From Candidatus Heimdallarchaeum aukensis (GTDB taxonomy: Archaea; Asgardarchaeota; Heimdallarchaeia; Heimdallarchaeales; Heimdallarchaeaceae), in NCBI GenBank assembly GCA_021513695.1, contig CP084166.1, positions 1,632,001 through 1,696,000 on the forward strand: 64,000 nucleotides of DNA, given 5' to 3'. The notes beneath the pieces were generated by a model, which did no database searches, was not told the origin of the DNA, and worked only from the letters and a program-made list of their open reading frames with translations. This document shows, one piece after another, positions 1-64,000 of this stretch. A program made the position numbers and the translations under genes. The stretch's first letter is position 1. Each line of letters begins with the position of its first letter.

Positions 1-529
1 ATGACATTCCAACTAGGAGAAACAAATCCTTTTATTCTTCTTGAATGATTTAAGATGGATATTTCTTTTGTGAAAAGAGGTATTAATTGATAGAGACTTG
101 TGAAAATAGTTGTCAACTTTTGTGGAATATACATTTTATTCATTACGATAGACAACTCATTTGTTGAAACAGTTTGAAAAAACCAAGTAATCAAACAAAA
201 AGAAGTGATAAAACGATTAAAGAAAAGATAGAACAATAAAATTAATTCATCTAAGGTTTGTTTCTGGTGTAAGAAGAAAATTCCCAAAAACGAAAAGAAA
301 AGAAAAGCTAGAGCTATTTTTAGTAGTGTTTTTAGTGGAAATTTAATACTAATTATTAGAATTAGTGATAAAACTATAAGATAAGAATGATACCATAAAG
401 ATTCTGAAGTAAAAAGAATAACTAATTGAGTAATAAGAAAAACAATCTTCGTTCTCGGATCAATTGTTTGGGGTTCAATTAATCTATCAATTGTTTTGTC
501 AGTATCTATCATTTTCTTCACTCTTGATC

Positions 530-1999
530 TTAAATTTCTCTAGCAACTTTAGCTATCTGTTTATTCTTAATAACAAATATCTCATCAGCAATGGACTTCA
601 AAAACATTAAATCATGACTAGCGAAAATTACTAATTTTCCTTGCGCTTTTTCTTTAATCAACTGCATTTGAAGCCATTTTTTATTTTCTATATCCATTCC
701 ATTTGTAATTTCATCTAGCAGTATGATTTTTGGATTATGGAAGGTAGAAGAAATAAATGCCAATCTTCCTTTTTCGCCTTCAGATAAAGAAAAAGGGCTA
801 TAGAGGGAGTATTCATCTAATCCAGCTTTCTTTAATGTCTCAATAATCTTATTTTTGGCAGGAACTTTTCTATTTAAATTTCTGAGAACTAATGTTACCT
901 CATCCTCTACTGTTTCTTCAAAAAATTGTAACTCAGGATTTTGTGATACAAATCCAAATAGAGAAGCTTTTTCTAACCATTTAAACTTATGAACGGATTG
1001 GTTGTCGATTAATATTTGACCCTTTTTTGGTTTTAAAAGTCCAGTAATTAATGAAAGTAAAGTTGTCTTTCCTGTACCATTGCTGCCAGTAATTCCAACT
1101 ATTTGCCCATTTTTAAGAGAAAGAGAGAGATTTTCAAAAACACTCTCGTCTCTTTCCTTATATTTAAAGTGAATTTTATCAAGTATTAAAGAGAAAGAAG
1201 CAATTTCAAGATTAGTATTTGAACTATAATCAAGATAAACTTCTTTAATTCTCGATGGAAAAGAATTCTTTTTTTCTACTTCACTAAAACTCATTTCTGT
1301 CAATTTATTGTTCTGAAGTTGAAATATCTTGGGAGATAAAAGTGAATATTTCGAAATGTCGTGACTTGCAATTATAATAGTATATTTTTGTTCTTTTAGT
1401 TTTAATAGAAGATTTATTGTCTTCTTCTGGTTTATAACATCGAGATTGGCAAGAGGTTCGTCTGCTATAATTAATTTAGGGTAAGAAATAATAGTTGAAC
1501 CTAAACAAGTTTTTTGTTTTTCTCCTTCTGATATATTTCGAGGGTTCAATGGCAGTAGTTCCTTCAATGATAATTCTTCTGCAATTGAAAAAACCCTTGC
1601 TCTAGTTTCACATATTGGTATTTGTTTGTATTCTAAGCCAAAAGACAGTTCTTCATAGACTGTAGGTTCAGTTATAAAATTATTAACTCGTTGAGGGATA
1701 TACCCTACTCGTTCGGTAATCTTTGAAATCTTTGAAGATAACACATTTTCTCTATTAACATAAATTTCTCCCTTTACATCTCCTTTATAAAGATGTGGAA
1801 CCAGACCTAAAATTGAATAGAGGATAGTAGATTTTCCTGAACCACTAGAACCAGTTAAGAGAATTGTTTCACCTTGTTTTATCTTAAAGGATAGATTTTC
1901 GATTACATATTTGTCTCTAAAATGATATTTAAAACTAAAATTCTTGAACTCTACTACAGGTTTATCTATAGACAAATCAACACCGCTCATTGGAACCAA
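530..1999 (-). CDS. ABC-type ATPase with two tandem nucleotide-binding domains in one polypeptide (ECF/CbiO-like fused EcfA1-EcfA2 architecture)
   Basis: 489 aa; two Walker A motifs (GSSGSGKST, GSNGTGKTT), two Walker B regions (LIIADEPLANLD, ILLDEITNGMD), two degenerate signature motifs (ISEGEKQK, LSEGEKGR) and two H-loop SHD motifs. Confidence 0.7.
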   Translation of the reverse strand: MVPMSGVDLSIDKPVVEFKNFSFKYHFRDKYVIENLSFKIKQGETILLTGSSGSGKSTILYSILGLVPHLYKGDVKGEIYVNRENVLSSKISKITERVGYIPQRVNNFITEPTVYEELSFGLEYKQIPICETRARVFSIAEELSLKELLPLNPRNISEGEKQKTCLGSTIISYPKLIIADEPLANLDVINQKKTINLLLKLKEQKYTIIIASHDISKYSLLSPKIFQLQNNKLTEMSFSEVEKKNSFPSRIKEVYLDYSSNTNLEIASFSLILDKIHFKYKERDESVFENLSLSLKNGQIVGITGSNGTGKTTLLSLITGLLKPKKGQILIDNQSVHKFKWLEKASLFGFVSQNPELQFFEETVEDEVTLVLRNLNRKVPAKNKIIETLKKAGLDEYSLYSPFSLSEGEKGRLAFISSTFHNPKIILLDEITNGMDIENKKWLQMQLIKEKAQGKLVIFASHDLMFLKSIADEIFVIKNKQIAKVAREI

Positions 2000-2005
2000 A
2001 ACTGA

Positions 2006-3031
2006 CTAGTAAACTTTATCGAGTATCAATTTTAGCACTTCATGTTTAAGTTTATCGATATCATTAGGTAAGTCACCTATATTTGGCAGATTTATTCCTG
2101 CTGCGGTTATATGCCCCCCTCCTGTTCCACCTAAACTGAGTGAAAGTTGGTACGCTATTTCTCCTAAATCTATACTATGTTTTTTGGCAAAAGACTTCTT
2201 ACATCGGAGACTTATTCGCAGTTGTGATGGCTTTTGTTTAGAAACTACAATTGCCAAATCTGTACCTACAGAGGTTAAACTTCTCGCTACGGCTGATTCA
2301 AAAGAACTTACATGAGATATTGCAATTAAGTCATCATCTATTTTTTTTAATATTGCTCGCTGCATACCCTTAATTTTTGCAACTCGCTCAGATAGGGATA
2401 CTGGTGTTGCTAAAACAGATAAAGCTTGTTCATAATCGCCATATTTGGTTAGAAAATTAGTTACTTCGAAAATGTGCTTTGAAGTAATGAGAAAGCGACG
2501 AGAATCAGACATTATTCCAGCTAATAATAGAGTTGCTATGTTTTTTGGTAAGGAGATACCTGATTGATAAAAAATATATGAAATTATCTCCGAAGCAGAA
2601 CTAAATGATTGATCAATTATTGTGAAATCAGCTCTTTCACTAAATTCATGAAAAGAATGGTGATCTATAATAAAAAACGGCTTATCACCTGGAAATTCTT
2701 GATTTAGGATTAGTTCACCTAATTGTAAAAGATTGTTTACGTCGCAAAAGAAAAAAGCTTCGTAATCGTCAATTATCAAATTGTCATATACATTTATCTT
2801 AAAATGAGAACACAGATTTCCTGTGAGTGAATTTAAGGAAGAAGCAAATAATTGTATGCTTACTGAAGGGATAAAGTGATGTATTAATTCTTTTAAACCC
2901 ATTGCACTAGCTATTGCATCAGCATCAGCATTCTGGTGGAGAAGTATTGCTATTTTGATTATTTTTCTTTCTTTTAAGAAAGAAATTATTTTTCGGAATT
3001 CTTGTAGCAACGGAGTTCCTCCTCCAACCAA
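2006..3031 (-). CDS. DHH-family phosphoesterase (NrnA-like DHH + DHHA1 domains)
   Basis: 341 aa; DHH motif (IIDHH), Asp-rich metal site (NADADAIAS), C-terminal DHHA1 GGGH motif (GGTGGGHITAAG). Confidence 0.6.
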   Translation of the reverse strand: MVGGGTPLLQEFRKIISFLKERKIIKIAILLHQNADADAIASAMGLKELIHHFIPSVSIQLFASSLNSLTGNLCSHFKINVYDNLIIDDYEAFFFCDVNNLLQLGELILNQEFPGDKPFFIIDHHSFHEFSERADFTIIDQSFSSASEIISYIFYQSGISLPKNIATLLLAGIMSDSRRFLITSKHIFEVTNFLTKYGDYEQALSVLATPVSLSERVAKIKGMQRAILKKIDDDLIAISHVSSFESAVARSLTSVGTDLAIVVSKQKPSQLRISLRCKKSFAKKHSIDLGEIAYQLSLSLGGTGGGHITAAGINLPNIGDLPNDIDKLKHEVLKLILDKVY

Positions 3032-3297
3032 ACAGTTAATAATTCTGATATTTTTTCGTGCAACTCACTTAATTTCTCACTATTAAGTGCACCAGAAGAT
3101 TCAATTTCTAAATTTAAGGTGAGTTTCCTACTTTTATCTTGCTCTAAATTAATTATGATCGAATATTCAGTAAGAATAGACAATAATTTCTCCGCGGACA
3201 AATAATCAAATAATTTCTCTGACAGTTTTTCAGCAAAGTTTTCTAGTTCTTTAGATGAAAAAGAAGGAAGGCCGATTTCGATGAAATCTTCTGTCAT
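2986..3297 (-). CDS. hypothetical small acidic protein (103 aa) between prefoldin beta and the DHH gene
   Basis: ORF only; co-directional and tightly packed with neighbours, 46-nt overlap with downstream gene start; no recognisable motif. Confidence 0.3.
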   Translation of the reverse strand: MTEDFIEIGLPSFSSKELENFAEKLSEKLFDYLSAEKLLSILTEYSIIINLEQDKSRKLTLNLEIESSGALNSEKLSELHEKISELLTVWLEEELRCYKNSEK

Positions 3298-3327
3298 ACA
3301 TTATACACCATTAAAAGGGAATAATCC

Positions 3328-3666
3328 CTATATTTTTAGTCGTTCTTGAATTTCTTTTAGAGAGTTCAATATATTTTTCTCTCTTTTTTGAAGAGAAGAC
3401 AGATGTATCTCTATTCTTTCAAGTTCCTCTGTTAACGATTTTTTAACTGTTTCAACGTCTGATTGAAAAAGTATTGGACCAGTGGAGCGATAGATTACAG
3501 TTGACTCATCTAATTCATCAACTACTTTCAAGGCATTAGAACTATCATGTTTCATAATTTCATATTGCTGTATGTTTAGTCTAATTGAATCTAGACTTTG
3601 TCTGAGTTCATAATATCGTTGAACATCTTTTTCTTGTTCTGGAGTAAGTTTTCCTGGACTTGACAT
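3328..3666 (-). CDS. pfdB: prefoldin beta subunit
   Basis: 112 aa; two heptad coiled-coil arms flanking a central beta-hairpin region; size and pattern typical of archaeal PfdB. Confidence 0.6.
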   Translation of the reverse strand: MSSPGKLTPEQEKDVQRYYELRQSLDSIRLNIQQYEIMKHDSSNALKVVDELDESTVIYRSTGPILFQSDVETVKKSLTEELERIEIHLSSLQKREKNILNSLKEIQERLKI

Positions 3667-3833
3667 AATATATCCTCATTAAATGATATGAACGTCAAGT
3701 AATAGAGGAAATAAAGTTTTTGTTAAGTCATATTCTACCTAAAATCTTTTACAAAACGATATCTCTTTTATTTTATAGTGCTCTTTTTTTCTTAAATAAT
3801 AAAAATAAAAAAAGAGTTTGAAATTAAAAAAAG

Positions 3834-4517
3834 TTATTTTAGTTTGGCAAATTCTTCCTCAATATGAGATATTTTAATACCAAGGCTATCCATTAAAACA
3901 AAGCACCAACCCAACCAGATATTCACAAAACCTTTAGCTCCTGCGTCTACAACCCCAGCTTCTTTCAAAACGGGTAGCAAATTGGGTGTTTCTTTTAGAG
4001 ATTCTACTGCAGTTAAATAAGTGCCACTGATCATTTCGACCCAATCGCCACCATTTTCTGCTATTTCTCTTGCTTTGTCTGCAGTGTCTTTTATTACTGT
4101 TAACATTGTTCCCTCTTGAGGATTCATTACTGCATCATAAGCCCATTCTTTTCCTTCTTGTAATGCATCTGCAAATTCTTTAATTCCTATCTCTTCATGT
4201 TCTTCAATTGAAGAAGAAAATCCTTGGAAAAACTGACTAATTATAACACCAGAGTTTCCTTTAGCTCCCAAAAAAGACCCTTTAGAGATTAGTTGGGCAG
4301 CTTCTGCCACTGATTTGGCATTATCATCTGTGAATTGTTCAATTACCGTTCTTACGGTTAAAAACAGATTCACACCGGTGTCCCCATCTGGAACTGGAAA
4401 AACATTAATTGCATTTATTTCTTCCTTTGTTCGTTCTAAATTATTAGCAGCAGTAATCATCATTTTCTTAAGAGTAGAGCCGTTAATTTTTGTGCTACTT
4501 AGCATCACTTTTTTCAC
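3834..4517 (-). CDS. DAK2 (DhaL/YloV-type) domain protein
   Basis: 227 aa; the NVFPVPDGDTGVNL motif is the diagnostic Dak2 phosphate-binding motif. Confidence 0.55.
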   Translation of the reverse strand: MKKVMLSSTKINGSTLKKMMITAANNLERTKEEINAINVFPVPDGDTGVNLFLTVRTVIEQFTDDNAKSVAEAAQLISKGSFLGAKGNSGVIISQFFQGFSSSIEEHEEIGIKEFADALQEGKEWAYDAVMNPQEGTMLTVIKDTADKAREIAENGGDWVEMISGTYLTAVESLKETPNLLPVLKEAGVVDAGAKGFVNIWLGWCFVLMDSLGIKISHIEEEFAKLK

Positions 4518-4693
4518 CGATTCTTATAGTTTATTTCTCGAAATACAGTTTTACGGCTTCCTTTATAATACTTCCTAGTTTTTATGGCCGTAAAATATTA
4601 TTTTCAAAATTATGTTTTTTCAATTCTTTTTAAGTTTAATCTTTGTTCGTTTCATAGCCATAAAATATTATATAATTATAAAATAATAAAAAG

Positions 4694-7630
4694 TTAAAGA
4701 AGTAAAATAGCTGGTTTCATAGGTCTAGCTTTACGAGCTTTGTTTTGTGGGTCAAAAATATCTTTTGTTTCAGAGATGTAGGTTTCGACTGTTATTTCAG
4801 GGTATTTTTGATTGATAATTTTCATATATCCTTGAATTGCATCCAATTGTTCTTCAGGAGAAAGCATTGAAATTCTAAAAATTGTTGGATCTTTTATCAT
4901 CAGCTTTGCTTCTTCGGCAATATTTTTCATGTATTTGTTTAATGTTTCGTGGTTTTTCACTAAAGACATTATTTTTCCTATATTGAAAGCTTCTTCAACG
5001 AAGGAATCCTTAGCAAGTTTATAAAAATCATTTTTCCACTGTGGAGCTATATATATAATCATTTTTTTAGGCTCTGATTTAACTAATTTCATGATTTGTT
5101 CGATATCTTTCATTAGATTTGTTAAGAATTTTAGCTGTAATGCTAGTCGTGTATCTTCTTCTGTTAAAACAACATCGTTTATTTTCTGTAAGGAAACAAA
5201 ACCTGTATTTCCATATCGTTCATATATCTCTTCACAAATGTGTGGAATCACTGGCGCCATCAGTATTATCATGTTTTCAATAGTCTGTTTTATTACACTT
5301 TGAACTTCTTTCTTGTCTAAATTTGAAGATATTTTCAAGTAATTTTCTATTTCTCTAATATTATCAAAGAACCCTGATAATATATAGTCTCGTGGATTAA
5401 ATTGCTCCATTGCATCAATTGCTAATTTCATATTACGTTTTACAGAAGCGATGACGATCTTAGATATAAAAGAATATGATTGTGGGTCAACTTTTTTGCT
5501 TTTTTCTACCATTGTTGCAAATTCCCAGAACTTACGTAATTTTTCTTTAGAATGGTTAACTTCTACTTCTCTCCAATCGACCACAGACTCTTGTGTTGCA
5601 ACAGAAGCTAAATGTAAACGTGTTAAGTCAACACTATACTTTTCTGGAATTTTAGCTATTGGAATTACATTTCCTTTACTTTTTCCCATTTTTTCTCCTT
5701 CTCTATTTAACATCTCATTCAAAGAGAACATTTGAGGCCAATATTTTTCTGGAAAAATTGCTACATGGTGAAAAATAGTAAAAGACAAATGATTAGAAAT
5801 GTGTGCTATTGCAGTGTGTCGCAAATCGTTAGGATACCAATACTCAAATTCACTTTTCATTTTTTTTATACTATCAATAGAAATTCCTGTTTCTTTAGAT
5901 ACTGTTTCAACATCGTGCTTGGAAAGGAATATATGGTCAAATAATATCGGTTTTAACTGCTTTGGTTTTATTTTTGATTCTTTAATTTTCTTTATGATTG
6001 TGTAGAATGCCATATATATGACAGAATCGCTTAATGATTCAATGATCCACCCTTTTCCCTTTGTAATAGGAAATTCAGTTCCTAATCCTCTCTTTCGCAC
6101 ACATGGGCGTTTATCTAACCAATTAAACACGTTTTCAAATGCTTGACGGTATTTTTCTGGAACTATTTTCATTTTGTTTAATGCTTTAAATGCAAGTTCT
6201 TTCCATTCAGTATTTCCGTAATTTAAGAAGTATTGGTCTTCAATCACTGCAGCAATTATTTTTCCACCACATCTACATCTTGCTTTTGTTGAAATTTCGT
6301 AAATATTTGATGCTAAATTCAGTTCTTTGAGTTTTTTCGCAACAGCAACTTTTGCTTCTTCAACTTTTAGCCCTTTAAATTCACCAGTATTTGATTTCAT
6401 TACTCCAGAGTAAAATTCTTCTTTGTATATTGTCTGCGTAGCTTTCTCTAACTTTTCAATGTCTTCTTGACTTTGAACACCCATTTTCTCATATATTTCT
6501 ACAGCTGGAAAATCTCCATATCCATCTAATTTAATTAGAGAAATAGCAGTAATGCTTTTCAGTTTTTTTTCATCTAATGAATACTCTTTTATCGCTTCAT
6601 CATTTTTTTGCAAATCTACTAATGCTGCATAATCATAAGGAGCATGTCCTGGAACGCTATACACTACTCCAGTTGCATGATCCGTATCAACAAATGTTGC
6701 GGGATAAATGGGAATAACAACACCAGTTAATGGCACTTCAACTTCTTGGTCAAATAATTCTCTTCCCTTAAATTCTCTAATTACCTCAATCTTATGATGT
6801 TGATTCTCTAATTTACTTACAGATTCTGATGATACAATCCAGTTTTCATTATCTATCTTAATCTCACAGTATGTATTTTCAGGATGTATCCAAACATTTG
6901 TTGCTCCAAAGATAGTTTCAGGTCTGAAAGTAGCAGCAACCAAAAAAGTGTTTTTGTTTTTTATTTTGAACTTGATTCCGACGAATTCAGATACTTCTAC
7001 TTTTGTTTCATCACCCGCATAAATATCATCCTCTCCAACAGCATTTTTACAGTTTGTACACCACAAGATAGGATATTCTCCCTTTGTAATGTATCCTTTT
7101 TCGTTAAGAATCTTATATTGCCATTCAATGAACTTGTTATATTCTGGATCACCAGTCGTAAACTCACGTGTATCATCTATCGAAAAACCCATTCTCTTAA
7201 AATCTTCCATTAACTTACCTGAAAAATACATAGCTACATTCATAGGTTCTACAAATGAACTAACTATTTCTTCAACTTTCTTTTCATCAGATTCGTAGAT
7301 AGATACATAATCTCTGTATTTTTTCCATTCTTTCTCATCCTTTTCTTTTATTTTTGCGGAAACTGAAAGAACAGGAGTTCCCGTAATATGGTAAGCCATT
7401 GGCCACATCACATTAAATCCTCGTTGCCTTTTATATCTTGCAAATAGATCACCAAGATTATATGTTCGACAATGGCCAATATGAAGAGAACCGCTTGCAT
7501 AGGGATAAGGTACAGTAACAAAATACTTGGGTTTGGAATTGTCTACTTTACCTACAAAGATTTTTTTTTCATCCCATCGTTTTTGCCATTTCGTTTCAAT
7601 TTTACGTATTTCCTCTAAAAAACCAGTCAT
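4694..7630 (-). CDS. leuS: leucyl-tRNA synthetase (archaeal/eukaryal type)
   Basis: 978 aa; HIGH motif (SLHIGHCRTY), KMSKS motif (KMGKSKGNV), CP1 editing-domain-length insertion. Confidence 0.9.
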   Translation of the reverse strand: MTGFLEEIRKIETKWQKRWDEKKIFVGKVDNSKPKYFVTVPYPYASGSLHIGHCRTYNLGDLFARYKRQRGFNVMWPMAYHITGTPVLSVSAKIKEKDEKEWKKYRDYVSIYESDEKKVEEIVSSFVEPMNVAMYFSGKLMEDFKRMGFSIDDTREFTTGDPEYNKFIEWQYKILNEKGYITKGEYPILWCTNCKNAVGEDDIYAGDETKVEVSEFVGIKFKIKNKNTFLVAATFRPETIFGATNVWIHPENTYCEIKIDNENWIVSSESVSKLENQHHKIEVIREFKGRELFDQEVEVPLTGVVIPIYPATFVDTDHATGVVYSVPGHAPYDYAALVDLQKNDEAIKEYSLDEKKLKSITAISLIKLDGYGDFPAVEIYEKMGVQSQEDIEKLEKATQTIYKEEFYSGVMKSNTGEFKGLKVEEAKVAVAKKLKELNLASNIYEISTKARCRCGGKIIAAVIEDQYFLNYGNTEWKELAFKALNKMKIVPEKYRQAFENVFNWLDKRPCVRKRGLGTEFPITKGKGWIIESLSDSVIYMAFYTIIKKIKESKIKPKQLKPILFDHIFLSKHDVETVSKETGISIDSIKKMKSEFEYWYPNDLRHTAIAHISNHLSFTIFHHVAIFPEKYWPQMFSLNEMLNREGEKMGKSKGNVIPIAKIPEKYSVDLTRLHLASVATQESVVDWREVEVNHSKEKLRKFWEFATMVEKSKKVDPQSYSFISKIVIASVKRNMKLAIDAMEQFNPRDYILSGFFDNIREIENYLKISSNLDKKEVQSVIKQTIENMIILMAPVIPHICEEIYERYGNTGFVSLQKINDVVLTEEDTRLALQLKFLTNLMKDIEQIMKLVKSEPKKMIIYIAPQWKNDFYKLAKDSFVEEAFNIGKIMSLVKNHETLNKYMKNIAEEAKLMIKDPTIFRISMLSPEEQLDAIQGYMKIINQKYPEITVETYISETKDIFDPQNKARKARPMKPAILLL

Positions 7631-7944
7631 ATTTACACCTCAATACTGGAATAAAGAATTTTTCTTTTCTATAGTAAATTACAGTTGCGATAAAAAATAG
7701 TAATATTATAAATTTACTGTAAAAAGATTCTTTTCTAAAAAATCGGGAAACCTTGTATCCAGTAACTATGTTAATAAAATAACTGTTTTCCAAGAAGAAC
7801 ATAGTCACCTTTCATCTTCTGGTCTCCTAAAACAGAAAAGGAGATATTAATTAAAAAGTTTATTCATATGACAGATTTTTGAGTACTTTTGGAAAAAGGA
7901 ATTGTGCAATTTCTCAAATTTTCTACTCAACTTTGTTGAAACGT

Positions 7945-8013
7945 TTGAAATAGATAGTATTTTTCTTAACTATGAAGTTGAAATAGTATTTTTCTTAACT
8001 ATGAGGTTGAAAT
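7945..8013. repeat. tandem direct repeat, two full ~30-bp copies plus a third partial (ttgaaatag(ata)gtatttttcttaactatga[a/g]g)
   Basis: read directly: copies at 7945-7977 and 7978-8006 differ by a 3-bp indel and one A/G change; ttgaaat begins a third time at 8007. Confidence 0.6.
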
Positions 8014-8029
8014 TTTACTTAATTTCTTC

Positions 8030-8220
8030 AGGACTCTACCCAACCAGTCAATAAACATAGCGAAAGTTGTGAAGACTGGCTTAAGAGAAAATGAAAGACA
8101 CAGTCTTAAGTGAGTTCTCTAAGGGGTTCATCTCCTGATCCCGGGCACTCATAACTCCCACATGGAAGACCGGGTGTCGTAGGAATGAAACCTACGTCTT
8201 TAAGCATATAGCTCAAGACA
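8030..8220. ncRNA. candidate structured RNA element, unclassified (GC-rich island in AT-rich intergenic region)
   Basis: local GC far above surroundings; several perfect or near-perfect hairpins (CCAGTC...GACTGG at 8044-8079; CCGGG...CCGGG at 8140-8175; GTCGTAGG-aatgaaa-CCTACGTC at 8175-8197); no ORF; sits between divergent leuS and the 8305 gene. Confidence 0.2.
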
Positions 8221-8304
8221 ATAGATAAATGATAATTGAATATATAAAGACAGCGGAAAAGTTGTAACACTCCCCAATATCGTAAATTATTTATTAATAC
8301 AAAT

Positions 8305-8964
8305 GTGTTTCTGGTTGTTATTGGTCTAATAACTCCACAAACTAAAAATTTAGTTTTTTACGAAAAAAGTATTTCATGGAGAAAAGATCCACTGTATCAA
8401 GAAGTGAAAAAGACTTTTATTTGGACTATACCTATATTACAACTTTATAACGTTTATCTTTTTGTATTTGCTTTTCGTACAGAATTAAAAGCAGATCAAT
8501 CTATTCCTTGTGTTATCGATATTTTAGTACTAATAACTTTAACTTCGTGGCAGCTCATTTCTGACATAAGCAAAAAGTTGAAGGAGAAAAAACTGATAGT
8601 TAACCAAAGAAAGTTGATACTTTACTTATATTTCATATATACAACAACTATATACAGCAACGTCATCACTTCATTCTTCGGAGAAACTGAGGTTTTTAAT
8701 TACTGGGTTGCAGTTTTTACAGGACTTGGTATAATAGTAACTTTTGTTAGTGTAACTAGAGAAATAGGAAGAAAATATGGAGCAATAAACGTTAATTTAT
8801 TTTCATTTATGTTTAACACAATCAAATATTCAAAAGAAATTAAAAAAGATAGCATAAACCTATGTTCAAATTGTAATTCCCCAATAAAAATATCTGACAA
8901 ATTTTGTGGTCATTGTGGTCTTAAACTAGAAAAGCATGTAGAAACTAATTCTTCTAATATATAA
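8305..8964 (+). CDS. polytopic membrane protein with C-terminal zinc-ribbon (CxxC...CxxC)
   Basis: 219 aa; GTG start in track; 4 or more hydrophobic helices; C-terminal CSNC-x12-CGHC. Confidence 0.4.
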   Translation: MFLVVIGLITPQTKNLVFYEKSISWRKDPLYQEVKKTFIWTIPILQLYNVYLFVFAFRTELKADQSIPCVIDILVLITLTSWQLISDISKKLKEKKLIVNQRKLILYLYFIYTTTIYSNVITSFFGETEVFNYWVAVFTGLGIIVTFVSVTREIGRKYGAINVNLFSFMFNTIKYSKEIKKDSINLCSNCNSPIKISDKFCGHCGLKLEKHVETNSSNI

Positions 8965-9067
8965 AAAAGCCTAACTAATCTTTAATAAATACTAATTTAT
9001 TCTTTTTCAAATTAATAAAAATCTTAAAGAAAGTTTAAATATTGATTACGGAATCCTATTTGGTGAT

Positions 9068-9994
9068 TTGTTGTCTCGTTTCAAGATATTTATAATAAAT
9101 TGCTTACCAGATTTTGCAGTTTATTTCTTTGCAAAGCCTTATCTTGGTGGAAATAGTTTGGAGGAGGGAATTAACAAGGCTAAATTACTTTGGAAAAAAG
9201 GTTTATCCTCAACTATTGATATGCTTGGAGAAGATTTGAAAAGTAAAGAAGAAGTCGAGCATGCTATTGGTGTTTATTTAAAAGCTATTGATAGAGTAAA
9301 TGAAGAACAAATGCAAGATTATGCTTCAATTTCTGTTAAACCTTCATCTCTCGGGTACTTAGTATCAGAGGACTATTACATTAAAAACTTAGAAAAAGTT
9401 GTTTCTTATGCTTCAGAAAAGGGAATTGAAATAACAATTGACATGGAAGATCATAACTATACAGACATTACACTGAAATCATATAAATTATTAAAACCAA
9501 AATATCCTCTTTTAGGTACTGTACTTCAAACTAGATTATTCAGAACAGAGAGAGATATCGAAGAATTAGGAGACATTAATGCGAGGATACGATTATGTAT
9601 TGGTATATACAGAGAACCAAAAGAAATTGCTTATACAAATAAAAAACTGATGAAAGAGCGTTTGATAGCTTTTGCACAAGAACTTATTTCCAATAATCAT
9701 TATGTTGCCTTTGCGACACATGATGAGAAATATATTAGACGGATGCTCTCTATTGTCGATGAAAAAGGTTTAACAAAGGATCAAATTGAATTTCAAATGC
9801 TTCTTGGGGTACCGAGAAGGAAGATACAAAAAGAAATCATTGAACGAGGTTTTGTCATGCGACTTTATGTGCCTTTTGCAGAAGAGAAAAAATATTCTAT
9901 CGCTTATTTACGTAGAAGGCTTTACGAAAACCCATTCATGGTATTCTCTGTTTTGAAAAATATTTTCAGAACAATTTTTAAATTTGGAAATTAA
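9068..9994 (+). CDS. proline dehydrogenase (monofunctional PutA-type PRODH family)
   Basis: 308 aa; matches PRODH family motifs (GNSLEEGI, TIDMLGED, ISVKPSSLG, TIDMEDH, LGTVLQTRLFRTE); TTG start probably over-extended. Confidence 0.7.
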   Translation: MLSRFKIFIINCLPDFAVYFFAKPYLGGNSLEEGINKAKLLWKKGLSSTIDMLGEDLKSKEEVEHAIGVYLKAIDRVNEEQMQDYASISVKPSSLGYLVSEDYYIKNLEKVVSYASEKGIEITIDMEDHNYTDITLKSYKLLKPKYPLLGTVLQTRLFRTERDIEELGDINARIRLCIGIYREPKEIAYTNKKLMKERLIAFAQELISNNHYVAFATHDEKYIRRMLSIVDEKGLTKDQIEFQMLLGVPRRKIQKEIIERGFVMRLYVPFAEEKKYSIAYLRRRLYENPFMVFSVLKNIFRTIFKFGN

Positions 9995-10035
9995 ATTTAG
10001 GAAAAATTTTTTTACACCTCTTCTATTTTTATTTA

Positions 10036-11127
10036 ATGATATGGACATCATTAGTTTACATTACCTCTGCAATTTTCATCTTATTAATTGTAATTGTTAC
10101 AATGTTGAAATACAAATTCCAGATGTCTAGTCAAGCCTTTTATTATTTTCTTTCAATGTTGATTTTTTTGATTATATGGTTTATCACTGATTTGGGCTTA
10201 ATTATAGCAAGTAACTCAAGAGATTCCGATTCTGCTAGATTTTTTTCCAAATTAGGTACAACATTCAGCATGATCGCGATGATATCTGTAATTTTTTATA
10301 CACAATTTTTAACTTCTAAAGAGTTTTTCAACTCTCCACATATTGTTATTTCGTCGTTTTTACTTGGAGGTGTTATTGCCCTTACTTTGTCTCCTGTATA
10401 TGATGTCCAAGAAGCAATTGTAGATCCTACAAATATTTTTTATATTGCAAAAGTAAATACATCATGGTTTGTTTTTGATACAGCATTACCATTATACGCA
10501 GGTTGCTTGCTGATTTATTACTTAACTAGACAAAAAAAGATTGTTCCAGAGAGACATAATTCAGCTCTAAATTTGATGATCATTGGGACAATAATAGCTT
10601 TTTTTGGGACAATAACAATTTTTGTTTCTCGAAAGGTAGTATTCATTATTTTTAACAAAATTATTTTACTTCATGTTGAATTATTAGCTGTAGCTATTGG
10701 AGCAGTTATAATGCTTATAGCAACCATTCAAGGAGGAGTAAAAACTTTCTACTATTCATCCAAGATTCATTCACTCCATATTTATGATAATATGGGGATG
10801 GATATTTACACTGCCACTTTTGAAACAAAAAGAAACGTATCAACTGGATTTATACCTGGTGTAACAAGCGCCATTTCTGTTTTTGCTACAGATTTAATCG
10901 GCAAAGATGTGAAACCTAAAGAAATATCCTTTGGGGAGTATTCGTTAATGATTGAATCTTATGGAGAAATAAATTGTTTTGTTTGTGTTGAGTATCCAAC
11001 AATAAATTTCAGAAAAGGGATACAAAATTTAATCAAACAAATTAAAGTAAACCAGTCACATCAGGAAATTTCTGAATTGATAGAAGAAATTTTAGCAATT
11101 ACCCCGATTTACCAAAAAAAACTTTAG
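10036..11127 (+). CDS. membrane protein, N-terminal ~6-7 TM domain plus ~130-aa cytoplasmic C-terminal domain, function unknown
   Basis: 363 aa; hydrophobic N-terminal two thirds, soluble C-terminus; no motif recognised. Confidence 0.4.
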   Translation: MIWTSLVYITSAIFILLIVIVTMLKYKFQMSSQAFYYFLSMLIFLIIWFITDLGLIIASNSRDSDSARFFSKLGTTFSMIAMISVIFYTQFLTSKEFFNSPHIVISSFLLGGVIALTLSPVYDVQEAIVDPTNIFYIAKVNTSWFVFDTALPLYAGCLLIYYLTRQKKIVPERHNSALNLMIIGTIIAFFGTITIFVSRKVVFIIFNKIILLHVELLAVAIGAVIMLIATIQGGVKTFYYSSKIHSLHIYDNMGMDIYTATFETKRNVSTGFIPGVTSAISVFATDLIGKDVKPKEISFGEYSLMIESYGEINCFVCVEYPTINFRKGIQNLIKQIKVNQSHQEISELIEEILAITPIYQKKL

Positions 11128-11142
11128 TTTGATATGAAGTTT

Positions 11143-11679
11143 TTACTGTTTATTAAAAAATAGTTTAGATTCTTGCATTAGAAGTTTTTTCTTAAGTTCG
11201 ACTCCACCTTCTGATGAAAAATTACCTGGTTTTCCATTAGATAAAATCACCCTATGACAAGGAATAATTGGAGCAAAGCGGTTTTTGGCCATCACATTTC
11301 CAACAAATCTTGCTGCGTTAGGCAATCCTGCTAATTTAGCCAATTCTCCATAAGAAACTGTTTTTCCTACTGGAACTTTGAGCAGTGCCTTTAATACCTT
11401 AATTTCTTTATTTGTGTAACCAGAAAAATCAAATTCGATCTTTGGAATATTATAATTTACACCGTTTACTATGTTATTTATTGCTTTGATTATTGGATGT
11501 TCATCTTCAATAACCTCAACATCACAATTACATTTTGACTTTAAATGAGATAGAAGTTTTTCTTTCGTTGGAAAATTATAAGTAGAATAGAACAATCTAT
11601 TATTTCTAAGAATTATTCCAGTCCAAGTTTTTTCACTTTTTGAGATTATAAGTTGCATATCAATATTAGGAGTATCCAC
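11143..11679 (-). CDS. ogt: methylated-DNA-protein-cysteine methyltransferase (O6-alkylguanine-DNA alkyltransferase)
   Basis: 178 aa; active-site PCHRV motif (IIPCHRVI) with downstream conserved GGxE-like region. Confidence 0.75.
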   Translation of the reverse strand: MDTPNIDMQLIISKSEKTWTGIILRNNRLFYSTYNFPTKEKLLSHLKSKCNCDVEVIEDEHPIIKAINNIVNGVNYNIPKIEFDFSGYTNKEIKVLKALLKVPVGKTVSYGELAKLAGLPNAARFVGNVMAKNRFAPIIPCHRVILSNGKPGNFSSEGGVELKKKLLMQESKLFFNKQ

Positions 11680-11750
11680 ATATAATTAAGATTATTGGAA
11701 TAAAAAAAGAAAAAAAATAATAGACAATAGTATCCAAAATCGATACTTAT

Positions 11751-12563
11751 TTATTTTTCTTTATTTATATTTTCGAGCATTTTTGTTACAATTTCACCAA
11801 AAACGCTTTTAGTCAAATCATCTAATTTCACAGCAGGTTTTCCTGTATCTCCTGCTTCACATATTTTTGGAATTAGTGGAACTGCACCTAAAAATGGAAT
11901 ATTAAGCATCTTGGCTACGTTTTTTCCTCCATCTTTAGCAAAGATATAGGTAATATTTCCACAGTGTTCACACTTGAAACCACTCATATTTTCAACAATT
12001 CCTAAGATTGGAGTATTAGTAACATTTGCAAAGTTGATAGATTTTCTTACATCGAGCAAAGATACTGCTTGTGGAGTAGTAACAACCACCATTCCATTCA
12101 AATCTTTAATTGTTTGTACGATTGATAAGGGCTCATCACTACTTCCTGGAGGTAGATCAACAATTAGAAAATCTAGTTCTCCCCACGCAACATCTCCAAT
12201 AAGTTGTTTTAGACCTTTAATTTTTAAGGGGCCTCGCCAAATGATAGCTTTGCTTTTATCTTCAAGTAAGAACTCCATAGAAACAACTTTAACATTTCCT
12301 GCTTCTATTGGAAGAATTTTGTTTCCGTCAGACATTAATTGCTCATTTTCTACTCCAAGCATTAAAGGTACATTAGGTCCTGTAATGTCTGCGTCAAGAA
12401 TACCTACTTTATATCCTTTATCTGCTAAGGTTTGAGCAATATTAACAGTAACAGTCGTTTTCCCTGTTCCCCCTTTTCCACTCAAAACAGCTATCTTATA
12501 TTTGATCTTGCTGAGTGTTTCCTCAATTTTTTGATCTTCTTCAGATTTTAATTTTAGTTCCAT
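11751..12563 (-). CDS. Mrp/NBP35 (ApbC) family P-loop ATPase, Fe-S cluster carrier
   Basis: 270 aa; deviant Walker A (LSGKGGTGKTT), CxxC pair (CEHC) typical of Mrp/NBP35. Confidence 0.8.
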   Translation of the reverse strand: MELKLKSEEDQKIEETLSKIKYKIAVLSGKGGTGKTTVTVNIAQTLADKGYKVGILDADITGPNVPLMLGVENEQLMSDGNKILPIEAGNVKVVSMEFLLEDKSKAIIWRGPLKIKGLKQLIGDVAWGELDFLIVDLPPGSSDEPLSIVQTIKDLNGMVVVTTPQAVSLLDVRKSINFANVTNTPILGIVENMSGFKCEHCGNITYIFAKDGGKNVAKMLNIPFLGAVPLIPKICEAGDTGKPAVKLDDLTKSVFGEIVTKMLENINKEK

Positions 12564-12738
12564 TTTAAACCCTTCTTTTCGTTATGAAAAACAAATAAAT
12601 AATTTAAAAACAATTTGATTCATCAATTTTTTTTAAATTTTTGGAGCAAATTAGGTAAAAACTGAAAACTTAGTACGTATTTGAAGACTTTAGTGTTTGC
12701 TAAAATTGCGAATAAAAAAGAAAAAATTTGATTAAGAC

Positions 12739-13893
12739 TTACTTTAACTTCTCTGTAGATTTAAAGTCTCTATACAATGATAATTCATCAAGAATTCTTT
12801 TATCATCAGAAGTAAGTTCATCTGTTACTAATCTAGACAATAGTTCACCAAGCCCAGGCCCCAACATAAAGCCTTGACCACACATTCCAACAGCGTTAAT
12901 ATATCCTTTAACATCTTTTACTGGTCCAACAATGGGACTACCATCTGGTGTCATAGGATAAATACCTCTCCAAGTGCGACGCATTTTCAGATGTTTAGTT
13001 CTCGGTAATAATTCAATCATTCGTTGTGCAGCTTGAGGTAAAAAGACGGATGTTTCTCTACAATCAGTTCCTGGAATTAAAGGATTTGGTGTTAAACACA
13101 GTATAAATTGACCTTGTTTATTTTGATAGAAATAGAAATTTTTTGTTCCAGGACGACCACGTATGTCGACTACTAAGGGTTTAACGAATTTTTTTACAGG
13201 TTCAGTTATACCTGATTCATGTGAATCTGGATAAATAGGAAGATCTATTCCAACCATTTTTCCTATCTTAGATGCTTCAGAACCTGCAGTATTTATAACA
13301 AACTCTGTTTCATAAACACCTTTATCAGTTTCAACTTGTTTTACTTGTCCTTTTTCTGTCTTTATGGTAGTAACTGTTTCCTCAAAAAAGAAATCTGCTC
13401 CTTCTCTTTTTGCAGCATCATAAAATGCGTAGGAACAAAGAATAGGTGATGCAGTTCCATCTTCAGGTGAATAAGTACCTCCTCTTAATCCTTCTTCTGA
13501 AATACCTGGCACTAACTCTTTTATTTTTTCTTTTGACACCCAGCTAATGTTTAGGCCAGCTTTTTGTTGGACGTTAATAGTCTCTTTCAGCATTTTCTCG
13601 TCTTCTTCTGTATAAGCAACGAACACGTACCCTCCTTGTTCCCATTCAATATCGTGCCCATATGTCTCTTTCCAACTAGAAAAAATACGAATTGAATCAA
13701 GACAAATCTTTATTTTAGCAAAACTAGAATGTGTTGCTCTAATACCCCCTATTGCACGTTTATTCTGTCCTTGTCCTGTAGCAGCGTTACTCTCAATCAC
13801 TGCAACCTTTAATCCTTTTTTTGCTATTGACAAAGCAGTGGGGACTCCTACACTTCCTCCACCTATAATTACAACATCATACTTTTTGTTCAT
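12739..13893 (-). CDS. FAD-dependent oxidoreductase, DAO family (sarcosine oxidase beta / L-proline dehydrogenase beta-like)
   Basis: 384 aa; N-terminal Rossmann GxGxxG (VIIGGGSVG); abuts the upstream alpha-like gene with no gap (operon). Confidence 0.65.
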   Translation of the reverse strand: MNKKYDVVIIGGGSVGVPTALSIAKKGLKVAVIESNAATGQGQNKRAIGGIRATHSSFAKIKICLDSIRIFSSWKETYGHDIEWEQGGYVFVAYTEEDEKMLKETINVQQKAGLNISWVSKEKIKELVPGISEEGLRGGTYSPEDGTASPILCSYAFYDAAKREGADFFFEETVTTIKTEKGQVKQVETDKGVYETEFVINTAGSEASKIGKMVGIDLPIYPDSHESGITEPVKKFVKPLVVDIRGRPGTKNFYFYQNKQGQFILCLTPNPLIPGTDCRETSVFLPQAAQRMIELLPRTKHLKMRRTWRGIYPMTPDGSPIVGPVKDVKGYINAVGMCGQGFMLGPGLGELLSRLVTDELTSDDKRILDELSLYRDFKSTEKLK

Positions 13894-15975
13894 CTAGTTC
13901 TCCTCCTTTGAAGAAAAATTCTTTAGAGGTACTTCAACAAATAGTGGCCTTTTTGAAGATGGTTTATATTCTCCCCTCGTATAGCCTTCTTCTCTGTAAA
14001 TTCGTTCAATTAGTGAAGAACAAGTTTTACCTCCACACGCACCTAAACCTGCACGGGTGATCGCCTTTAATTCATTCATATCTTTTACACCAGAACGGAT
14101 ATATTTTCTTACCTCTCCTGCAGTAACCCTTTCACACCGACATACATAAGCATCATCAGGAATAATCGTTCCATAATATTTATCCTCAACATTATGTGCT
14201 ATAATGTTTTGTACTTTAAATGACATTGCTTTCCACGCAATTTCTTTTGGAACCTGAAGTTCAACCAATTTTGTTGCTGGATATTTTCTTAACTCTCTAA
14301 CTTTATTGACACTAAATTTCCCGAGTTCATTTCCGTCCTCATCAACGAGCACTAAAGTATCGCCTTGGTTTACTTCAGTAAATATTTCACAAGGAAGCGT
14401 TATAGTTGGGTTTTCATTATCATTTCTGAAATCAACAAGTGTAATCGCTAATCCTGGGCAAATTGCAACACACTGAGCACAACCTATACATTTATCCTCT
14501 GTATCTATAAATTTAGGAATACCTAAAATTCCTCCTTCTTCAATTTTTATTAGATTCTTTGGACAAACTGACGTACAAGGATTGCAAGGAATCTCTTGGT
14601 TACAGTGGATAATTGGATAAACTCCACTTGTCGAGTTGGGTTTTTCTCTCTCAAATATTTTTCCAGGATGACTCTTTAGAATTGCTTCTTTTTCTCTCCA
14701 TTCTTCTGGAATACTCTCATTTGTAAAGCCTAAAGATCTAGCTATTTCAACACCAGCAATTTTTCCCCCAAACATTGCGGCTGAAGCTTCAGCTATTTCT
14801 TTTGCATCTCCAGCAGACCAAACATCAAACCCATATTCTTTAGCTTTGAGATAAAATTCATTAACAGGGTTTAACCCAACAGCTATAAGTATTGTATCAA
14901 CATCAAAAGTCTTTTCTGTTCCATCTATTGGCTTAAAGTTCTCGTCTATCTCTGCAATTGTTATAGACTCTACTCTCTCTTCTCCATGTGCAGCCAAAAT
15001 AGTATGGCTTGTGAAGATAGGAACTCCAAGTCTTCTGAGCTTATCCTCATGAACTTTATACCCACCACAACGGGGTAATGCTTCTACTAAACCAACTACC
15101 TCGATTCCAGCTTGAATTGCATGATATCCAGCAATTAAACCTACATTTCCTCCTCCTACAATAAAAATCCTTTCACTAGTTTTTACTAAATCCCTATTTA
15201 CTAATGTCTGAAAAGCTCCAGCACCATAAACTCCAGGAAGAGTGTTTCCTGGAAAAACTAACATTTTTTCTCTTGCACCTGTAGCTATTAGTAGTTTTTT
15301 TGGTTTTACTAGAATATATTGATCTTTCTTTAATATCCCCACAACTTTATCAGAAAAAACTGCAATTGCTGTACTCTCAAGCCAAACATCTACTTTTTGT
15401 GATGAATTAATTTGATCAGCTAATATATTTCCGATCTGAATCCCTCTTGTTCCAGCAAATGAATCCTTAATGGAACCAAAGAATTTATGCGTTTGAAGGA
15501 CGAGTTTTCCACCTAATTTAGATTTATCATCTACAATTAGAACATTGATATCATATTTTGATAATTCCATTGCCGCAGACAATCCTGCAGGACCACCACC
15601 TATAATTAAAACATCAGTTTCTATTGTCTTTACGGGTTTCAAATCAATAGGTTCATCATCTTCGGGTAATGATGGTAAGCCTTCTAAACTTTCTATTTTC
15701 ATTCCTTCCTTAAGGGGCGTCATACAAGATTTTACAGCTAAGCCATCCACAATTACAGTGCATTGGGCACATTGACCATTTGCACAAAAAATCCCTTGAG
15801 GGCTTTTATCCTTTTTATGATGACCAAAAATATCTATTCCATTAGCTATTAAAGCAGATGATATCATCTCGTTTTCATAGCCAAACATTTCTTTTGAATT
15901 AAATGTAAAAGAAACTTTCTTTCGTTCAATATTCGTAGGCAAAACAGGGTGTCTAGTAATTCTTCTGTCTGTCAT
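13894..15975 (-). CDS. multi-domain FAD/NAD(P)-binding oxidoreductase with 2Fe-2S, 4Fe-4S ferredoxin and BFD-like domains (sarcosine/opine oxidase alpha- or archaeal L-proline dehydrogenase alpha-like)
   Basis: 693 aa; N-terminal Cys cluster (CANGQCAQC), two Rossmann motifs (IIGGGPAGLSAA, IVGGGNVGLIAG), 4Fe-4S motif (CIGCAQCVAICP), C-terminal BFD-like 2Fe-2S (CRCERVTAGEV...GACGGKTC). Confidence 0.6.
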   Translation of the reverse strand: MTDRRITRHPVLPTNIERKKVSFTFNSKEMFGYENEMISSALIANGIDIFGHHKKDKSPQGIFCANGQCAQCTVIVDGLAVKSCMTPLKEGMKIESLEGLPSLPEDDEPIDLKPVKTIETDVLIIGGGPAGLSAAMELSKYDINVLIVDDKSKLGGKLVLQTHKFFGSIKDSFAGTRGIQIGNILADQINSSQKVDVWLESTAIAVFSDKVVGILKKDQYILVKPKKLLIATGAREKMLVFPGNTLPGVYGAGAFQTLVNRDLVKTSERIFIVGGGNVGLIAGYHAIQAGIEVVGLVEALPRCGGYKVHEDKLRRLGVPIFTSHTILAAHGEERVESITIAEIDENFKPIDGTEKTFDVDTILIAVGLNPVNEFYLKAKEYGFDVWSAGDAKEIAEASAAMFGGKIAGVEIARSLGFTNESIPEEWREKEAILKSHPGKIFEREKPNSTSGVYPIIHCNQEIPCNPCTSVCPKNLIKIEEGGILGIPKFIDTEDKCIGCAQCVAICPGLAITLVDFRNDNENPTITLPCEIFTEVNQGDTLVLVDEDGNELGKFSVNKVRELRKYPATKLVELQVPKEIAWKAMSFKVQNIIAHNVEDKYYGTIIPDDAYVCRCERVTAGEVRKYIRSGVKDMNELKAITRAGLGACGGKTCSSLIERIYREEGYTRGEYKPSSKRPLFVEVPLKNFSSKEEN

Positions 15976-16342
15976 TTTTCTTCCTCACAACAAATCAATG
16001 TTCGTTTTTGTGCACAAATTAATTGTCGAAATCGAATAGTAAATATATAATAATGTTTCTCAACAAGCATTGTTTTCACTTTTTCTAAAATCTTTTTACT
16101 ATAGGTATTAATCTTGGTCGTTTCATTTGACCTTAAGAAGATAGGAATGAAAAATAATAGGTTTTTCCTCTGAAATTAACGGATTTTATAGGTAAAAATA
16201 ATGCAAGAAATAAAGATATAAAATTAATAATCTAATCTATATTTTTTTTCTATATTGGAAGATAATTATTATTACACATAACTTTCAAATGTGTAAAACG
16301 TTCTTAAAAAGTTTTAAATAAAAAGTCGTTACATGTTAAGCG

Positions 16343-17200
16343 ATGAGTATTCAAGTAACAAGTGTATATACAAACACAAAAGAACGCAACACTAACTTCA
16401 AAACTGGACACGGTCAGTCATTTTTTATTACAAACCTACAATCAGGTAAGAAAATTCTCTTTGATATTGGAACAAAAGGAGACGACGTTCTTTTTAATAT
16501 GAATCTTTTAGGTATTCACCCAGATGAAGTTGATTTAATTGCATTTTCTCATGGTCATTATGATCATACAAGAGGATTAGAAAGTTTTCTTAAAGTAAGA
16601 AAAAAAGAAATAACTATAATAGGGCATCCAAGCATTATTGAACCCAAAAAACTGAAATTTAAAAAATGGTTTTTCAACGTAAAAATTGATATTGGATTTC
16701 CCAAACTGAAATCATCTCTTAAAAAGAAAATAAAGTTCTTATTTCAAACAGAATTTTATGCAATAACAGACAACATTTTCCTTTCAGGAGAGATTATTAA
16801 TAGAAATGAAAAAGATGGAACAGAAGATAGGTTAATACATCATAATGGCAAAAAATGGGAAAGAGATCCTTTACAAGATGATCAATCACTTATTATTGAA
16901 ACAGATAAAGGACTAGTAATTATCTGTGGTTGTTGTCACTCAGGATTGTTAAATACACTAAACCATGTTAGTCAAACGTTTGAAAACAAAAATATCTATG
17001 CAGTTATCGGGGGAACCCACATGCTAAAATTTAATGAACATGAATTAGAACATATCAGCAAAGTTCTTGTTGAAAAATACAAAAAACCTATACTTTATTT
17101 GAACCATTGTACAGGTAATTTTGCTTTCGATTTCCTTCAGCAAAAACTTGGGAAGGAAACGGTAAAACCGTTCCATACAGGATATAAGCTCTCTTTTTAA
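16343..17200 (+). CDS. metallo-beta-lactamase-fold hydrolase
   Basis: 285 aa; HxHxDH zinc motif (HGHYDHTRG). Confidence 0.6.
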   Translation: MSIQVTSVYTNTKERNTNFKTGHGQSFFITNLQSGKKILFDIGTKGDDVLFNMNLLGIHPDEVDLIAFSHGHYDHTRGLESFLKVRKKEITIIGHPSIIEPKKLKFKKWFFNVKIDIGFPKLKSSLKKKIKFLFQTEFYAITDNIFLSGEIINRNEKDGTEDRLIHHNGKKWERDPLQDDQSLIIETDKGLVIICGCCHSGLLNTLNHVSQTFENKNIYAVIGGTHMLKFNEHELEHISKVLVEKYKKPILYLNHCTGNFAFDFLQQKLGKETVKPFHTGYKLSF

Positions 17201-17282
17201 TCTATTTCTCTTCTTGCTCTTTGTTTTTGAAACTAAAGAAAGAGTCAAAAATCGTAAAATTTATATATCAGTAATTGGACAG

Positions 17283-17303
17283 TATTATACAGAAAGTATA
17301 ATA
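17283..17303. promoter_or_regulatory. perfect 8-bp inverted repeat with 5-bp spacer (TATTATAC-agaaa-GTATAATA) 17-37 nt upstream of hsp20 start; candidate operator overlapping an AT-rich TATA-like promoter
   Basis: read directly from sequence; position is consistent with a repressor site over the promoter/TSS. Confidence 0.3.
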
Positions 17304-17319
17304 CCGAGAGGTGATATAA

Positions 17320-17979
17320 ATGGTATGGAAAAACAAAAAGGATGAAAGAAACCCCAACTTTAGAGAGTTTCGTTCTGTTAGATATTATACCAATATAAAT
17401 GGTAAAGAAAATACTTATGGTTATGATTACACTATTGACGAAAATGGTAAAAAAATCTATAAAGAATATGGAGATCCATCAATGTTTAATTTAAGTGAAA
17501 ACATTGAAGAAAGAATTAGAGAGTTTGAAAATATGTTTAGTAACGAATTGAGAGTTGACAGATTTGGATTGTTGAACAGTATCTTTCCAAAATTAAGTAA
17601 TATGTTTGAAGAACACATCTCAAGTTTAGGATTACCTATGGCTTCAGAGCCAAGATCAATTGAGCCATTAGAAAATGATAAATCTAGTGGTAAGCAAGAA
17701 TTAAGTTATGATTTCCAAAAAGAAGGTGACAAGTTATATCTAATTATTGAACTTCCTGGATTTGGGAAAGAAGACCTTAAACTCAAGCTTAAAGACAATA
17801 AACTCTATCTAGTTGCAAAAAACAACAAGAAGGAAATAAGTACTGTAATTGACCTCAAATATAAAGTGAATAAAAAATCTAAAATCGATGCCACTATGCA
17901 AAATGGTATTCTCGAACTACAATTTGAACTAGATAAAGATGAAAAAAACGATGATGGATTAGACATCACCATCCACTAA
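17320..17979 (+). CDS. small heat-shock protein, Hsp20/alpha-crystallin family
   Basis: 219 aa; C-terminal alpha-crystallin domain pattern (YDFQKEGDKLYLIIELPGFGKEDLKLKLKDNKLYLVA...ATMQNGILELQF). Confidence 0.6.
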   Translation: MVWKNKKDERNPNFREFRSVRYYTNINGKENTYGYDYTIDENGKKIYKEYGDPSMFNLSENIEERIREFENMFSNELRVDRFGLLNSIFPKLSNMFEEHISSLGLPMASEPRSIEPLENDKSSGKQELSYDFQKEGDKLYLIIELPGFGKEDLKLKLKDNKLYLVAKNNKKEISTVIDLKYKVNKKSKIDATMQNGILELQFELDKDEKNDDGLDITIH

Positions 17980-17996
17980 ATTTTTTCTTTTTTTAG

Positions 17997-20237
<2,241 letters not shown>

Positions 20238-20259
20238 CCCATTTCTTTTTTTTCAGGAG

Positions 20260-20991
20260 ATGAGGATTATGGATGATGACGAAGAGATTATGGATATCGA
20301 AGAACTATTTGAAGTATTTAGTAACTCTACAAGGCGAAAGATTCTTGAACTACTATCGTCTGAAGCTCTATATCCTTTTCAAATTTCAAAAATCCTAGAA
20401 ATATCTCCAAGAATAATAGGAAAATATATTTCTGAACTTGAAGAATTAGGATTAGTAAAAACAATTGAAAAAAAGAGTGATAAAGGACCAGTAAGAAGGT
20501 ATGCACAGATAGACAAAACATTTTCTATTATGATTGACATCGGGCCTAACAATTTCTCTTGGAAAGTAGTTCCCATTGAGACAGAAACCAGTGATGAAGA
20601 GGTACAAACAACAGGAATTAGGAAAATTAGAGAAAGTGACATAAGAAGTATTGAAGAAGTTAAAAATTCGATTAAGAAAAAGGTTGCTGAAGTTGTAAAA
20701 ATAGATAATAAGAGAAAAGAATTAGTTGCAGACATAAATGAATGTTTTAAGATTTTTAATGACCTTTTAGAGAACACAATAGAAGAATATATTGATAGAG
20801 TTTATGTACGGACTTTGCTTCGAGAGATGGTAAACATGAAGCAAGAATGGATTTCTTCTAATCACTTATCGAACACTTTACGAGAGTGGAGAGGAGATAT
20901 TAGGAATAGGTTAATTAAACTAGCTGAAGAAACAGGAATTGTAAAGTATAAATTTGATAATCGAAAAAATGATTATTTATTTTCTATCTAA
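20260..20991 (+). CDS. winged-HTH transcriptional regulator (ArsR-like N-terminal HTH plus ~150-aa C-terminal domain)
   Basis: track ORF starts at 20224 and overlaps the cdc48 stop; ATG at 20260 preceded by caggaga is the more likely start; HTH segment TRRKILELLSSEALYPFQISKILEISPRIIGKYISELEELGLV. Confidence 0.5.
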   Translation: MRIMDDDEEIMDIEELFEVFSNSTRRKILELLSSEALYPFQISKILEISPRIIGKYISELEELGLVKTIEKKSDKGPVRRYAQIDKTFSIMIDIGPNNFSWKVVPIETETSDEEVQTTGIRKIRESDIRSIEEVKNSIKKKVAEVVKIDNKRKELVADINECFKIFNDLLENTIEEYIDRVYVRTLLREMVNMKQEWISSNHLSNTLREWRGDIRNRLIKLAEETGIVKYKFDNRKNDYLFSI

Positions 20992-21031
20992 TCATTTTTA
21001 TTTAGTCTGTTAAATTTCATTATAAGCTAAA

Positions 21032-22384
21032 ATGACAAAAAGTTTCATTCAATTACACATTGGCATAGATGACACTGATTCACTATCTGGAAATTGTACC
21101 ACTTATGTAGCTGCAAGAATCATAGAATATCTCTCTAATTTTGTCAAGTTTAGCGATTATCCTAGGTTAATCAGAAATAACCCCAATATTCCATGGAAAA
21201 CTAGAGGAAATGGGGCAATTGCAATTTCATTTAAGGTAGAAGAAAAATATATTGACGAAATAATTTCTTTTATTTTTAACTACATAAAAGATAATCATGA
21301 ACATGATATTAATACAAATCCAGGTTGTGTGATCATTAAAGGAGAAGTTCCTCTTCTTGTCAGAGAATTTTCTAAAAGAGCTTTAATCTCTAATATCAAA
21401 ATTAATGAAGCAAAGGAACTGATTAAGGATCTAAATTTAAAATCTTTTCACATTGGTAATGGGCGAGGTTTAATTGGTGCTTTAGCTGCATTAGGCAATG
21501 AGTTAAAACCTTCAGAAGAAGATTTCACGTATGAATTACTTACTTACAGACGAAAAGAGAACATAGGAAAAAAACGATTAGTGTCTGAAGAAAGTGTTCA
21601 TTTAATGGATAAAGAACTGTATCCATTTGTTTTCAACAATATTGATGAGGAAAAAAATAAATCGATCATTGCTCCTGCAGGAAAAGACCCAGTATTATAT
21701 GGTATCAGAGGAGAAAATGCTGAAATATTATTGAAAGCATTAAAAATTGTTAAAACTTATGAAGAAATAGAAAGATACTGTATTTTTAGGACAAATCAAG
21801 GAACAGATCAACATTTTAAATTTGCAAGTTCAAAAATTGAAAAGTATTCAGTATTCAAAGGCGAAATAGAAGTCCAAACAAAGCCTACAACTATCTTAGG
21901 AGGACATGTTTTTTTTAAAGGAAAAATCCTTGATAGCGGTAAAATCGTAGATGTTGCTGCATTTGAACCAACAAAGAAGTTTAGACTAGTAGTTAAACAA
22001 TTACTACCAAATGACAGAATAATTGCTTTTGGTGGAGTTCAAGTTTTTCAGGAGAATGTTTTTACAATTCAACTAGAAAAGATGATAGTTACGCATGTTG
22101 CAGAACAATACAAAGAGCTTTCTCCACTCTGTCCTCAATGTGGAAAGAGAATGACTTCTGCTGGTTTTTCAAAAGGCCATAAATGTAAAAAATGTGGTTA
22201 CAAAGATAGAAATAGCAAAAAAATTAGAGAAACTGTTTACAGAGAATTGAAAAAAGGACTATATATTCCTCCAGCTGGTTCTCAGCGGCATTTAGTTAAA
22301 CCCCATAGAAGGTATTCTATAGAAAACTCAAGAGAGAATAAAATTGTTCTTATTAATAATTGGTGGAGAAAAAACGAGAATTAG
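21032..22384 (+). CDS. tiaS: tRNA(Ile2) 2-agmatinylcytidine synthetase TiaS-like
   Basis: 450 aa; N-terminal GIDDTDS...CTTY motif characteristic of TiaS/DUF1743; C-terminal zinc ribbon (CPQCGKR...CKKCGYK) preceded by an OB-like segment. Confidence 0.5.
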   Translation: MTKSFIQLHIGIDDTDSLSGNCTTYVAARIIEYLSNFVKFSDYPRLIRNNPNIPWKTRGNGAIAISFKVEEKYIDEIISFIFNYIKDNHEHDINTNPGCVIIKGEVPLLVREFSKRALISNIKINEAKELIKDLNLKSFHIGNGRGLIGALAALGNELKPSEEDFTYELLTYRRKENIGKKRLVSEESVHLMDKELYPFVFNNIDEEKNKSIIAPAGKDPVLYGIRGENAEILLKALKIVKTYEEIERYCIFRTNQGTDQHFKFASSKIEKYSVFKGEIEVQTKPTTILGGHVFFKGKILDSGKIVDVAAFEPTKKFRLVVKQLLPNDRIIAFGGVQVFQENVFTIQLEKMIVTHVAEQYKELSPLCPQCGKRMTSAGFSKGHKCKKCGYKDRNSKKIRETVYRELKKGLYIPPAGSQRHLVKPHRRYSIENSRENKIVLINNWWRKNEN

Positions 22385-22492
22385 GAGGTTAACCCCTCCA
22401 ATGAAGGCGCGTATGAGCGCTGAGTGTCGGTTAAAAAACCTCAGCAAAGAGTTAATGTTTTTTTTCTATTTAAAATTATCGGAGAAATGATC

Positions 22493-24310
22493 TTACCATG
22501 CCCACCATTTATCAACATTTTTCCTCTTTATCTCAATTAGCTCATCTAAACATTTAGATTGGTCTTGTGTTAAAGACTCACCATATTTCTTTTTCAGTAA
22601 CCTTACATGTCTCTCCGGAATATCAACATAAAGAATATCACCCTCATGAATTTGTCGACCAACAGTTGGTCCTCTGATACTCATAGCAACTTGTTGACCT
22701 TTTTTTGCTTCTTGTATGTTTTCTCCTCTATCCTGAAGACCATGAATTCTTCCAACCCGTCTATTATCTTCTCGAATTAACATTGAACCAGTGTTTATTT
22801 TACCAGCTAATACCTCTATTCCAACTATCGCAGGATTTGATCTACGAAATACGTATCCTTGTAATATTTCTAATTTAGCGGGCATAATTATATCTTTCAG
22901 AGATTCAGCTTTTATAGACTCTTTAACATCTTCTTTCCAGCGATCATATTCATCTATCAAATTATAGATAACTCTATCAGAAAAAATCTTGATATCGTTG
23001 ATTGAAGCTTCTTCTTCTGCATCGGGAAGCAATTCTGTATTAAAACATAATACTGCACCATACTCTGGAGCTTTTTCAGCCACTATTGCTGCATCAATAA
23101 TATCTTTTTTAGTAACTTCACCCACATTAGCTTTTTGAATGGGTATATTTCTACTTTTTAACATGTCAACAATTGCTTCTAAACTACCAAGAGTATCAAC
23201 TTTTACGATTACTCCGTTTTCTTCAGTATCAAAAACAAACTGTTGAAGTTCTGCATTAACTTCATCAATAACTTGTTGCTCTTTGCCTTTAGGAGCTACT
23301 CGTACAGGAGCCCCTGCTAGAACATCTTCTAAACCAGGAGCACTTATTTTTAAACCAGCAGAAGCATAAACTTTATCTACATTTCTAAATTTATCTCGAG
23401 GATCACGCATCTCATCAAGTTCTTTAGCTTGGAGGAGTGCTCGTATCTTTACTAATTTAGCTCCTCCTCTTCCTCCTATAACAACTTGGTCATTTTTTGT
23501 AATTACACCATCATATAAGATGATGTCAGCTGTTGTTCCCATACCTTCAACATCTTTTACTTCTAATACTGTACCAGAACCAGGCCCAGTACTGTATTCT
23601 AGTTTTTTCATCATAAATTGTTGTGTTAAACCTGCTAAAACCAAAAACAAGTCGGGTATTCCTTCTCCTGTAACTGCACTTGTAGGAATGATTGCTATTT
23701 TCTTTCTAAAATCTTTCACACGGTCATAACGATCAGCTTCAAATTTTAATTCACTTAACTCTCCCATTATTTCATAAATTCTGTTATCAAGATCCTGTTT
23801 AGCTTTAGGTATTTGTTTATTATAAGACTCAATGAAAGTAGCTCCTTCTATCCCTTTCCAAGCTGAGATTCTATCAATTTTGTTTGCAGCAACAATAAAG
23901 GGTACTTTTCTTGCCTTTAAAATATCCATTGATTCATAAGTCTGAGCTTGAAACCCTCGAGTTAAGTCAACAACTAATATTGCAATATCTGCAACAGAAG
24001 CTCCTCTTTTTCTCAGATTTGTGAAAACAGCATGTCCAGGAGTATCAACAATGAGTATTCCAGGAATATTTAACTCTATTTTAGAATTTTTCATTAATTT
24101 ACTACTTACTTTTACAATCGTTTCTGTTGGAAAAAAACTTGCCCCAACATGTTGTGTGATACCTGCTGCTTCTCTAGCTTGAACAGCAGTTCCCCTTACC
24201 TTATCTAAAAGACTAGTTTTTCCAGAATCAACATGCCCAAGAATAACAGCTATTGGGCTTCGAATTCTCTTTCCACTTTCTTCATTTACAACTTTAGACA
24301 ATAGAAACAC
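22493..24310 (-). CDS. infB: translation initiation factor aIF5B (IF2 homologue)
   Basis: 605 aa; GTPase G1 (GHVDSGKTS), G3 (DTPGH), G4 (NKID); beta-barrel domains; size typical of aIF5B. Confidence 0.9.
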   Translation of the reverse strand: MFLLSKVVNEESGKRIRSPIAVILGHVDSGKTSLLDKVRGTAVQAREAAGITQHVGASFFPTETIVKVSSKLMKNSKIELNIPGILIVDTPGHAVFTNLRKRGASVADIAILVVDLTRGFQAQTYESMDILKARKVPFIVAANKIDRISAWKGIEGATFIESYNKQIPKAKQDLDNRIYEIMGELSELKFEADRYDRVKDFRKKIAIIPTSAVTGEGIPDLFLVLAGLTQQFMMKKLEYSTGPGSGTVLEVKDVEGMGTTADIILYDGVITKNDQVVIGGRGGAKLVKIRALLQAKELDEMRDPRDKFRNVDKVYASAGLKISAPGLEDVLAGAPVRVAPKGKEQQVIDEVNAELQQFVFDTEENGVIVKVDTLGSLEAIVDMLKSRNIPIQKANVGEVTKKDIIDAAIVAEKAPEYGAVLCFNTELLPDAEEEASINDIKIFSDRVIYNLIDEYDRWKEDVKESIKAESLKDIIMPAKLEILQGYVFRRSNPAIVGIEVLAGKINTGSMLIREDNRRVGRIHGLQDRGENIQEAKKGQQVAMSIRGPTVGRQIHEGDILYVDIPERHVRLLKKKYGESLTQDQSKCLDELIEIKRKNVDKWWAW

Positions 24311-24441
24311 CTTTCTTTTTTCTTTTACTCTTATTTCTGTTTATTTCTCTTTTTTTAAAAATAAATTGGTCTGTTATACTTTATTAAAAAAAACAACAAT
24401 GAAGAAAAAAGAAAAAAAATTAAGAACAAAAGATTATAAAT

Positions 24442-24612
24442 CTAAAGATCTCTTGCACTTACAGTTTTACGTCCGTTGGCTTTAGCTCTTTCAGCTGCTT
24501 TCTTGACAATTCCTTCAACAAGTTTGTCAAGAGCATCAAAGAGGTCTCCACCAACTTTGTAATCACCAAGTTCCTTGATGAGTTCTCTTACTTTACTTTT
24601 TACGACAATCAT
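24442..24612 (-). CDS. small histone-fold-like protein (56 aa; alpha1-L1-alpha2-L2, no alpha3), not in the ORF track
   Basis: my own translation of the minus strand: MIVVKSKVRELIKELGDYKVGGDLFDALDKLVEGIVKKAAERAKANGRKTVSARDL; C-terminal GRKTV-x-A-x-D resembles archaeal histone loop 2. Confidence 0.4.
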   Translation of the reverse strand: MIVVKSKVRELIKELGDYKVGGDLFDALDKLVEGIVKKAAERAKANGRKTVSARDL

Positions 24613-24906
24613 TTTTTTGTCACCTTATGCTTTGTGCCTTGCGTTTTTCACGCAAGTACGATAAATACTATTACAGAGCCCCTTAAAAAGGTTTTTGGTT
24701 TAGCCATCTTTTTTTAAAACCTTACGCTATCTAGTAAAAAAAGCCGACAATAATTGCCCTACATTCAAAAAATTCCAGTTTGAGCGAGTTTTGTCCTCTA
24801 ATTTTAATGAGGTTCGATTTAAAAGGATATAAAAAAGAATAACAATAAAAATAAAAAATATGTGGTTTTAGAGGTTTTAATGATATTTCATTATATTGCA
24901 ACAAGG

Positions 24907-26202
24907 TTATACGTGTTTAGTAAGCAATTCGCCTAGTTTTCTTACTCCTTCATCCAACAGTTCTGGATTAAGGAAGGAAAAGCCTATTCTCATTCCTCCT
25001 TTAATTACTTTTAGAGGTACAATAGTTCTCGTCTCCAAATCATAGGAATACCCAACGGGGGGATAAAATGCAGCTCCAGGAACAACTAGTACATCATTAG
25101 GTAGAAGAATATCTTGGTTAAACTTTCCGACATCAAAAGAATAAGCTTTTTCATCAGGTGCTTGCCACCAGATAAAGAAACCACCAGTAGGATTTGTATA
25201 ATCCCCTTCTGGAAAAGTATCTTGTAATGCCTTAAAAGCCACATCTTTTTGTTTTTTATACTTTTGAACAATTTCAGGTAAATAGGTATCAATATATTTG
25301 GCATAATATATTTCAGCAACTCTTTGAGTTAAAGTAGGAGTACAAAGGTCTATATAACCTTTTGATTTTTCTGCTTCTAAATGCAGATGCTCTGGCATTA
25401 GAGAATAACCTATTCTAAGAGGTGCAGCTTCTTTTGATGTTGAAGAGACATAAATAACCCATTCATTATCCTTATCCAAAGACTTGATTGGAGGAATACG
25501 CTCAGTAAATTGCATTTCTTTATAAGCTTCATCTTCTAAAATGAAAACATTGTATTTCTCAGCGAGATCATACAGGGCCTTTCTCCTTTCATAAGGTAAA
25601 GTAGTCCCTTTTGGATTGTCGCTATCACTTACAACATATAGAAGCTTAACTTTTTTGCCTAATTCCTTTTCTGCTTTAACAATTGTATCCTCAACAGCTT
25701 CTGGTATAAGCCCAAATTCATCTGTGGGAGCAGTTACAACTGTTCCTCCAATTTTTACAACCGCTGTGACAAATCCTAGATATGCAGGACTGGGGGTTAT
25801 AACTATATCTCCAGGGTTTACTAATATATCAAGAACAAGATAAGTGGCTTGTTGTGACCCTGTTGTAATTAACATTTTTTCCCAATCTTGTTTTCCTGAG
25901 ATACATGAAATTTTATCTTTAACATGTAATCTTTCAGCTAAAACTTCTCTTAATCCCTTGGCTCCAGCAGTCATACCATATTGAAATTCATTAATAACTC
26001 TTTTTTCATCCTCTTTGTAATATTCTGATAACTCATCTAAAATTTTAGGAAATACTTTAGTAGGTAAATTGCCGGGAAGACCACCAGCTAAATAATACTT
26101 TGTTTTATTTTTTAATAAGCGTCTAATCTCAGATTCTGGTATTTTTTTGGTCCAATCGGCAAGCAATTCTCTTGTTGATTCTATATTTCTCATTGCGTCC
26201 AA
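24907..26202 (-). CDS. PLP-dependent aminotransferase, class I/II fold
   Basis: 431 aa; fold-type I layout with the PLP-lysine region SSTSKEAAP. Confidence 0.65.
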   Translation of the reverse strand: MDAMRNIESTRELLADWTKKIPESEIRRLLKNKTKYYLAGGLPGNLPTKVFPKILDELSEYYKEDEKRVINEFQYGMTAGAKGLREVLAERLHVKDKISCISGKQDWEKMLITTGSQQATYLVLDILVNPGDIVITPSPAYLGFVTAVVKIGGTVVTAPTDEFGLIPEAVEDTIVKAEKELGKKVKLLYVVSDSDNPKGTTLPYERRKALYDLAEKYNVFILEDEAYKEMQFTERIPPIKSLDKDNEWVIYVSSTSKEAAPLRIGYSLMPEHLHLEAEKSKGYIDLCTPTLTQRVAEIYYAKYIDTYLPEIVQKYKKQKDVAFKALQDTFPEGDYTNPTGGFFIWWQAPDEKAYSFDVGKFNQDILLPNDVLVVPGAAFYPPVGYSYDLETRTIVPLKVIKGGMRIGFSFLNPELLDEGVRKLGELLTKHV

Positions 26203-26386
26203 TTTCCAACCTCCAATCCTTGTACTAATATTTATAGAAAAATCTTAATTAGTATCTAAAAAACTTTCGCAACAACTATAAATTAATTTTATAAAATCTT
26301 TCTAATAATCGGCTAAAACAATAGAGATATTTTAAAGTTTAATTGAAACGAGTAATGTTTTTATTGAAGACATTTAAGAATGACTT

Positions 26387-27556
26387 GTGCAAATCGAGAA
26401 GATAGATATTGGAATAATTGGAGCTGGACCAGCAGGATTATCAGCGGGTTTAGCTTTAGCAATGAATGGACATAAACCAATAATTTTTGAAGAACACTCC
26501 GTAGTGGGAATACCTGTTCAATGCGGAGAGGGTATTAGCGATAAAGTTTTTCTAGATTTTCCAATATTAAAGGATAATAGAGGATTCCTATTAAGGAAAT
26601 TTAAAAATACAAAAATCTATTTTCCAGGCAACTATGCTGTTTTTGGAGATACTCATGCATACATGATTATGAGAGATAAATTTGATCAATTTCTTGCCAA
26701 ACATGTTGAGAGAAGTGGAGGAAGAATTCTTACAAATTCTAGAGTAATTGACGTAACTGAAAAGAAAGGAGGTGTCCAGATAGAGATAGAAAAAGAAGGA
26801 AAAAGACAATTATTCTTATCTTCCATCTTACTTATTGCTGAAGGACCAAAAGCGAATATAGCAAAAAAACTAGGGTTTGAAACTCCGGAGATGATAAGAG
26901 CTTTAGAATATAGAATTCAGGGAGAGTTCAGCGATACTATGGAATTCTACTTTGATAACGAGAAATATCCCTTTGGATATTGCTGGATATTCCCAAGGAA
27001 AGAAGAAACAAATGTTGGAATAGTAACTACCGCCAAAAATCGTAAAGAAATTTTGGATAATTTTCTTAAAGAGAGAAATATTTCAGGAAAGATAATAAAA
27101 AAAATAGGTGGGGCAATACCAAAAAAGGGTATAGTAAAACGACTTGCTACAGAAAAAATAGCTCTACTGGGTGATACAGGGGGCTTTGCCAATCCTCTTT
27201 TTTACGGCGGAATACGAAACGCAATGTTCAGTGGGAAAATAGTTGCAGATATTATTAATATGCAGCTAAAAAACAGAGAAAAAATAGATCTTAGAATATT
27301 TGAGAAAGAAGTTAGAAAACACCCATTTACTTCTGAAATAAGTATAAAATGCCATAATTACTTTTACACAAGTTCTGTAAAATTTCAAGAGAAAATTGGC
27401 AAATTATTTAATGAAACATATATAAATCGAATTGAAAATAAAGAGATATTAAAATATTTATTAAAATTAGCAACTAATCCAACACTTATCAAAAATCCTA
27501 GAAAACTATACTTGCTTTATAAAGGTTTCAAACTAGCAAGAGACTATGGATTTTAA
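26387..27556 (+). CDS. geranylgeranyl reductase family FAD-dependent oxidoreductase
   Basis: 389 aa; N-terminal GxGxxG (IGIIGAGPAGLSAG), GDTGGFANP motif and conserved CGEG region typical of archaeal GGR. Confidence 0.75.
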   Translation: MQIEKIDIGIIGAGPAGLSAGLALAMNGHKPIIFEEHSVVGIPVQCGEGISDKVFLDFPILKDNRGFLLRKFKNTKIYFPGNYAVFGDTHAYMIMRDKFDQFLAKHVERSGGRILTNSRVIDVTEKKGGVQIEIEKEGKRQLFLSSILLIAEGPKANIAKKLGFETPEMIRALEYRIQGEFSDTMEFYFDNEKYPFGYCWIFPRKEETNVGIVTTAKNRKEILDNFLKERNISGKIIKKIGGAIPKKGIVKRLATEKIALLGDTGGFANPLFYGGIRNAMFSGKIVADIINMQLKNREKIDLRIFEKEVRKHPFTSEISIKCHNYFYTSSVKFQEKIGKLFNETYINRIENKEILKYLLKLATNPTLIKNPRKLYLLYKGFKLARDYGF

Positions 27557-27686
27557 ATTAATCGTTCTAAAAAACAGAAAAAACATTGTTTAACCTCTTT
27601 TAGTCTATTTTTCTTTTTTGTGCAATAAAGGACGAAAACCATAAGAGTTAAATGCAAACCAATGATGAAATCTTCGAGGAAAAAAA

Positions 27687-27878
27687 ATGATTATCCCCGT
27701 ACGTTGTTGGACATGTGGTTCTTTAATTGCAGATAAGTGGGAAGAGTTTCACGAAAGAGTTGAAAATAACGAGAATCCAGAAAAAGTATTAGATGACTTG
27801 AAAGTCAATCGTTGGTGTTGTCGAAGAATGTTGATAGCACATATTGATCTCATTGATGAGATACTCCCATTCAGTTAG
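27687..27878 (+). CDS. rpoN: DNA-directed RNA polymerase subunit N (Rpo10/RPB10)
   Basis: 63 aa; [11 protein letters not shown]...RWCCRRM zinc-bundle signature. Confidence 0.85.
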
Positions 27879-27973
27879 GAAGTTTATAACAAACAACAAA
27901 AAAAAGAACAAGAAACGAAACTTTTTATATAAAACTAAAAGAGAATGAAGTGATTAGGAAACGAGGAAGAAAA

Positions 27974-28612
27974 ATGTCTGAAGAAACTAAAGATCCAATT
28001 GAAGAAGAACAAACACTTTTAGTTCCTAGAGATGAATATTTAGTTAGCGGAATTCATATTGGGACAAGTGTATGCACAAAATCAATGCAAAAATACATGT
28101 ATCGAGTTCGCACTGATGGTATTTTTGTTCTTAATGTAAATTTAACAGACGAACGTATACGTACTGCTGCTAAGTTTTTAGCTCGATTCGAGCCTTCTCA
28201 AGTAGCAGTTTTTGCAACAAGACAATATGCATCTGTACCATCTACAAAAATGGCTCGTTATTGTGGTTTTAAAGTATTTCCAGGTCGTTTTATCCCAGGA
28301 ACTTTAACCAATCCTACATACTCAGGATATATTGAGCCAGATATAATAATTCTAACTGACCCACGAGCAGACAAACAAGCTCTAACAGAAGCTTCTTCAC
28401 GTGGTATTCCTATTATTGCATTATGCGATACAGATAATATCACAACAAATGTCGATTTTGTTATTCCTGTAAATAATAAAGGAAGAAAAAGTCTTGCGTT
28501 AGTATATTACCTACTAACAAGACAGGTATTGATCGAGCGTGGAGAGTTAGGCGAAAACGAAGATTTGCCAGAAACTGTAGAAGACTTTTCTTTCAAACTA
28601 ATTAGAGATTAA
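27974..28612 (+). CDS. rps2: 30S ribosomal protein uS2
   Basis: archaeal uS2 pattern (LLVPRDEYLVSGIHIGT...VFATRQ...IIALCDTD); ATG at 27974 (MSEETK) preferred over the track start at 27950. Confidence 0.85.
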   Translation: MSEETKDPIEEEQTLLVPRDEYLVSGIHIGTSVCTKSMQKYMYRVRTDGIFVLNVNLTDERIRTAAKFLARFEPSQVAVFATRQYASVPSTKMARYCGFKVFPGRFIPGTLTNPTYSGYIEPDIIILTDPRADKQALTEASSRGIPIIALCDTDNITTNVDFVIPVNNKGRKSLALVYYLLTRQVLIERGELGENEDLPETVEDFSFKLIRD

Positions 28613-28946
28613 TGTGTTCCTTTTCTTTCATTTTATTGTTAAAAAGAAAAGGGAATACTCTACTTCTTTTTTGCGACAGTCCTTTAGGAACTATCAGTTA
28701 AACTTTCCAATAGAAAAATAATTTACTCTTAGTCGTTATCAGATATTATCTTTAAATTAAAATATGTAAAAATTACTTCTCTAACAGAATTCTTTCCTTA
28801 TATTTATGTTTCATTGATTTCATAGTGTTTTTATTTGTTTACATTATTGAAGCTCAATAACACAACTTTATTTTCTCTTCCATTTTCAAAAAAAATCAAT
28901 ATAGAAGCTTGAAAAAGCTTTTATCATCCAATTTTTTGTCAGACAT

Positions 28947-29918
28947 ATGAAAGAAATTATCTCCTGTTCTGCCCCTGGTAAAGTTATTCTATTTGGGGAG
29001 CATGCAGTTGTTTATGGCTTTCCAGCTATTGCACTAGCCATCAATAAAAGAGCAAGAGTAAGCATAACAGAAGGAGATGATGAACTAAAAACTCTTTTCA
29101 CCCCAGATTTATTTCCAAAAAAACGATTTGATCTTACCAACGAGCATGATGCCCCTACACAGCTTAAAGCAATCTTTTTTCTTTTAAAGAAAATGAATAT
29201 GGTTGACAATTTATCTAATGGGCAACAAATACTAATAAAGTCTCAAATTCCTCCTTCAGCAGGATTAGGATCTAGCGCTGCAGTTAGTGTATCATTAGCA
29301 ATGTTGGGAACTAAAATTTCTAACAAAAAACTAACACTTGAAGAGATTAATAAAATTGCTTTTCAAGCTGAAAAGATTCAACATGGAACCCCTAGTGGAA
29401 TAGACAACTTCATTTCAACATTTGGAGGAGGAGTTTATTACTTAAAGAAATCACTAGAAAGAATTGACATTTCTAAAATATCCTTTAAAATAGTTATTAT
29501 TAACACAAAAGTCACTAGAAATACAAAAGATTTAGTTTTAGCAGTAAAAAAGAGATATGAAAAAAATAAAGAGTATACTAAAGAGATATTAAATGAAATT
29601 AAAACGATAACCGAACAAGCAAAAACAGCTATAGAAAAAGGGATGACTGAAAAAATAGGTGAATTAATGAATCAAAACCAAGTAGCATTAGATAAATTAG
29701 GAGTAGGGCACAAAAAAATTACAGAAACTGTTAATATTTTAAGGAGTGAAGGAGCAATAGGTGCAAAACTAACTGGGGCAGGAGGAGGAGGGTGTGTTCT
29801 CGGAATATTTTCAAGTAAACAAGAAGCTTCCATAGCTGTAAAAAGGGCAGAAGATGAAGGTTTTGAGGCCTTTATTACGGAACCATCTAAAATAGGAGCA
29901 AGAGAAAATGAACTCTAA
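28947..29918 (+). CDS. mvk: mevalonate kinase (GHMP kinase)
   Basis: 323 aa; GHMP motif PPSAGLGSSAA, N-terminal APGKVILFGEHAVVYG. Confidence 0.8.
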   Translation: MKEIISCSAPGKVILFGEHAVVYGFPAIALAINKRARVSITEGDDELKTLFTPDLFPKKRFDLTNEHDAPTQLKAIFFLLKKMNMVDNLSNGQQILIKSQIPPSAGLGSSAAVSVSLAMLGTKISNKKLTLEEINKIAFQAEKIQHGTPSGIDNFISTFGGGVYYLKKSLERIDISKISFKIVIINTKVTRNTKDLVLAVKKRYEKNKEYTKEILNEIKTITEQAKTAIEKGMTEKIGELMNQNQVALDKLGVGHKKITETVNILRSEGAIGAKLTGAGGGGCVLGIFSSKQEASIAVKRAEDEGFEAFITEPSKIGARENEL

Positions 29919-30708
29919 AAAAATCGAAATAATAAAAATCGGAGGATCGGTAATAACTGATAAACGAAATTATAAAACTTTGTTAACAAAGAATCTTGCG
30001 AGAATAATAGAAGAGATTTCATTATCCTTTGATAAATCGAGAATAATTATTCATGGAGCAGGTTCTTTTGGGCACATTGTTGCAAAAAAATATGATATAA
30101 TTAATGGTTTCAAAAAGACAGAACAAATCAAAGGAATAATAAAAATTCGAGAAGATATGACAGAATTAACAAAAAATATTGTAAGACTACTAAACGAAAA
30201 AAACTTGAAAGCTATTTCTTTCCAAACTAGTGCTATAACTTTTGAGAATCAAGAAACGAGAAGAATAGAAATCTTTGTTGAGCCTATCAAAAAAGCTTTA
30301 GAAATGGATTTGATTCCTGTTTTATCGGGAGATATTATATTTAGTGAGAACAGAAGTTTTTCTATAATTAGCGGAGATCAACTAATAGAAGTATTAACAC
30401 ACTTTTTCGAGGTTGAAAGAGTAGTTTTTTGCTCAGATATCGACGGACTATTAGTATATAATGAAAAAAATGAGCAATTGCTAATTGAAGAAATAGAATA
30501 TAATAAAATAGATACAATAAACATAGCTAAAATAAAAGAAACAGAAAAAATTGACGTTACAGGAGAGATGAATAATAAATTTAATATTATAAGAAAACTT
30601 TCAGACAAAGTTAATGAAGTAGTATTGGTTAACGGATTAATTGAAGGGAGACTTCGCTCTGTCTTAAACAATGAAAAAACGATATGTACAAAAATAATTA
30701 ATAAATAG
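29908..30708 (+). CDS. isopentenyl phosphate kinase (amino-acid kinase fold)
   Basis: 266 aa; IIKIGGSVITDK N-terminal motif, HGAGSFGH; overlaps mvk stop by 11 nt (operon). Confidence 0.8.
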   Translation: MNSKKIEIIKIGGSVITDKRNYKTLLTKNLARIIEEISLSFDKSRIIIHGAGSFGHIVAKKYDIINGFKKTEQIKGIIKIREDMTELTKNIVRLLNEKNLKAISFQTSAITFENQETRRIEIFVEPIKKALEMDLIPVLSGDIIFSENRSFSIISGDQLIEVLTHFFEVERVVFCSDIDGLLVYNEKNEQLLIEEIEYNKIDTINIAKIKETEKIDVTGEMNNKFNIIRKLSDKVNEVVLVNGLIEGRLRSVLNNEKTICTKIINK

Positions 30709-30727
30709 AAATGAATAGATGATTATT

Positions 30728-31180
30728 CTATTCATATATCCATTCTTCATCTATTTTTTGATACTGAACAAATTCTTCTTCATCAAAATAGATAGAATAT
30801 TCAATTTTTGCATTTTCTGGTGAGTCACCAGCATGAATTATATTACGTCCAATTTCTAATGCAAAATCTCCTCGTATTGTACCTGGTTGAGCATCAACAG
30901 GATCTGTAGCTCCGACTATTTTACGTGTTAATTTAACAGCATTTTTTCCTTCAACAACCATTGCTACTACAGGACCGCTAGTTATATATTCAATTAAGCC
31001 TTCATAAAATGATTTTCCTTTATGAATAGCATAATGTTCTTCTGCCATTTTTTTGGTTAATTGGAGCATTTTTAGACCAATAATTTTTAGCCCTACACGC
31101 TCAATGCGTTTGATAACATCACCAATTAATCCTCGCTGAACACCATCAGGTTTTATCATGATAAATTCTCGTTCCATATT
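30728..31180 (-). CDS. ndk: nucleoside diphosphate kinase
   Basis: start taken at MEREFIMIKPDG (31180), not the track's extended 31219; active-site NIIHGSD-type region (NIIHAGDS). Confidence 0.9.
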   Translation of the reverse strand, partial: NMEREFIMIKPDGVQRGLIGDVIKRIERVGLKIIGLKMLQLTKKMAEEHYAIHKGKSFYEGLIEYITSGPVVAMVVEGKNAVKLTRKIVGATDPVDAQPGTIRGDFALEIGRNIIHAGDSPENAKIEYSIYFDEEEFVQYQKIDEEWIYE

Positions 31181-31306
31181 AACACCAAAATCGAAAAAGT
31201 ATAAGGAAATAAAAAACATTCGATTAAGTTTTAAATTACATTATTAGAAAATTACTAAAAATAGGATAAAAACAAACGAAAAACAGTTTAGAAAGAAAGA
31301 AAAGAA

Positions 31307-31495
31307 TTAGAAAATTTTCTTTTCGTATTTAGTTGTATATTTTAGTTTTTTGGGGTCTCGCTTGAAGTCAAGATTTGATCTTTTACATTTATTACTACAA
31401 AAATGTAAAACGTTTCCAGTGCGTTGAACATATAATAAACCTTGACCATGGGGAATTTCTTTTCCGCAAAATGAACAAGTTCGTGTTTTTGGCAT
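31307..31495 (-). CDS. rpl24e: 50S ribosomal protein L24e
   Basis: 62 aa; CSFCGKEIPHGQG...HFCSNKC zinc-finger signature. Confidence 0.85.
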   Translation of the reverse strand: MPKTRTCSFCGKEIPHGQGLLYVQRTGNVLHFCSNKCKRSNLDFKRDPKKLKYTTKYEKKIF

Positions 31496-31505
31496 ATTTT
31501 GTCAC

Positions 31506-31721
31506 CTATCGTCTCCTTATTTTTCTTGCTTCACGCTCAGTTTCTCTAAGCATGAGTATATCTCCTTTTCTTACAGGACCCTTAAGATTACGTGTAATAA
31601 TACGATTTTTGTCAGGTCCTTCTAGGACTTTTACTCTTGCTTGGATGACTTCCCCCACTGAACCAGTTCTATCTAAAACCTGGATAACTTCAGCAGGTAT
31701 TCCTAGATCTTCAGAGCTCAT
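31506..31721 (-). CDS. rps28e: 30S ribosomal protein S28e
   Basis: 71 aa; [17 protein letters not shown]...GPVRKGDIL pattern. Confidence 0.85.
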
Positions 31722-31735
31722 TCTTAATCACCAAA

Positions 31736-32101
31736 TTATTTTTTGAGTTCTGCAATCTTTTGAGCGAGACTTTCAAGAGTGCTTTTAGCTTCTCCAGCTT
31801 TTACTACTGCTATTGAAGCTGAACCAACAGAAAGACCCACTGCCTTTCCTAATTCTTCTTTTGTTGGAACAAAAGTGTAAGGTATTTTGTTCTCTTCACA
31901 TAACAAAGGAAGGTGCATTACGATTTCTGGTGGTTCGACATCTTCAGCAATGTAAACCATAGAAGCGGTTTTTCTTTCTACAGCTTTAGTAACCTCATTA
32001 GTACCTTTTCGTACTTCACCAGTCTTAGCTGCATTTTCTAAAATATTCAACGATTCTTTAACTAATTCTTCTGGAATTTCAAACTTTTTATAAATTGCCA
32101 T
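31736..32101 (-). CDS. rpl7ae: 50S ribosomal protein L7Ae (K-turn binding)
   Basis: 121 aa; GTNEVTKAVERK...VYIAEDV...L7Ae/L30e signature. Confidence 0.9.
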   Translation of the reverse strand: MAIYKKFEIPEELVKESLNILENAAKTGEVRKGTNEVTKAVERKTASMVYIAEDVEPPEIVMHLPLLCEENKIPYTFVPTKEELGKAVGLSVGSASIAVVKAGEAKSTLESLAQKIAELKK

Positions 32102-32265
32102 TTTTTCACCTCAGGAACTTAAAGCCCTTCATAAGGTCATCTGTAACAAACGTATTAATTTTATTTAAAAGGATTAGTATTTGAGAGAAAAGAAAACAAG
32201 ATGTTGCAAGAAAGAGGGATTTTCAATAGAAAAAATGTGAAAGAAGAAAAGAAGAAAGCACATGA

Positions 32266-32985
32266 TTATATCTGCAATTTTTCTTTTAGTTTTTCCTTAA
32301 TATCTATATCTTTTGTGAAGCGATAGTGTAAATAGAGTAGAAATAAGCCTATCACTACAGTAGGGGTTAAGACGAACAACGACCAGCTTATTGTCCTTGA
32401 GATAATTATTTCAAGACAAAATGTTAACCCTCCTATTCCAAATAAAATAAAAGCAGCAATATTTGCTCCCTTTTTCTTTACTAATATTGAAGCAAGTACG
32501 ACCAATGAGGAGAATAAGATAGTAACAATTACAATAGGAAGGGCATAGGTAACATACCATTCTAATCTCCAATCATCAAAGTAATCCACCAAGGCCAAGA
32601 ATCCCATGACAAATGAAACTTCACCCAGAACTAGAACAACTGGCTTCTTTGGAAACAACAAAGGGATTGCTGTAGTACCCCAAATAAATAAAAATGCTAA
32701 CATCGGAAACCTAGCCCATGTTATACTTTTATTGATTATCAAATCTAAAAAGGTTGTAATCAAAAATGGTAAAGTAAGAGATATACTTACTATTTCTAAA
32801 GCAAACATTCTTTTTTCTTTGTCAGTTCTTTTTCTTACTGGATTTTCTTCAATTGGTTCATCAGGATATTTTTTAGTAACCCGTGTCTCACTAACACCTT
32901 CTAATTTTTGTATAGGAGTATCACATAAAGGGCATTTTTCTACTCCTGCATCAACCTCTACTCCACATCTAGAACAATATGGCAT
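32266..32985 (-). CDS. membrane protein with N-terminal zinc ribbon (CxxC-x13-CxxC) and ~5 TM helices
   Basis: 239 aa; MPYCSRCGVEVDAGVEKCPLCDTP then hydrophobic helices. Confidence 0.4.
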   Translation of the reverse strand: MPYCSRCGVEVDAGVEKCPLCDTPIQKLEGVSETRVTKKYPDEPIEENPVRKRTDKEKRMFALEIVSISLTLPFLITTFLDLIINKSITWARFPMLAFLFIWGTTAIPLLFPKKPVVLVLGEVSFVMGFLALVDYFDDWRLEWYVTYALPIVIVTILFSSLVVLASILVKKKGANIAAFILFGIGGLTFCLEIIISRTISWSLFVLTPTVVIGLFLLYLHYRFTKDIDIKEKLKEKLQI

Positions 32986-33079
32986 GTTTTTTACTCAGTC
33001 ACAGTATTTTTTAAATTTATGCTTGAATAATTTCAATCTAACTTTAACAAAAAAAATAGAGTAATTTCTCAAAAAAACC

Positions 33080-34432
33080 TTAATTAGATTCAACCTTAAC
33101 TGGAATACCCATTTTAACAATTTTTCTAAAGAAAGTTTTTTCCAGTTCTTTACAGTCACTGACATTTCCAAAGTTGATATACATTTTATCTTTAAAACTA
33201 ACAACACCACAGCTTACTTTTCTTGTAGGGTTAGTTCCAGGAAGAAATTGAAAATCCTCAATATGCTCTTCTATTTCTGAGGGAAGTTTTACAAGTCCTA
33301 AGTTTGACAGAGAACCAGAGTATCTTTTTTCACCATAACTCATGTAAATAAGTCGACCAAATAACTTTTTAACAAATAAGGGCATTATCCGCAGAATAGG
33401 ATTAAGTTCAGCTCTTACATTTTGCCTAATACTCTGGCTGATGTACTTATCATTGAGTTCGGTTCGCATGAAGTGGTATACTTCTTTCACTATTTCATTG
33501 AAAGTAAATTTACCAAGGCGAGGATCAATCCCAGGAGTAACAAATAAGGAAAAATTTCTCATGGTTTTACTAGGATAAATACGACGAAGATTTATGGGAA
33601 TTGAGACTCTTATAGGCTTTAATTTTCTCTTTGACTTATTTTTTAAAAGATTGAACTGAATTTCTTGTAAAGAGTCCAAATATATAGCTACGAGAAACTC
33701 AGTTACAGTCACATTATATTCTTTAGCTTTTTTTATGAATTCTTTTACAGGTATTATTCCTGTAGTAACATGATAAACACCTTCTTTTTCAAGTTTATAG
33801 GGGAGTCTGAATGCTTTTGGAGGAAGTTTGATCGAAGGTAAATCTTTATCATAGAATTTTTTGTAAGAATCTTCATATTCCTCAAAATTTGGTTCGTCGC
33901 TAATATCAAAAGCACCTTCAATTTTTGAGACTTCAACACCACGTAATTTCAAATATTCCACAACAAGAGTTTTTAGAAATATAATTCCACCTGTACCATC
34001 AGTTATTGAGTGGTGAAATTCAACTGCGATACGATTTTTGAAAGCTCTTACTCTTAAAGGAAAAGTACCTCTTTTTCTTACACGTAGTTCTTTACAAGGA
34101 TATTTTGAATCTGCTTCTACACGGGGAAAAGTTTTTAGCTTTCGGAGGTAATACCAAAAAAGACCAGGACGTAGATTTACTCTAAAATAAGGAAAGCGAA
34201 CTATGGTTCTATTGAGTGCAGTTTGAAGAAGGTTAACATTAATAGGTTCTTTTAAAGTTGCAGATAGTCGAAAAAGAGCAGGTATCCTTGATGAAGAGAC
34301 CAGTGAAAAGATTATCGCTGCATTATCTAAGCGAAACCATTCACGGAAACTTTCTTTATTTTCATTCATTTCTATCACAAATGCACTCTTAGACCTAATT
34401 GTTTTATCTTCATAAAGATATATCCAACGCAC
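33080..34432 (-). CDS. HHxxxDG-motif acyltransferase, WS/DGAT-like or condensation-domain-like (paralogue A)
   Basis: 450 aa; catalytic-type motif FHHSITDGTGG about 130 aa from the N-terminus (position matches WS/DGAT enzymes); clearly paralogous to the adjacent 444-aa ORF; probable true start at MNENK. Confidence 0.55.
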   Translation of the reverse strand: MRWIYLYEDKTIRSKSAFVIEMNENKESFREWFRLDNAAIIFSLVSSSRIPALFRLSATLKEPINVNLLQTALNRTIVRFPYFRVNLRPGLFWYYLRKLKTFPRVEADSKYPCKELRVRKRGTFPLRVRAFKNRIAVEFHHSITDGTGGIIFLKTLVVEYLKLRGVEVSKIEGAFDISDEPNFEEYEDSYKKFYDKDLPSIKLPPKAFRLPYKLEKEGVYHVTTGIIPVKEFIKKAKEYNVTVTEFLVAIYLDSLQEIQFNLLKNKSKRKLKPIRVSIPINLRRIYPSKTMRNFSLFVTPGIDPRLGKFTFNEIVKEVYHFMRTELNDKYISQSIRQNVRAELNPILRIMPLFVKKLFGRLIYMSYGEKRYSGSLSNLGLVKLPSEIEEHIEDFQFLPGTNPTRKVSCGVVSFKDKMYINFGNVSDCKELEKTFFRKIVKMGIPVKVESN

Positions 34433-34491
34433 TATTTATACTTTCATTTAGCAAAATAATAAAGAAGTAAATTTAATTATAACCAATTTTT

Positions 34492-35826
34492 TTAATTGGT
34501 TTCAATCTTTACTCTCAATCCTAGTTTTCTTAATCTTGTGAAAAACAACCTCTCAACTTCTGATTCTTTCACCACTCTCCCAAAGTTAATATATAAATTA
34601 TCTTTAAAACTTACAATTGCACAACCTGTTTTTAATACTGGACTAGGGGCGGGAAGGAATTGAAAGTCTTCAATGTAGTTTTCTAATGGAACAGGCATTG
34701 AGACTTTACCTAAATTAGTTAAGACGCCAGAATAAAGAAACTCTCCAAGATGGTTATAAATTAATTTTCCAAACATTTTTTTGATGAATAATGGTGTTGT
34801 TTGCATAAGGGGATGAAGTTCTCCTCGTACATTTCTAGCGATTTGTTGATTAATATACTTATCATTTACTTCTATTCTCATATAATGATATACTTCTTTT
34901 ACTATTTCATCAAAAGTAAATTTACCAAGACGAGGATCAATCCCAGGAGTAACATAGAGAGAAAAGTTTCTCATGGTTTTACTGGGATAAATGCGACGAA
35001 GATTCACAGGAATCATTAACCGTATTGGTTTCAGTAATCTCTTTTTTTGCTTTTCAGGTAAAGAAAATAGAATTTCTTGTAAAACATCAATATAAACAGC
35101 TGAAATGAATTCGGTTAAAGATACAGAATGGCTTTTCGTGATCTTCAGTAAATCCCGTATCGGAACTATTCCAGTAGTAATATGATAAATACCCTTTTTT
35201 TCAAGCTTATAAGGAAGATGGAAAGCCCGCATAATCTTTTCAGGTTCAGGAACGGTTTTCTCATAATACCGCTTAAAAGCATCTTCAAATTCTTCAGGGT
35301 CGGGTTTCTGATCAGGACGAAAAACATCTTTCCAATCTTCTACATTAACCCCTAAAAGATTAAAATATTCACCCACTAGAGCTCGGAGAAAAGTTAAAGC
35401 TCCTGTACCATCAGTTAAAGAATGATGGAACTCCACTGCAATGCGATTCTGATAAGCACGAACACGAAAAGGAAGAAAACCACGCCTTCTTATTGGCATT
35501 TTTTGACAAGGATTACGTTCATCTAAGATAACTTTAGGCTTTCCTCTAATTTCACGCCAATGATACCAAGAAAAACCAGGACGTAAATTAACGGAATAAT
35601 ATGGAAAACGAGGGAGAATATTCTCAAAAGCTTGTTGCAAAATATTAACTTTCACTGGTTCTTTAAGAGTAGAGGATAGTCTGAATAAACAAGGGATCCT
35701 CCGACTAGAAACCAAACTAAATAGAGTAGCGGCATTATCCAAAAGATAACGATTGTTTTTACAAACGAGTTCTCTACTCACTATAAGTTCATTCATATTT
35801 TCTTTATCAGGGTGTGATTGTTTCAA
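34492..35826 (-). CDS. HHxxxDG-motif acyltransferase, WS/DGAT-like or condensation-domain-like (paralogue B)
   Basis: 444 aa; FHHSLTDGTGA at residues 133-143; many blocks shared with paralogue A (RIYPSKTMRNFSL, TPGIDPRLGKFTF-EIVKEVYH-MR, EDFQFLP). Confidence 0.55.
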   Translation of the reverse strand: MKQSHPDKENMNELIVSRELVCKNNRYLLDNAATLFSLVSSRRIPCLFRLSSTLKEPVKVNILQQAFENILPRFPYYSVNLRPGFSWYHWREIRGKPKVILDERNPCQKMPIRRRGFLPFRVRAYQNRIAVEFHHSLTDGTGALTFLRALVGEYFNLLGVNVEDWKDVFRPDQKPDPEEFEDAFKRYYEKTVPEPEKIMRAFHLPYKLEKKGIYHITTGIVPIRDLLKITKSHSVSLTEFISAVYIDVLQEILFSLPEKQKKRLLKPIRLMIPVNLRRIYPSKTMRNFSLYVTPGIDPRLGKFTFDEIVKEVYHYMRIEVNDKYINQQIARNVRGELHPLMQTTPLFIKKMFGKLIYNHLGEFLYSGVLTNLGKVSMPVPLENYIEDFQFLPAPSPVLKTGCAIVSFKDNLYINFGRVVKESEVERLFFTRLRKLGLRVKIETN

Positions 35827-35902
35827 ATTCTCACCAACATACTCATTAGAAATTAACTACTTATTTGTTTACTAAACATTATTTAGGTAGATATTTAATG
35901 CT

Positions 35903-36724
35903 TCATTTTGCTGAAGAAGATGAATGAATAAAAAACTTTGCAATTCGTGTAGCAATATAAGCAACAACAGATAGTCCAAAAAGTAAGTATAACCCACTAT
36001 CAACTAATAAAGCAGCTGTCGCCCAATAAATGAAAGAAACAAACTTTTTAGTGAGAGTAAGATCACGAAGCAAATAGGGAATACGTAAAATAAGAGTAGC
36101 AGCAATAACATAAAGCATGGGAGCAAAACCTATGGAGATAAGTTTAGCTCGCAAAGTGGGGCCACGTCGGAAAGTAGTAAACTCTGGATGAAAATCAGGG
36201 CTCTTCCTTTTCTCGTACTTGGAGAGTAAAATAGGTATTGGGACAGTAACTTTGGAGAGAGAATCTTTTCTAACATGTATAAAGTGAAATCCACGTTCTT
36301 CAAAAAGTGCAATTAATTTGTAAGCAGCTTCAAAATCAACCTTTAAATCATAAGCAACAAGTTTTTTTGTACGAATACGAATTAAATAAGCTTTGTCATA
36401 AGATAACAAATAGATACCAAATAGTTCAGAGAAAAGCCACTCCTTATTATTTTTAGGCTCTCGAATGATAAATTTATCAACATTAAAATCAATGATTATT
36501 TCTCCACGGATAATTAAATAAACTAAAGTAAGCAAAAGAGCGTTTAACAAACCAAAATAAAACCAAAGACTTAAACCAAATAAATGTCCAATATGAATAT
36601 CATTTCGATAAGGGATATAATAAGCTAAAGAAGTAACTACAATAAGCAAAAATAGGGTAGAGTACCTAACACGCATCCGTTGCTCAAAATATCCATTATC
36701 AAAGGAGTAATCCATAGTTGTCAA
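35903..36724 (-). CDS. polytopic membrane protein, unknown function
   Basis: 273 aa; hydrophobic helices at both ends with a ~100-aa soluble middle; co-directional with the acyltransferase pair. Confidence 0.4.
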   Translation of the reverse strand: MTTMDYSFDNGYFEQRMRVRYSTLFLLIVVTSLAYYIPYRNDIHIGHLFGLSLWFYFGLLNALLLTLVYLIIRGEIIIDFNVDKFIIREPKNNKEWLFSELFGIYLLSYDKAYLIRIRTKKLVAYDLKVDFEAAYKLIALFEERGFHFIHVRKDSLSKVTVPIPILLSKYEKRKSPDFHPEFTTFRRGPTLRAKLISIGFAPMLYVIAATLILRIPYLLRDLTLTKKFVSFIYWATAALLVDSGLYLLFGLSVVAYIATRIAKFFIHSSSSAK

Positions 36725-36840
36725 GATGTAATAAACAAGGAAACATTATAAAACTTTTTCATTATAATAATATTCTCCAAGGATAAAATAGTTAAAAATA
36801 AAGAAAAAGAAAAAAATAAAGAAGTAGAGAGAGAGAAGAA

Positions 36841-37395
36841 CTAAAAACTAAAGTCATCAAATTCTTGTTCCTGAATATATTGGGATAAGGATAACTCCAA
36901 AAAAGGAGAAAGAGCAACATAAGACCATTGACCAATTACTTCAACAAAAATAATCAAATCAGGATTTTCTAAATCAACCTTTCCAGAAGAAATCTTAGTA
37001 GCAATAGAGGAGATAATAGACTTTCTATCTAACTGAGTGTGCCGACGACGTAAAAGGATTTTCCATTTCTGCTCCGGCCCAATTTCACAAGAGAAGAGAG
37101 AACCAATTTGTGCAAAATTGTCTAAAGAAGAAGAAATTTCATACTGAAAAGGAACCAACTTTAGAGTGTATCTGAAAATAGAAGGATCAGACTCAACTAT
37201 ATCAGACAAAAGCTGTAAAGTATAAACAGAATCAGGATCAAAAAAAGCTAAAGATAAACCAGAAATTTTCTTAATGGGATAAACAGTAACATTATCATAA
37301 TCTAATAATTCAGTAAGAGCGTAATAGACCTCACTAGATGCACTTCGCTCAAAATTTCTAGCACTAGAAATAACAAAACCATTCTTTTTGTTCAT
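36841..37395 (-). CDS. hypothetical protein (possible THUMP-like RNA-binding domain)
   Basis: 184 aa; ORF only; weak resemblance to THUMP-domain spacing; not reliable. Confidence 0.3.
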   Translation of the reverse strand: MNKKNGFVISSARNFERSASSEVYYALTELLDYDNVTVYPIKKISGLSLAFFDPDSVYTLQLLSDIVESDPSIFRYTLKLVPFQYEISSSLDNFAQIGSLFSCEIGPEQKWKILLRRRHTQLDRKSIISSIATKISSGKVDLENPDLIIFVEVIGQWSYVALSPFLELSLSQYIQEQEFDDFSF

Positions 37396-37565
37396 AAGAA
37401 AGATGAAAAATAAAGATTTTAAAAGATTGCTTAAAGAGAAGAGAGAAAAAAAAGAAAAAAAAGAGAAAAAAGAGAATAAAGAGACGAACTATGCAAACAA
37501 TAAGAACAGAAAAGAAAAGTTAATAAAAGGTGTAAAAGAGTAGAAACAAGAAACATAAAAAAACA
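37396..37565. repeat. purine-rich (A/G) low-complexity tract on the + strand
   Basis: about 170 bp, almost entirely A/G (aagagagaaaaaaaagaaaaaaaagagaaaaaagag...); mirrored by a T/C-rich tract after the tRNA (37693-37830). Confidence 0.5.
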
Positions 37566-37570
37566 AAAAA

Positions 37571-37692
37571 AAGCGCGGTGGGATAGATGGTCAAGTCCGC
37601 TGGGCTCATATTTTAGCCCGCTTTAGAGCCTATAGCCGGGTTCTATAAGGAGAAACCCAGAGATCGGTGGTTCAAATCCACCCCGCGCTACC
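37571..37692 (+). tRNA. tRNA-Met (anticodon CAU), initiator-type, with a ~44-nt intron in the anticodon loop (37610-37653); CCA encoded
   Basis: hand fold: acceptor AGCGCGG/CCGCGCU with A1:U72; D-arm GGAU/GUCC; anticodon stem CUGGG/CCCAG with GGG:CCC; loop CUCAUAA interrupted after A37; T-arm GGUGG-UUCAAAU-CCACC; discriminator A; exons closely resemble known archaeal initiator tRNAs. Confidence 0.8.
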
Positions 37693-37730
37693 AGTCTTTT
37701 ATTTTTACAATTTTGTTATTTTTGTTTTCT
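37693..37730 (+). terminator. oligo-T tract immediately after the tRNA 3' end (archaeal-type terminator)
   Basis: cagtcttttatttttacaattttgttatttttgtttt read directly. Confidence 0.3.
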
Positions 37731-37827
37731 ATTTCTCTTAATTTTCATTTACTCTTTTACTAATTTCCATTTTTCTATTTCTTTTATTGTTTCAAATTTT
37801 ATTCTCCTTTTGTAAGCATTTAAATAT

Positions 37828-38790
37828 TTGATTTTCATTTTTTATCTAATGTCTGATGATTACATCGTTCAAGTTAAGCATTTATCCCGTCGTTTTGGTT
37901 CTCGTATGGTTGTTTATAATCTTTCCATGAATATTCCCAAAGGTTACATTTATGGTTTATTAGGTCCCAATGGTGCTGGTAAAAGTACTACTATTAAGAC
38001 TTTAACTGGCCGCATTCGCCCTACTTCTGGTAATGTTCGTGTTTTTGGTTTAGACCCTTGGACACATCGTAAGCTAATTAATTTTCGTCTTGGTTATTTA
38101 CCTGAGAACCCTTCTTTTTATCAAGATATGAAAGTTTTATCCTTTACTCGTCTTATGGCTCGTCTTTACAACTTTTCTCGTTCTGAAGCTCTTTCTCGTG
38201 CGCGTATTGTTTTAGATTTACTGGGATTGGGGCGTTTTGAAGATTACCGAGTTGGTAATTTATCTCAAGGTCAAAAACAACGTCTAGGCTTTGCTTGTGC
38301 CATCCTTAACGAACCTGAATTCCTTATTTTGGATGAGCCTACAGCTAATCTTGACCCTGAAGGTCGTGTTTATGTTATGGAATTAATTTCTCGTTTACGA
38401 GATGAAGGTAAAACTATTCTCATCAGCAGTCACATTTTACCTGAGATTGAGCGTATGTGTGACCATATTGGTATTATTTCTAATGGTCATCTTTTGACTT
38501 CTCAAAAGACTACTCAATTGATCAAAGATGTTTATGATCTTGAGTACAAGATTGTTGTTTCCGACCCTGAAACTTTGGTTAAGGAGTTTTCTGGCTGGGA
38601 TTTTATAGCTAATTTTACTCTTGAAGATAACCTAATTATTGTTGAAATCAAAAATGATCGCCTTAATGACTTATGGAAGGCCGTTCCCAAATTTTGCTCT
38701 GAAAATAACATTGAACTTCGTACTATGTCCCCTGTTAAAGATCCTTTGGAAAAGGTTTTCTTATCATTAGTTCACACTGGAGGTGCTTAA
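37828..38790 (+). CDS. ABC transporter ATP-binding protein (ABC-2/CcmA-like)
   Basis: 320 aa; Walker A GPNGAGKST, signature LSQGQKQRL, Walker B ILDEPT; likely true start at MSDDY (37849). Confidence 0.8.
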   Translation: MIFIFYLMSDDYIVQVKHLSRRFGSRMVVYNLSMNIPKGYIYGLLGPNGAGKSTTIKTLTGRIRPTSGNVRVFGLDPWTHRKLINFRLGYLPENPSFYQDMKVLSFTRLMARLYNFSRSEALSRARIVLDLLGLGRFEDYRVGNLSQGQKQRLGFACAILNEPEFLILDEPTANLDPEGRVYVMELISRLRDEGKTILISSHILPEIERMCDHIGIISNGHLLTSQKTTQLIKDVYDLEYKIVVSDPETLVKEFSGWDFIANFTLEDNLIIVEIKNDRLNDLWKAVPKFCSENNIELRTMSPVKDPLEKVFLSLVHTGGA

Positions 38791-38792
38791 TT

Positions 38793-39665
38793 TTGAATAA
38801 CAGTTTCGCGACAGTTTTCAACAGATTTGGTAATTTTTATCGCCGTTCTGGTTTATCTTTGAAATCTTTCATTATTTCAAAACATACTTTTAATCAGAAT
38901 CTTAAAAACAAGCGTTTTTACATTATTTTCTTTTACTTTTTACTTCCTGTTTTAGGTAGTATTTTCGACGTTTTAATTTCTGAACCTTCTTATTATTCTG
39001 GAAAAGCTTACGCTGTTTATCAAATTCATCAGTCTCTCAATAATACTTTACAAGTTTGGTGGATGTCCATTTTTGGTCAATTATTTATTATCCTTATTGC
39101 AAGTGACGCTATTTCTAGTGAGTTTGAGAAAGGGACCATCTTGTCTCTTAAATCTCGCCCTATTAGTGACATAGACATTTTTTTGGGTAAGTTTATTGGA
39201 ATTACTCTTCTTTCTTCTATATTGGTTATTCCTGGGGGATTTATTATTTATCTCACTCAAATTTGGACTTATTCTCCAAAGAATTTTTGGTGGGTGTTCT
39301 GGCACTCTCTTGACGAATTAATTGTCAGTCTGTTAGTTGTAATATTGGGTTTTATGTTACTTCTAAGCATCTGTTTTCTCTTCTCTTCAATATTCAACAA
39401 ATCTCTTCAAGCTACTTTAGTTTCTTTACTTGTTATCTTTGCTGTCCAGCTCCTATCCTCTGTCTTTTCTTTTTCTGATAATTTAATAAGTAAATTTAAC
39501 ATCACTCGCTATTTACAACATTTTCTCAACCCTGTTCTATACAATGTCAATACAATAACTACATCAGGATCCATTACAAACGAGCTTATAGGCTTTATTG
39601 CTTTAATAGTCATTTTACAGATTATTGGTTTTTGGATTTTTAGTAAAAAGGAGGTTCATCAATGA
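38793..39665 (+). CDS. ABC-2 family permease
   Basis: 290 aa; 6 predicted TM helices; start 3 nt after the ATPase stop. Confidence 0.6.
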   Translation: MNNSFATVFNRFGNFYRRSGLSLKSFIISKHTFNQNLKNKRFYIIFFYFLLPVLGSIFDVLISEPSYYSGKAYAVYQIHQSLNNTLQVWWMSIFGQLFIILIASDAISSEFEKGTILSLKSRPISDIDIFLGKFIGITLLSSILVIPGGFIIYLTQIWTYSPKNFWWVFWHSLDELIVSLLVVILGFMLLLSICFLFSSIFNKSLQATLVSLLVIFAVQLLSSVFSFSDNLISKFNITRYLQHFLNPVLYNVNTITTSGSITNELIGFIALIVILQIIGFWIFSKKEVHQ

Positions 39666-40726
39666 AATTTAGATCTATTTCTCGAATAATGTGTTTAACT
39701 CTCGTTCTTTTTATTTTTAGTTCATCTATTATCTTTGCTGCAGAAACTACAACAGAGCAAGGAGCTAAAACCAGACTAGAGTTGTTAAAAGAATTTGTTC
39801 AGGATAATTACTTAAACGACAGTTTTTCTAACGAACTCGGACAGAACTCCTCTGTTGAATCCACTTACTATGGTGTTTTATTGTCTGATTATTTGAAAAT
39901 TAGTTATGACGTTTACGACATTATTTTCTACATCCAGAAACATCAGAAAAGCAATTATGGTTTTTCTAACCAAGTGGATCAAGAAACAACCATTAATGCT
40001 ACCTTTTTTGCTGTTCAAACATTAAAACAATTAGGTATTGGTAGCGAAGATCTTAACCATTGGCAGATTTTTCAATATCTTAACGAAACCATTTCTGAGA
40101 TTCTTTATAACCCCTCGACCTATGTTAATTTAACCACACAAGATATTTATTCCATTTATCGTTTCTTTCTAACTAGCTCTATTTTGAATGAAACTGTACT
40201 ATTTCCTTATAATTCCTTACTTGCCGCTCTAAAGCACATACAGTTCACAAATGGTACTTTCCCAAGTTTCTATTACGCTATTGAAGTTGTTTACCTTCTT
40301 TCTCTTTTTGAACAGTCGCCTATCGATGTACAAGGAACAATTCGTTATCTCAAGTCATTTCGTTTTAATGATACTGGATTTGCAAAAGACTCCTCTGACG
40401 TCATTTCTATAAAAGATACTTACTACGCAATCTCTACGATTTCTATGTTAGGTGGAGAAATCGAAAATAAGAATAAGATTGTCGATGCTATTTTAGATCT
40501 GCAAGCTCCTGAGGGAGGTTTTATGGATAAAAAAGGTCATAAGCCTACTCTTGAGAGTTCTTATCTCGCTTACCAGATCCTTGTTTTAGTCAACAATATA
40601 AACAGTTTAAACCAGCTAGCCTTTTTAGAATCTACTGGTTTTCTGAATTTTAACTTTATAATAATAGGGAGCATAACTCTATTTTCGTTGTTTATAATCA
40701 GAAAAAAAAGAAATAAAAAAGTTTAA
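39662..40726 (+). CDS. secreted prenyltransferase/terpene-cyclase-like alpha/alpha-toroid repeat protein with C-terminal TM anchor
   Basis: 354 aa; signal peptide (MKFRSISRIMCLTLVLFIFSSSIIFA); repeated Q-x2-(D/E)GGF-like motifs (LQAPEGGF, KHQKSNYGF, FTNGTFPS); C-terminal hydrophobic helix plus RKKRNKK; 4-nt overlap with the permease stop. Confidence 0.45.
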   Translation: MKFRSISRIMCLTLVLFIFSSSIIFAAETTTEQGAKTRLELLKEFVQDNYLNDSFSNELGQNSSVESTYYGVLLSDYLKISYDVYDIIFYIQKHQKSNYGFSNQVDQETTINATFFAVQTLKQLGIGSEDLNHWQIFQYLNETISEILYNPSTYVNLTTQDIYSIYRFFLTSSILNETVLFPYNSLLAALKHIQFTNGTFPSFYYAIEVVYLLSLFEQSPIDVQGTIRYLKSFRFNDTGFAKDSSDVISIKDTYYAISTISMLGGEIENKNKIVDAILDLQAPEGGFMDKKGHKPTLESSYLAYQILVLVNNINSLNQLAFLESTGFLNFNFIIIGSITLFSLFIIRKKRNKKV

Positions 40727-40746
40727 TTTTTTTTAATTTCTATATT

Positions 40747-41751
40747 TTACTCTTTATAACCCCATTTTTCTATCATGTCTTTCCATTCAGCAGTTATCTT
40801 CTCTTTTTCTTCTGGAGGAATGGAATAATTTGCAGCCTTAAATTCTTTAATTGACTCAAGATATGTGTTAATTATTGGCCTTACTTTGTTAAAGTCTCCC
40901 AAAGATAGTTTCTCATAAATTCTTTCAAGATTCTCTATCGGATTTGCTATTAGATCTTCGTATTTTACTTCCACATACTGCCCCTCTGGGAGATTTTGAA
41001 TGTCCTCATATAATTTTTTATGCATTGTTTTATAAGTTGAGAAAATTAGTTCATCAAGGTCATAGGTTCTTTTTTGAAATTCATAGTATTTAATGTTATA
41101 TCGGTGTAATTTTCTTGTTGAATAGAATACATGATAAGGATTTCTATAAATATGCACAAATTTTGCTTTGGGAAAAATTTCATGCAAGATTTTCACTTTT
41201 GCAGTATCAGATGGATTCTTTAGTACTAGCTGTTTTCCTCCTTTAGTCAGTGTTAATTTCTTTATCATGTACTCAAAACTATTCTTAAACTCTTGAACGA
41301 CCTTTTCTTCTGCATTTTCAAATGTTAATGTTTTCATATATTTGTTTAAATGTCTTGGAAAGGCAATCGCTGCTAGAGGAGAATGGAGACATAAACTCAT
41401 TATTGCGAATTCATGCTCATGTGGCATACGGGGAGACATTCTTACATTATCTGTTGGTCTTTTTTTAGGAGTGAATGGGGCCATTAAATTATGAATTAGT
41501 TTATTACTTCCACATATTAGATGTGGAAAAGCTGTTTCTGCCATTGACATATATTCAAATTGTGGATCTAATGTTAATAATGTATGAAGATGTGTTGTCC
41601 CACTTCTCCAATGTCCAATAACAAAAATAGGTTCTTTATCTACAGTAATTTGTTTTATTTTTTTACCAAAACGAATTTTCTCATACCAGCGGAGAGGTGC
41701 TGTAACTAATACAATAAGCGTGATCCCAATAAATTTTGGAATATATTTCAT
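40747..41751 (-). CDS. sulfotransferase-family protein with N-terminal TM anchor
   Basis: 334 aa; PAPS 5'-phosphosulfate-binding motif HWRSGTTHL right after an N-terminal hydrophobic helix. Confidence 0.5.
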   Translation of the reverse strand: MKYIPKFIGITLIVLVTAPLRWYEKIRFGKKIKQITVDKEPIFVIGHWRSGTTHLHTLLTLDPQFEYMSMAETAFPHLICGSNKLIHNLMAPFTPKKRPTDNVRMSPRMPHEHEFAIMSLCLHSPLAAIAFPRHLNKYMKTLTFENAEEKVVQEFKNSFEYMIKKLTLTKGGKQLVLKNPSDTAKVKILHEIFPKAKFVHIYRNPYHVFYSTRKLHRYNIKYYEFQKRTYDLDELIFSTYKTMHKKLYEDIQNLPEGQYVEVKYEDLIANPIENLERIYEKLSLGDFNKVRPIINTYLESIKEFKAANYSIPPEEKEKITAEWKDMIEKWGYKE

Positions 41752-41946
41752 CTTAATTCTGAACTTTATTTGCCATAAAAGTTTAAACCAAGTAATCGTG
41801 TTACATCCAATAATGATGATAACCTCCTCTATTTAGGAAAAAGACTACACTTTTAAATTTTAATATGTGCTAGCGCAAAGAATTAAACGACACTAAAAAA
41901 TATTTTGTTGATTAAAAAATATTTTTGAAAGAGAAAGATTTATGTT

Positions 41947-43581
41947 TTGTTGCGATTTTTGTTTTCAATGATTAGTGGAAGCAAGTCTATTAGGGTGCCA
42001 ATATATGGAAAAAGAGGAATGGTTGCATCGAGTCAACCTTTAGCTTCAGAGGCAGGAATGAGGATCTTACAACAAGGAGGTAATGCTGCAGATGCAGCTG
42101 TTGCAGTTGCTGCTGCCCTAAATGTTACTGAACCCACCTCTACTGGAATAGGAGGAGACTGTTTTTGTTTGTATTGGGATAATAAGAAAAAAGAAGTTAC
42201 AGGAATTAATGGAAGTGGGAGAGCACCTAGTGAGTTATCTTTAGAGTTTTTACAAGAACAAGGGATAACAGATAGCTTACCACCCTTTAGTGTTCACACA
42301 GTAACAGTTCCTGGTGCTGCTGCAGGATGGGCAGACACTATAGAAAGATATGGAACAATGTCATTAAAAGAGGTTTTAGCTCCTGCTATCGAATTGGCTG
42401 AAGAAGGTTTTCCTGTTTCTCCAATAACTGCTTTTTTTTGGGATAGAGGTGTCACGCAATTAAAGAATGGGCCAAATGCAGAAGAGTTACTAATCAATGG
42501 AAGAGCACCAAGAGAAGGGGAAATAATGAAAAACCCCACATTAGCAAGCACATTTCGTGAATTAGCAGAACACGGAAAAGCGGGTTTTTACGAGGGTAGA
42601 ATAGCTGAATCTATCATTGATCTATTACAATCTCTTGGAGGAGTGATGACTTTAGAGGACCTAAAAAATCATAGAAGTACATTTGACAAGCCTATCTCCG
42701 TAAATTATAGGGGAGTTGATATTTTTGAAATTCCGCCTAATGGACAAGGAATAACAGCTTTAATTGCATTAAATATTCTTGAAGAGTTCGATCTCACAAA
42801 TATTCAACATTTATCTTCAGAATATTTTCATCTTCTTATTGAAATCATGAGAATTTCTTTTGCAGATACAAGGTGGTATGTAGCTGATCCTGATGTTGTT
42901 TCTGTTCCAACTTCTGAACTTCTCTCTAAAGAATATGCAATAGAAAGGAAAAAATTATTTAATCCAAAAAAAGCCACAATAGATGTTAAGAGAGGAACTC
43001 CTTTTTCCAGTTCAGATACAGTATATTTCTGCGTGGTTGATGGAGAAGGAAATGCCTGTAGTTTTATTAATTCGAATTATATGGGATTTGGAACAGGACT
43101 TATTCCAAAAAACTGTGGATTCACTCTGCAAAATAGAGGAGCTAATTTTTCTCTTGATCCAAAGCATCCAAATGCTTTAGCTCCAAACAAAAGACCATAT
43201 CACACAATAATACCAGGAATGGCAATAAAGAACAGAGAATTATACGCCCCCTTTGGTGTTATGGGGGGTTTCATGCAACCTCAAGGTCACGTTCAGATAT
43301 TAGTAAATATGATAGATTATGGCATGAATCCTCAACAAACACTAGATACACCCAGATTTTGCATCAGGGATGGAACAAGCAAGGGAAAAGTAGCTTTAGA
43401 AGAGAGTATAGATGTAACGGTAATGAGTGAATTAGCGAGAATGGGACACGAGGTTGTCCCAGTAACTGGCTGGGCAAGAGCTGTCTTTGGTAGAGGACAA
43501 ATAATTAAGAGAGATCCTGAAACTGGAGTTCTTTGTGGAGGAACAGACCCTAGAGCAGACGGTACAGTTATTGCATGGTAA
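41947..43581 (+). CDS. ggt: gamma-glutamyltranspeptidase (Ntn hydrolase)
   Basis: 544 aa; GGT family blocks (ASEAGMRILQQGGNAADAAVAVAAAL, GIGGDCF, the autoprocessing/catalytic region DTVYFCVVDGEGNACSFINS, GFTLQNRG). Confidence 0.8.
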   Translation: MLRFLFSMISGSKSIRVPIYGKRGMVASSQPLASEAGMRILQQGGNAADAAVAVAAALNVTEPTSTGIGGDCFCLYWDNKKKEVTGINGSGRAPSELSLEFLQEQGITDSLPPFSVHTVTVPGAAAGWADTIERYGTMSLKEVLAPAIELAEEGFPVSPITAFFWDRGVTQLKNGPNAEELLINGRAPREGEIMKNPTLASTFRELAEHGKAGFYEGRIAESIIDLLQSLGGVMTLEDLKNHRSTFDKPISVNYRGVDIFEIPPNGQGITALIALNILEEFDLTNIQHLSSEYFHLLIEIMRISFADTRWYVADPDVVSVPTSELLSKEYAIERKKLFNPKKATIDVKRGTPFSSSDTVYFCVVDGEGNACSFINSNYMGFGTGLIPKNCGFTLQNRGANFSLDPKHPNALAPNKRPYHTIIPGMAIKNRELYAPFGVMGGFMQPQGHVQILVNMIDYGMNPQQTLDTPRFCIRDGTSKGKVALEESIDVTVMSELARMGHEVVPVTGWARAVFGRGQIIKRDPETGVLCGGTDPRADGTVIAW

Positions 43582-43599
43582 AAGAAGGACTTTAATAAA

Positions 43600-45042
43600 T
43601 TAATTTGAAAAGACTAGAGATTTTACTACCACGGGAACAACCAAACCTCCTGCTTTAGGTTTGTCTATATCTATAAAATCTCCTTCTTCCACATCTATTT
43701 CATCAATAGAAACAATATTCTGTTTAACAGCTGTTTCTCTCACCATCACATTTCCTACAGAATTTGCTATATCTTTTTCAAAAACCAAGATAACTGGTAA
43801 TTCATTCTCTATTGTCTTGGGAATTGCTTTTTCTATCCCTTTTACAAAAGTAGTTAAACCTGCATAAGAACCACCTATTGCGCCCTTGAAGAGCAATGCA
43901 ACAACATCTTGGCCATCTATCTTATCAAACAGTTTATAACTTTTAATTATAGCTTTTGAAACAGTTTCAATACTTAACTGCTTTCCATTTAACTTTGGTT
44001 CGATTACAGGAATATTGTGTAAAGGTAGAATATCATTGTCAGAAACGTGTGTTGTAACACCAGAAACTTTGAGAGTATACTGTCCCGCACCTATTACTGT
44101 TGCTCTGATGAGCTCTTTAGGGGTATAAAGAGACAAGTTATGTTTTTTCACTAACTTTAGAATTTCAATACCCAAGTACTTACCAAGATCATTGTAATCT
44201 TCAGTTGTCCGTTCATAAATATATTCTGCCACGCCTCCAGAAAATGAATATTGATCAATTTCCTCTTCAAATGAAAGGGGATTAGTCATAAGCAAGTTTT
44301 GTGCAAGATTTGATGAATTTTTTTTGAAGAGGAGATCAAACAAACTTTCTGCGAGATATTTAGCTATTTTTTGCTTCGTTTCTTCAGAAATAGAAATTCC
44401 ATAGTCAAACTTTATTCCAATTATTGGCTCAAGATGACGAATGGGTTCTTCTATTCGAATGATTCTATTCTCGGAGTCAAAAGCTAATAATCTTCCTCCC
44501 ACATTTACACATGAAGCATCTACAACTTTACCATTGGAAACAACTGCAATATTAGATGTACCGCCACCAATATCAATATTAATAACATTTTTTTTATTTT
44601 CTTTTGAATACTTAACTGCTCCAGAACCCATAGCAGCAATAACGGATTCAAAATTGGGTCCTGCTGTAGCAGCAACAAATCGACCAGCTTTGTGTGCAAG
44701 AGCTTTTACTAAGTCTTCAGCATTGTGTTTTTTTGCGCTTTCACCAGTGATTATCACAGCTCCTGTGTCAATATCTTCTGGTTTAATATTTGCTTTTTTG
44801 TACTCTTCTTTAAGAAATTTGATGAGTTCAAAGTAGTCAATAGTTTGATTTTCAATATCAATTGGAGTAAGAATTATATTTCCTCTGTATAATATTTTTC
44901 TTTCTGTAACTTCGAATTTTAATCTTCCTTGTGGAGAATATACTTTCTCCAGCTTTAATAAAGAATACACAATGTGGCTTGTGGTAGTTCCTACATCGAT
45001 CCCTAGACTTTTCAAGTATATAGGTTTGTGCTCCTCATCCAT
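43600..45042 (-). CDS. EutA-like (ethanolamine-utilisation reactivase family) ASKHA-fold ATPase
   Basis: 480 aa; actin-fold phosphate motifs (LGIDVGTTTSHIV, GAVIITGESAKKHNA, NIDIGGGTSNIAV) in EutA-like order and spacing; no eutBC nearby. Confidence 0.4.
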   Translation of the reverse strand: MDEEHKPIYLKSLGIDVGTTTSHIVYSLLKLEKVYSPQGRLKFEVTERKILYRGNIILTPIDIENQTIDYFELIKFLKEEYKKANIKPEDIDTGAVIITGESAKKHNAEDLVKALAHKAGRFVAATAGPNFESVIAAMGSGAVKYSKENKKNVINIDIGGGTSNIAVVSNGKVVDASCVNVGGRLLAFDSENRIIRIEEPIRHLEPIIGIKFDYGISISEETKQKIAKYLAESLFDLLFKKNSSNLAQNLLMTNPLSFEEEIDQYSFSGGVAEYIYERTTEDYNDLGKYLGIEILKLVKKHNLSLYTPKELIRATVIGAGQYTLKVSGVTTHVSDNDILPLHNIPVIEPKLNGKQLSIETVSKAIIKSYKLFDKIDGQDVVALLFKGAIGGSYAGLTTFVKGIEKAIPKTIENELPVILVFEKDIANSVGNVMVRETAVKQNIVSIDEIDVEEGDFIDIDKPKAGGLVVPVVVKSLVFSN

Positions 45043-45184
45043 CCTAGTTCATAAAAAGGGATTCTACCTCTCTTTTAAATCTTTGTTTAAACGATAGATT
45101 ACAAATGGATTTTATTGATTTTCAAAACACGCCCAAAAAAACAATAAACTTTAAAATGTCTAATAAAACACCTAATTTAGATTA

Positions 45185-46174
45185 GTGATGTCGCAATTAA
45201 ATGTTGAAAAAACAGATTCATCTGAAGAAACTAAACTTGGTCCAAGAACAGAAAAAGAAGTTTGGCAAGATTGGGGAAAAAGTATTCTTTCATGGCTAAC
45301 TGATAAAATTCATTCTCCAATGGGTGTTTGGTTTATCAGTATCTGGTTAGTGAGTATCATCACAATGGGAATCACAAATATATTAAGAGGAGAATCATTT
45401 TTCAAGGGACCTAGTTACTGGATAGGAACGTTTCTTACTTATGGTTTGAATGTTGGACAAGATCCTACGTACAGATTCATTGCTAAGCCAGTAATTAATT
45501 GGATTTTCGCTCCAATGGTTGTCATTACTTTAGGGATAACCCTATTTGTTTTACCAGATTGTGGATTCTTTAGAAATGGAGCTTTTCCAAAAGAAGAACT
45601 TGATTTCCAAAAAACATATATGTTTTTCAACACTGAAGTCTGGGGAAGCGATTTAGTTAACCCAAATCATCCAAAATGGACAGCAATGTATCTTTGGATA
45701 GTGTGGATGCCAGTAATTCTAGGAACTGCAATTGCGTCTATATACAATTTTATCGTATTTAAGAAAATCCAAAAAAGAAAAAGAGCTATTCCGAAACCAA
45801 CTAACAGCTTACTATATAGCTTGATAGCATCTTTTATCGTTGGGATTGCAATGGCTCTAATGACAGGTAATATAGAGCTACGCTTTAGTGGAATCTTAAG
45901 ATCAATATTCATTGAAAGAAAGACAAATAGCTTCTTTATTTACGGAACTCAATACAATCTAAGTGGTCAATATCATCCCATTGGTTTAGCATTAACAATG
46001 TGGTTGATTAATTTTATACCCTTTGCTATTGTTTATCTGATGTTTTTGATCACAATGAATATTGATAAAATATGGATAAATAGAGAAAAAATTATTGAAA
46101 ATATAAAGACAAAAATAAAAAGAGAAAAAGTTGTTGATTTATTCCACGAGCAGCAAAAAATAAATCAAAACTAA
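45185..46174 (+). CDS. polytopic membrane protein, unknown function
   Basis: 329 aa; multiple hydrophobic helices, Trp-rich; no motif. Confidence 0.4.
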   Translation: MMSQLNVEKTDSSEETKLGPRTEKEVWQDWGKSILSWLTDKIHSPMGVWFISIWLVSIITMGITNILRGESFFKGPSYWIGTFLTYGLNVGQDPTYRFIAKPVINWIFAPMVVITLGITLFVLPDCGFFRNGAFPKEELDFQKTYMFFNTEVWGSDLVNPNHPKWTAMYLWIVWMPVILGTAIASIYNFIVFKKIQKRKRAIPKPTNSLLYSLIASFIVGIAMALMTGNIELRFSGILRSIFIERKTNSFFIYGTQYNLSGQYHPIGLALTMWLINFIPFAIVYLMFLITMNIDKIWINREKIIENIKTKIKREKVVDLFHEQQKINQN

Positions 46175-46321
46175 TTTCTACAAATTTTTTCTTTTTTTCA
46201 GTTAAAGTCATTTAAATGCTTATAAAGGAACAATACTGAGAAGAATTTTTATGTTAAATCAACTGTATTAAATGGAATAATATATAATTCAAAGAAAAAT
46301 AAGTATAGTAGAAAGAAATAA

Positions 46322-47248
46322 ATGAACACCAATACTAGTTTAAAAAACAAATTTGATTCAAGTAGTAAAACAAAAGTTGTTTTATTAGCGGAGGATTTAA
46401 TAAAAATTTATAAAACAGGCGAAAGTGAAACACAAGCACTTAGAGGTGTTTCGCTGAAAGTTCATGAAGGAGAAAAAGTTTTTCTTATTGGTCCATCTGG
46501 AAGCGGAAAAACAACGTTAGTAAACATTCTAGCAGGAATTGATAAACCTACTTCTGGCAAAGTGTTTTGGGGAGATTTAAATGAAGATATCACAAGAAGC
46601 TCTCATGAAGAGATTATAAGAAATAGAAGAAATTATGTAGGAGTAATTTTTCAAGATTCAAAGCTTATACCACATTTAACAGTAGAAGAGAACATTAGAT
46701 TAACTGCTCATTATGCTAATTTAGACTTTGAAGAGACAGAGAGAAGATTAGAATTTATCCTAAAATTTATGGGGATATGGGATAAGAGAAATAAAAAACA
46801 GAACAGACTGTCAGGAGGAGAACAAAAAAGAGCAGCAATTGCCTCCACTTTAATTACGAACCCTAGAATAATTATAGGAGACGAACCGACAGGCAATCTA
46901 GATATAGTAACGTCTAGTAAAATTCTGGACTTGTTGGATAAAATTAACGTAGAATTAAATGTTGCTCTACTAATAGTCACCCACTCACAACTCGTCGCAC
47001 AAAGAGCTGATAGAATTATAGAATTTAGCGATGGAGTAATTCTAGCGCAGCATGGTAAGGATATACGTTTAAGAGAGCTAAAGCAAACCAGAGAATTAGA
47101 AATAGATAGACAAAATAGAATCCACATTCCACAATCAATTCTTGAAGAACTAAATAATCCAAAACATTTTACAATAAATTTAGAAAACAAAAAAATAGTC
47201 TTAAAACCCATATATCAACAAGAAGATGAAAATGAAAATAATAGCTAA
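46322..47248 (+). CDS. ABC ATPase (FtsE/LolD/MacB-type) fused to a C-terminal AbrB/SpoVT-like swapped-hairpin domain
   Basis: 308 aa; Walker A GPSGSGKTT, signature LSGGEQKRAAIA, Walker B IIIGDEPTGNLD; the C-terminal ~60 aa (RIHIPQSILEEL...HFTINLENKKIVLKP) matches the AbrB/MazE/SpoVT pattern. Confidence 0.65.
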   Translation: MNTNTSLKNKFDSSSKTKVVLLAEDLIKIYKTGESETQALRGVSLKVHEGEKVFLIGPSGSGKTTLVNILAGIDKPTSGKVFWGDLNEDITRSSHEEIIRNRRNYVGVIFQDSKLIPHLTVEENIRLTAHYANLDFEETERRLEFILKFMGIWDKRNKKQNRLSGGEQKRAAIASTLITNPRIIIGDEPTGNLDIVTSSKILDLLDKINVELNVALLIVTHSQLVAQRADRIIEFSDGVILAQHGKDIRLRELKQTRELEIDRQNRIHIPQSILEELNNPKHFTINLENKKIVLKPIYQQEDENENNS

Positions 47249-47309
47249 AGCTAGAACTGCATTACATCATATATTTAAATCTAAAACAAAATCGTGAGAG
47301 AGTATCAAA

Positions 47310-47759
47310 ATGAAAGAGGACAATAAAGTATTAAACAATAAAAAGGAAATAAAAAATCAAGCGAAAATTGAGAAAACGCAAATAAAAGCTAAATGGGATG
47401 TAATTTTACTTACAGGCTTTTTTTCATCGTTGTTATTTTTTATATTAGATGTAATAATAGTGCTCATTTTCATACTTGGTTTAAAGAGAGATGCAATATT
47501 AACTCTTGTAGCGTTTGAATATGTTTTATTAGGAGAAGTAGCAATTGTTGTAATATGGGGGGCTTGTATAGGAAATATAAAACAATCAGTTGTAATTCAA
47601 AAGGTAAAAGAAAAAATTACAAAGTCTGAAACAATAAACAAATTTACGATTAAAGAAGCTACTTTCAATGCCATTTCATACTATTTTGCTGGGCTATTTC
47701 TATTCATTTATCTGATTGTTCTTCATAAAATATTGCAAATTTTGGTTAAAATTGCATAA
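47310..47759 (+). CDS. small membrane protein (3 TM), unknown
   Basis: 149 aa; Lys-rich N-terminus then hydrophobic helices. Confidence 0.35.
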   Translation: MKEDNKVLNNKKEIKNQAKIEKTQIKAKWDVILLTGFFSSLLFFILDVIIVLIFILGLKRDAILTLVAFEYVLLGEVAIVVIWGACIGNIKQSVVIQKVKEKITKSETINKFTIKEATFNAISYYFAGLFLFIYLIVLHKILQILVKIA

Positions 47760-47923
47760 AAAGTAATAAGTAAAAAACTATGAATTTCAGTTAAAAATTT
47801 AAGAAAAACATGTTTAATTTAAATTTATCTGCTTATAATACCCAAAAAGTTTATTAAGTTTCTGTTGATTCTATAATTGCCTCCATTTATTTACTTTAGA
47901 TGGAAAAAAAGGTGAAATAAAAA

Positions 47924-49690
47924 ATGAATAAAAAAGCATTTTTAGGGATTGCACTGATATTTGTTGTTAGTGCATCAATGATCCCAGCATCCGCTGCAGA
48001 AGGAGACATTATACCTGCTTTCTATATTAACTTACTATCACCTAACACCAACCCTGCCAGAAATCAATGGGCTGCATTAATGGAAAACCAATTACCAAAA
48101 ATAGGAATTGGTATAGCTTTCCATGAGTCCACTGGTTGGGGTAACATCATGCCTCGTACATGGGCTTATCCAGTTGGTGAAGAAGGTAAGTTTGACTACA
48201 TCCCAACATATGAAGATGGTGGTTATGACATCCTTTTTGTAGGTTGGAGCTGGGGATTAGATTGGGATCCAACAGGTCTTTATGATTCAGCCAGTATTGT
48301 TCCTGCTGGAGACAATATGTACCAATACAGTAATCCTACTTTTGATGAAAAACTAGTAGAATATACTACTGAACTTGATGATACTGCTCGTATCGCTAAG
48401 GCTAAAGAATTACAAGCTATTCTCTATGATGATTTACCAGCAATTACACTCATCTATCCTAGAGAAGTATTTGGATTCTCTAAAGCTTTGAGTGGAATTG
48501 ATACCCTATTATTAGGTACAAGTGCTCATCGTCCAGAAAACTGGAGAACAACAGAAGCTGATTCTACCATTACTTATGCACTTCCTGCTGAATTAACAGA
48601 ATATAACATCTTTGTCCAAGAATCATATTATGATGCTCAATGGATGAGCTGTGTCTACTATGGTCTCTTCGGACGAAGTCAAGATGAACACTTAATGGTA
48701 CCAGTTTTAGCTGACAGTTACACTGTTTCAGACGATAAATTGGTATTCACTGTTGATATTAGTCCTGATGCCTACTTCAGCAATGGAGATCCAGTAACTG
48801 CATATGATGTTGACTACACATATGAATTACACATGACCCCTGCAGTTGCATCCAGTTCTTATGGTTATCTAACAACCTTCTTTGAGGACAATGATTCAAT
48901 TGTAGCTTTGGATGATGATACCGTTCAATTTACTTTGAAACAACCATATGCTTTCGCATTAGGTCTTCTAAGTTATGGTATAATCAACAAGAACTTAGTT
49001 CAAGCATACATTGATGAAAACGGTTATGACATGGGAGCTCTAGATACTGCTTTAGTTACTGGAGCAGGTCCATACATGCTAGACATTAATGACTATGACA
49101 CAGCTACAAGCACTGTAACTCTACATCCCAATCCTCATTGGGCTTTAACAGATGATGATCTTGTTGAAAGTTTAATCTTCACATTCATATCTGGTAAAGA
49201 TACAGCCATTGCTGCTCTCGCTGATGGAACAGTAGATATTGTTGACTCACAATACGCTCCTGTTGAATCAGATTATGAGGGAATTGATGCAAACGTTGTA
49301 GTTGCTAAAACTCCAGCTACACAAGAAATGGCTATTAACTTGAAGCACCCAATCATTGGTACTGGAGAACTCACTCCTGCTGGAACAGCTGATGCAGCAA
49401 AAAGCATCAGAAAAGCAATTAGCCATGCTGTTCCTCGTGACACCATCGTAACAGAAATTCTACAAGGTCTTGGAGCACCTGGTGTAAACCCAATGCCTGA
49501 TGCTTCAGTAGGTTTTGACACCAGTTTAGAACCATACACCTATGATCTTGAATTAGCTAAATCTTTGATTGAAGCTGCTGGATACACATTAGAAACTGAA
49601 ACAGCTGTTAAAACTGGAATCGCAGGATTAGTTTTCATTTCCTTCTTAGGTGTTGCTTCTTTAGTAGCATTAAGAAGATTTAGAAAATAA
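47924..49690 (+). CDS. extracellular solute-binding protein, family 5 (peptide/oligopeptide/nickel SBP-like) with signal peptide and C-terminal TM anchor
   Basis: 588 aa; signal peptide MNKKAFLGIALIFVVSASMIPASA; SBP_bac_5-like blocks (YSNPTFDEKL, GAGPYML); C-terminal helix GIAGLVFISFLGVASLVALRRFRK. Confidence 0.55.
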   Translation: MNKKAFLGIALIFVVSASMIPASAAEGDIIPAFYINLLSPNTNPARNQWAALMENQLPKIGIGIAFHESTGWGNIMPRTWAYPVGEEGKFDYIPTYEDGGYDILFVGWSWGLDWDPTGLYDSASIVPAGDNMYQYSNPTFDEKLVEYTTELDDTARIAKAKELQAILYDDLPAITLIYPREVFGFSKALSGIDTLLLGTSAHRPENWRTTEADSTITYALPAELTEYNIFVQESYYDAQWMSCVYYGLFGRSQDEHLMVPVLADSYTVSDDKLVFTVDISPDAYFSNGDPVTAYDVDYTYELHMTPAVASSSYGYLTTFFEDNDSIVALDDDTVQFTLKQPYAFALGLLSYGIINKNLVQAYIDENGYDMGALDTALVTGAGPYMLDINDYDTATSTVTLHPNPHWALTDDDLVESLIFTFISGKDTAIAALADGTVDIVDSQYAPVESDYEGIDANVVVAKTPATQEMAINLKHPIIGTGELTPAGTADAAKSIRKAISHAVPRDTIVTEILQGLGAPGVNPMPDASVGFDTSLEPYTYDLELAKSLIEAAGYTLETETAVKTGIAGLVFISFLGVASLVALRRFRK

Positions 49691-49844
49691 AATTAAATTT
49701 CTTTTTTTTTCTTTTTATTTATTGATAAAATGTTTTATCTGTAGGCTATTTGTACATTCTCTGAAATTGTGTTTAGCTTTTGTAACAATTCTTAGAAATA
49801 TAGACCCTGAAAAATGAGAGGTTTACTAACTCTTTTATGGCTTT

Positions 49845-50171
49845 TTATTCTTTGGATTGTTTTTTAGCAAACTCACTTATTGGAAAAATTAGACCGAGTT
49901 CTATTAATAGAGTAAGCATCTTTTTGAAATTAACTACCTTGTAGGTTTTTTTAAGAGAAATTTGCTTTACCATTCTATTCTTAATCAGATAATTCAAACA
50001 TTTTTCTACTGATTCATGATTGATTCCTGTCACTTCAGCTAGTTCATCAAGTGTCATTCCTTCTTCATACATACTGAGTGAAACACCTACAACGCCTAAA
50101 TTTATTCTTTCCATTACTTCAGTTGGTAACATTTCAGAAAGATCTTTTTTTTCTTCAGTTTTTTCATCCAT
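49845..50171 (-). CDS. small winged-HTH DNA-binding protein
   Basis: 108 aa; HTH segment MTLDELAEVTGINHESVEKCLNYLIKNRMV. Confidence 0.4.
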   Translation of the reverse strand: MDEKTEEKKDLSEMLPTEVMERINLGVVGVSLSMYEEGMTLDELAEVTGINHESVEKCLNYLIKNRMVKQISLKKTYKVVNFKKMLTLLIELGLIFPISEFAKKQSKE

Positions 50172-50183
50172 TTTAACTACACC

Positions 50184-50774
50184 TCACTTTTTAGTGAGAA
50201 CTTTTTCAAAATAGGATTCTACGAGATGAGGAGGAATGCCAATATCTTTCAACTGTTTTTTGATTTCAAGCACATTATGCTCTTCTTTTAATTCCTTGTA
50301 TTGGAAAGCTATAAATTCTCCATATTCCCAAGGATAAACTATCCATTTATCTGTTAAAGTAATGTAAAAATCTGGTACAATTACACTATGTTTTTTATAA
50401 TGTAGTGTCGCAGTTTTGATAGATTTTGGCTCTTTTGATTTTATGTGTTCCACTGCAGCCTGAAGACTTTTTCCTGAATCAGCTACGTCATCTACTATCA
50501 ATATTTTTTTATTTTTTACTTCAGCTGTTAGTTCTTGTGTTATAATTGGATTTTCTCTTACTTGTGAAGTATCTCGATAAAATTCTATTTTTATATTAGC
50601 GGTAAATTTATTTCCATAGAAATCAGAAAGCAATCGAGCTGGAATCCACCCACCACGAGCGATACCCACAATGATATCAGGAAATTCGTTAGCATTTATT
50701 AGTTTTTCAAACAAATAGTAACACATGTTGTATGCTTCATCCCAGCTTATTATTTCATACTGCAAAACTAGCAC
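50184..50774 (-). CDS. purine phosphoribosyltransferase (type I PRT, HGPRT/XGPRT-like)
   Basis: 196 aa; PRPP-binding motif ILIVDDVADSGKSL. Confidence 0.65.
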   Translation of the reverse strand: MLVLQYEIISWDEAYNMCYYLFEKLINANEFPDIIVGIARGGWIPARLLSDFYGNKFTANIKIEFYRDTSQVRENPIITQELTAEVKNKKILIVDDVADSGKSLQAAVEHIKSKEPKSIKTATLHYKKHSVIVPDFYITLTDKWIVYPWEYGEFIAFQYKELKEEHNVLEIKKQLKDIGIPPHLVESYFEKVLTKK

Positions 50775-50822
50775 CTCAAGGATATATATCTGTTAAAGCT
50801 AATTTTTAAAAATATTGTTAAA

Positions 50823-50831
50823 GCTGCTACA
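50823..50831. repeat. target-site duplication, left copy (GCTGCTACA)
   Basis: identical 9-mer directly flanks both IS termini. Confidence 0.65.
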
Positions 50832-51593
50832 GGTAGTGTCTAGTTTTCTTCCGACAAAATATTTGTGGGGACTCTAATAGTAAGATATGAAAACACAAAA
50901 ACTATCTACTCTTTTTAAGAGATGCAGAGTCCCCAAAAAAATAATAATAAAAGCGATTTATGAATATATTGGTTCAAAGAATGGTTTGAGGACAGTAGCA
51001 TGGAAGAATGGTTTAACGCATCAAACATTATGGTATTGGGTAAAGAAGTTCAGGCTCTTTAGGGAAAGTTTACATAGAGTTGTAGCAGAGAGAGGGGGAA
51101 TGCCAGAGATTATAGTAGTAGATGAAACAGAGATTAAGACCTCTCAAGGCTCAATGTATATGTGGTTCGCGTTAGATCCTTACAACAAGACTTTACTGGG
51201 TTTTAGTATTACTAAAGGACGGAGTAATCTTGAATGTTTACTAACTTTCCGTTATTGGCTCAAATGTTGGGGTTTTAAGCCCCGTATTGTCGTTACAGAT
51301 GCAGGAGTATGGTATCCTGTCTTACTTCGTCTCGGTATCAAAATCTCCGTTATCAAAGGTGGTTTACGCTCCTATATTGAACGTTTTAATGCTACTCTTA
51401 AGAGTTATCGTTGGTTTCATTCTATTCTCCACTGCACTTGTCCTATCCGTGCCGTCTATGGCTCTACTCATCTTTCTGGTTTTCTTACTCTCTTTATGCT
51501 CCATTATAATTTCGTTCGTCCTCATCAGAGCTTGGGACATCCTCCCCTTAGTTCCTTTTTACCTAGGAGGTGGTATAAAAACTAGACACTACC
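50832..51593 (+). mobile_element. complete IS6-family insertion sequence (762 bp) with 16-bp perfect terminal inverted repeats and a 9-bp target-site duplication
   Basis: IR-L GGTAGTGTCTAGTTTT (50832-50847) is the exact reverse complement of IR-R AAAACTAGACACTACC (51578-51593); direct repeat GCTGCTACA at 50823-50831 and 51594-51602; single transposase ORF inside. Confidence 0.75.
50887..51585 (+). CDS. IS6-family DDE transposase
   Basis: 232 aa; N-terminal HTH; DDE-region blocks with IS6-like spacing (VVDETEIK...YMWFALDP, IVVTDAGVWY, HYNFVRPHQSLG). Confidence 0.7.
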   Translation: MKTQKLSTLFKRCRVPKKIIIKAIYEYIGSKNGLRTVAWKNGLTHQTLWYWVKKFRLFRESLHRVVAERGGMPEIIVVDETEIKTSQGSMYMWFALDPYNKTLLGFSITKGRSNLECLLTFRYWLKCWGFKPRIVVTDAGVWYPVLLRLGIKISVIKGGLRSYIERFNATLKSYRWFHSILHCTCPIRAVYGSTHLSGFLTLFMLHYNFVRPHQSLGHPPLSSFLPRRWYKN

Positions 51594-51602
51594 GCTGCTA
51601 CA
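51594..51602. repeat. target-site duplication, right copy (GCTGCTACA)
   Basis: identical 9-mer directly flanks both IS termini. Confidence 0.65.
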
Positions 51603-51661
51603 ACCCCTTAATATTATAAAAGTATCTTAGAAAAGTATTTAATACGTGAATCTTATCTTTA

Positions 51662-53947
51662 TTGAATAAACTTTTAGGTGATGATTTGTCATTCATAGAA
51701 CATTTGAATTTAACAGAAGATGAAAAAAAGATATATGCGTTTTTACTTAACTTTGGAAATTTGACAGCGATAGAACTAGCTAATTTTGCAGGAAAGAATT
51801 TTCAGACTGTAATAAATGCTTTAAACTCTTTAATTGAAAAAGGAGCAGTTGGTGAAACTAAAGGATATATCAAGAAGTATTTTGCTAGAATCCCATTATC
51901 ATATCTTGGAGAAAAGAGCTCAAATATTTCCAATCAAATCAACGAAAATCTTACTAAGGCCACTTCTTCTCTAACAAATGAAAAAGAAAAGCTCACAGAA
52001 CTTGCAACCAAAACAAAAACTGTGATTTCAGAAGAAATTGAGCGCAAGAAAAAAAGTTTAGATTCACAGATGAATACAAAAAAAGATGAAATACATTCCA
52101 ATATATCAGAAATTAAAGAAGAGGATTCAAACAAAATTGCAGAAATCCGATCTCAAATGGGAGAGGATATCAATTCTTTAAAGGATGAAATTACTTCAGA
52201 ACTTAGAGATAGTACGGGAAAAGCTTTAGAATCAATTTCTACTTCAAAAAAATCAATAGCGGATTCAAAAACAGAACTCATAACAAACTTAGAAAATAAT
52301 TCAGCAAAAATTATTGAGGAAACTGCAACTTCAGTCAAGACAAAAAGTGATGATATAAATAATGCAGTATCTAATCTTCAACCAAAATTAGAAGAATTGA
52401 AAGCTACCTATGTAAAAGAATTTGATGAAATTAGCAATATCACAAAAACAAACTTTGATCTAGCTAGATTAGATCTAAAGGAATTTAATGATAAACAAGC
52501 AACAAAAACTATTGATTATTCTCAAAACATAACAACAGAATTAGGTAAAACTCTAGACAATGCAACAGTGACAGTAAAAAGCCATTTAGATACGCTCAAT
52601 AATAACTTGGAAAATTTGTTAAATACCAAGACTGAGGAAATGGTACTGAAAATTAAAGAAACCTTAGCATCCTTGAGCAATGAAATCGAAGCAATAAAAG
52701 GTGATCTTGTAGCAGAGATGGTACAACAAAAAAGTGCTGTTTTAGCATCTACATTACTGAAAATAAAAGATGAGCTAGCCATCAAATTCACAGAGTTCTC
52801 AAACGAAGAACAACGAAGGAAACAGGAATTTATGAGTGAGAAAGATATTTTTTCACAAAAATTAGATGCCTATTATAATGAGACTATAGATGAATTTACC
52901 AAGAAAATTGAAGAAATAAAAACTAACGCTGAACAGAAAGTCAGCAGCATTAATTCAAAAGCTTTGGCTGAATTTACTTCACTCTCTGAACAGATAGTGT
53001 CGATCTTGTCTGAACACCAAGAAACTTTTAGTAAGAAAATAAACGACATTAAAAGCACAATTAGTGAAGAATTAGAAAAAAATGCTAATGTAAACAATGA
53101 AACGTTATCTAACATTGAGAATATGCTTAAAGCCATTATTGAAACCAACTCAACAAAAATAGAAGACTTATACGAAAAAACAAAAACAACTATAGAAACA
53201 CAAACAAAGATAATTCAGGAAGCAATTTTAAGCACAGTTGACAAAATAGTCAATGACACATTGGAAACAGCAAAAGCATTAGTTTCCATTTCAAAAGGCG
53301 AGATCGATAAAACAAAGAATTTCATCGAAGAGATGATAGAAAAGGAAATAGAAAACAGTTTTGGAATAATGGAAGAGACACATTCAAATCTCGAAAATCT
53401 AGCTAAAGAACTGATGAGTGTTTCTGTGAAGCTTGGTGAAGATTTTCAAACTTTAGAAGCAAAAACAACAGCAGTTAAAGAACCGGAAATAAATACAACT
53501 GCGATTATAGGTGTTGATGCAGTTGAAGAACACATAAAAGAGATATTGAAAAATGTACAAAGAAAGGGGACATTATTTGTACCAACAAAAAGGTCTGTTC
53601 CAGTAGAAGTCTTAAAAGCATTAAAAGGAACTGTGCAAATTACAGTAGTTACTAAAATTGACGAGGAGATGGACAAAGAGTGGATAAATGATTTGCTGAA
53701 TAATACACAAGCAAACATCATGATCAGAACAATACGAGAAGGAGGATTAGGTGGAGGAATGGGAACAGATATGCCTGTAATCTATGCTGTAGAGAGAGAC
53801 AGTTCTGAGGTGCTAGTAGCAATTGAAGATGAAACTACTAAAGAAGTAGTTGGGATACTATCAAACTCTACCGAATTTGCAAAAGTCCTATCATACACCA
53901 TACTTAGCAATTACTTAAGCGGAGCAGCTTCCAGACAAATAAGGTAA
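51662..53947 (+). CDS. TrmB-family winged-HTH N-terminal domain fused to a very long (~500 aa) coiled-coil region and a globular C-terminal domain
   Basis: 761 aa; TTG start in track (no in-frame ATG for ~140 codons); N-terminus DEKKIYAFLLNFGNLTAIELANFAGKNFQTVINALNSLIEKGAV matches the TrmB HTH; residues ~100-620 are E/K/T/N-rich heptad-like low complexity. Confidence 0.5.
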   Translation: MNKLLGDDLSFIEHLNLTEDEKKIYAFLLNFGNLTAIELANFAGKNFQTVINALNSLIEKGAVGETKGYIKKYFARIPLSYLGEKSSNISNQINENLTKATSSLTNEKEKLTELATKTKTVISEEIERKKKSLDSQMNTKKDEIHSNISEIKEEDSNKIAEIRSQMGEDINSLKDEITSELRDSTGKALESISTSKKSIADSKTELITNLENNSAKIIEETATSVKTKSDDINNAVSNLQPKLEELKATYVKEFDEISNITKTNFDLARLDLKEFNDKQATKTIDYSQNITTELGKTLDNATVTVKSHLDTLNNNLENLLNTKTEEMVLKIKETLASLSNEIEAIKGDLVAEMVQQKSAVLASTLLKIKDELAIKFTEFSNEEQRRKQEFMSEKDIFSQKLDAYYNETIDEFTKKIEEIKTNAEQKVSSINSKALAEFTSLSEQIVSILSEHQETFSKKINDIKSTISEELEKNANVNNETLSNIENMLKAIIETNSTKIEDLYEKTKTTIETQTKIIQEAILSTVDKIVNDTLETAKALVSISKGEIDKTKNFIEEMIEKEIENSFGIMEETHSNLENLAKELMSVSVKLGEDFQTLEAKTTAVKEPEINTTAIIGVDAVEEHIKEILKNVQRKGTLFVPTKRSVPVEVLKALKGTVQITVVTKIDEEMDKEWINDLLNNTQANIMIRTIREGGLGGGMGTDMPVIYAVERDSSEVLVAIEDETTKEVVGILSNSTEFAKVLSYTILSNYLSGAASRQIR

Positions 53948-54076
53948 AAAACCCTTTTTTTTATTCTTTTTTCGCAAAAAATGCTAATTTCAAGGTATGA
54001 ATCACAGTTAGGTTTTTAGCGTAAAGATTATAAGCGAAAACAATTTTCCCTAGTTAACAACAAAGGTGAATAAAAA

Positions 54077-54253
54077 ATGCCAACAGTAGTAGATGAATCA
54101 TGTTGTGTAGGCTGTGGAGCTTGTGTAGATGTCTGCCCAGAGAACGTTTACGACCTTATAAATGACATTGCTGTTCCTGTTCGTAAAGAAGATTGCACAG
54201 ACTGCGGCCTATGTATTGACGAATGTCCTTCAGAATGTATTGATTTTGAATAA
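54077..54253 (+). CDS. 2x[4Fe-4S] ferredoxin (58 aa), not in the ORF track
   Basis: my own translation: MPTVVDESCCVGCGACVDVCPENVYDLINDIAVPVRKEDCTDCGLCIDECPSECIDFE; two CxxCxxCxxxCP motifs. Confidence 0.6.
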   Translation: MPTVVDESCCVGCGACVDVCPENVYDLINDIAVPVRKEDCTDCGLCIDECPSECIDFE

Positions 54254-54336
54254 AGCAATATCTTTGCTTTTTCTTTTTGTTTTTAAATGCTATTTTCTAA
54301 ATTTTTAATTCGCACAGAAAAAAGAGATATTAAGTT

Positions 54337-54846
54337 TTAACCAAATTTTTTGTCACATCTCCCTCTATATTTACAATCCAAGCAAAATTCTCTTTCCCAA
54401 ATTCTTTGAAAAAAGTCTACTAACTTCCATATTTCCAAATAGTCCTCAATAATCACACCAATTTCCCAATTTCTTGCTGTGTCCTCAACTTTTCCCATTC
54501 CTGTTCCAGTCAAGTTTCCAGAGCCTACATATGCTTTTTTCCCATCAACAATAAACACCTTTCCATGGCTTCTTGGACAATGAAAAATTAGGGAGGGATC
54601 ATACTGTTCTATTTTCTTAACTAAAGTTGATTGTGTTGAATCCTTTCCGCTAATAATTCTTAAATCAATATCCTTACTCAATGCGATCAAAACTTCAGAG
54701 ATACGATATGTTTTTTTTGAAATAATTTGTACTCTAAAATCACTGGATACCCCTGTCATTATCCACAGACTTTCTTTTGCTTTAAACGCTACTTTACGTA
54801 AAAACTCGTCATAAATTTCTTTATTTACTATTACAGAGTTAGACAT
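54337..54846 (-). CDS. phospholipase-D-superfamily (HKD) nuclease, Nuc-like single-domain
   Basis: 169 aa; single HKD motif HGKVFIVDGKKAYVGSGNLT (H-x-K-x4-D-x6-GSxN). Confidence 0.6.
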   Translation of the reverse strand: MSNSVIVNKEIYDEFLRKVAFKAKESLWIMTGVSSDFRVQIISKKTYRISEVLIALSKDIDLRIISGKDSTQSTLVKKIEQYDPSLIFHCPRSHGKVFIVDGKKAYVGSGNLTGTGMGKVEDTARNWEIGVIIEDYLEIWKLVDFFQRIWEREFCLDCKYRGRCDKKFG

Positions 54847-54947
54847 TAATTACCTCATTGGCTTTAGTTTTTTAAACTCTGCTAAAAAAAGTCTAGTTAT
54901 TAAATGTTTTATTAAACCTTAAATACTGAAACCACAGTTGTTGAATA

Positions 54948-57938
54948 ATGGAAAATATCGAAGCTGTGTGTATCAAAATTCTCTCTCAAAAGGGAGGAGA
55001 AAATCCCCTCACTTCATTATTAGTTGAAATAAACAAAATTCAATATGTTCTTAATCTTTGGACTCCTTGGAATGAAATTGGTGATTACATTCAACCTTAT
55101 ACCAAGATACGTGCTTTTAACGTTGACAAGATAAAAAATAGTGACTCGATCTACTATTCTGCCGGAAAAAAGGCCATAGTTGTCGTAGATCCAGATATTC
55201 TAATTAATGCGTCTACAATTGGAAATATTTCCTATTGCCCAAGAAGTTATTACATCAGTGAAAAAATGGGAGATACTCTTTCTCCTTTATCTGCAATTAA
55301 AGGAACAATTGTTCATGTAGCTTTGAGTACAGCTATCGCTTCTGGAAACTCTCCCACGGAAGTATTATCTGATGTTATTGATTACTATTCAATCCAATTC
55401 GAGCAACTAGGTTACTCTCGAGAAAATATTGAAACAGAAGTCTACAAAATGGTTGAAGCACTAGATCAATTTATTAAAACTCTTCCCACAGAAACAATTC
55501 CCGAGTCACTCTTTTTCTCACCTTACTTAGGAATCAGAGGAAGAATTGATGTACTTGCAGAGCGTATTTACGAACTTAAAACAGCTAAACTTGGTACAGA
55601 TGATGATGCACGATTTTCAGATATGATGCAAGTAACTCTTTATTCTTTTGGTTTAACAGATATGAAGGAAAGTATAGCACAAACAGATGGAACTGTTTTA
55701 TATGTAGGTTCAGAAACTCTTCAACCAAAAGAAGTAAACATTAGTTGGGGAATCTTAAGATATGCTATTCAAATGCGTAATATTGCCTATAGAATCTCTT
55801 TTTTAGATTATATTCCTCCTATTCTTGGCGAAAACCAATCCAGAAAATGCAGTAAATGTTCAGTTCAAGTTATGTGTAGCCTTTTTTGCGCAGGGTTAAA
55901 TCAATTTAGGAATTGTGAAATATGTAATCATTCTCATTTTTGCAGTAAAACAGTTTTATCTGAAAAAGAGCAAGAATATTTCAATAAATATAGTTACTTG
56001 TTGTCTCAGGAAAGGCTAGAAACAAACCGCAATTTAGCTGATTTGTGGAATCTTTCTCTAGAAGAGAGAGTAGAAAAAGGAAAAACTATAGTTAACTTAG
56101 TATTAAAAAATGAAATTTTAGAAAATGGAATAAGGACATTAGTTTTTTCTTGTAACAATCAGTCAGAGATAAGAGAAGGAGATGTTATCATCTTAAGTGA
56201 CGGGGAAGTAATTTCCAATCCAATTAGTACAGGAACTGTGACTAACATTACATCAACATCTATAGAAATAGAAACAAAAGCTCATCCTGAAAAAGTTTCT
56301 GTAATTGATTTGTATTCTATTGATGTGGGATTTAATCGTCAACAAAGAGGATTATTCAACTTTATTTTTAAATCTAATAATTTTAAAGATATAATCTTGG
56401 GGCATAAACCTCCTGTTATAAAAAAAGTCAAAGGAAATTTTGTACCTAACAATTCTTCTCAAAATGAAGCTATCCAAAAGATTCTTGGTACTGAAAATTA
56501 CTTATTGATTCAAGGCCCTGCAGGAACAGGAAAAACACATGTAATTGCCAAATCTGCAATTTTACTCGCTGATAAAAAAGAGAAGGTGCTTTTAACAGCT
56601 TATACAAATCGAGCTGTTGACAACATGTGTAAATATCTATTAGAAAATGGTTATCAAAATTTTGTTAGGTTAGGCTCTACGCATGCCACACAGAGAAAAA
56701 TAAGAAAATACACTTTGTTTTCAATATTGAAGAAAAATAAAAATAAAAAAGTACTCGATCTTCTTGACGAATATCAAATAATTGTTGCCACAACATCCAC
56801 TATTTCTTCACCAGTTTATTCTAATCTTGGAATACAAACAGTAATCGTTGATGAAGCAAGCCAGATGACTGAAACAACTCTGCTTTCTGCTTTAATAGAA
56901 GGTAAGAAATTTATTCTTGTTGGAGACCACAAGCAATTGCCCCCTGTTATTCAAAGTGTGCTGTGTAAAAACGAGGGGTTTGATATTTCATTATTTGAGA
57001 AATTGGCCAAATCTAATCCCCAATTTGTTCATTTACTAACAATCCAATTTAGAATGAATGAGAAAATAATGGAATTTTCAAACAAAAAGTTTTATGAGAA
57101 CAAACTAGAATGTTTTGATAACCTAATTGCACTCCAAAACTTATATGACTTAGGAAATTTCGCAGGAGATTTTCAGCAATTTGAAAATAAGGCTATCTAT
57201 GACCCAAAAATGCCTTTAGTATACGTTCAAGTAAATGGAAAATTCAATCCTGAAAAAAAACTGAATGCTATGGAAGCTGAAATTGTTGCTACAATAGCTA
57301 AAAACTTTTTGAGATTAGGAATAAGCACTGAACAAATTGGAGTTATTGCACCTTATCGAGGGCAAGTAGGTGAAATAAGAAGATATATACCAGGTGTTTC
57401 GGTCGATACTGTAGATAGGTTTCAAGGTTCTGACCGAGAGATTATAATTCTCTCATTAACAGAAACAAATATTCACGGTTTTAAGGGATTTTCAGATGAA
57501 AGAAGACTCAATGTTGCTATTACGCGGGCTAAAAAGAAACTGGTAGTAGTTGGAAACCCAAATCTTACTGAGGGAGAGTTAGGAGAGTACATTAGTTATC
57601 TAAGAGATAATGTAGAAAATGTTCAAGTTAAAGAGATAGAAGAAAGAGAGGAATTGATAGAAAAACAAATAAGAACGGTCATAGTTGCTGATTCCATATC
57701 AAAAGTTGCTTCATTTTTCAAAAAAGTTAAGGCAAAAGGAAAAGAATTATACAAATCAAAAGAAGAAATAAACAAATGTCCAATTTGTTTCCAACAAGTT
57801 TATGAGAATGCTATTCAATGTCCAATTTGTGAAAAACTTTATCATTACACTCACTTAATCCAATGGATTAAAGAAAAAGGAAGATGCCCTTACTGCAAAA
57901 CATCTTTATCTATATATTCTGTCTATGCAGAAGAGTAA
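54948..57938 (+). CDS. Dna2-like nuclease-helicase: N-terminal Cas4/RecB-family PD-(D/E)XK nuclease with 4-Cys Fe-S cluster, SF1B (Dna2/Upf1-like) helicase, C-terminal RING-like zinc finger
   Basis: 996 aa; nuclease motifs with Cys ligands (ISYCPRSYY...RIDVL...YELKT...MQVTLY...CSKCSVQVMC); helicase Walker A GPAGTGKT, motif II VIVDEASQ, motif III LVGDHKQLPP, motif V RFQGSDREIIILS, NVAITRAK; C-terminus CPIC-x10-CPIC-x4-H-x2-H-x10-CPYC. Confidence 0.7.
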   Translation: MENIEAVCIKILSQKGGENPLTSLLVEINKIQYVLNLWTPWNEIGDYIQPYTKIRAFNVDKIKNSDSIYYSAGKKAIVVVDPDILINASTIGNISYCPRSYYISEKMGDTLSPLSAIKGTIVHVALSTAIASGNSPTEVLSDVIDYYSIQFEQLGYSRENIETEVYKMVEALDQFIKTLPTETIPESLFFSPYLGIRGRIDVLAERIYELKTAKLGTDDDARFSDMMQVTLYSFGLTDMKESIAQTDGTVLYVGSETLQPKEVNISWGILRYAIQMRNIAYRISFLDYIPPILGENQSRKCSKCSVQVMCSLFCAGLNQFRNCEICNHSHFCSKTVLSEKEQEYFNKYSYLLSQERLETNRNLADLWNLSLEERVEKGKTIVNLVLKNEILENGIRTLVFSCNNQSEIREGDVIILSDGEVISNPISTGTVTNITSTSIEIETKAHPEKVSVIDLYSIDVGFNRQQRGLFNFIFKSNNFKDIILGHKPPVIKKVKGNFVPNNSSQNEAIQKILGTENYLLIQGPAGTGKTHVIAKSAILLADKKEKVLLTAYTNRAVDNMCKYLLENGYQNFVRLGSTHATQRKIRKYTLFSILKKNKNKKVLDLLDEYQIIVATTSTISSPVYSNLGIQTVIVDEASQMTETTLLSALIEGKKFILVGDHKQLPPVIQSVLCKNEGFDISLFEKLAKSNPQFVHLLTIQFRMNEKIMEFSNKKFYENKLECFDNLIALQNLYDLGNFAGDFQQFENKAIYDPKMPLVYVQVNGKFNPEKKLNAMEAEIVATIAKNFLRLGISTEQIGVIAPYRGQVGEIRRYIPGVSVDTVDRFQGSDREIIILSLTETNIHGFKGFSDERRLNVAITRAKKKLVVVGNPNLTEGELGEYISYLRDNVENVQVKEIEEREELIEKQIRTVIVADSISKVASFFKKVKAKGKELYKSKEEINKCPICFQQVYENAIQCPICEKLYHYTHLIQWIKEKGRCPYCKTSLSIYSVYAEE

Positions 57939-57953
57939 GGCGAAAAAATATAA

Positions 57954-59525
57954 CTAATTAAAAAACTCATCTAGCGATGGTTGTTGCTTTTTATTCTTTT
58001 TTTGTTTCTTCTGCATCTCTTTCACTTTGGATTCCTTACTTTTTTGAGCTGTGGATTCAGTGTTTTTTTCTTTTTTCTTTTTCTTACTTTTTTTAACATT
58101 CAGTTCTTCAGTTTCTTCATCTCGCTTTTCTTCTTCAAAGTGTGAAATTAAAGGTGTTACTTTTGAAGGAGGAGACGAGAGAGTTACTTCTTTTGCAAAA
58201 TCAACATACAATTCATCCATATATTCCAGAATTAACTTTGTTTGTTTAGCATTTTTTTCAGTTAAATAATCGATCTCATCTGCTTCAAGATTCAACCAAG
58301 TAGCTATTCCTGCAGCCATTTTTGCATCATTTTTAAAAATGGATCTCATGTATGGATAAATGTCTTGTTTAAATTGAGAAGAAGAGCAGTGAAATTTTGA
58401 TTTGCTTTTTTTAATGATTGACGTGAGCTTAGCTTCTTTCATTCTTAATCTGCCAATTTTCGCCCAGTAGGAGGGAAAAGTATATCTGACTTGCTTATAG
58501 GGCGAAGTTTTCATTAATCCTACACTAGAAATAAATACAAAAAAATATTTCAGAAAAATCCAATTTTGAGTTAAATATGCTTGAGATAAATAGAAGTCTG
58601 CTTCCGCTATAAGTGAATACATATTATCTAATTCTTTTGGACTTTTAGCTTGCTTATAGCTGTGCTCGTCTACGTAATTTAACAACTCTCTGTAATCTAC
58701 ATCTAAGCCCTCAATAGCTTTTCTTGCTGATTCTAAGCTTTTTGCGTAATAAATTTTTGATAATGCTTGATTTAGTTTTTGTTCTTGATTTCTTTGGGAA
58801 AATTCAAATTTTACATCAACCGATAATGAATCTTTAAGAGCAATACTTTCTAAATCATTCAAAGCTGAACGTGCATCACCTGAGCTGTTTTTTGCGATGT
58901 CCAATAAAACTTCATCATCAATTGTAAGATTCTCTTTTTTAACAATACGCCTTAGTAACTCAATTATTTCATCAATTGTTAAATGATGAAATTCAACAAT
59001 TTTCATGTGCCTTTTTACAGAACTTAACGATTTAGCTTCAACATCATTAGCTGTGGCAATGATGGGAATTTGAGTTCCCTTAATTGCTTTTTCTAAAGCT
59101 TTTCCTCCTCCTCTATCTTGATTTCCAAATAATCCATCAGCTTCATCAACAATGATCATTTTTCTAACTGTTCCACCTTGCAAAACTGTTCCTTCAGTGG
59201 AAGCCTTACCAACAAGTAATTCAACAGCTTTTTTATTTCTTTTATCACTTGCATTGACTTCAATATACTCATAATTATATTTTCTAGCTAAATATAAGGC
59301 TACGCTTGTTTTTCCTACTCCAGCAGGACCAACTAATAAAATAACTTTTTTCTTTTCTTGATTCCAATTTCGTAGCCATCTTTCAATTTCTTTTACTACA
59401 AGCTTATTTCCAACAAAATCATCAAGTACTTTGGGTCTATATTTCTCCACAAATGGTAAATTAAGAGATTCGGAACTCATAAGGCAAAATAGAATAAAAG
59501 TTTTAACTATAAAAAATATTCTCAA
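57954..59525 (-). CDS. rfcL: replication factor C large subunit with Lys-rich tail and C-terminal PIP box
   Basis: 523 aa; Walker A GPAGVGKTS, Walker B/DEAD IIVDEADG, sensor motifs; extreme C-terminus QPSLDEFFN fits QxxLxxFF. Confidence 0.8.
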   Translation of the reverse strand: MRIFFIVKTFILFCLMSSESLNLPFVEKYRPKVLDDFVGNKLVVKEIERWLRNWNQEKKKVILLVGPAGVGKTSVALYLARKYNYEYIEVNASDKRNKKAVELLVGKASTEGTVLQGGTVRKMIIVDEADGLFGNQDRGGGKALEKAIKGTQIPIIATANDVEAKSLSSVKRHMKIVEFHHLTIDEIIELLRRIVKKENLTIDDEVLLDIAKNSSGDARSALNDLESIALKDSLSVDVKFEFSQRNQEQKLNQALSKIYYAKSLESARKAIEGLDVDYRELLNYVDEHSYKQAKSPKELDNMYSLIAEADFYLSQAYLTQNWIFLKYFFVFISSVGLMKTSPYKQVRYTFPSYWAKIGRLRMKEAKLTSIIKKSKSKFHCSSSQFKQDIYPYMRSIFKNDAKMAAGIATWLNLEADEIDYLTEKNAKQTKLILEYMDELYVDFAKEVTLSSPPSKVTPLISHFEEEKRDEETEELNVKKSKKKKKEKNTESTAQKSKESKVKEMQKKQKKNKKQQPSLDEFFN

Positions 59526-59538
59526 GAAGAGAATGGAG

Positions 59539-60222
59539 CTATTCTTTCTTATCTTTTATATCTTTGGTAAACAGCATTTTTCCTAGAATTCCTCCTATTC
59601 CTCCTCCGATAAGACCGATAATTCCTACAAAAATAAATGAACCTATAACTAGGGTAAAAAAAAACATAACAAAAAATAATAGAAAACCTGATATTCCAGC
59701 AATATTCCAATCAAAGGATACAGCCATTATTGAAAAAACAATATCTAGAAAAATAAATGATAAAGTTGCAGAAGTAGAACCAGCTCGTAATCCTCCTCTT
59801 GATACTAGACCTCCAGCGAAGGAGCCAACTAACCATATTCCAAGGATAAGAAAATATAACCCTGCGTTTCCAAATTTATTACCAATAGCAAACGATTGAT
59901 CTATGTTCAATTCAGAAAACATTGGTAAAAAGCCGATAGGTAAATTAAACTTAAACGGAATAAAGAGGTTCACAATTAACAACATTAACAAAATTGTAAA
60001 AAAATGTCCTCCAAAACCATATCTGTCAACTAGATAATCATGAGCTTCAATTAATGGAACAATATCAATTGTAGGCCATAAAATGAACATAATTAATACT
60101 ACTACAAGTGTGCAAGTCACAAAACCAATAAAAGATCTTACTATTCTTCGTCCAAACATCTTGTAAATATTGTCTCTTCTGTTATTTATTTCTTTGCAAA
60201 AAAACGAGAAATTATCTCCCAA
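59539..60222 (-). CDS. polytopic membrane protein with Gly-rich C-terminal helix, unknown
   Basis: 227 aa; 5-6 hydrophobic helices; GLIGGGIGGILG near the C-terminus. Confidence 0.4.
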   Translation of the reverse strand: MGDNFSFFCKEINNRRDNIYKMFGRRIVRSFIGFVTCTLVVVLIMFILWPTIDIVPLIEAHDYLVDRYGFGGHFFTILLMLLIVNLFIPFKFNLPIGFLPMFSELNIDQSFAIGNKFGNAGLYFLILGIWLVGSFAGGLVSRGGLRAGSTSATLSFIFLDIVFSIMAVSFDWNIAGISGFLLFFVMFFFTLVIGSFIFVGIIGLIGGGIGGILGKMLFTKDIKDKKE

Positions 60223-60254
60223 AAATTTTTATCAGTATTAACTTTCTTTTAAGT

Positions 60255-61082
60255 ATGGTTTTAATTGGACAAACATTACAAGCCTATAAAGGTCTAAGTA
60301 CAGAACAACTCTTACTTTTTGTAAAGGCATTAGGTTTTGAATCTTGTGAAATAAATCCAGCAGGAACTTCTTTAAATAATGTAGAAAAAATAATCTCTAA
60401 AGTCGGAAAAATGAAGTTGACCTTTCATCTTCCTATACAAGGAATTGAAGGATATGATTTTTCGCAAGAAGATAAAGCTGACCAAATCAATAATGTTATT
60501 TCCCTCATAAATAACTATGGAGAAAAACTTAACCTTCTTCTAGCTGTTGTTCACCCCCCTGAAGGGAACGGTAATATTGAAGTTTTAGTGAAAAATCTAA
60601 AAAAATTAAATATTCCAATTGTTTTAGAAAATGTTGTATGGTACTCAAATGAGGAGTTTAAAGAAATTTATGAAAAACTTAAGATTGAACTAGGGGATCA
60701 ATTGAAAGGCTGGTTATTTGATGTTGCTCATTCTTATTTGAGAAATGGGAGAAAACATTATTTAGATATTCTAGATTTACTTCCTTTTTCAGAATTAGAA
60801 GAGATACATCTATCAGACTGTTTAGAAGGAGAAGATTCTCACTATGCTTTCGGAGCAGGAATTCTCCCCATTGACGAGATATTAAGAGAAATTAAAGAAA
60901 GAGGGTATAATAAAATTATAGTAAATGAAATTGATGCACACCCTACAATTTGGGACGTAATTGATTCCTACAGAAAAGTGGCTAGAACATTTAAGAAAAA
61001 ATTATATCGAAAGGTCACATTTAGACTAGCGATAACTAAGCCAATAATACAAGCAAAACTAAAGAAAAATAAGATAATTTAA
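60255..61082 (+). CDS. xylose-isomerase-like TIM-barrel protein (sugar-phosphate isomerase/epimerase or AP-endonuclease-2 fold)
   Basis: 275 aa; barrel-end metal-ligand pattern (FHLP, VVHPPEG, VLEN, DVAHSY, EIHLSD). Confidence 0.45.
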   Translation: MVLIGQTLQAYKGLSTEQLLLFVKALGFESCEINPAGTSLNNVEKIISKVGKMKLTFHLPIQGIEGYDFSQEDKADQINNVISLINNYGEKLNLLLAVVHPPEGNGNIEVLVKNLKKLNIPIVLENVVWYSNEEFKEIYEKLKIELGDQLKGWLFDVAHSYLRNGRKHYLDILDLLPFSELEEIHLSDCLEGEDSHYAFGAGILPIDEILREIKERGYNKIIVNEIDAHPTIWDVIDSYRKVARTFKKKLYRKVTFRLAITKPIIQAKLKKNKII

Positions 61083-61096
61083 TTTTTATTTTTTTA

Positions 61097-61354
61097 TTAG
61101 TGTTCAGTTGTTTTTTGAATTATTTTTAGAGAAACATCTATAAGCTTAAGATAAGAGTTCATTGCAGCACGAGCTGAAACACTGTCTTTTGCTTTAATTA
61201 ATAGAAAAAGATCTTTTTTATCTCTATTAATAGAAGCAACAGCCCTATCAGTGACTAGATTTTTTGTTTCAATTTCTAAACTTGACGCAATAATTTTACA
61301 CATATTTTCATCTTCAAAAGATATTTTTGAAGTAAACTCTATCTCATTAATCAT
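61097..61354 (-). CDS. pcc1: KEOPS complex subunit Pcc1-like
   Basis: 85 aa; Pcc1-like beta-alpha pattern (SARAAMNSYLKLIDVSLKII) and its usual place at the end of the exosome superoperon. Confidence 0.45.
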   Translation of the reverse strand: MINEIEFTSKISFEDENMCKIIASSLEIETKNLVTDRAVASINRDKKDLFLLIKAKDSVSARAAMNSYLKLIDVSLKIIQKTTEH

Positions 61355-61365
61355 TTTAGAACCAC

Positions 61366-61944
61366 TTAATTTGCTGTCTCAATCTTTCGTGAAACTATCT
61401 TTATTTTCATTCTGGGTCCAACGGAGTTATTTTCTGAATCTAAAAATTCTATAAAAATTATCCGTTCATCTTTATCTATATAATCAGCATACATTGTTAA
61501 ATAACTATTTCTTTCAAGGTCATCAATATTCTGTTCTGTAATATTAAATATCGTTCTCAATATTCTCTCTTCACTTATATCTATATTGGAGATCAAGATA
61601 AGATTGCTAGGTTGTCTAATTTTTTTTGCATGATAATCACGAGACAAAGTTAGCCCTCTAAGTTTAATTGCAAATGGAAGCTCCTCATGTTCAGAGCTTG
61701 ATAAGTTGAAAACTCTCCAGAAATTTGGATTACCTTTAACTGAATTTATGACAACTGCAACTTCAAATCCTTCAGAATGTAATTTTGTTAAAGTAAAACT
61801 TAAGTTCTGCGTGCCTCTTGTAAATTTTTTAGAGCTTGGGATAACGCTTACAATGTCTTTAAGAAATGTTCTTGTTTTATTTGACGGATCACGTGATGTT
61901 GTAAAAGCTACTTTAGTCATACCTTTGTTAAATAACCTATACAT
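61366..61944 (-). CDS. Brix-domain (Imp4-like) ribosome-biogenesis protein
   Basis: 192 aa; N-terminal VAFTTSRDPSNKTRTFLKDIVSVIPSS matches the archaeal Brix motif; follows L37ae as in the conserved superoperon. Confidence 0.65.
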   Translation of the reverse strand: MYRLFNKGMTKVAFTTSRDPSNKTRTFLKDIVSVIPSSKKFTRGTQNLSFTLTKLHSEGFEVAVVINSVKGNPNFWRVFNLSSSEHEELPFAIKLRGLTLSRDYHAKKIRQPSNLILISNIDISEERILRTIFNITEQNIDDLERNSYLTMYADYIDKDERIIFIEFLDSENNSVGPRMKIKIVSRKIETAN

Positions 61945-61997
61945 AAAAAGATAATGATTTTAGGTAAAAATTGGAAAGTATAAAATAATGAAAAAAT

Positions 61998-62279
61998 TTA
62001 CTCTGAACTTTCTGCGATTCTTGTAATTCTTCTTAAAATACTTCTTCCTGCACTTGTTTGTGGTTCCCAAGCTCCGCCAGCTCTTTTTTCTCCACAAGAG
62101 GTACATACCCAAATTCCTAAACCATCACGCTTAAATGTGCGTTTTAAACACCTAGGGCATTTATATTTTGCTTTACTTCTATTTTCTACTTCTCTTACAC
62201 GTTTTCGAATGGTACTTCCATAACGTGTTCCGAATCGTCCAGTTGAACCAACTTTTTTTGTACGAGCCATAGTAATCAC
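61998..62279 (-). CDS. rpl37ae: 50S ribosomal protein L37Ae
   Basis: 93 aa; CPRC...CTSCG zinc ribbon and RFGTRYG N-terminus. Confidence 0.85.
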   Translation of the reverse strand: MITMARTKKVGSTGRFGTRYGSTIRKRVREVENRSKAKYKCPRCLKRTFKRDGLGIWVCTSCGEKRAGGAWEPQTSAGRSILRRITRIAESSE

Positions 62280-62362
62280 GAAAGTTTTTCTTCTATATCC
62301 TTACTATCAAAAAAAAAAGTGTATTTTTTAACGTTTCGTTATTGAAGATTAAAAAAAGGGAT

Positions 62363-63196
62363 TTAATTTCCCTTCTTCTTAAATTCCTCTATTGCTTTTA
62401 ACAATTCTGCTCGATAGCTCTTTGAAACTTCAAGACATTCTTTAGCTATAGGAACAAGTTCATCAGGTTTTAAGACCCCTATTCCTCCTTTTTGAGCAGA
62501 AACAATGTGTTCTTCTTCATCAAATCCAAAAGTAATTCTGCAATCTGCAATTCTTTCTTCTTTTAATATTGGATCTATGATTCTATGTTTTCCTATTTTA
62601 TAGCTAGTTACAGTTACAGGATAATGATCTAATTCAAGGACCTCTTTTTCGTCAAGGACTTCAGGTTCTCCTTCTTCATTTATTTTTACTTTAGGAATCT
62701 TTGTTGTAGATAATGCAGCTAAGGAAGCCAAGGTTGCAGCATCAATCAGATTCCCGTCAGCATTCAAAACATACATATCAATGAAGAGTATCCAAACATA
62801 TTTTCCTGGTACAATACATAGCTTTGAGAGATCAATACAATGTGATTCTCTAATTGCTCTATCTGTAACTCGTGCTAATTCTATTGCATCGTCTCCTGGA
62901 GGACCAGATTCATAATATGGTGATGCAATAGGTGAAAGTTCTGCACTTGTTGTAATCACTCCAGAGTCTGGAGTATCTGGAAAAGGAGAACCTAGTGTTG
63001 CTTTTACACCAGCAATAATCTTTGTTTCACCTAGAGTTACTATAGCTGAACCTTCTGCTTTTGTTTCAACAAAATTCAACTCAAATTTAATTGGTCTATG
63101 TTCCTGTTTTTCTCTTCCTCCAATTCTCTTTCCTTGATCTAATAACGTTAAAATGTAATCTTTTTCTATTTCTGAAACAACATAATCATCTGACAT
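62363..63196 (-). CDS. rrp42: exosome complex component Rrp42 (RNase PH-like, non-catalytic)
   Basis: 277 aa; RNase PH fold blocks; immediately downstream of Rrp41 with a 2-nt gap. Confidence 0.8.
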   Translation of the reverse strand: MSDDYVVSEIEKDYILTLLDQGKRIGGREKQEHRPIKFELNFVETKAEGSAIVTLGETKIIAGVKATLGSPFPDTPDSGVITTSAELSPIASPYYESGPPGDDAIELARVTDRAIRESHCIDLSKLCIVPGKYVWILFIDMYVLNADGNLIDAATLASLAALSTTKIPKVKINEEGEPEVLDEKEVLELDHYPVTVTSYKIGKHRIIDPILKEERIADCRITFGFDEEEHIVSAQKGGIGVLKPDELVPIAKECLEVSKSYRAELLKAIEEFKKKGN

Positions 63197-63198
63197 TT

Positions 63199-64000
63199 TT
63201 ATTCCTCCAAGTCATTTATTTCTTCATGCTCTGTTTCATCGTCCTCTGATTCAGTGGTATTAGTAGTTGTAGTATCATCATTTTCTTCAGGTTTTTCAGT
63301 TCCTAGACTGTTTAGTTCCTTTTCTAATTCTTTTTCATCTTCATCTAGCTCTTCATTCAGTTCTTCGGCTATGTCACTAACTAAATCTTGATGCTCATCA
63401 GTTTCAACTTCAGAGACTTCTTCAACTTCAGAGACTTCTTCAACTTCAGAGACTTCTTCAACTTCAGAGACTTCCTCAATTTCTATGGTTGTTTTTTCAC
63501 CAGTCTTCTTTTCTTCAGTTTCTTCAGACGCAACAGCTTCATCAATAGCTGTTTCATCAACTGAAGCTTCGCTTTCAGCTAAAGATTGGCTTACAATTTC
63601 CATGGTATCCTCTTCTTCTGCTTCTTCCTCTTCTGGTTCTCCAGCAAATTCTGCTCTAATTTGAGCATATTTTTCTCTTAAAGCTTCCTTCTGAATTTCA
63701 TATATTTGCTTAGCACCTTCAATTGCTAGTTTTACTGCTTCTTCAAATTGCTCAATTGTAAAAACTCCATCTAATTGCAAGAGAGAGATTTCGTCCAATG
63801 TTGCAGAATATCCAATTGGGATATCGCCAGAGCCTTTTTGATCTTCAATATCATGAAGATCCAATACTACTGTGTCATTTACCAACCCAGCTGCGACCCC
63901 TGAAATTATTCCTCGCATGGGGATACCAGCATCAGCCAAAGCTGTGCATGCGGCAGTTAAGCTTGCACACCTTGTTCCACCATCTGCTTGTAAAACTTGA
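63199..64000 (-). CDS. rrp41: exosome complex exonuclease Rrp41 (partial; N-terminus beyond window end) with an unusual ~170-aa acidic C-terminal extension
   Basis: frame open to the window edge; translation at the edge reads QVLQADGGTRCASLTAACTALADAGIPMRG (RNase PH catalytic-subunit signature); the track's M at 63939 is internal; tail is E/D-rich with (EVSEVE)n. Confidence 0.8.
   Translation of the reverse strand, partial: QVLQADGGTRCASLTAACTALADAGIPMRGIISGVAAGLVNDTVVLDLHDIEDQKGSGDIPIGYSATLDEISLLQLDGVFTIEQFEEAVKLAIEGAKQIYEIQKEALREKYAQIRAEFAGEPEEEEAEEEDTMEIVSQSLAESEASVDETAIDEAVASEETEEKKTGEKTTIEIEEVSEVEEVSEVEEVSEVEEVSEVETDEHQDLVSDIAEELNEELDEDEKELEKELNSLGTEKPEENDDTTTTNTTESEDDETEHEEINDLEE
63405..63484. 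repeat. 18-bp tandem repeat (caacttcagagacttctt x ~4.3) inside the Rrp41 tail coding region, encoding (EVSEVE)n
   Basis: read directly from sequence. Confidence 0.7.

Follow-up and report, generated by a model that had tools for sequence, protein, structure and literature searches.

Signalling by ubiquitin at replication forks and at DNA breaks counts as a eukaryotic trait, and proteins such as Rad5/HLTF/SHPRH and Rad18, which combine a DNA motor or an ssDNA-binding module with a RING, deliver ubiquitin at stalled forks. RING-like, protein-binding zinc modules also occur on SF1B helicases, for instance the CH domain by which Upf1 binds Upf2 and the AN1 finger of IGHMBP2. Among the archaea, it is in the class Heimdallarchaeia that the closest relatives of eukaryotes known so far are found. 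Ubiquitin and UEV genes have been reported in this class, and in the Helarchaeia a cascade of E1, E2 and RING E3 works biochemically (bioRxiv 10.1101/2023.07.25.550441). The nuclease-helicase Dna2 is known structurally from the mouse enzyme (5EAN, 5EAW, and 5EAX; eLife 2015, PMC4716839), and a COG1112 Upf1-like helicase together with a PLD nuclease makes up the Mokosh system (10.1101/2022.05.11.491447). Here we describe a locus of Ca. Heimdallarchaeum aukensis (Heimdallarchaeia, Asgard archaea) at which a core replication/repair nuclease-helicase bears a RING of eukaryotic type that is conserved and keeps its E2-binding signature intact.

The window, by which we mean the whole 64-kb stretch of Ca. 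H. aukensis DNA that was analyzed, contains the features given in Table 1. The open reading frames and coordinates of a first-pass annotation, made from the sequence alone, are all present in the ORF list as it gave them, and its assignments of the PLD protein, the ferredoxin and the RFC large subunit (RFC-L) were correct (PLDc_2, Fer4 families plus motifs, and NF003229, respectively). The region shared by the divergent PLD and Dna2 genes, which it had put at ~100 bp, measures 101 bp. The RFC-L and Dna2 genes are convergent, with their stops 15 bp apart; RFC-L likely starts at M16 (59480), and its C-terminal sequence, QPSLDEFF, is a PIP-box-like motif.

Table 1. Features of the Dna2 locus and of the 996-residue protein, in window coordinates
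Feature	Position	Strand	Basis
Ferredoxin, 2x[4Fe-4S], 58 aa	54077-54253	+	Pfam Fer4 families; two CxxCxxCxxxCP motifs
Single-HKD PLD-family protein, 169 aa	54337-54846	-	PLDc_2 E=9.5e-11; HKD at residue 94
PLD/Dna2 intergenic region, 101 bp, AT-rich, divergent	54847-54947	none	Sequence
Dna2-type nuclease-helicase with C-terminal RING, 996 aa	54948-57938	+	Pfam Dna2, PDDEXK_1, AAA_11, AAA_12, zf-RING_2
N-terminal OB-fold domain, aa 1-81	54948-55190	+	AF2 pLDDT ~84-94; Foldseek
PD-(D/E)XK (RecB/Cas4-type) nuclease domain with Fe-S ligands	55200-55952	+	Pfam Dna2, PDDEXK_1; Foldseek 5EAN
Extra Cys/His set, C314, C323-x2-C326-x-H328-x3-C332	55887-55943	+	Invariant in 24 orthologues
Beta-barrel (stalk/1B-like) domain, aa ~380-455	56085-56312	+	AF2 strands; within mouse Dna2 alignment
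SF1B helicase core (1A/2A), aa ~495-880	56430-57587	+	Pfam AAA_11, AAA_12; motifs; PDB search
Linker, aa 881-941	57588-57770	+	24-orthologue alignment; AF2 C-terminal model
RING-H2-like zinc finger, aa 942-987	57771-57908	+	Ligands invariant; zf-RING_2; AF2 and Foldseek
RFC large subunit	57954-59525	-	NF003229 323 bits, cut-off 280

The 996-residue protein, which is 100% identical to a protein of Ca. H. aukensis, is very probably the Heimdallarchaeial orthologue of Dna2. It has the domains of Dna2 in their order (OB, nuclease, beta-barrel, SF1B 1A/2A), and Dna2 is the nearest solved relative of both its halves. The Pfam Dna2 model PF08696 matches residues 59-179 at 49.1 bits against a cut-off of 22.4, PDDEXK_1 matches at 29.5 bits, and AAA_11 and AAA_12 lie well above their cut-offs. 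When PDB sequences were searched with a profile built from 24 orthologues, the top relative was mouse DNA2 (5EAN, 5EAW, and 5EAX), at 285 bits over residues 189-877, covering nuclease and helicase; Upf1 and IGHMBP2 (193 bits) and Sen1 came after DNA2, with matches to the helicase only. By predicted fold, the AF2 model of residues 1-489 matched 5EAN at E=1.5e-18 in Foldseek, the next match, AdnAB, being at 1.7e-4, and the OB-fold part matched the N-terminal part of Dna2 as well as the OB folds of SSB/RPA. The Dna2 architecture proposed by the first-pass annotation is thus upheld by both sequence and predicted fold, and the Fe-S, nuclease and helicase motifs that it described were confirmed residue by residue. 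The Fe-S ligands (C97 and C301-x2-C304-x5-C310) and the nuclease residues (D201, E209-x-K211, and Q228-x3-Y232) are invariant in the 24 orthologues, and the SF1B motifs are GPAGTGKT at 523, TNRAVDN at 553, DEASQ at 635, GDHKQLPP at 659, VDRFQG at 822, and RRLNVAITRAK at 852. The linker that follows the helicase core has a conserved strand-helix element, in which A914 and A921 are invariant, and then a variable basic stretch; in the AF2 C-terminal model it appears as a strand (residues 2-9 of the model), a helix (14-25) and a low-confidence stretch.

Beyond the linker lies a finger with the ligands C944-x2-C947-x10-C958-x2-C961-x4-H966-x2-H969-x10-C980-x2-C983. All eight ligands, together with W973 and P981, are invariant across the 24 orthologues, which share only 53-60% identity, and this leads us to regard the RING as more than a chance resemblance. 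The zf-RING_2 model scores 24.5 bits on the full-length protein, under its cut-off of 27.3, and 30.1 bits when the C-terminal 91 residues are taken alone; it matches 24 of 24 orthologues at E<=0.01 (best E=8.4e-9), and prokaryotic RING families match the domain weakly. A profile of the C-terminal domain finds the RINGs of Arkadia, Hrd1, AMFR (gp78), and RNF165 at E=1e-7 to 1e-6, and the invariant Trp of the module aligns with a Trp of Arkadia. The AF2 model has a pLDDT of 84-90 over the finger, and the Foldseek matches listed for it are RING/U-box E3 domains or complexes that hold them, several with an rmsd of 1.1-1.5 A over 46-50 alignment columns, although the E-values are weak (1e-2). The C-terminal module is therefore predicted with high confidence to have a RING fold, the cross-brace pairing of its ligands resting on these fold matches. 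Alignment with RING-H2 proteins shows that its pattern is C2-C2-H2-C2 and not the canonical C3H2C3: ligand 6 is a His, and the Cys that serves as ligand 4 sits three residues ahead of ligand 3, a CxxC knuckle taking the place of C-x-H. The first-pass annotation had described this finger as RING-H2-like and foreign to described Dna2 proteins, and it had allowed that it might be lineage noise absent from orthologues; the profile searches, the predicted structure and the conservation of all eight ligands bear out the former and speak against the latter.

The RING module is found in 17 clusters at 50% identity, whose named members are Heimdallarchaeota or Kariarchaeaceae, plus one Hodarchaeota locus; in Kari/Hod-type loci it occurs at 29-34% identity. 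The remaining ~130 of the best 150 relatives lack it, and among them no haloarchaeal, bathyarchaeal, bacterial or eukaryotic Dna2 carries it. As judged from these sequences, the RING sets the Heimdallarchaeial Dna2 apart from every other Dna2 examined and is fixed across Heimdallarchaeia. We take I946, W973, and P981 to be putative E2 contacts, and K984 to occupy the linchpin position, as in the structures of c-Cbl, RNF4, and BIRC7. Counted over 57 distinct sequences, a hydrophobic residue at C1+2 (I946) is present in 57, Trp at ligand 6+4 (W973) and Pro at C7+1 (P981) in 52 each, and Lys/Arg at C8+1 (K984) in 49. The signature is not universal, as the Hod-type members have neither the Pro nor the Lys/Arg.

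Directly after the Fe-S motif, in a region of low AF2 confidence, is the extra Cys/His set, which is possibly a second metal site (Fe-S or Zn). The resulting seven-Cys pattern recurs in the other RING-bearing clade and in bathyarchaeal (P0053) and Sericytochromatia (P0056) homologues, and the haloarchaeal, Hod-type and eukaryotic Dna2 sequences compared lack it. Together with the ferredoxin conserved next door, this cluster might conceivably provide redox sensing.

To place the gene in its genomic setting, loci were scanned with two peptide patterns and the best 80 were kept; each Heimdall assembly has one Dna2 locus among these, and hence no second, canonical Dna2 of the kind that the first-pass annotation had thought worth seeking appeared in this set. 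In ~25 species the block s108, PRTase, TrmB-coiled-coil, Fdx, a slot and Dna2 is kept, with RFC-L, exosome genes, L37ae, Pcc1, ABC transporter genes, EutA, and GGT in its flanks, and in the other RING-bearing clade the neighbours of Dna2 are GatDE, ribosomal proteins, CTP synthase and NurA/HerA. Comparison of the ~25 Heimdallarchaeaceae loci accordingly places Dna2 in a conserved core position and not in an island. The first-pass annotation had held that housekeeping and immunity could not be told apart from the sequence; comparative synteny separates the two, and a housekeeping role is the probable one. The ferredoxin (76-100% identity) immediately precedes either Dna2 or the slot gene in the ~25 loci and was not found beside RING-Dna2 at the loci compared from other clades; its adjacency could point to a functional link, which we discount here. 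RFC-L lies within ~6 kb across the family, and its convergence with Dna2, which had been taken to fit a replication role, arises from a local inversion of ~8 kb that is specific to the aukensis/endolithica lineage, the only one in which RFC-L is convergent; a functional meaning of this pairing is not supported. The PLD protein has a single HKD motif (H94-x-K96-x4-D101-x6-GSGN) and belongs to a family with only 3 clusters in a database of 5.8 billion proteins. Among the ~25 family loci the slot beside Dna2 holds the PLD gene in ~4 and a longin-like gene in 10, and is empty in 11, and the PLD gene is absent at the RING-Dna2 loci of other clades. Three deep Heimdallarchaeaceae lineages have kept it beside Dna2 (48-66% identity), which could likewise point to a functional link that is discounted here. 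The ferredoxin, RFC-L and PLD proteins are neighbours and not subunits, and the PLD gene is probably a lineage-restricted, occasional neighbour that has no part in Dna2 function.

Two other readings of the locus have to be weighed against a housekeeping Dna2. It is extremely improbable that the protein works not on DNA but in RNA surveillance, as Upf1/IGHMBP2-type helicases do, with a zinc module that serves as the CH domain does in Upf1. The IGHMBP2-family model TIGR00376 scores 310 bits, and Upf1, IGHMBP2, and Sen1 are strong PDB matches to the helicase core, but all of these cover the helicase only, and the family was rejected because 310 bits falls below its curated cut-off of 348.9. The other half of the protein, with OB fold, Fe-S nuclease and barrel, matches only Dna2 (IGHMBP2 reaches 2.4e-4), DNA2 leads Upf1 over the full length, and the Dna2-specific Pfam model passes its cut-off. 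The second reading takes up the nuclease-helicase defence module that the first-pass annotation had suggested with Nhi as its example: helicase-nuclease and divergent PLD gene would act together against viruses or plasmids, as a system like Mokosh, DISARM or Nhi. We consider it very unlikely. It draws on the pairing of helicase and PLD nuclease in Mokosh, on PADLOC matches of the helicase to MkoA (226 bits, residues 605-880) and of the PLD protein to DrmC (E=3e-11) and MkoB (3.7e-5), on the retention of the PLD gene in three deep lineages, and on a TaqI/Eco57I-type N6 methyltransferase gene that directly follows the Hod-type RING-Dna2. However, the MkoA match is to the generic SF1B core only, no defence nuclease comes close to Dna2 as a match for the nuclease half, and the locus is part of a syntenic core, not a variable island, with genes for replication, the exosome and the ribosome on its flanks. 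The variability of the slot, with ~21 of ~25 family loci lacking the PLD gene, and the absence of this gene from other clades leave the defence reading unsupported. The two genes are not wholly without co-conservation, an absence that the first-pass annotation had thought would decide the matter: they are co-located at ~4 of the ~25 loci, but apart at the rest and in the other clades. Membership of known systems was judged by their components. Mokosh, for which we looked for a Upf1-like COG1112 helicase with a co-conserved PLD (fused to it or as a gene of its own), a Ser/Thr kinase domain in type I MkoA and a setting in variable defence islands, was rejected, as the PLD gene is not co-conserved, Pfam gave no kinase match and the neighbourhood is a conserved core. 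For DISARM, in which the DrmC PLD accompanies DrmA, DrmB (DUF1998 helicase) and a methylase, only the HKD region of the PLD protein matches DrmC, the protein reaches 24.7 of the 133 bits required by the NCBIfam DrmC model, and no DrmA, DrmB or methylase was found among the ORFs and Pfam matches of the window neighbourhood; it too was rejected, as was the PLuB helicase-like protein (NF040671, PLuB_AAA), at 263 bits against a curated cut-off of 999. A PLD gene adjoining a helicase is, alone, no evidence for Mokosh- or DISARM-like defence.

For the finger itself, the alternative to an E2-recruiting RING is a non-catalytic zinc module that would transfer no ubiquitin and would serve as an adaptor, linking Dna2 either to another protein (RPA, PCNA, a clamp loader or a second Dna2 protomer) or to DNA. 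The non-canonical ligand pattern with its CxxC knuckle would suit such an adaptor, as would the Hod-type proteins, which have lost the Pro and the Lys/Arg yet keep the finger, as if the fold mattered more than the E2 surface; furthermore, Upf1 and IGHMBP2, both relatives in the PDB search, carry zinc modules. A generic adaptor makes it hard to explain, however, why three E2-contact positions and the linchpin-position Lys/Arg are kept in 49-57 of 57 sequences. The nearest relatives by sequence and fold are active RING-H2 E3 ligases, and a RING E3 cascade from Asgard archaea works in vitro. We consider the adaptor rather unlikely. The explanation that we favour overall, with some reservation, is a housekeeping Dna2 equipped with a RING of its own for E2 recruitment, E3 activity being inferred; taken by itself, an E3 or E2-recruiting function of the finger, as suggested by its conserved residues, has slightly less than even odds.

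A mechanism can be sketched. By homology with mouse Dna2, the enzyme would thread a free ssDNA end through its Fe-S-stabilized PD-(D/E)XK nuclease, with the SF1B motor moving 5'-to-3', and would be suited to long-flap trimming, break resection and the processing of stalled forks. The RING, held on its linker of ~60 residues, would most likely serve as the docking site for an E2 that the Asgard ubiquitin system has charged with ubiquitin, such that Dna2 on a DNA end could ubiquitylate itself or neighbouring replication and repair proteins. One polypeptide would then unite the translocase-plus-RING combination of Rad5/HLTF with the ssDNA-targeted RING function of Rad18. In its fullest form, which we put forward as a possibility only, RING-Dna2 could be a DNA-end-activated ubiquitin ligase that threads a 5' ssDNA end, cuts it and ubiquitylates itself or RPA, PCNA or the clamp loader, an activity that eukaryotes would later have split among Rad18 and Rad5/HLTF. 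The RING suggests that the processing of DNA ends in Heimdallarchaeia is connected with signalling of the ubiquitin kind. An active RING would represent the first case of an archaeal E3 ligase with a direct tie to DNA metabolism and would offer a concrete, testable substrate system for Asgard ubiquitylation, and were the DNA-end-activated ligase real, ubiquitin-dependent control of forks and breaks would already have existed in Heimdallarchaeia. Even if inactive, the RING would still mark the clade and would add a new regulatory appendage to Dna2.

Compared with known systems, the protein is closest to eukaryotic Dna2, with which it shares, in the same order, the OB fold, the PD-(D/E)XK nuclease with its C...CxxCx5C Fe-S ligands, the beta-barrel and the SF1B 1A/2A core. 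It differs in having the RING and the second Cys cluster and in lacking the long N-terminal extension of eukaryotic Dna2, and structural alignment of its N-terminal half with mouse Dna2 gives an identity of only ~17%. In a crude NJ tree the eukaryote-like sequences are separate from all prokaryotic ones, so no special affinity between the Heimdall and eukaryotic proteins is shown. The prokaryotic Dna2-like proteins (of Haloferax/haloarchaea, Bathyarchaeota, Sericytochromatia and other bacteria) are collinear over residues ~9-877 at 26-33% identity, but they end just past helicase motif VI and none has the RING. Mokosh (MkoA/MkoB, MkoC) and DISARM DrmC resemble the locus in that an Upf1-like SF1 helicase adjoins a PLD-family nuclease, whereas here the PLD gene is not co-conserved, a kinase is lacking, the setting is the core genome and the nuclease half is of the Dna2 type. 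The nearest relatives of the module in sequence and fold are the RING-H2 E3s (Arkadia/RNF111, RNF165/Ark2C, Hrd1/synoviolin, AMFR/gp78, RNF126, and EL5), which have in common with it a hydrophobic residue at C1+2, a Trp after ligand 6, a Pro after C7 and a basic residue after C8; these are C3H2C3 proteins, whereas the module of Dna2 is C-x2-C / C-x2-C / H-x2-H / C-x2-C and is fused to a nuclease-helicase. Rad5/HLTF/SHPRH and Rad18 are functional analogues that likewise hold a DNA module and a RING in one protein, and the RING of Rad18 (2Y43) is among the fold matches of the module (rmsd 1.5 A), but their motor is SNF2 and not SF1B, they have no nuclease and outside the RING they are non-homologous. 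Finally, the RING E3 of Helarchaeia is, unlike RING-Dna2, a small protein that stands alone and has its gene in ESCRT/ubiquitin clusters, yet it is a eukaryote-type RING E3 that works with Asgard E1, E2, and ubiquitin (bioRxiv 10.1101/2023.07.25.550441).

The Dna2 part of the nuclease-helicase is of an already known kind. The 996-residue ORF, in a window of ~32% G+C, is 100% identical to a Ca. Heimdallarchaeum aukensis protein encoded on a 3.08-Mb contig. An ORF check found all four genes named in the first-pass annotation where it had placed them (see table), and every motif it listed was confirmed residue by residue: the Fe-S ligands (C97 and C301-x2-C304-x5-C310), the nuclease residues (D201, E209-x-K211 and Q228-x3-Y232), the SF1B helicase motifs and the C-terminal pattern C944-x2-C947-x10-C958-x2-C961-x4-H966-x2-H969-x10-C980-x2-C983. 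The PLD and helicase genes are divergent, with 101 bp between them.

Genes and sequence features of the RING-Dna2 region (window positions)
Feature	Position	Strand	Remarks
Inverted block, wHTH gene to Dna2	49845-57938		~8 kb
rve-type transposase gene	50887-51585		between PRTase and TrmB-like genes
TrmB-HTH coiled-coil protein, 761 aa	51662-53947
Ferredoxin, 58 aa	54077-54253	+	two CxxCxxCxxxCP motifs
PLD protein, 169 aa, single HKD	54337-54846	-
PLD Cys residues	54355-54579		C90, C155, C158, C164
Nuclease-helicase, 996 aa	54948-57938	+
Second Cys cluster of the nuclease	55887-55943		aa 314-332
RFC-L	57954-59525	-	convergent with helicase; stop codons 15 bp apart
RFC-L, likelier start	59480		M16
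ORF upstream of Rrp42-like gene	63199-63939

The 996-residue protein matched the Pfam models Dna2 (PF08696; 49.1 bits, cut-off 22.4), PDDEXK_1, AAA_11 and AAA_12. When a profile of 24 orthologues was compared with PDB sequences, the best solved relative was mouse DNA2 (5EAN, 5EAW, and 5EAX; 285 bits), aligned from the nuclease through the end of the helicase; Upf1, IGHMBP2, and Sen1 scored 160-193 bits over the helicase alone. In an AF2 model of residues 1-489, an OB fold at the N terminus (pLDDT ~90) is followed by the nuclease core and a beta-barrel, and the top PDB match of the model by Foldseek was 5EAN (E=1.5e-18), fourteen orders of magnitude ahead of AdnAB in second place. The domain order of the protein is the same as that of the Dna2 structure, namely OB, Fe-S nuclease, barrel, and 1A/2A (Zhou et al., PMC4716839). 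Models for IGHMBP2, PLuB and defence helicases fell below cut-off or matched the generic helicase core alone. An RNA helicase of the Upf1/IGHMBP2 type was rejected, because the nuclease half resembles only Dna2.

A second set of cysteines follows the canonical Fe-S motif, with C314 and C323-x2-C326-x-H328-x3-C332 invariant in 24 orthologues. The overall pattern across both sets, CxxCx5Cx3C...CxxCx5C, looks like a two-cluster, ferredoxin-style arrangement. The second set is common to both RING-bearing clades and to homologues from Bathyarchaeota (P0053) and Sericytochromatia (P0056, L044), and is absent from the haloarchaeal, Hod-type (a more distant RING-Dna2) and eukaryotic Dna2 homologues compared. 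The Cys-rich parts of the nuclease (residues 83-112 and 289-367) have AF2 pLDDT values <50, and the second cluster is accordingly modeled with low confidence.

The eight ligands of the C-terminal module, together with W973 and P981, are invariant in the 24 orthologues (53-60% identity), and K984 is nearly so. Scanned alone, the last 91 residues scored 30.1 bits against zf-RING_2 (cut-off 27.3), a family matched by all 24 orthologues (best E=8.4e-9); prokaryotic RING families gave weak matches, and to few of the 24. The C-terminal profile matched the RING-H2 domains of Arkadia, Hrd1/synoviolin, AMFR/gp78, RNF165, and RNF126 (E=1e-7 to 1e-6). The finger was modeled by AF2 with a pLDDT of 84-90, and the Foldseek matches of this model were RING/U-box E3 domains or complexes with them (TRIM37, Prp19, RNF165, Hrd1, EL5, Rbx2, Rad18, and TRAF6), several with an rmsd of 1.1-1.5 Å over 46-50 alignment columns, albeit with the weak E-values of a small domain. 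A pair of zinc ribbons was also considered, as Pfam DZR matched 14 of the 24 members; we prefer a RING because zf-RING_2 matched all 24 and the fold matches were to RING/U-box E3 domains or complexes with them. Relative to the C3H2C3 RING of Arkadia, the module lacks the His at ligand 4, in place of which a Cys lies three residues N-terminal to ligand 3 and forms a CxxC knuckle, and at ligand 6 His takes the place of Cys.

A genome scan with one genome per GTDB species recovered ~29 Heimdallarchaeaceae loci (53-93% identity) with matches that extend through residue 990, as well as Kari- and Hod-type loci from outside this family that have 32-34% identity and the same C-terminal pattern. We also searched 1.84 billion representatives exhaustively with HMMER and inspected the best 150 relatives. 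Among these, the RING motif was present in 17 clusters at 50% identity and absent from the other ~130 relatives, among them haloarchaeal, bathyarchaeal, Sericytochromatia, other bacterial and eukaryote-type Dna2. Named RING-Dna2 members are Heimdallarchaeota or Kariarchaeaceae, with one locus from Hodarchaeota; taxonomic labels in the second RING clade are sparse, and the only names recovered there were Kariarchaeaceae and Heimdallarchaeota. Two loci, L036 and L065, carry the depositor label Thorarchaeota, and for L036 we suspect a binning or labelling issue, because the protein has 58% identity to those of Heimdallarchaeaceae. Among the sequences examined, the fixed RING fusion is confined to those labelled Heimdallarchaeia, and we found no earlier description of a Dna2-RING fusion in Asgard archaea in the open-access literature searched.

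Within a neighbor-joining tree of 85 Dna2-like proteins the RING-bearing sequences formed two clusters with very short deep branches between them, and the tree gave no resolution as to their monophyly or the placement of eukaryotic Dna2. The two clusters (P0050/P0198 vs. P0232) are divergent from one another, and as Kariarchaeaceae-labelled members occur in both it is possible that some Heimdallarchaeia have two paralogous RING-Dna2 lineages.

The first-pass annotation had left undecided whether the gene is a housekeeping Dna2 or part of a defence module, proposing that a conserved core position would favor the former and a variable island the latter. Based on four orthologous loci on long contigs and the GTDB loci, there is a conserved block of genes for a small wHTH protein, a phosphoribosyltransferase, a TrmB-HTH coiled-coil protein, the ferredoxin, a slot of variable content, and Dna2. 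It is flanked on one side by RFC-L, an AP-endonuclease-2-fold protein, Pcc1, L37ae, and exosome subunits, and on the other by an SBP/ABC transporter, EutA, and gamma-glutamyltranspeptidase (GGT). The position is therefore a conserved core, which by the proposed comparison favors a housekeeping Dna2. The slot holds the PLD gene in the window, H. endolithica, and two further MAG lineages (PLD identities of 93%, 66%, and 48%), an unrelated ~158-residue protein with a weak longin match (Fuz_longin_1, E=0.002) in ten loci, and nothing (106-295 bp) in eleven loci. The ~158-residue protein is well conserved (L017, L019-L021, L029, L030, and L033, at about 5340-6000), with a shorter form in L001/L034. 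The PLD family forms three clusters in a database of 5.8 billion proteins, and may be an ancestral neighbor kept in a few deep lineages. Four cysteines of the PLD protein, arranged as C...CxxCx5C with the spacing of the Cas4/Dna2 Fe-S staple, are kept in the three other slot copies; were they to form a metal site, this would be unusual for a single-HKD PLD. The closest defence analogue, Mokosh, consists of a COG1112 helicase and a PLD nuclease (10.1101/2022.05.11.491447); of its defining features, the locus has neither a co-conserved PLD nor the type I kinase domain. The defence readings (Mokosh, DISARM, PLuB, and Nhi) were rejected on synteny and on profile matches that were sub-threshold or restricted to the helicase core; PLD, ferredoxin and RFC-L are ordinary genes.

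The window has the same flanks, with the GGT, EutA, ABC, and SBP genes upstream at 41.9-49.7 kb and RFC-L downstream, and the block is inverted relative to them (41947-49690 and 57954-64000) when compared with other Heimdallarchaeaceae. As H. endolithica (L008) has the same arrangement, the convergence of Dna2 and RFC-L is a lineage-specific inversion, not an operon-like feature; RFC-L lies within ~6 kb of Dna2 throughout the family. Inside the block is an rve-type transposase gene. The block's 761-residue protein combines a TrmB-type HTH at its N terminus with a very long coiled coil (31-39% identity to its syntenic counterparts, 85% in H. endolithica); its Apolipoprotein and ZorA matches were spurious. 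As called, the RFC-L ORF opens at TTG followed by a hydrophobic 15-residue leader, and as the family alignment starts at about residue 22, M16 is the likelier start. RFC-L ends in a PIP-box-like QPSLDEFFN preceded by a long Lys/Glu-rich tail, and the C-terminal tail encoded by the ORF upstream of the Rrp42-like gene is long and acidic, with EVSEVE repeated in tandem.

The 2x[4Fe-4S] ferredoxin gene is directly upstream of Dna2 or the slot gene in ~25 Heimdallarchaeaceae loci (76-100% identity), whatever the slot content, and was not found beside RING-Dna2 in the Hod-type loci or in three loci from the second RING clade. Its adjacency may have a functional basis (e.g., supplying the Fe-S nuclease or sensing for it) or may be a matter of inherited gene order. 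In Hod-type loci, the gene conserved upstream of RING-Dna2 is that of a YdjM-like membrane protein. Directly downstream of RING-Dna2, overlapping or abutting it, is a TaqI/Eco57I-type N6-adenine DNA methyltransferase with a TaqI_C specificity domain in L038 (5684-7516), L040 (8832-10595), and L065 (9203-10648), followed in L040 by two more DNA methylase genes (N6_N4_Mtase and DUF1156-like); a restriction-like role in the Hod-type lineage could be envisaged. The three loci from the second RING clade have GatDE, ribosomal proteins, CTP synthase, and NurA/HerA as neighbors. At class level the loci compared share only the RING, and none of the partner genes.

What, then, might the RING do? Across 57 distinct RING sequences, position C1+2 is occupied by I, L, V, or F in all, a Trp lies four residues after ligand 6 in 52, a Pro follows C7 in 52 and C8 is followed by Lys or Arg in 49. 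We take these to be the E2-contact and linchpin positions of active RING E3 ligases, as in the structures of c-Cbl, RNF4, and BIRC7, and their conservation suggests that an E2-contact signature is under selection. The mechanism best supported is that the putative RING E3 would recruit an E2~ubiquitin conjugate, based on this signature, on the fold and nearest relatives being those of active RING-H2 ligases, and on the report of an Asgard E1-E2-RING E3 cascade active in vitro and of ubiquitin and UEV genes in Heimdallarchaeia (10.1101/2023.07.25.550441). The main rival is that the RING is a non-catalytic adaptor, to which the non-canonical ligand pattern lends support, as does the fact that Hod-type members have lost both the Pro and the basic residue. 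E2~ubiquitin recruitment is the reading we favor, and with RING-Dna2 a connection of ubiquitin to DNA metabolism in archaea can be put to a direct test. In functional terms the protein, a DNA motor joined to a RING, is similar to eukaryotic Rad5/HLTF and Rad18, although it is in the RING alone that RING-Dna2 is homologous to them.
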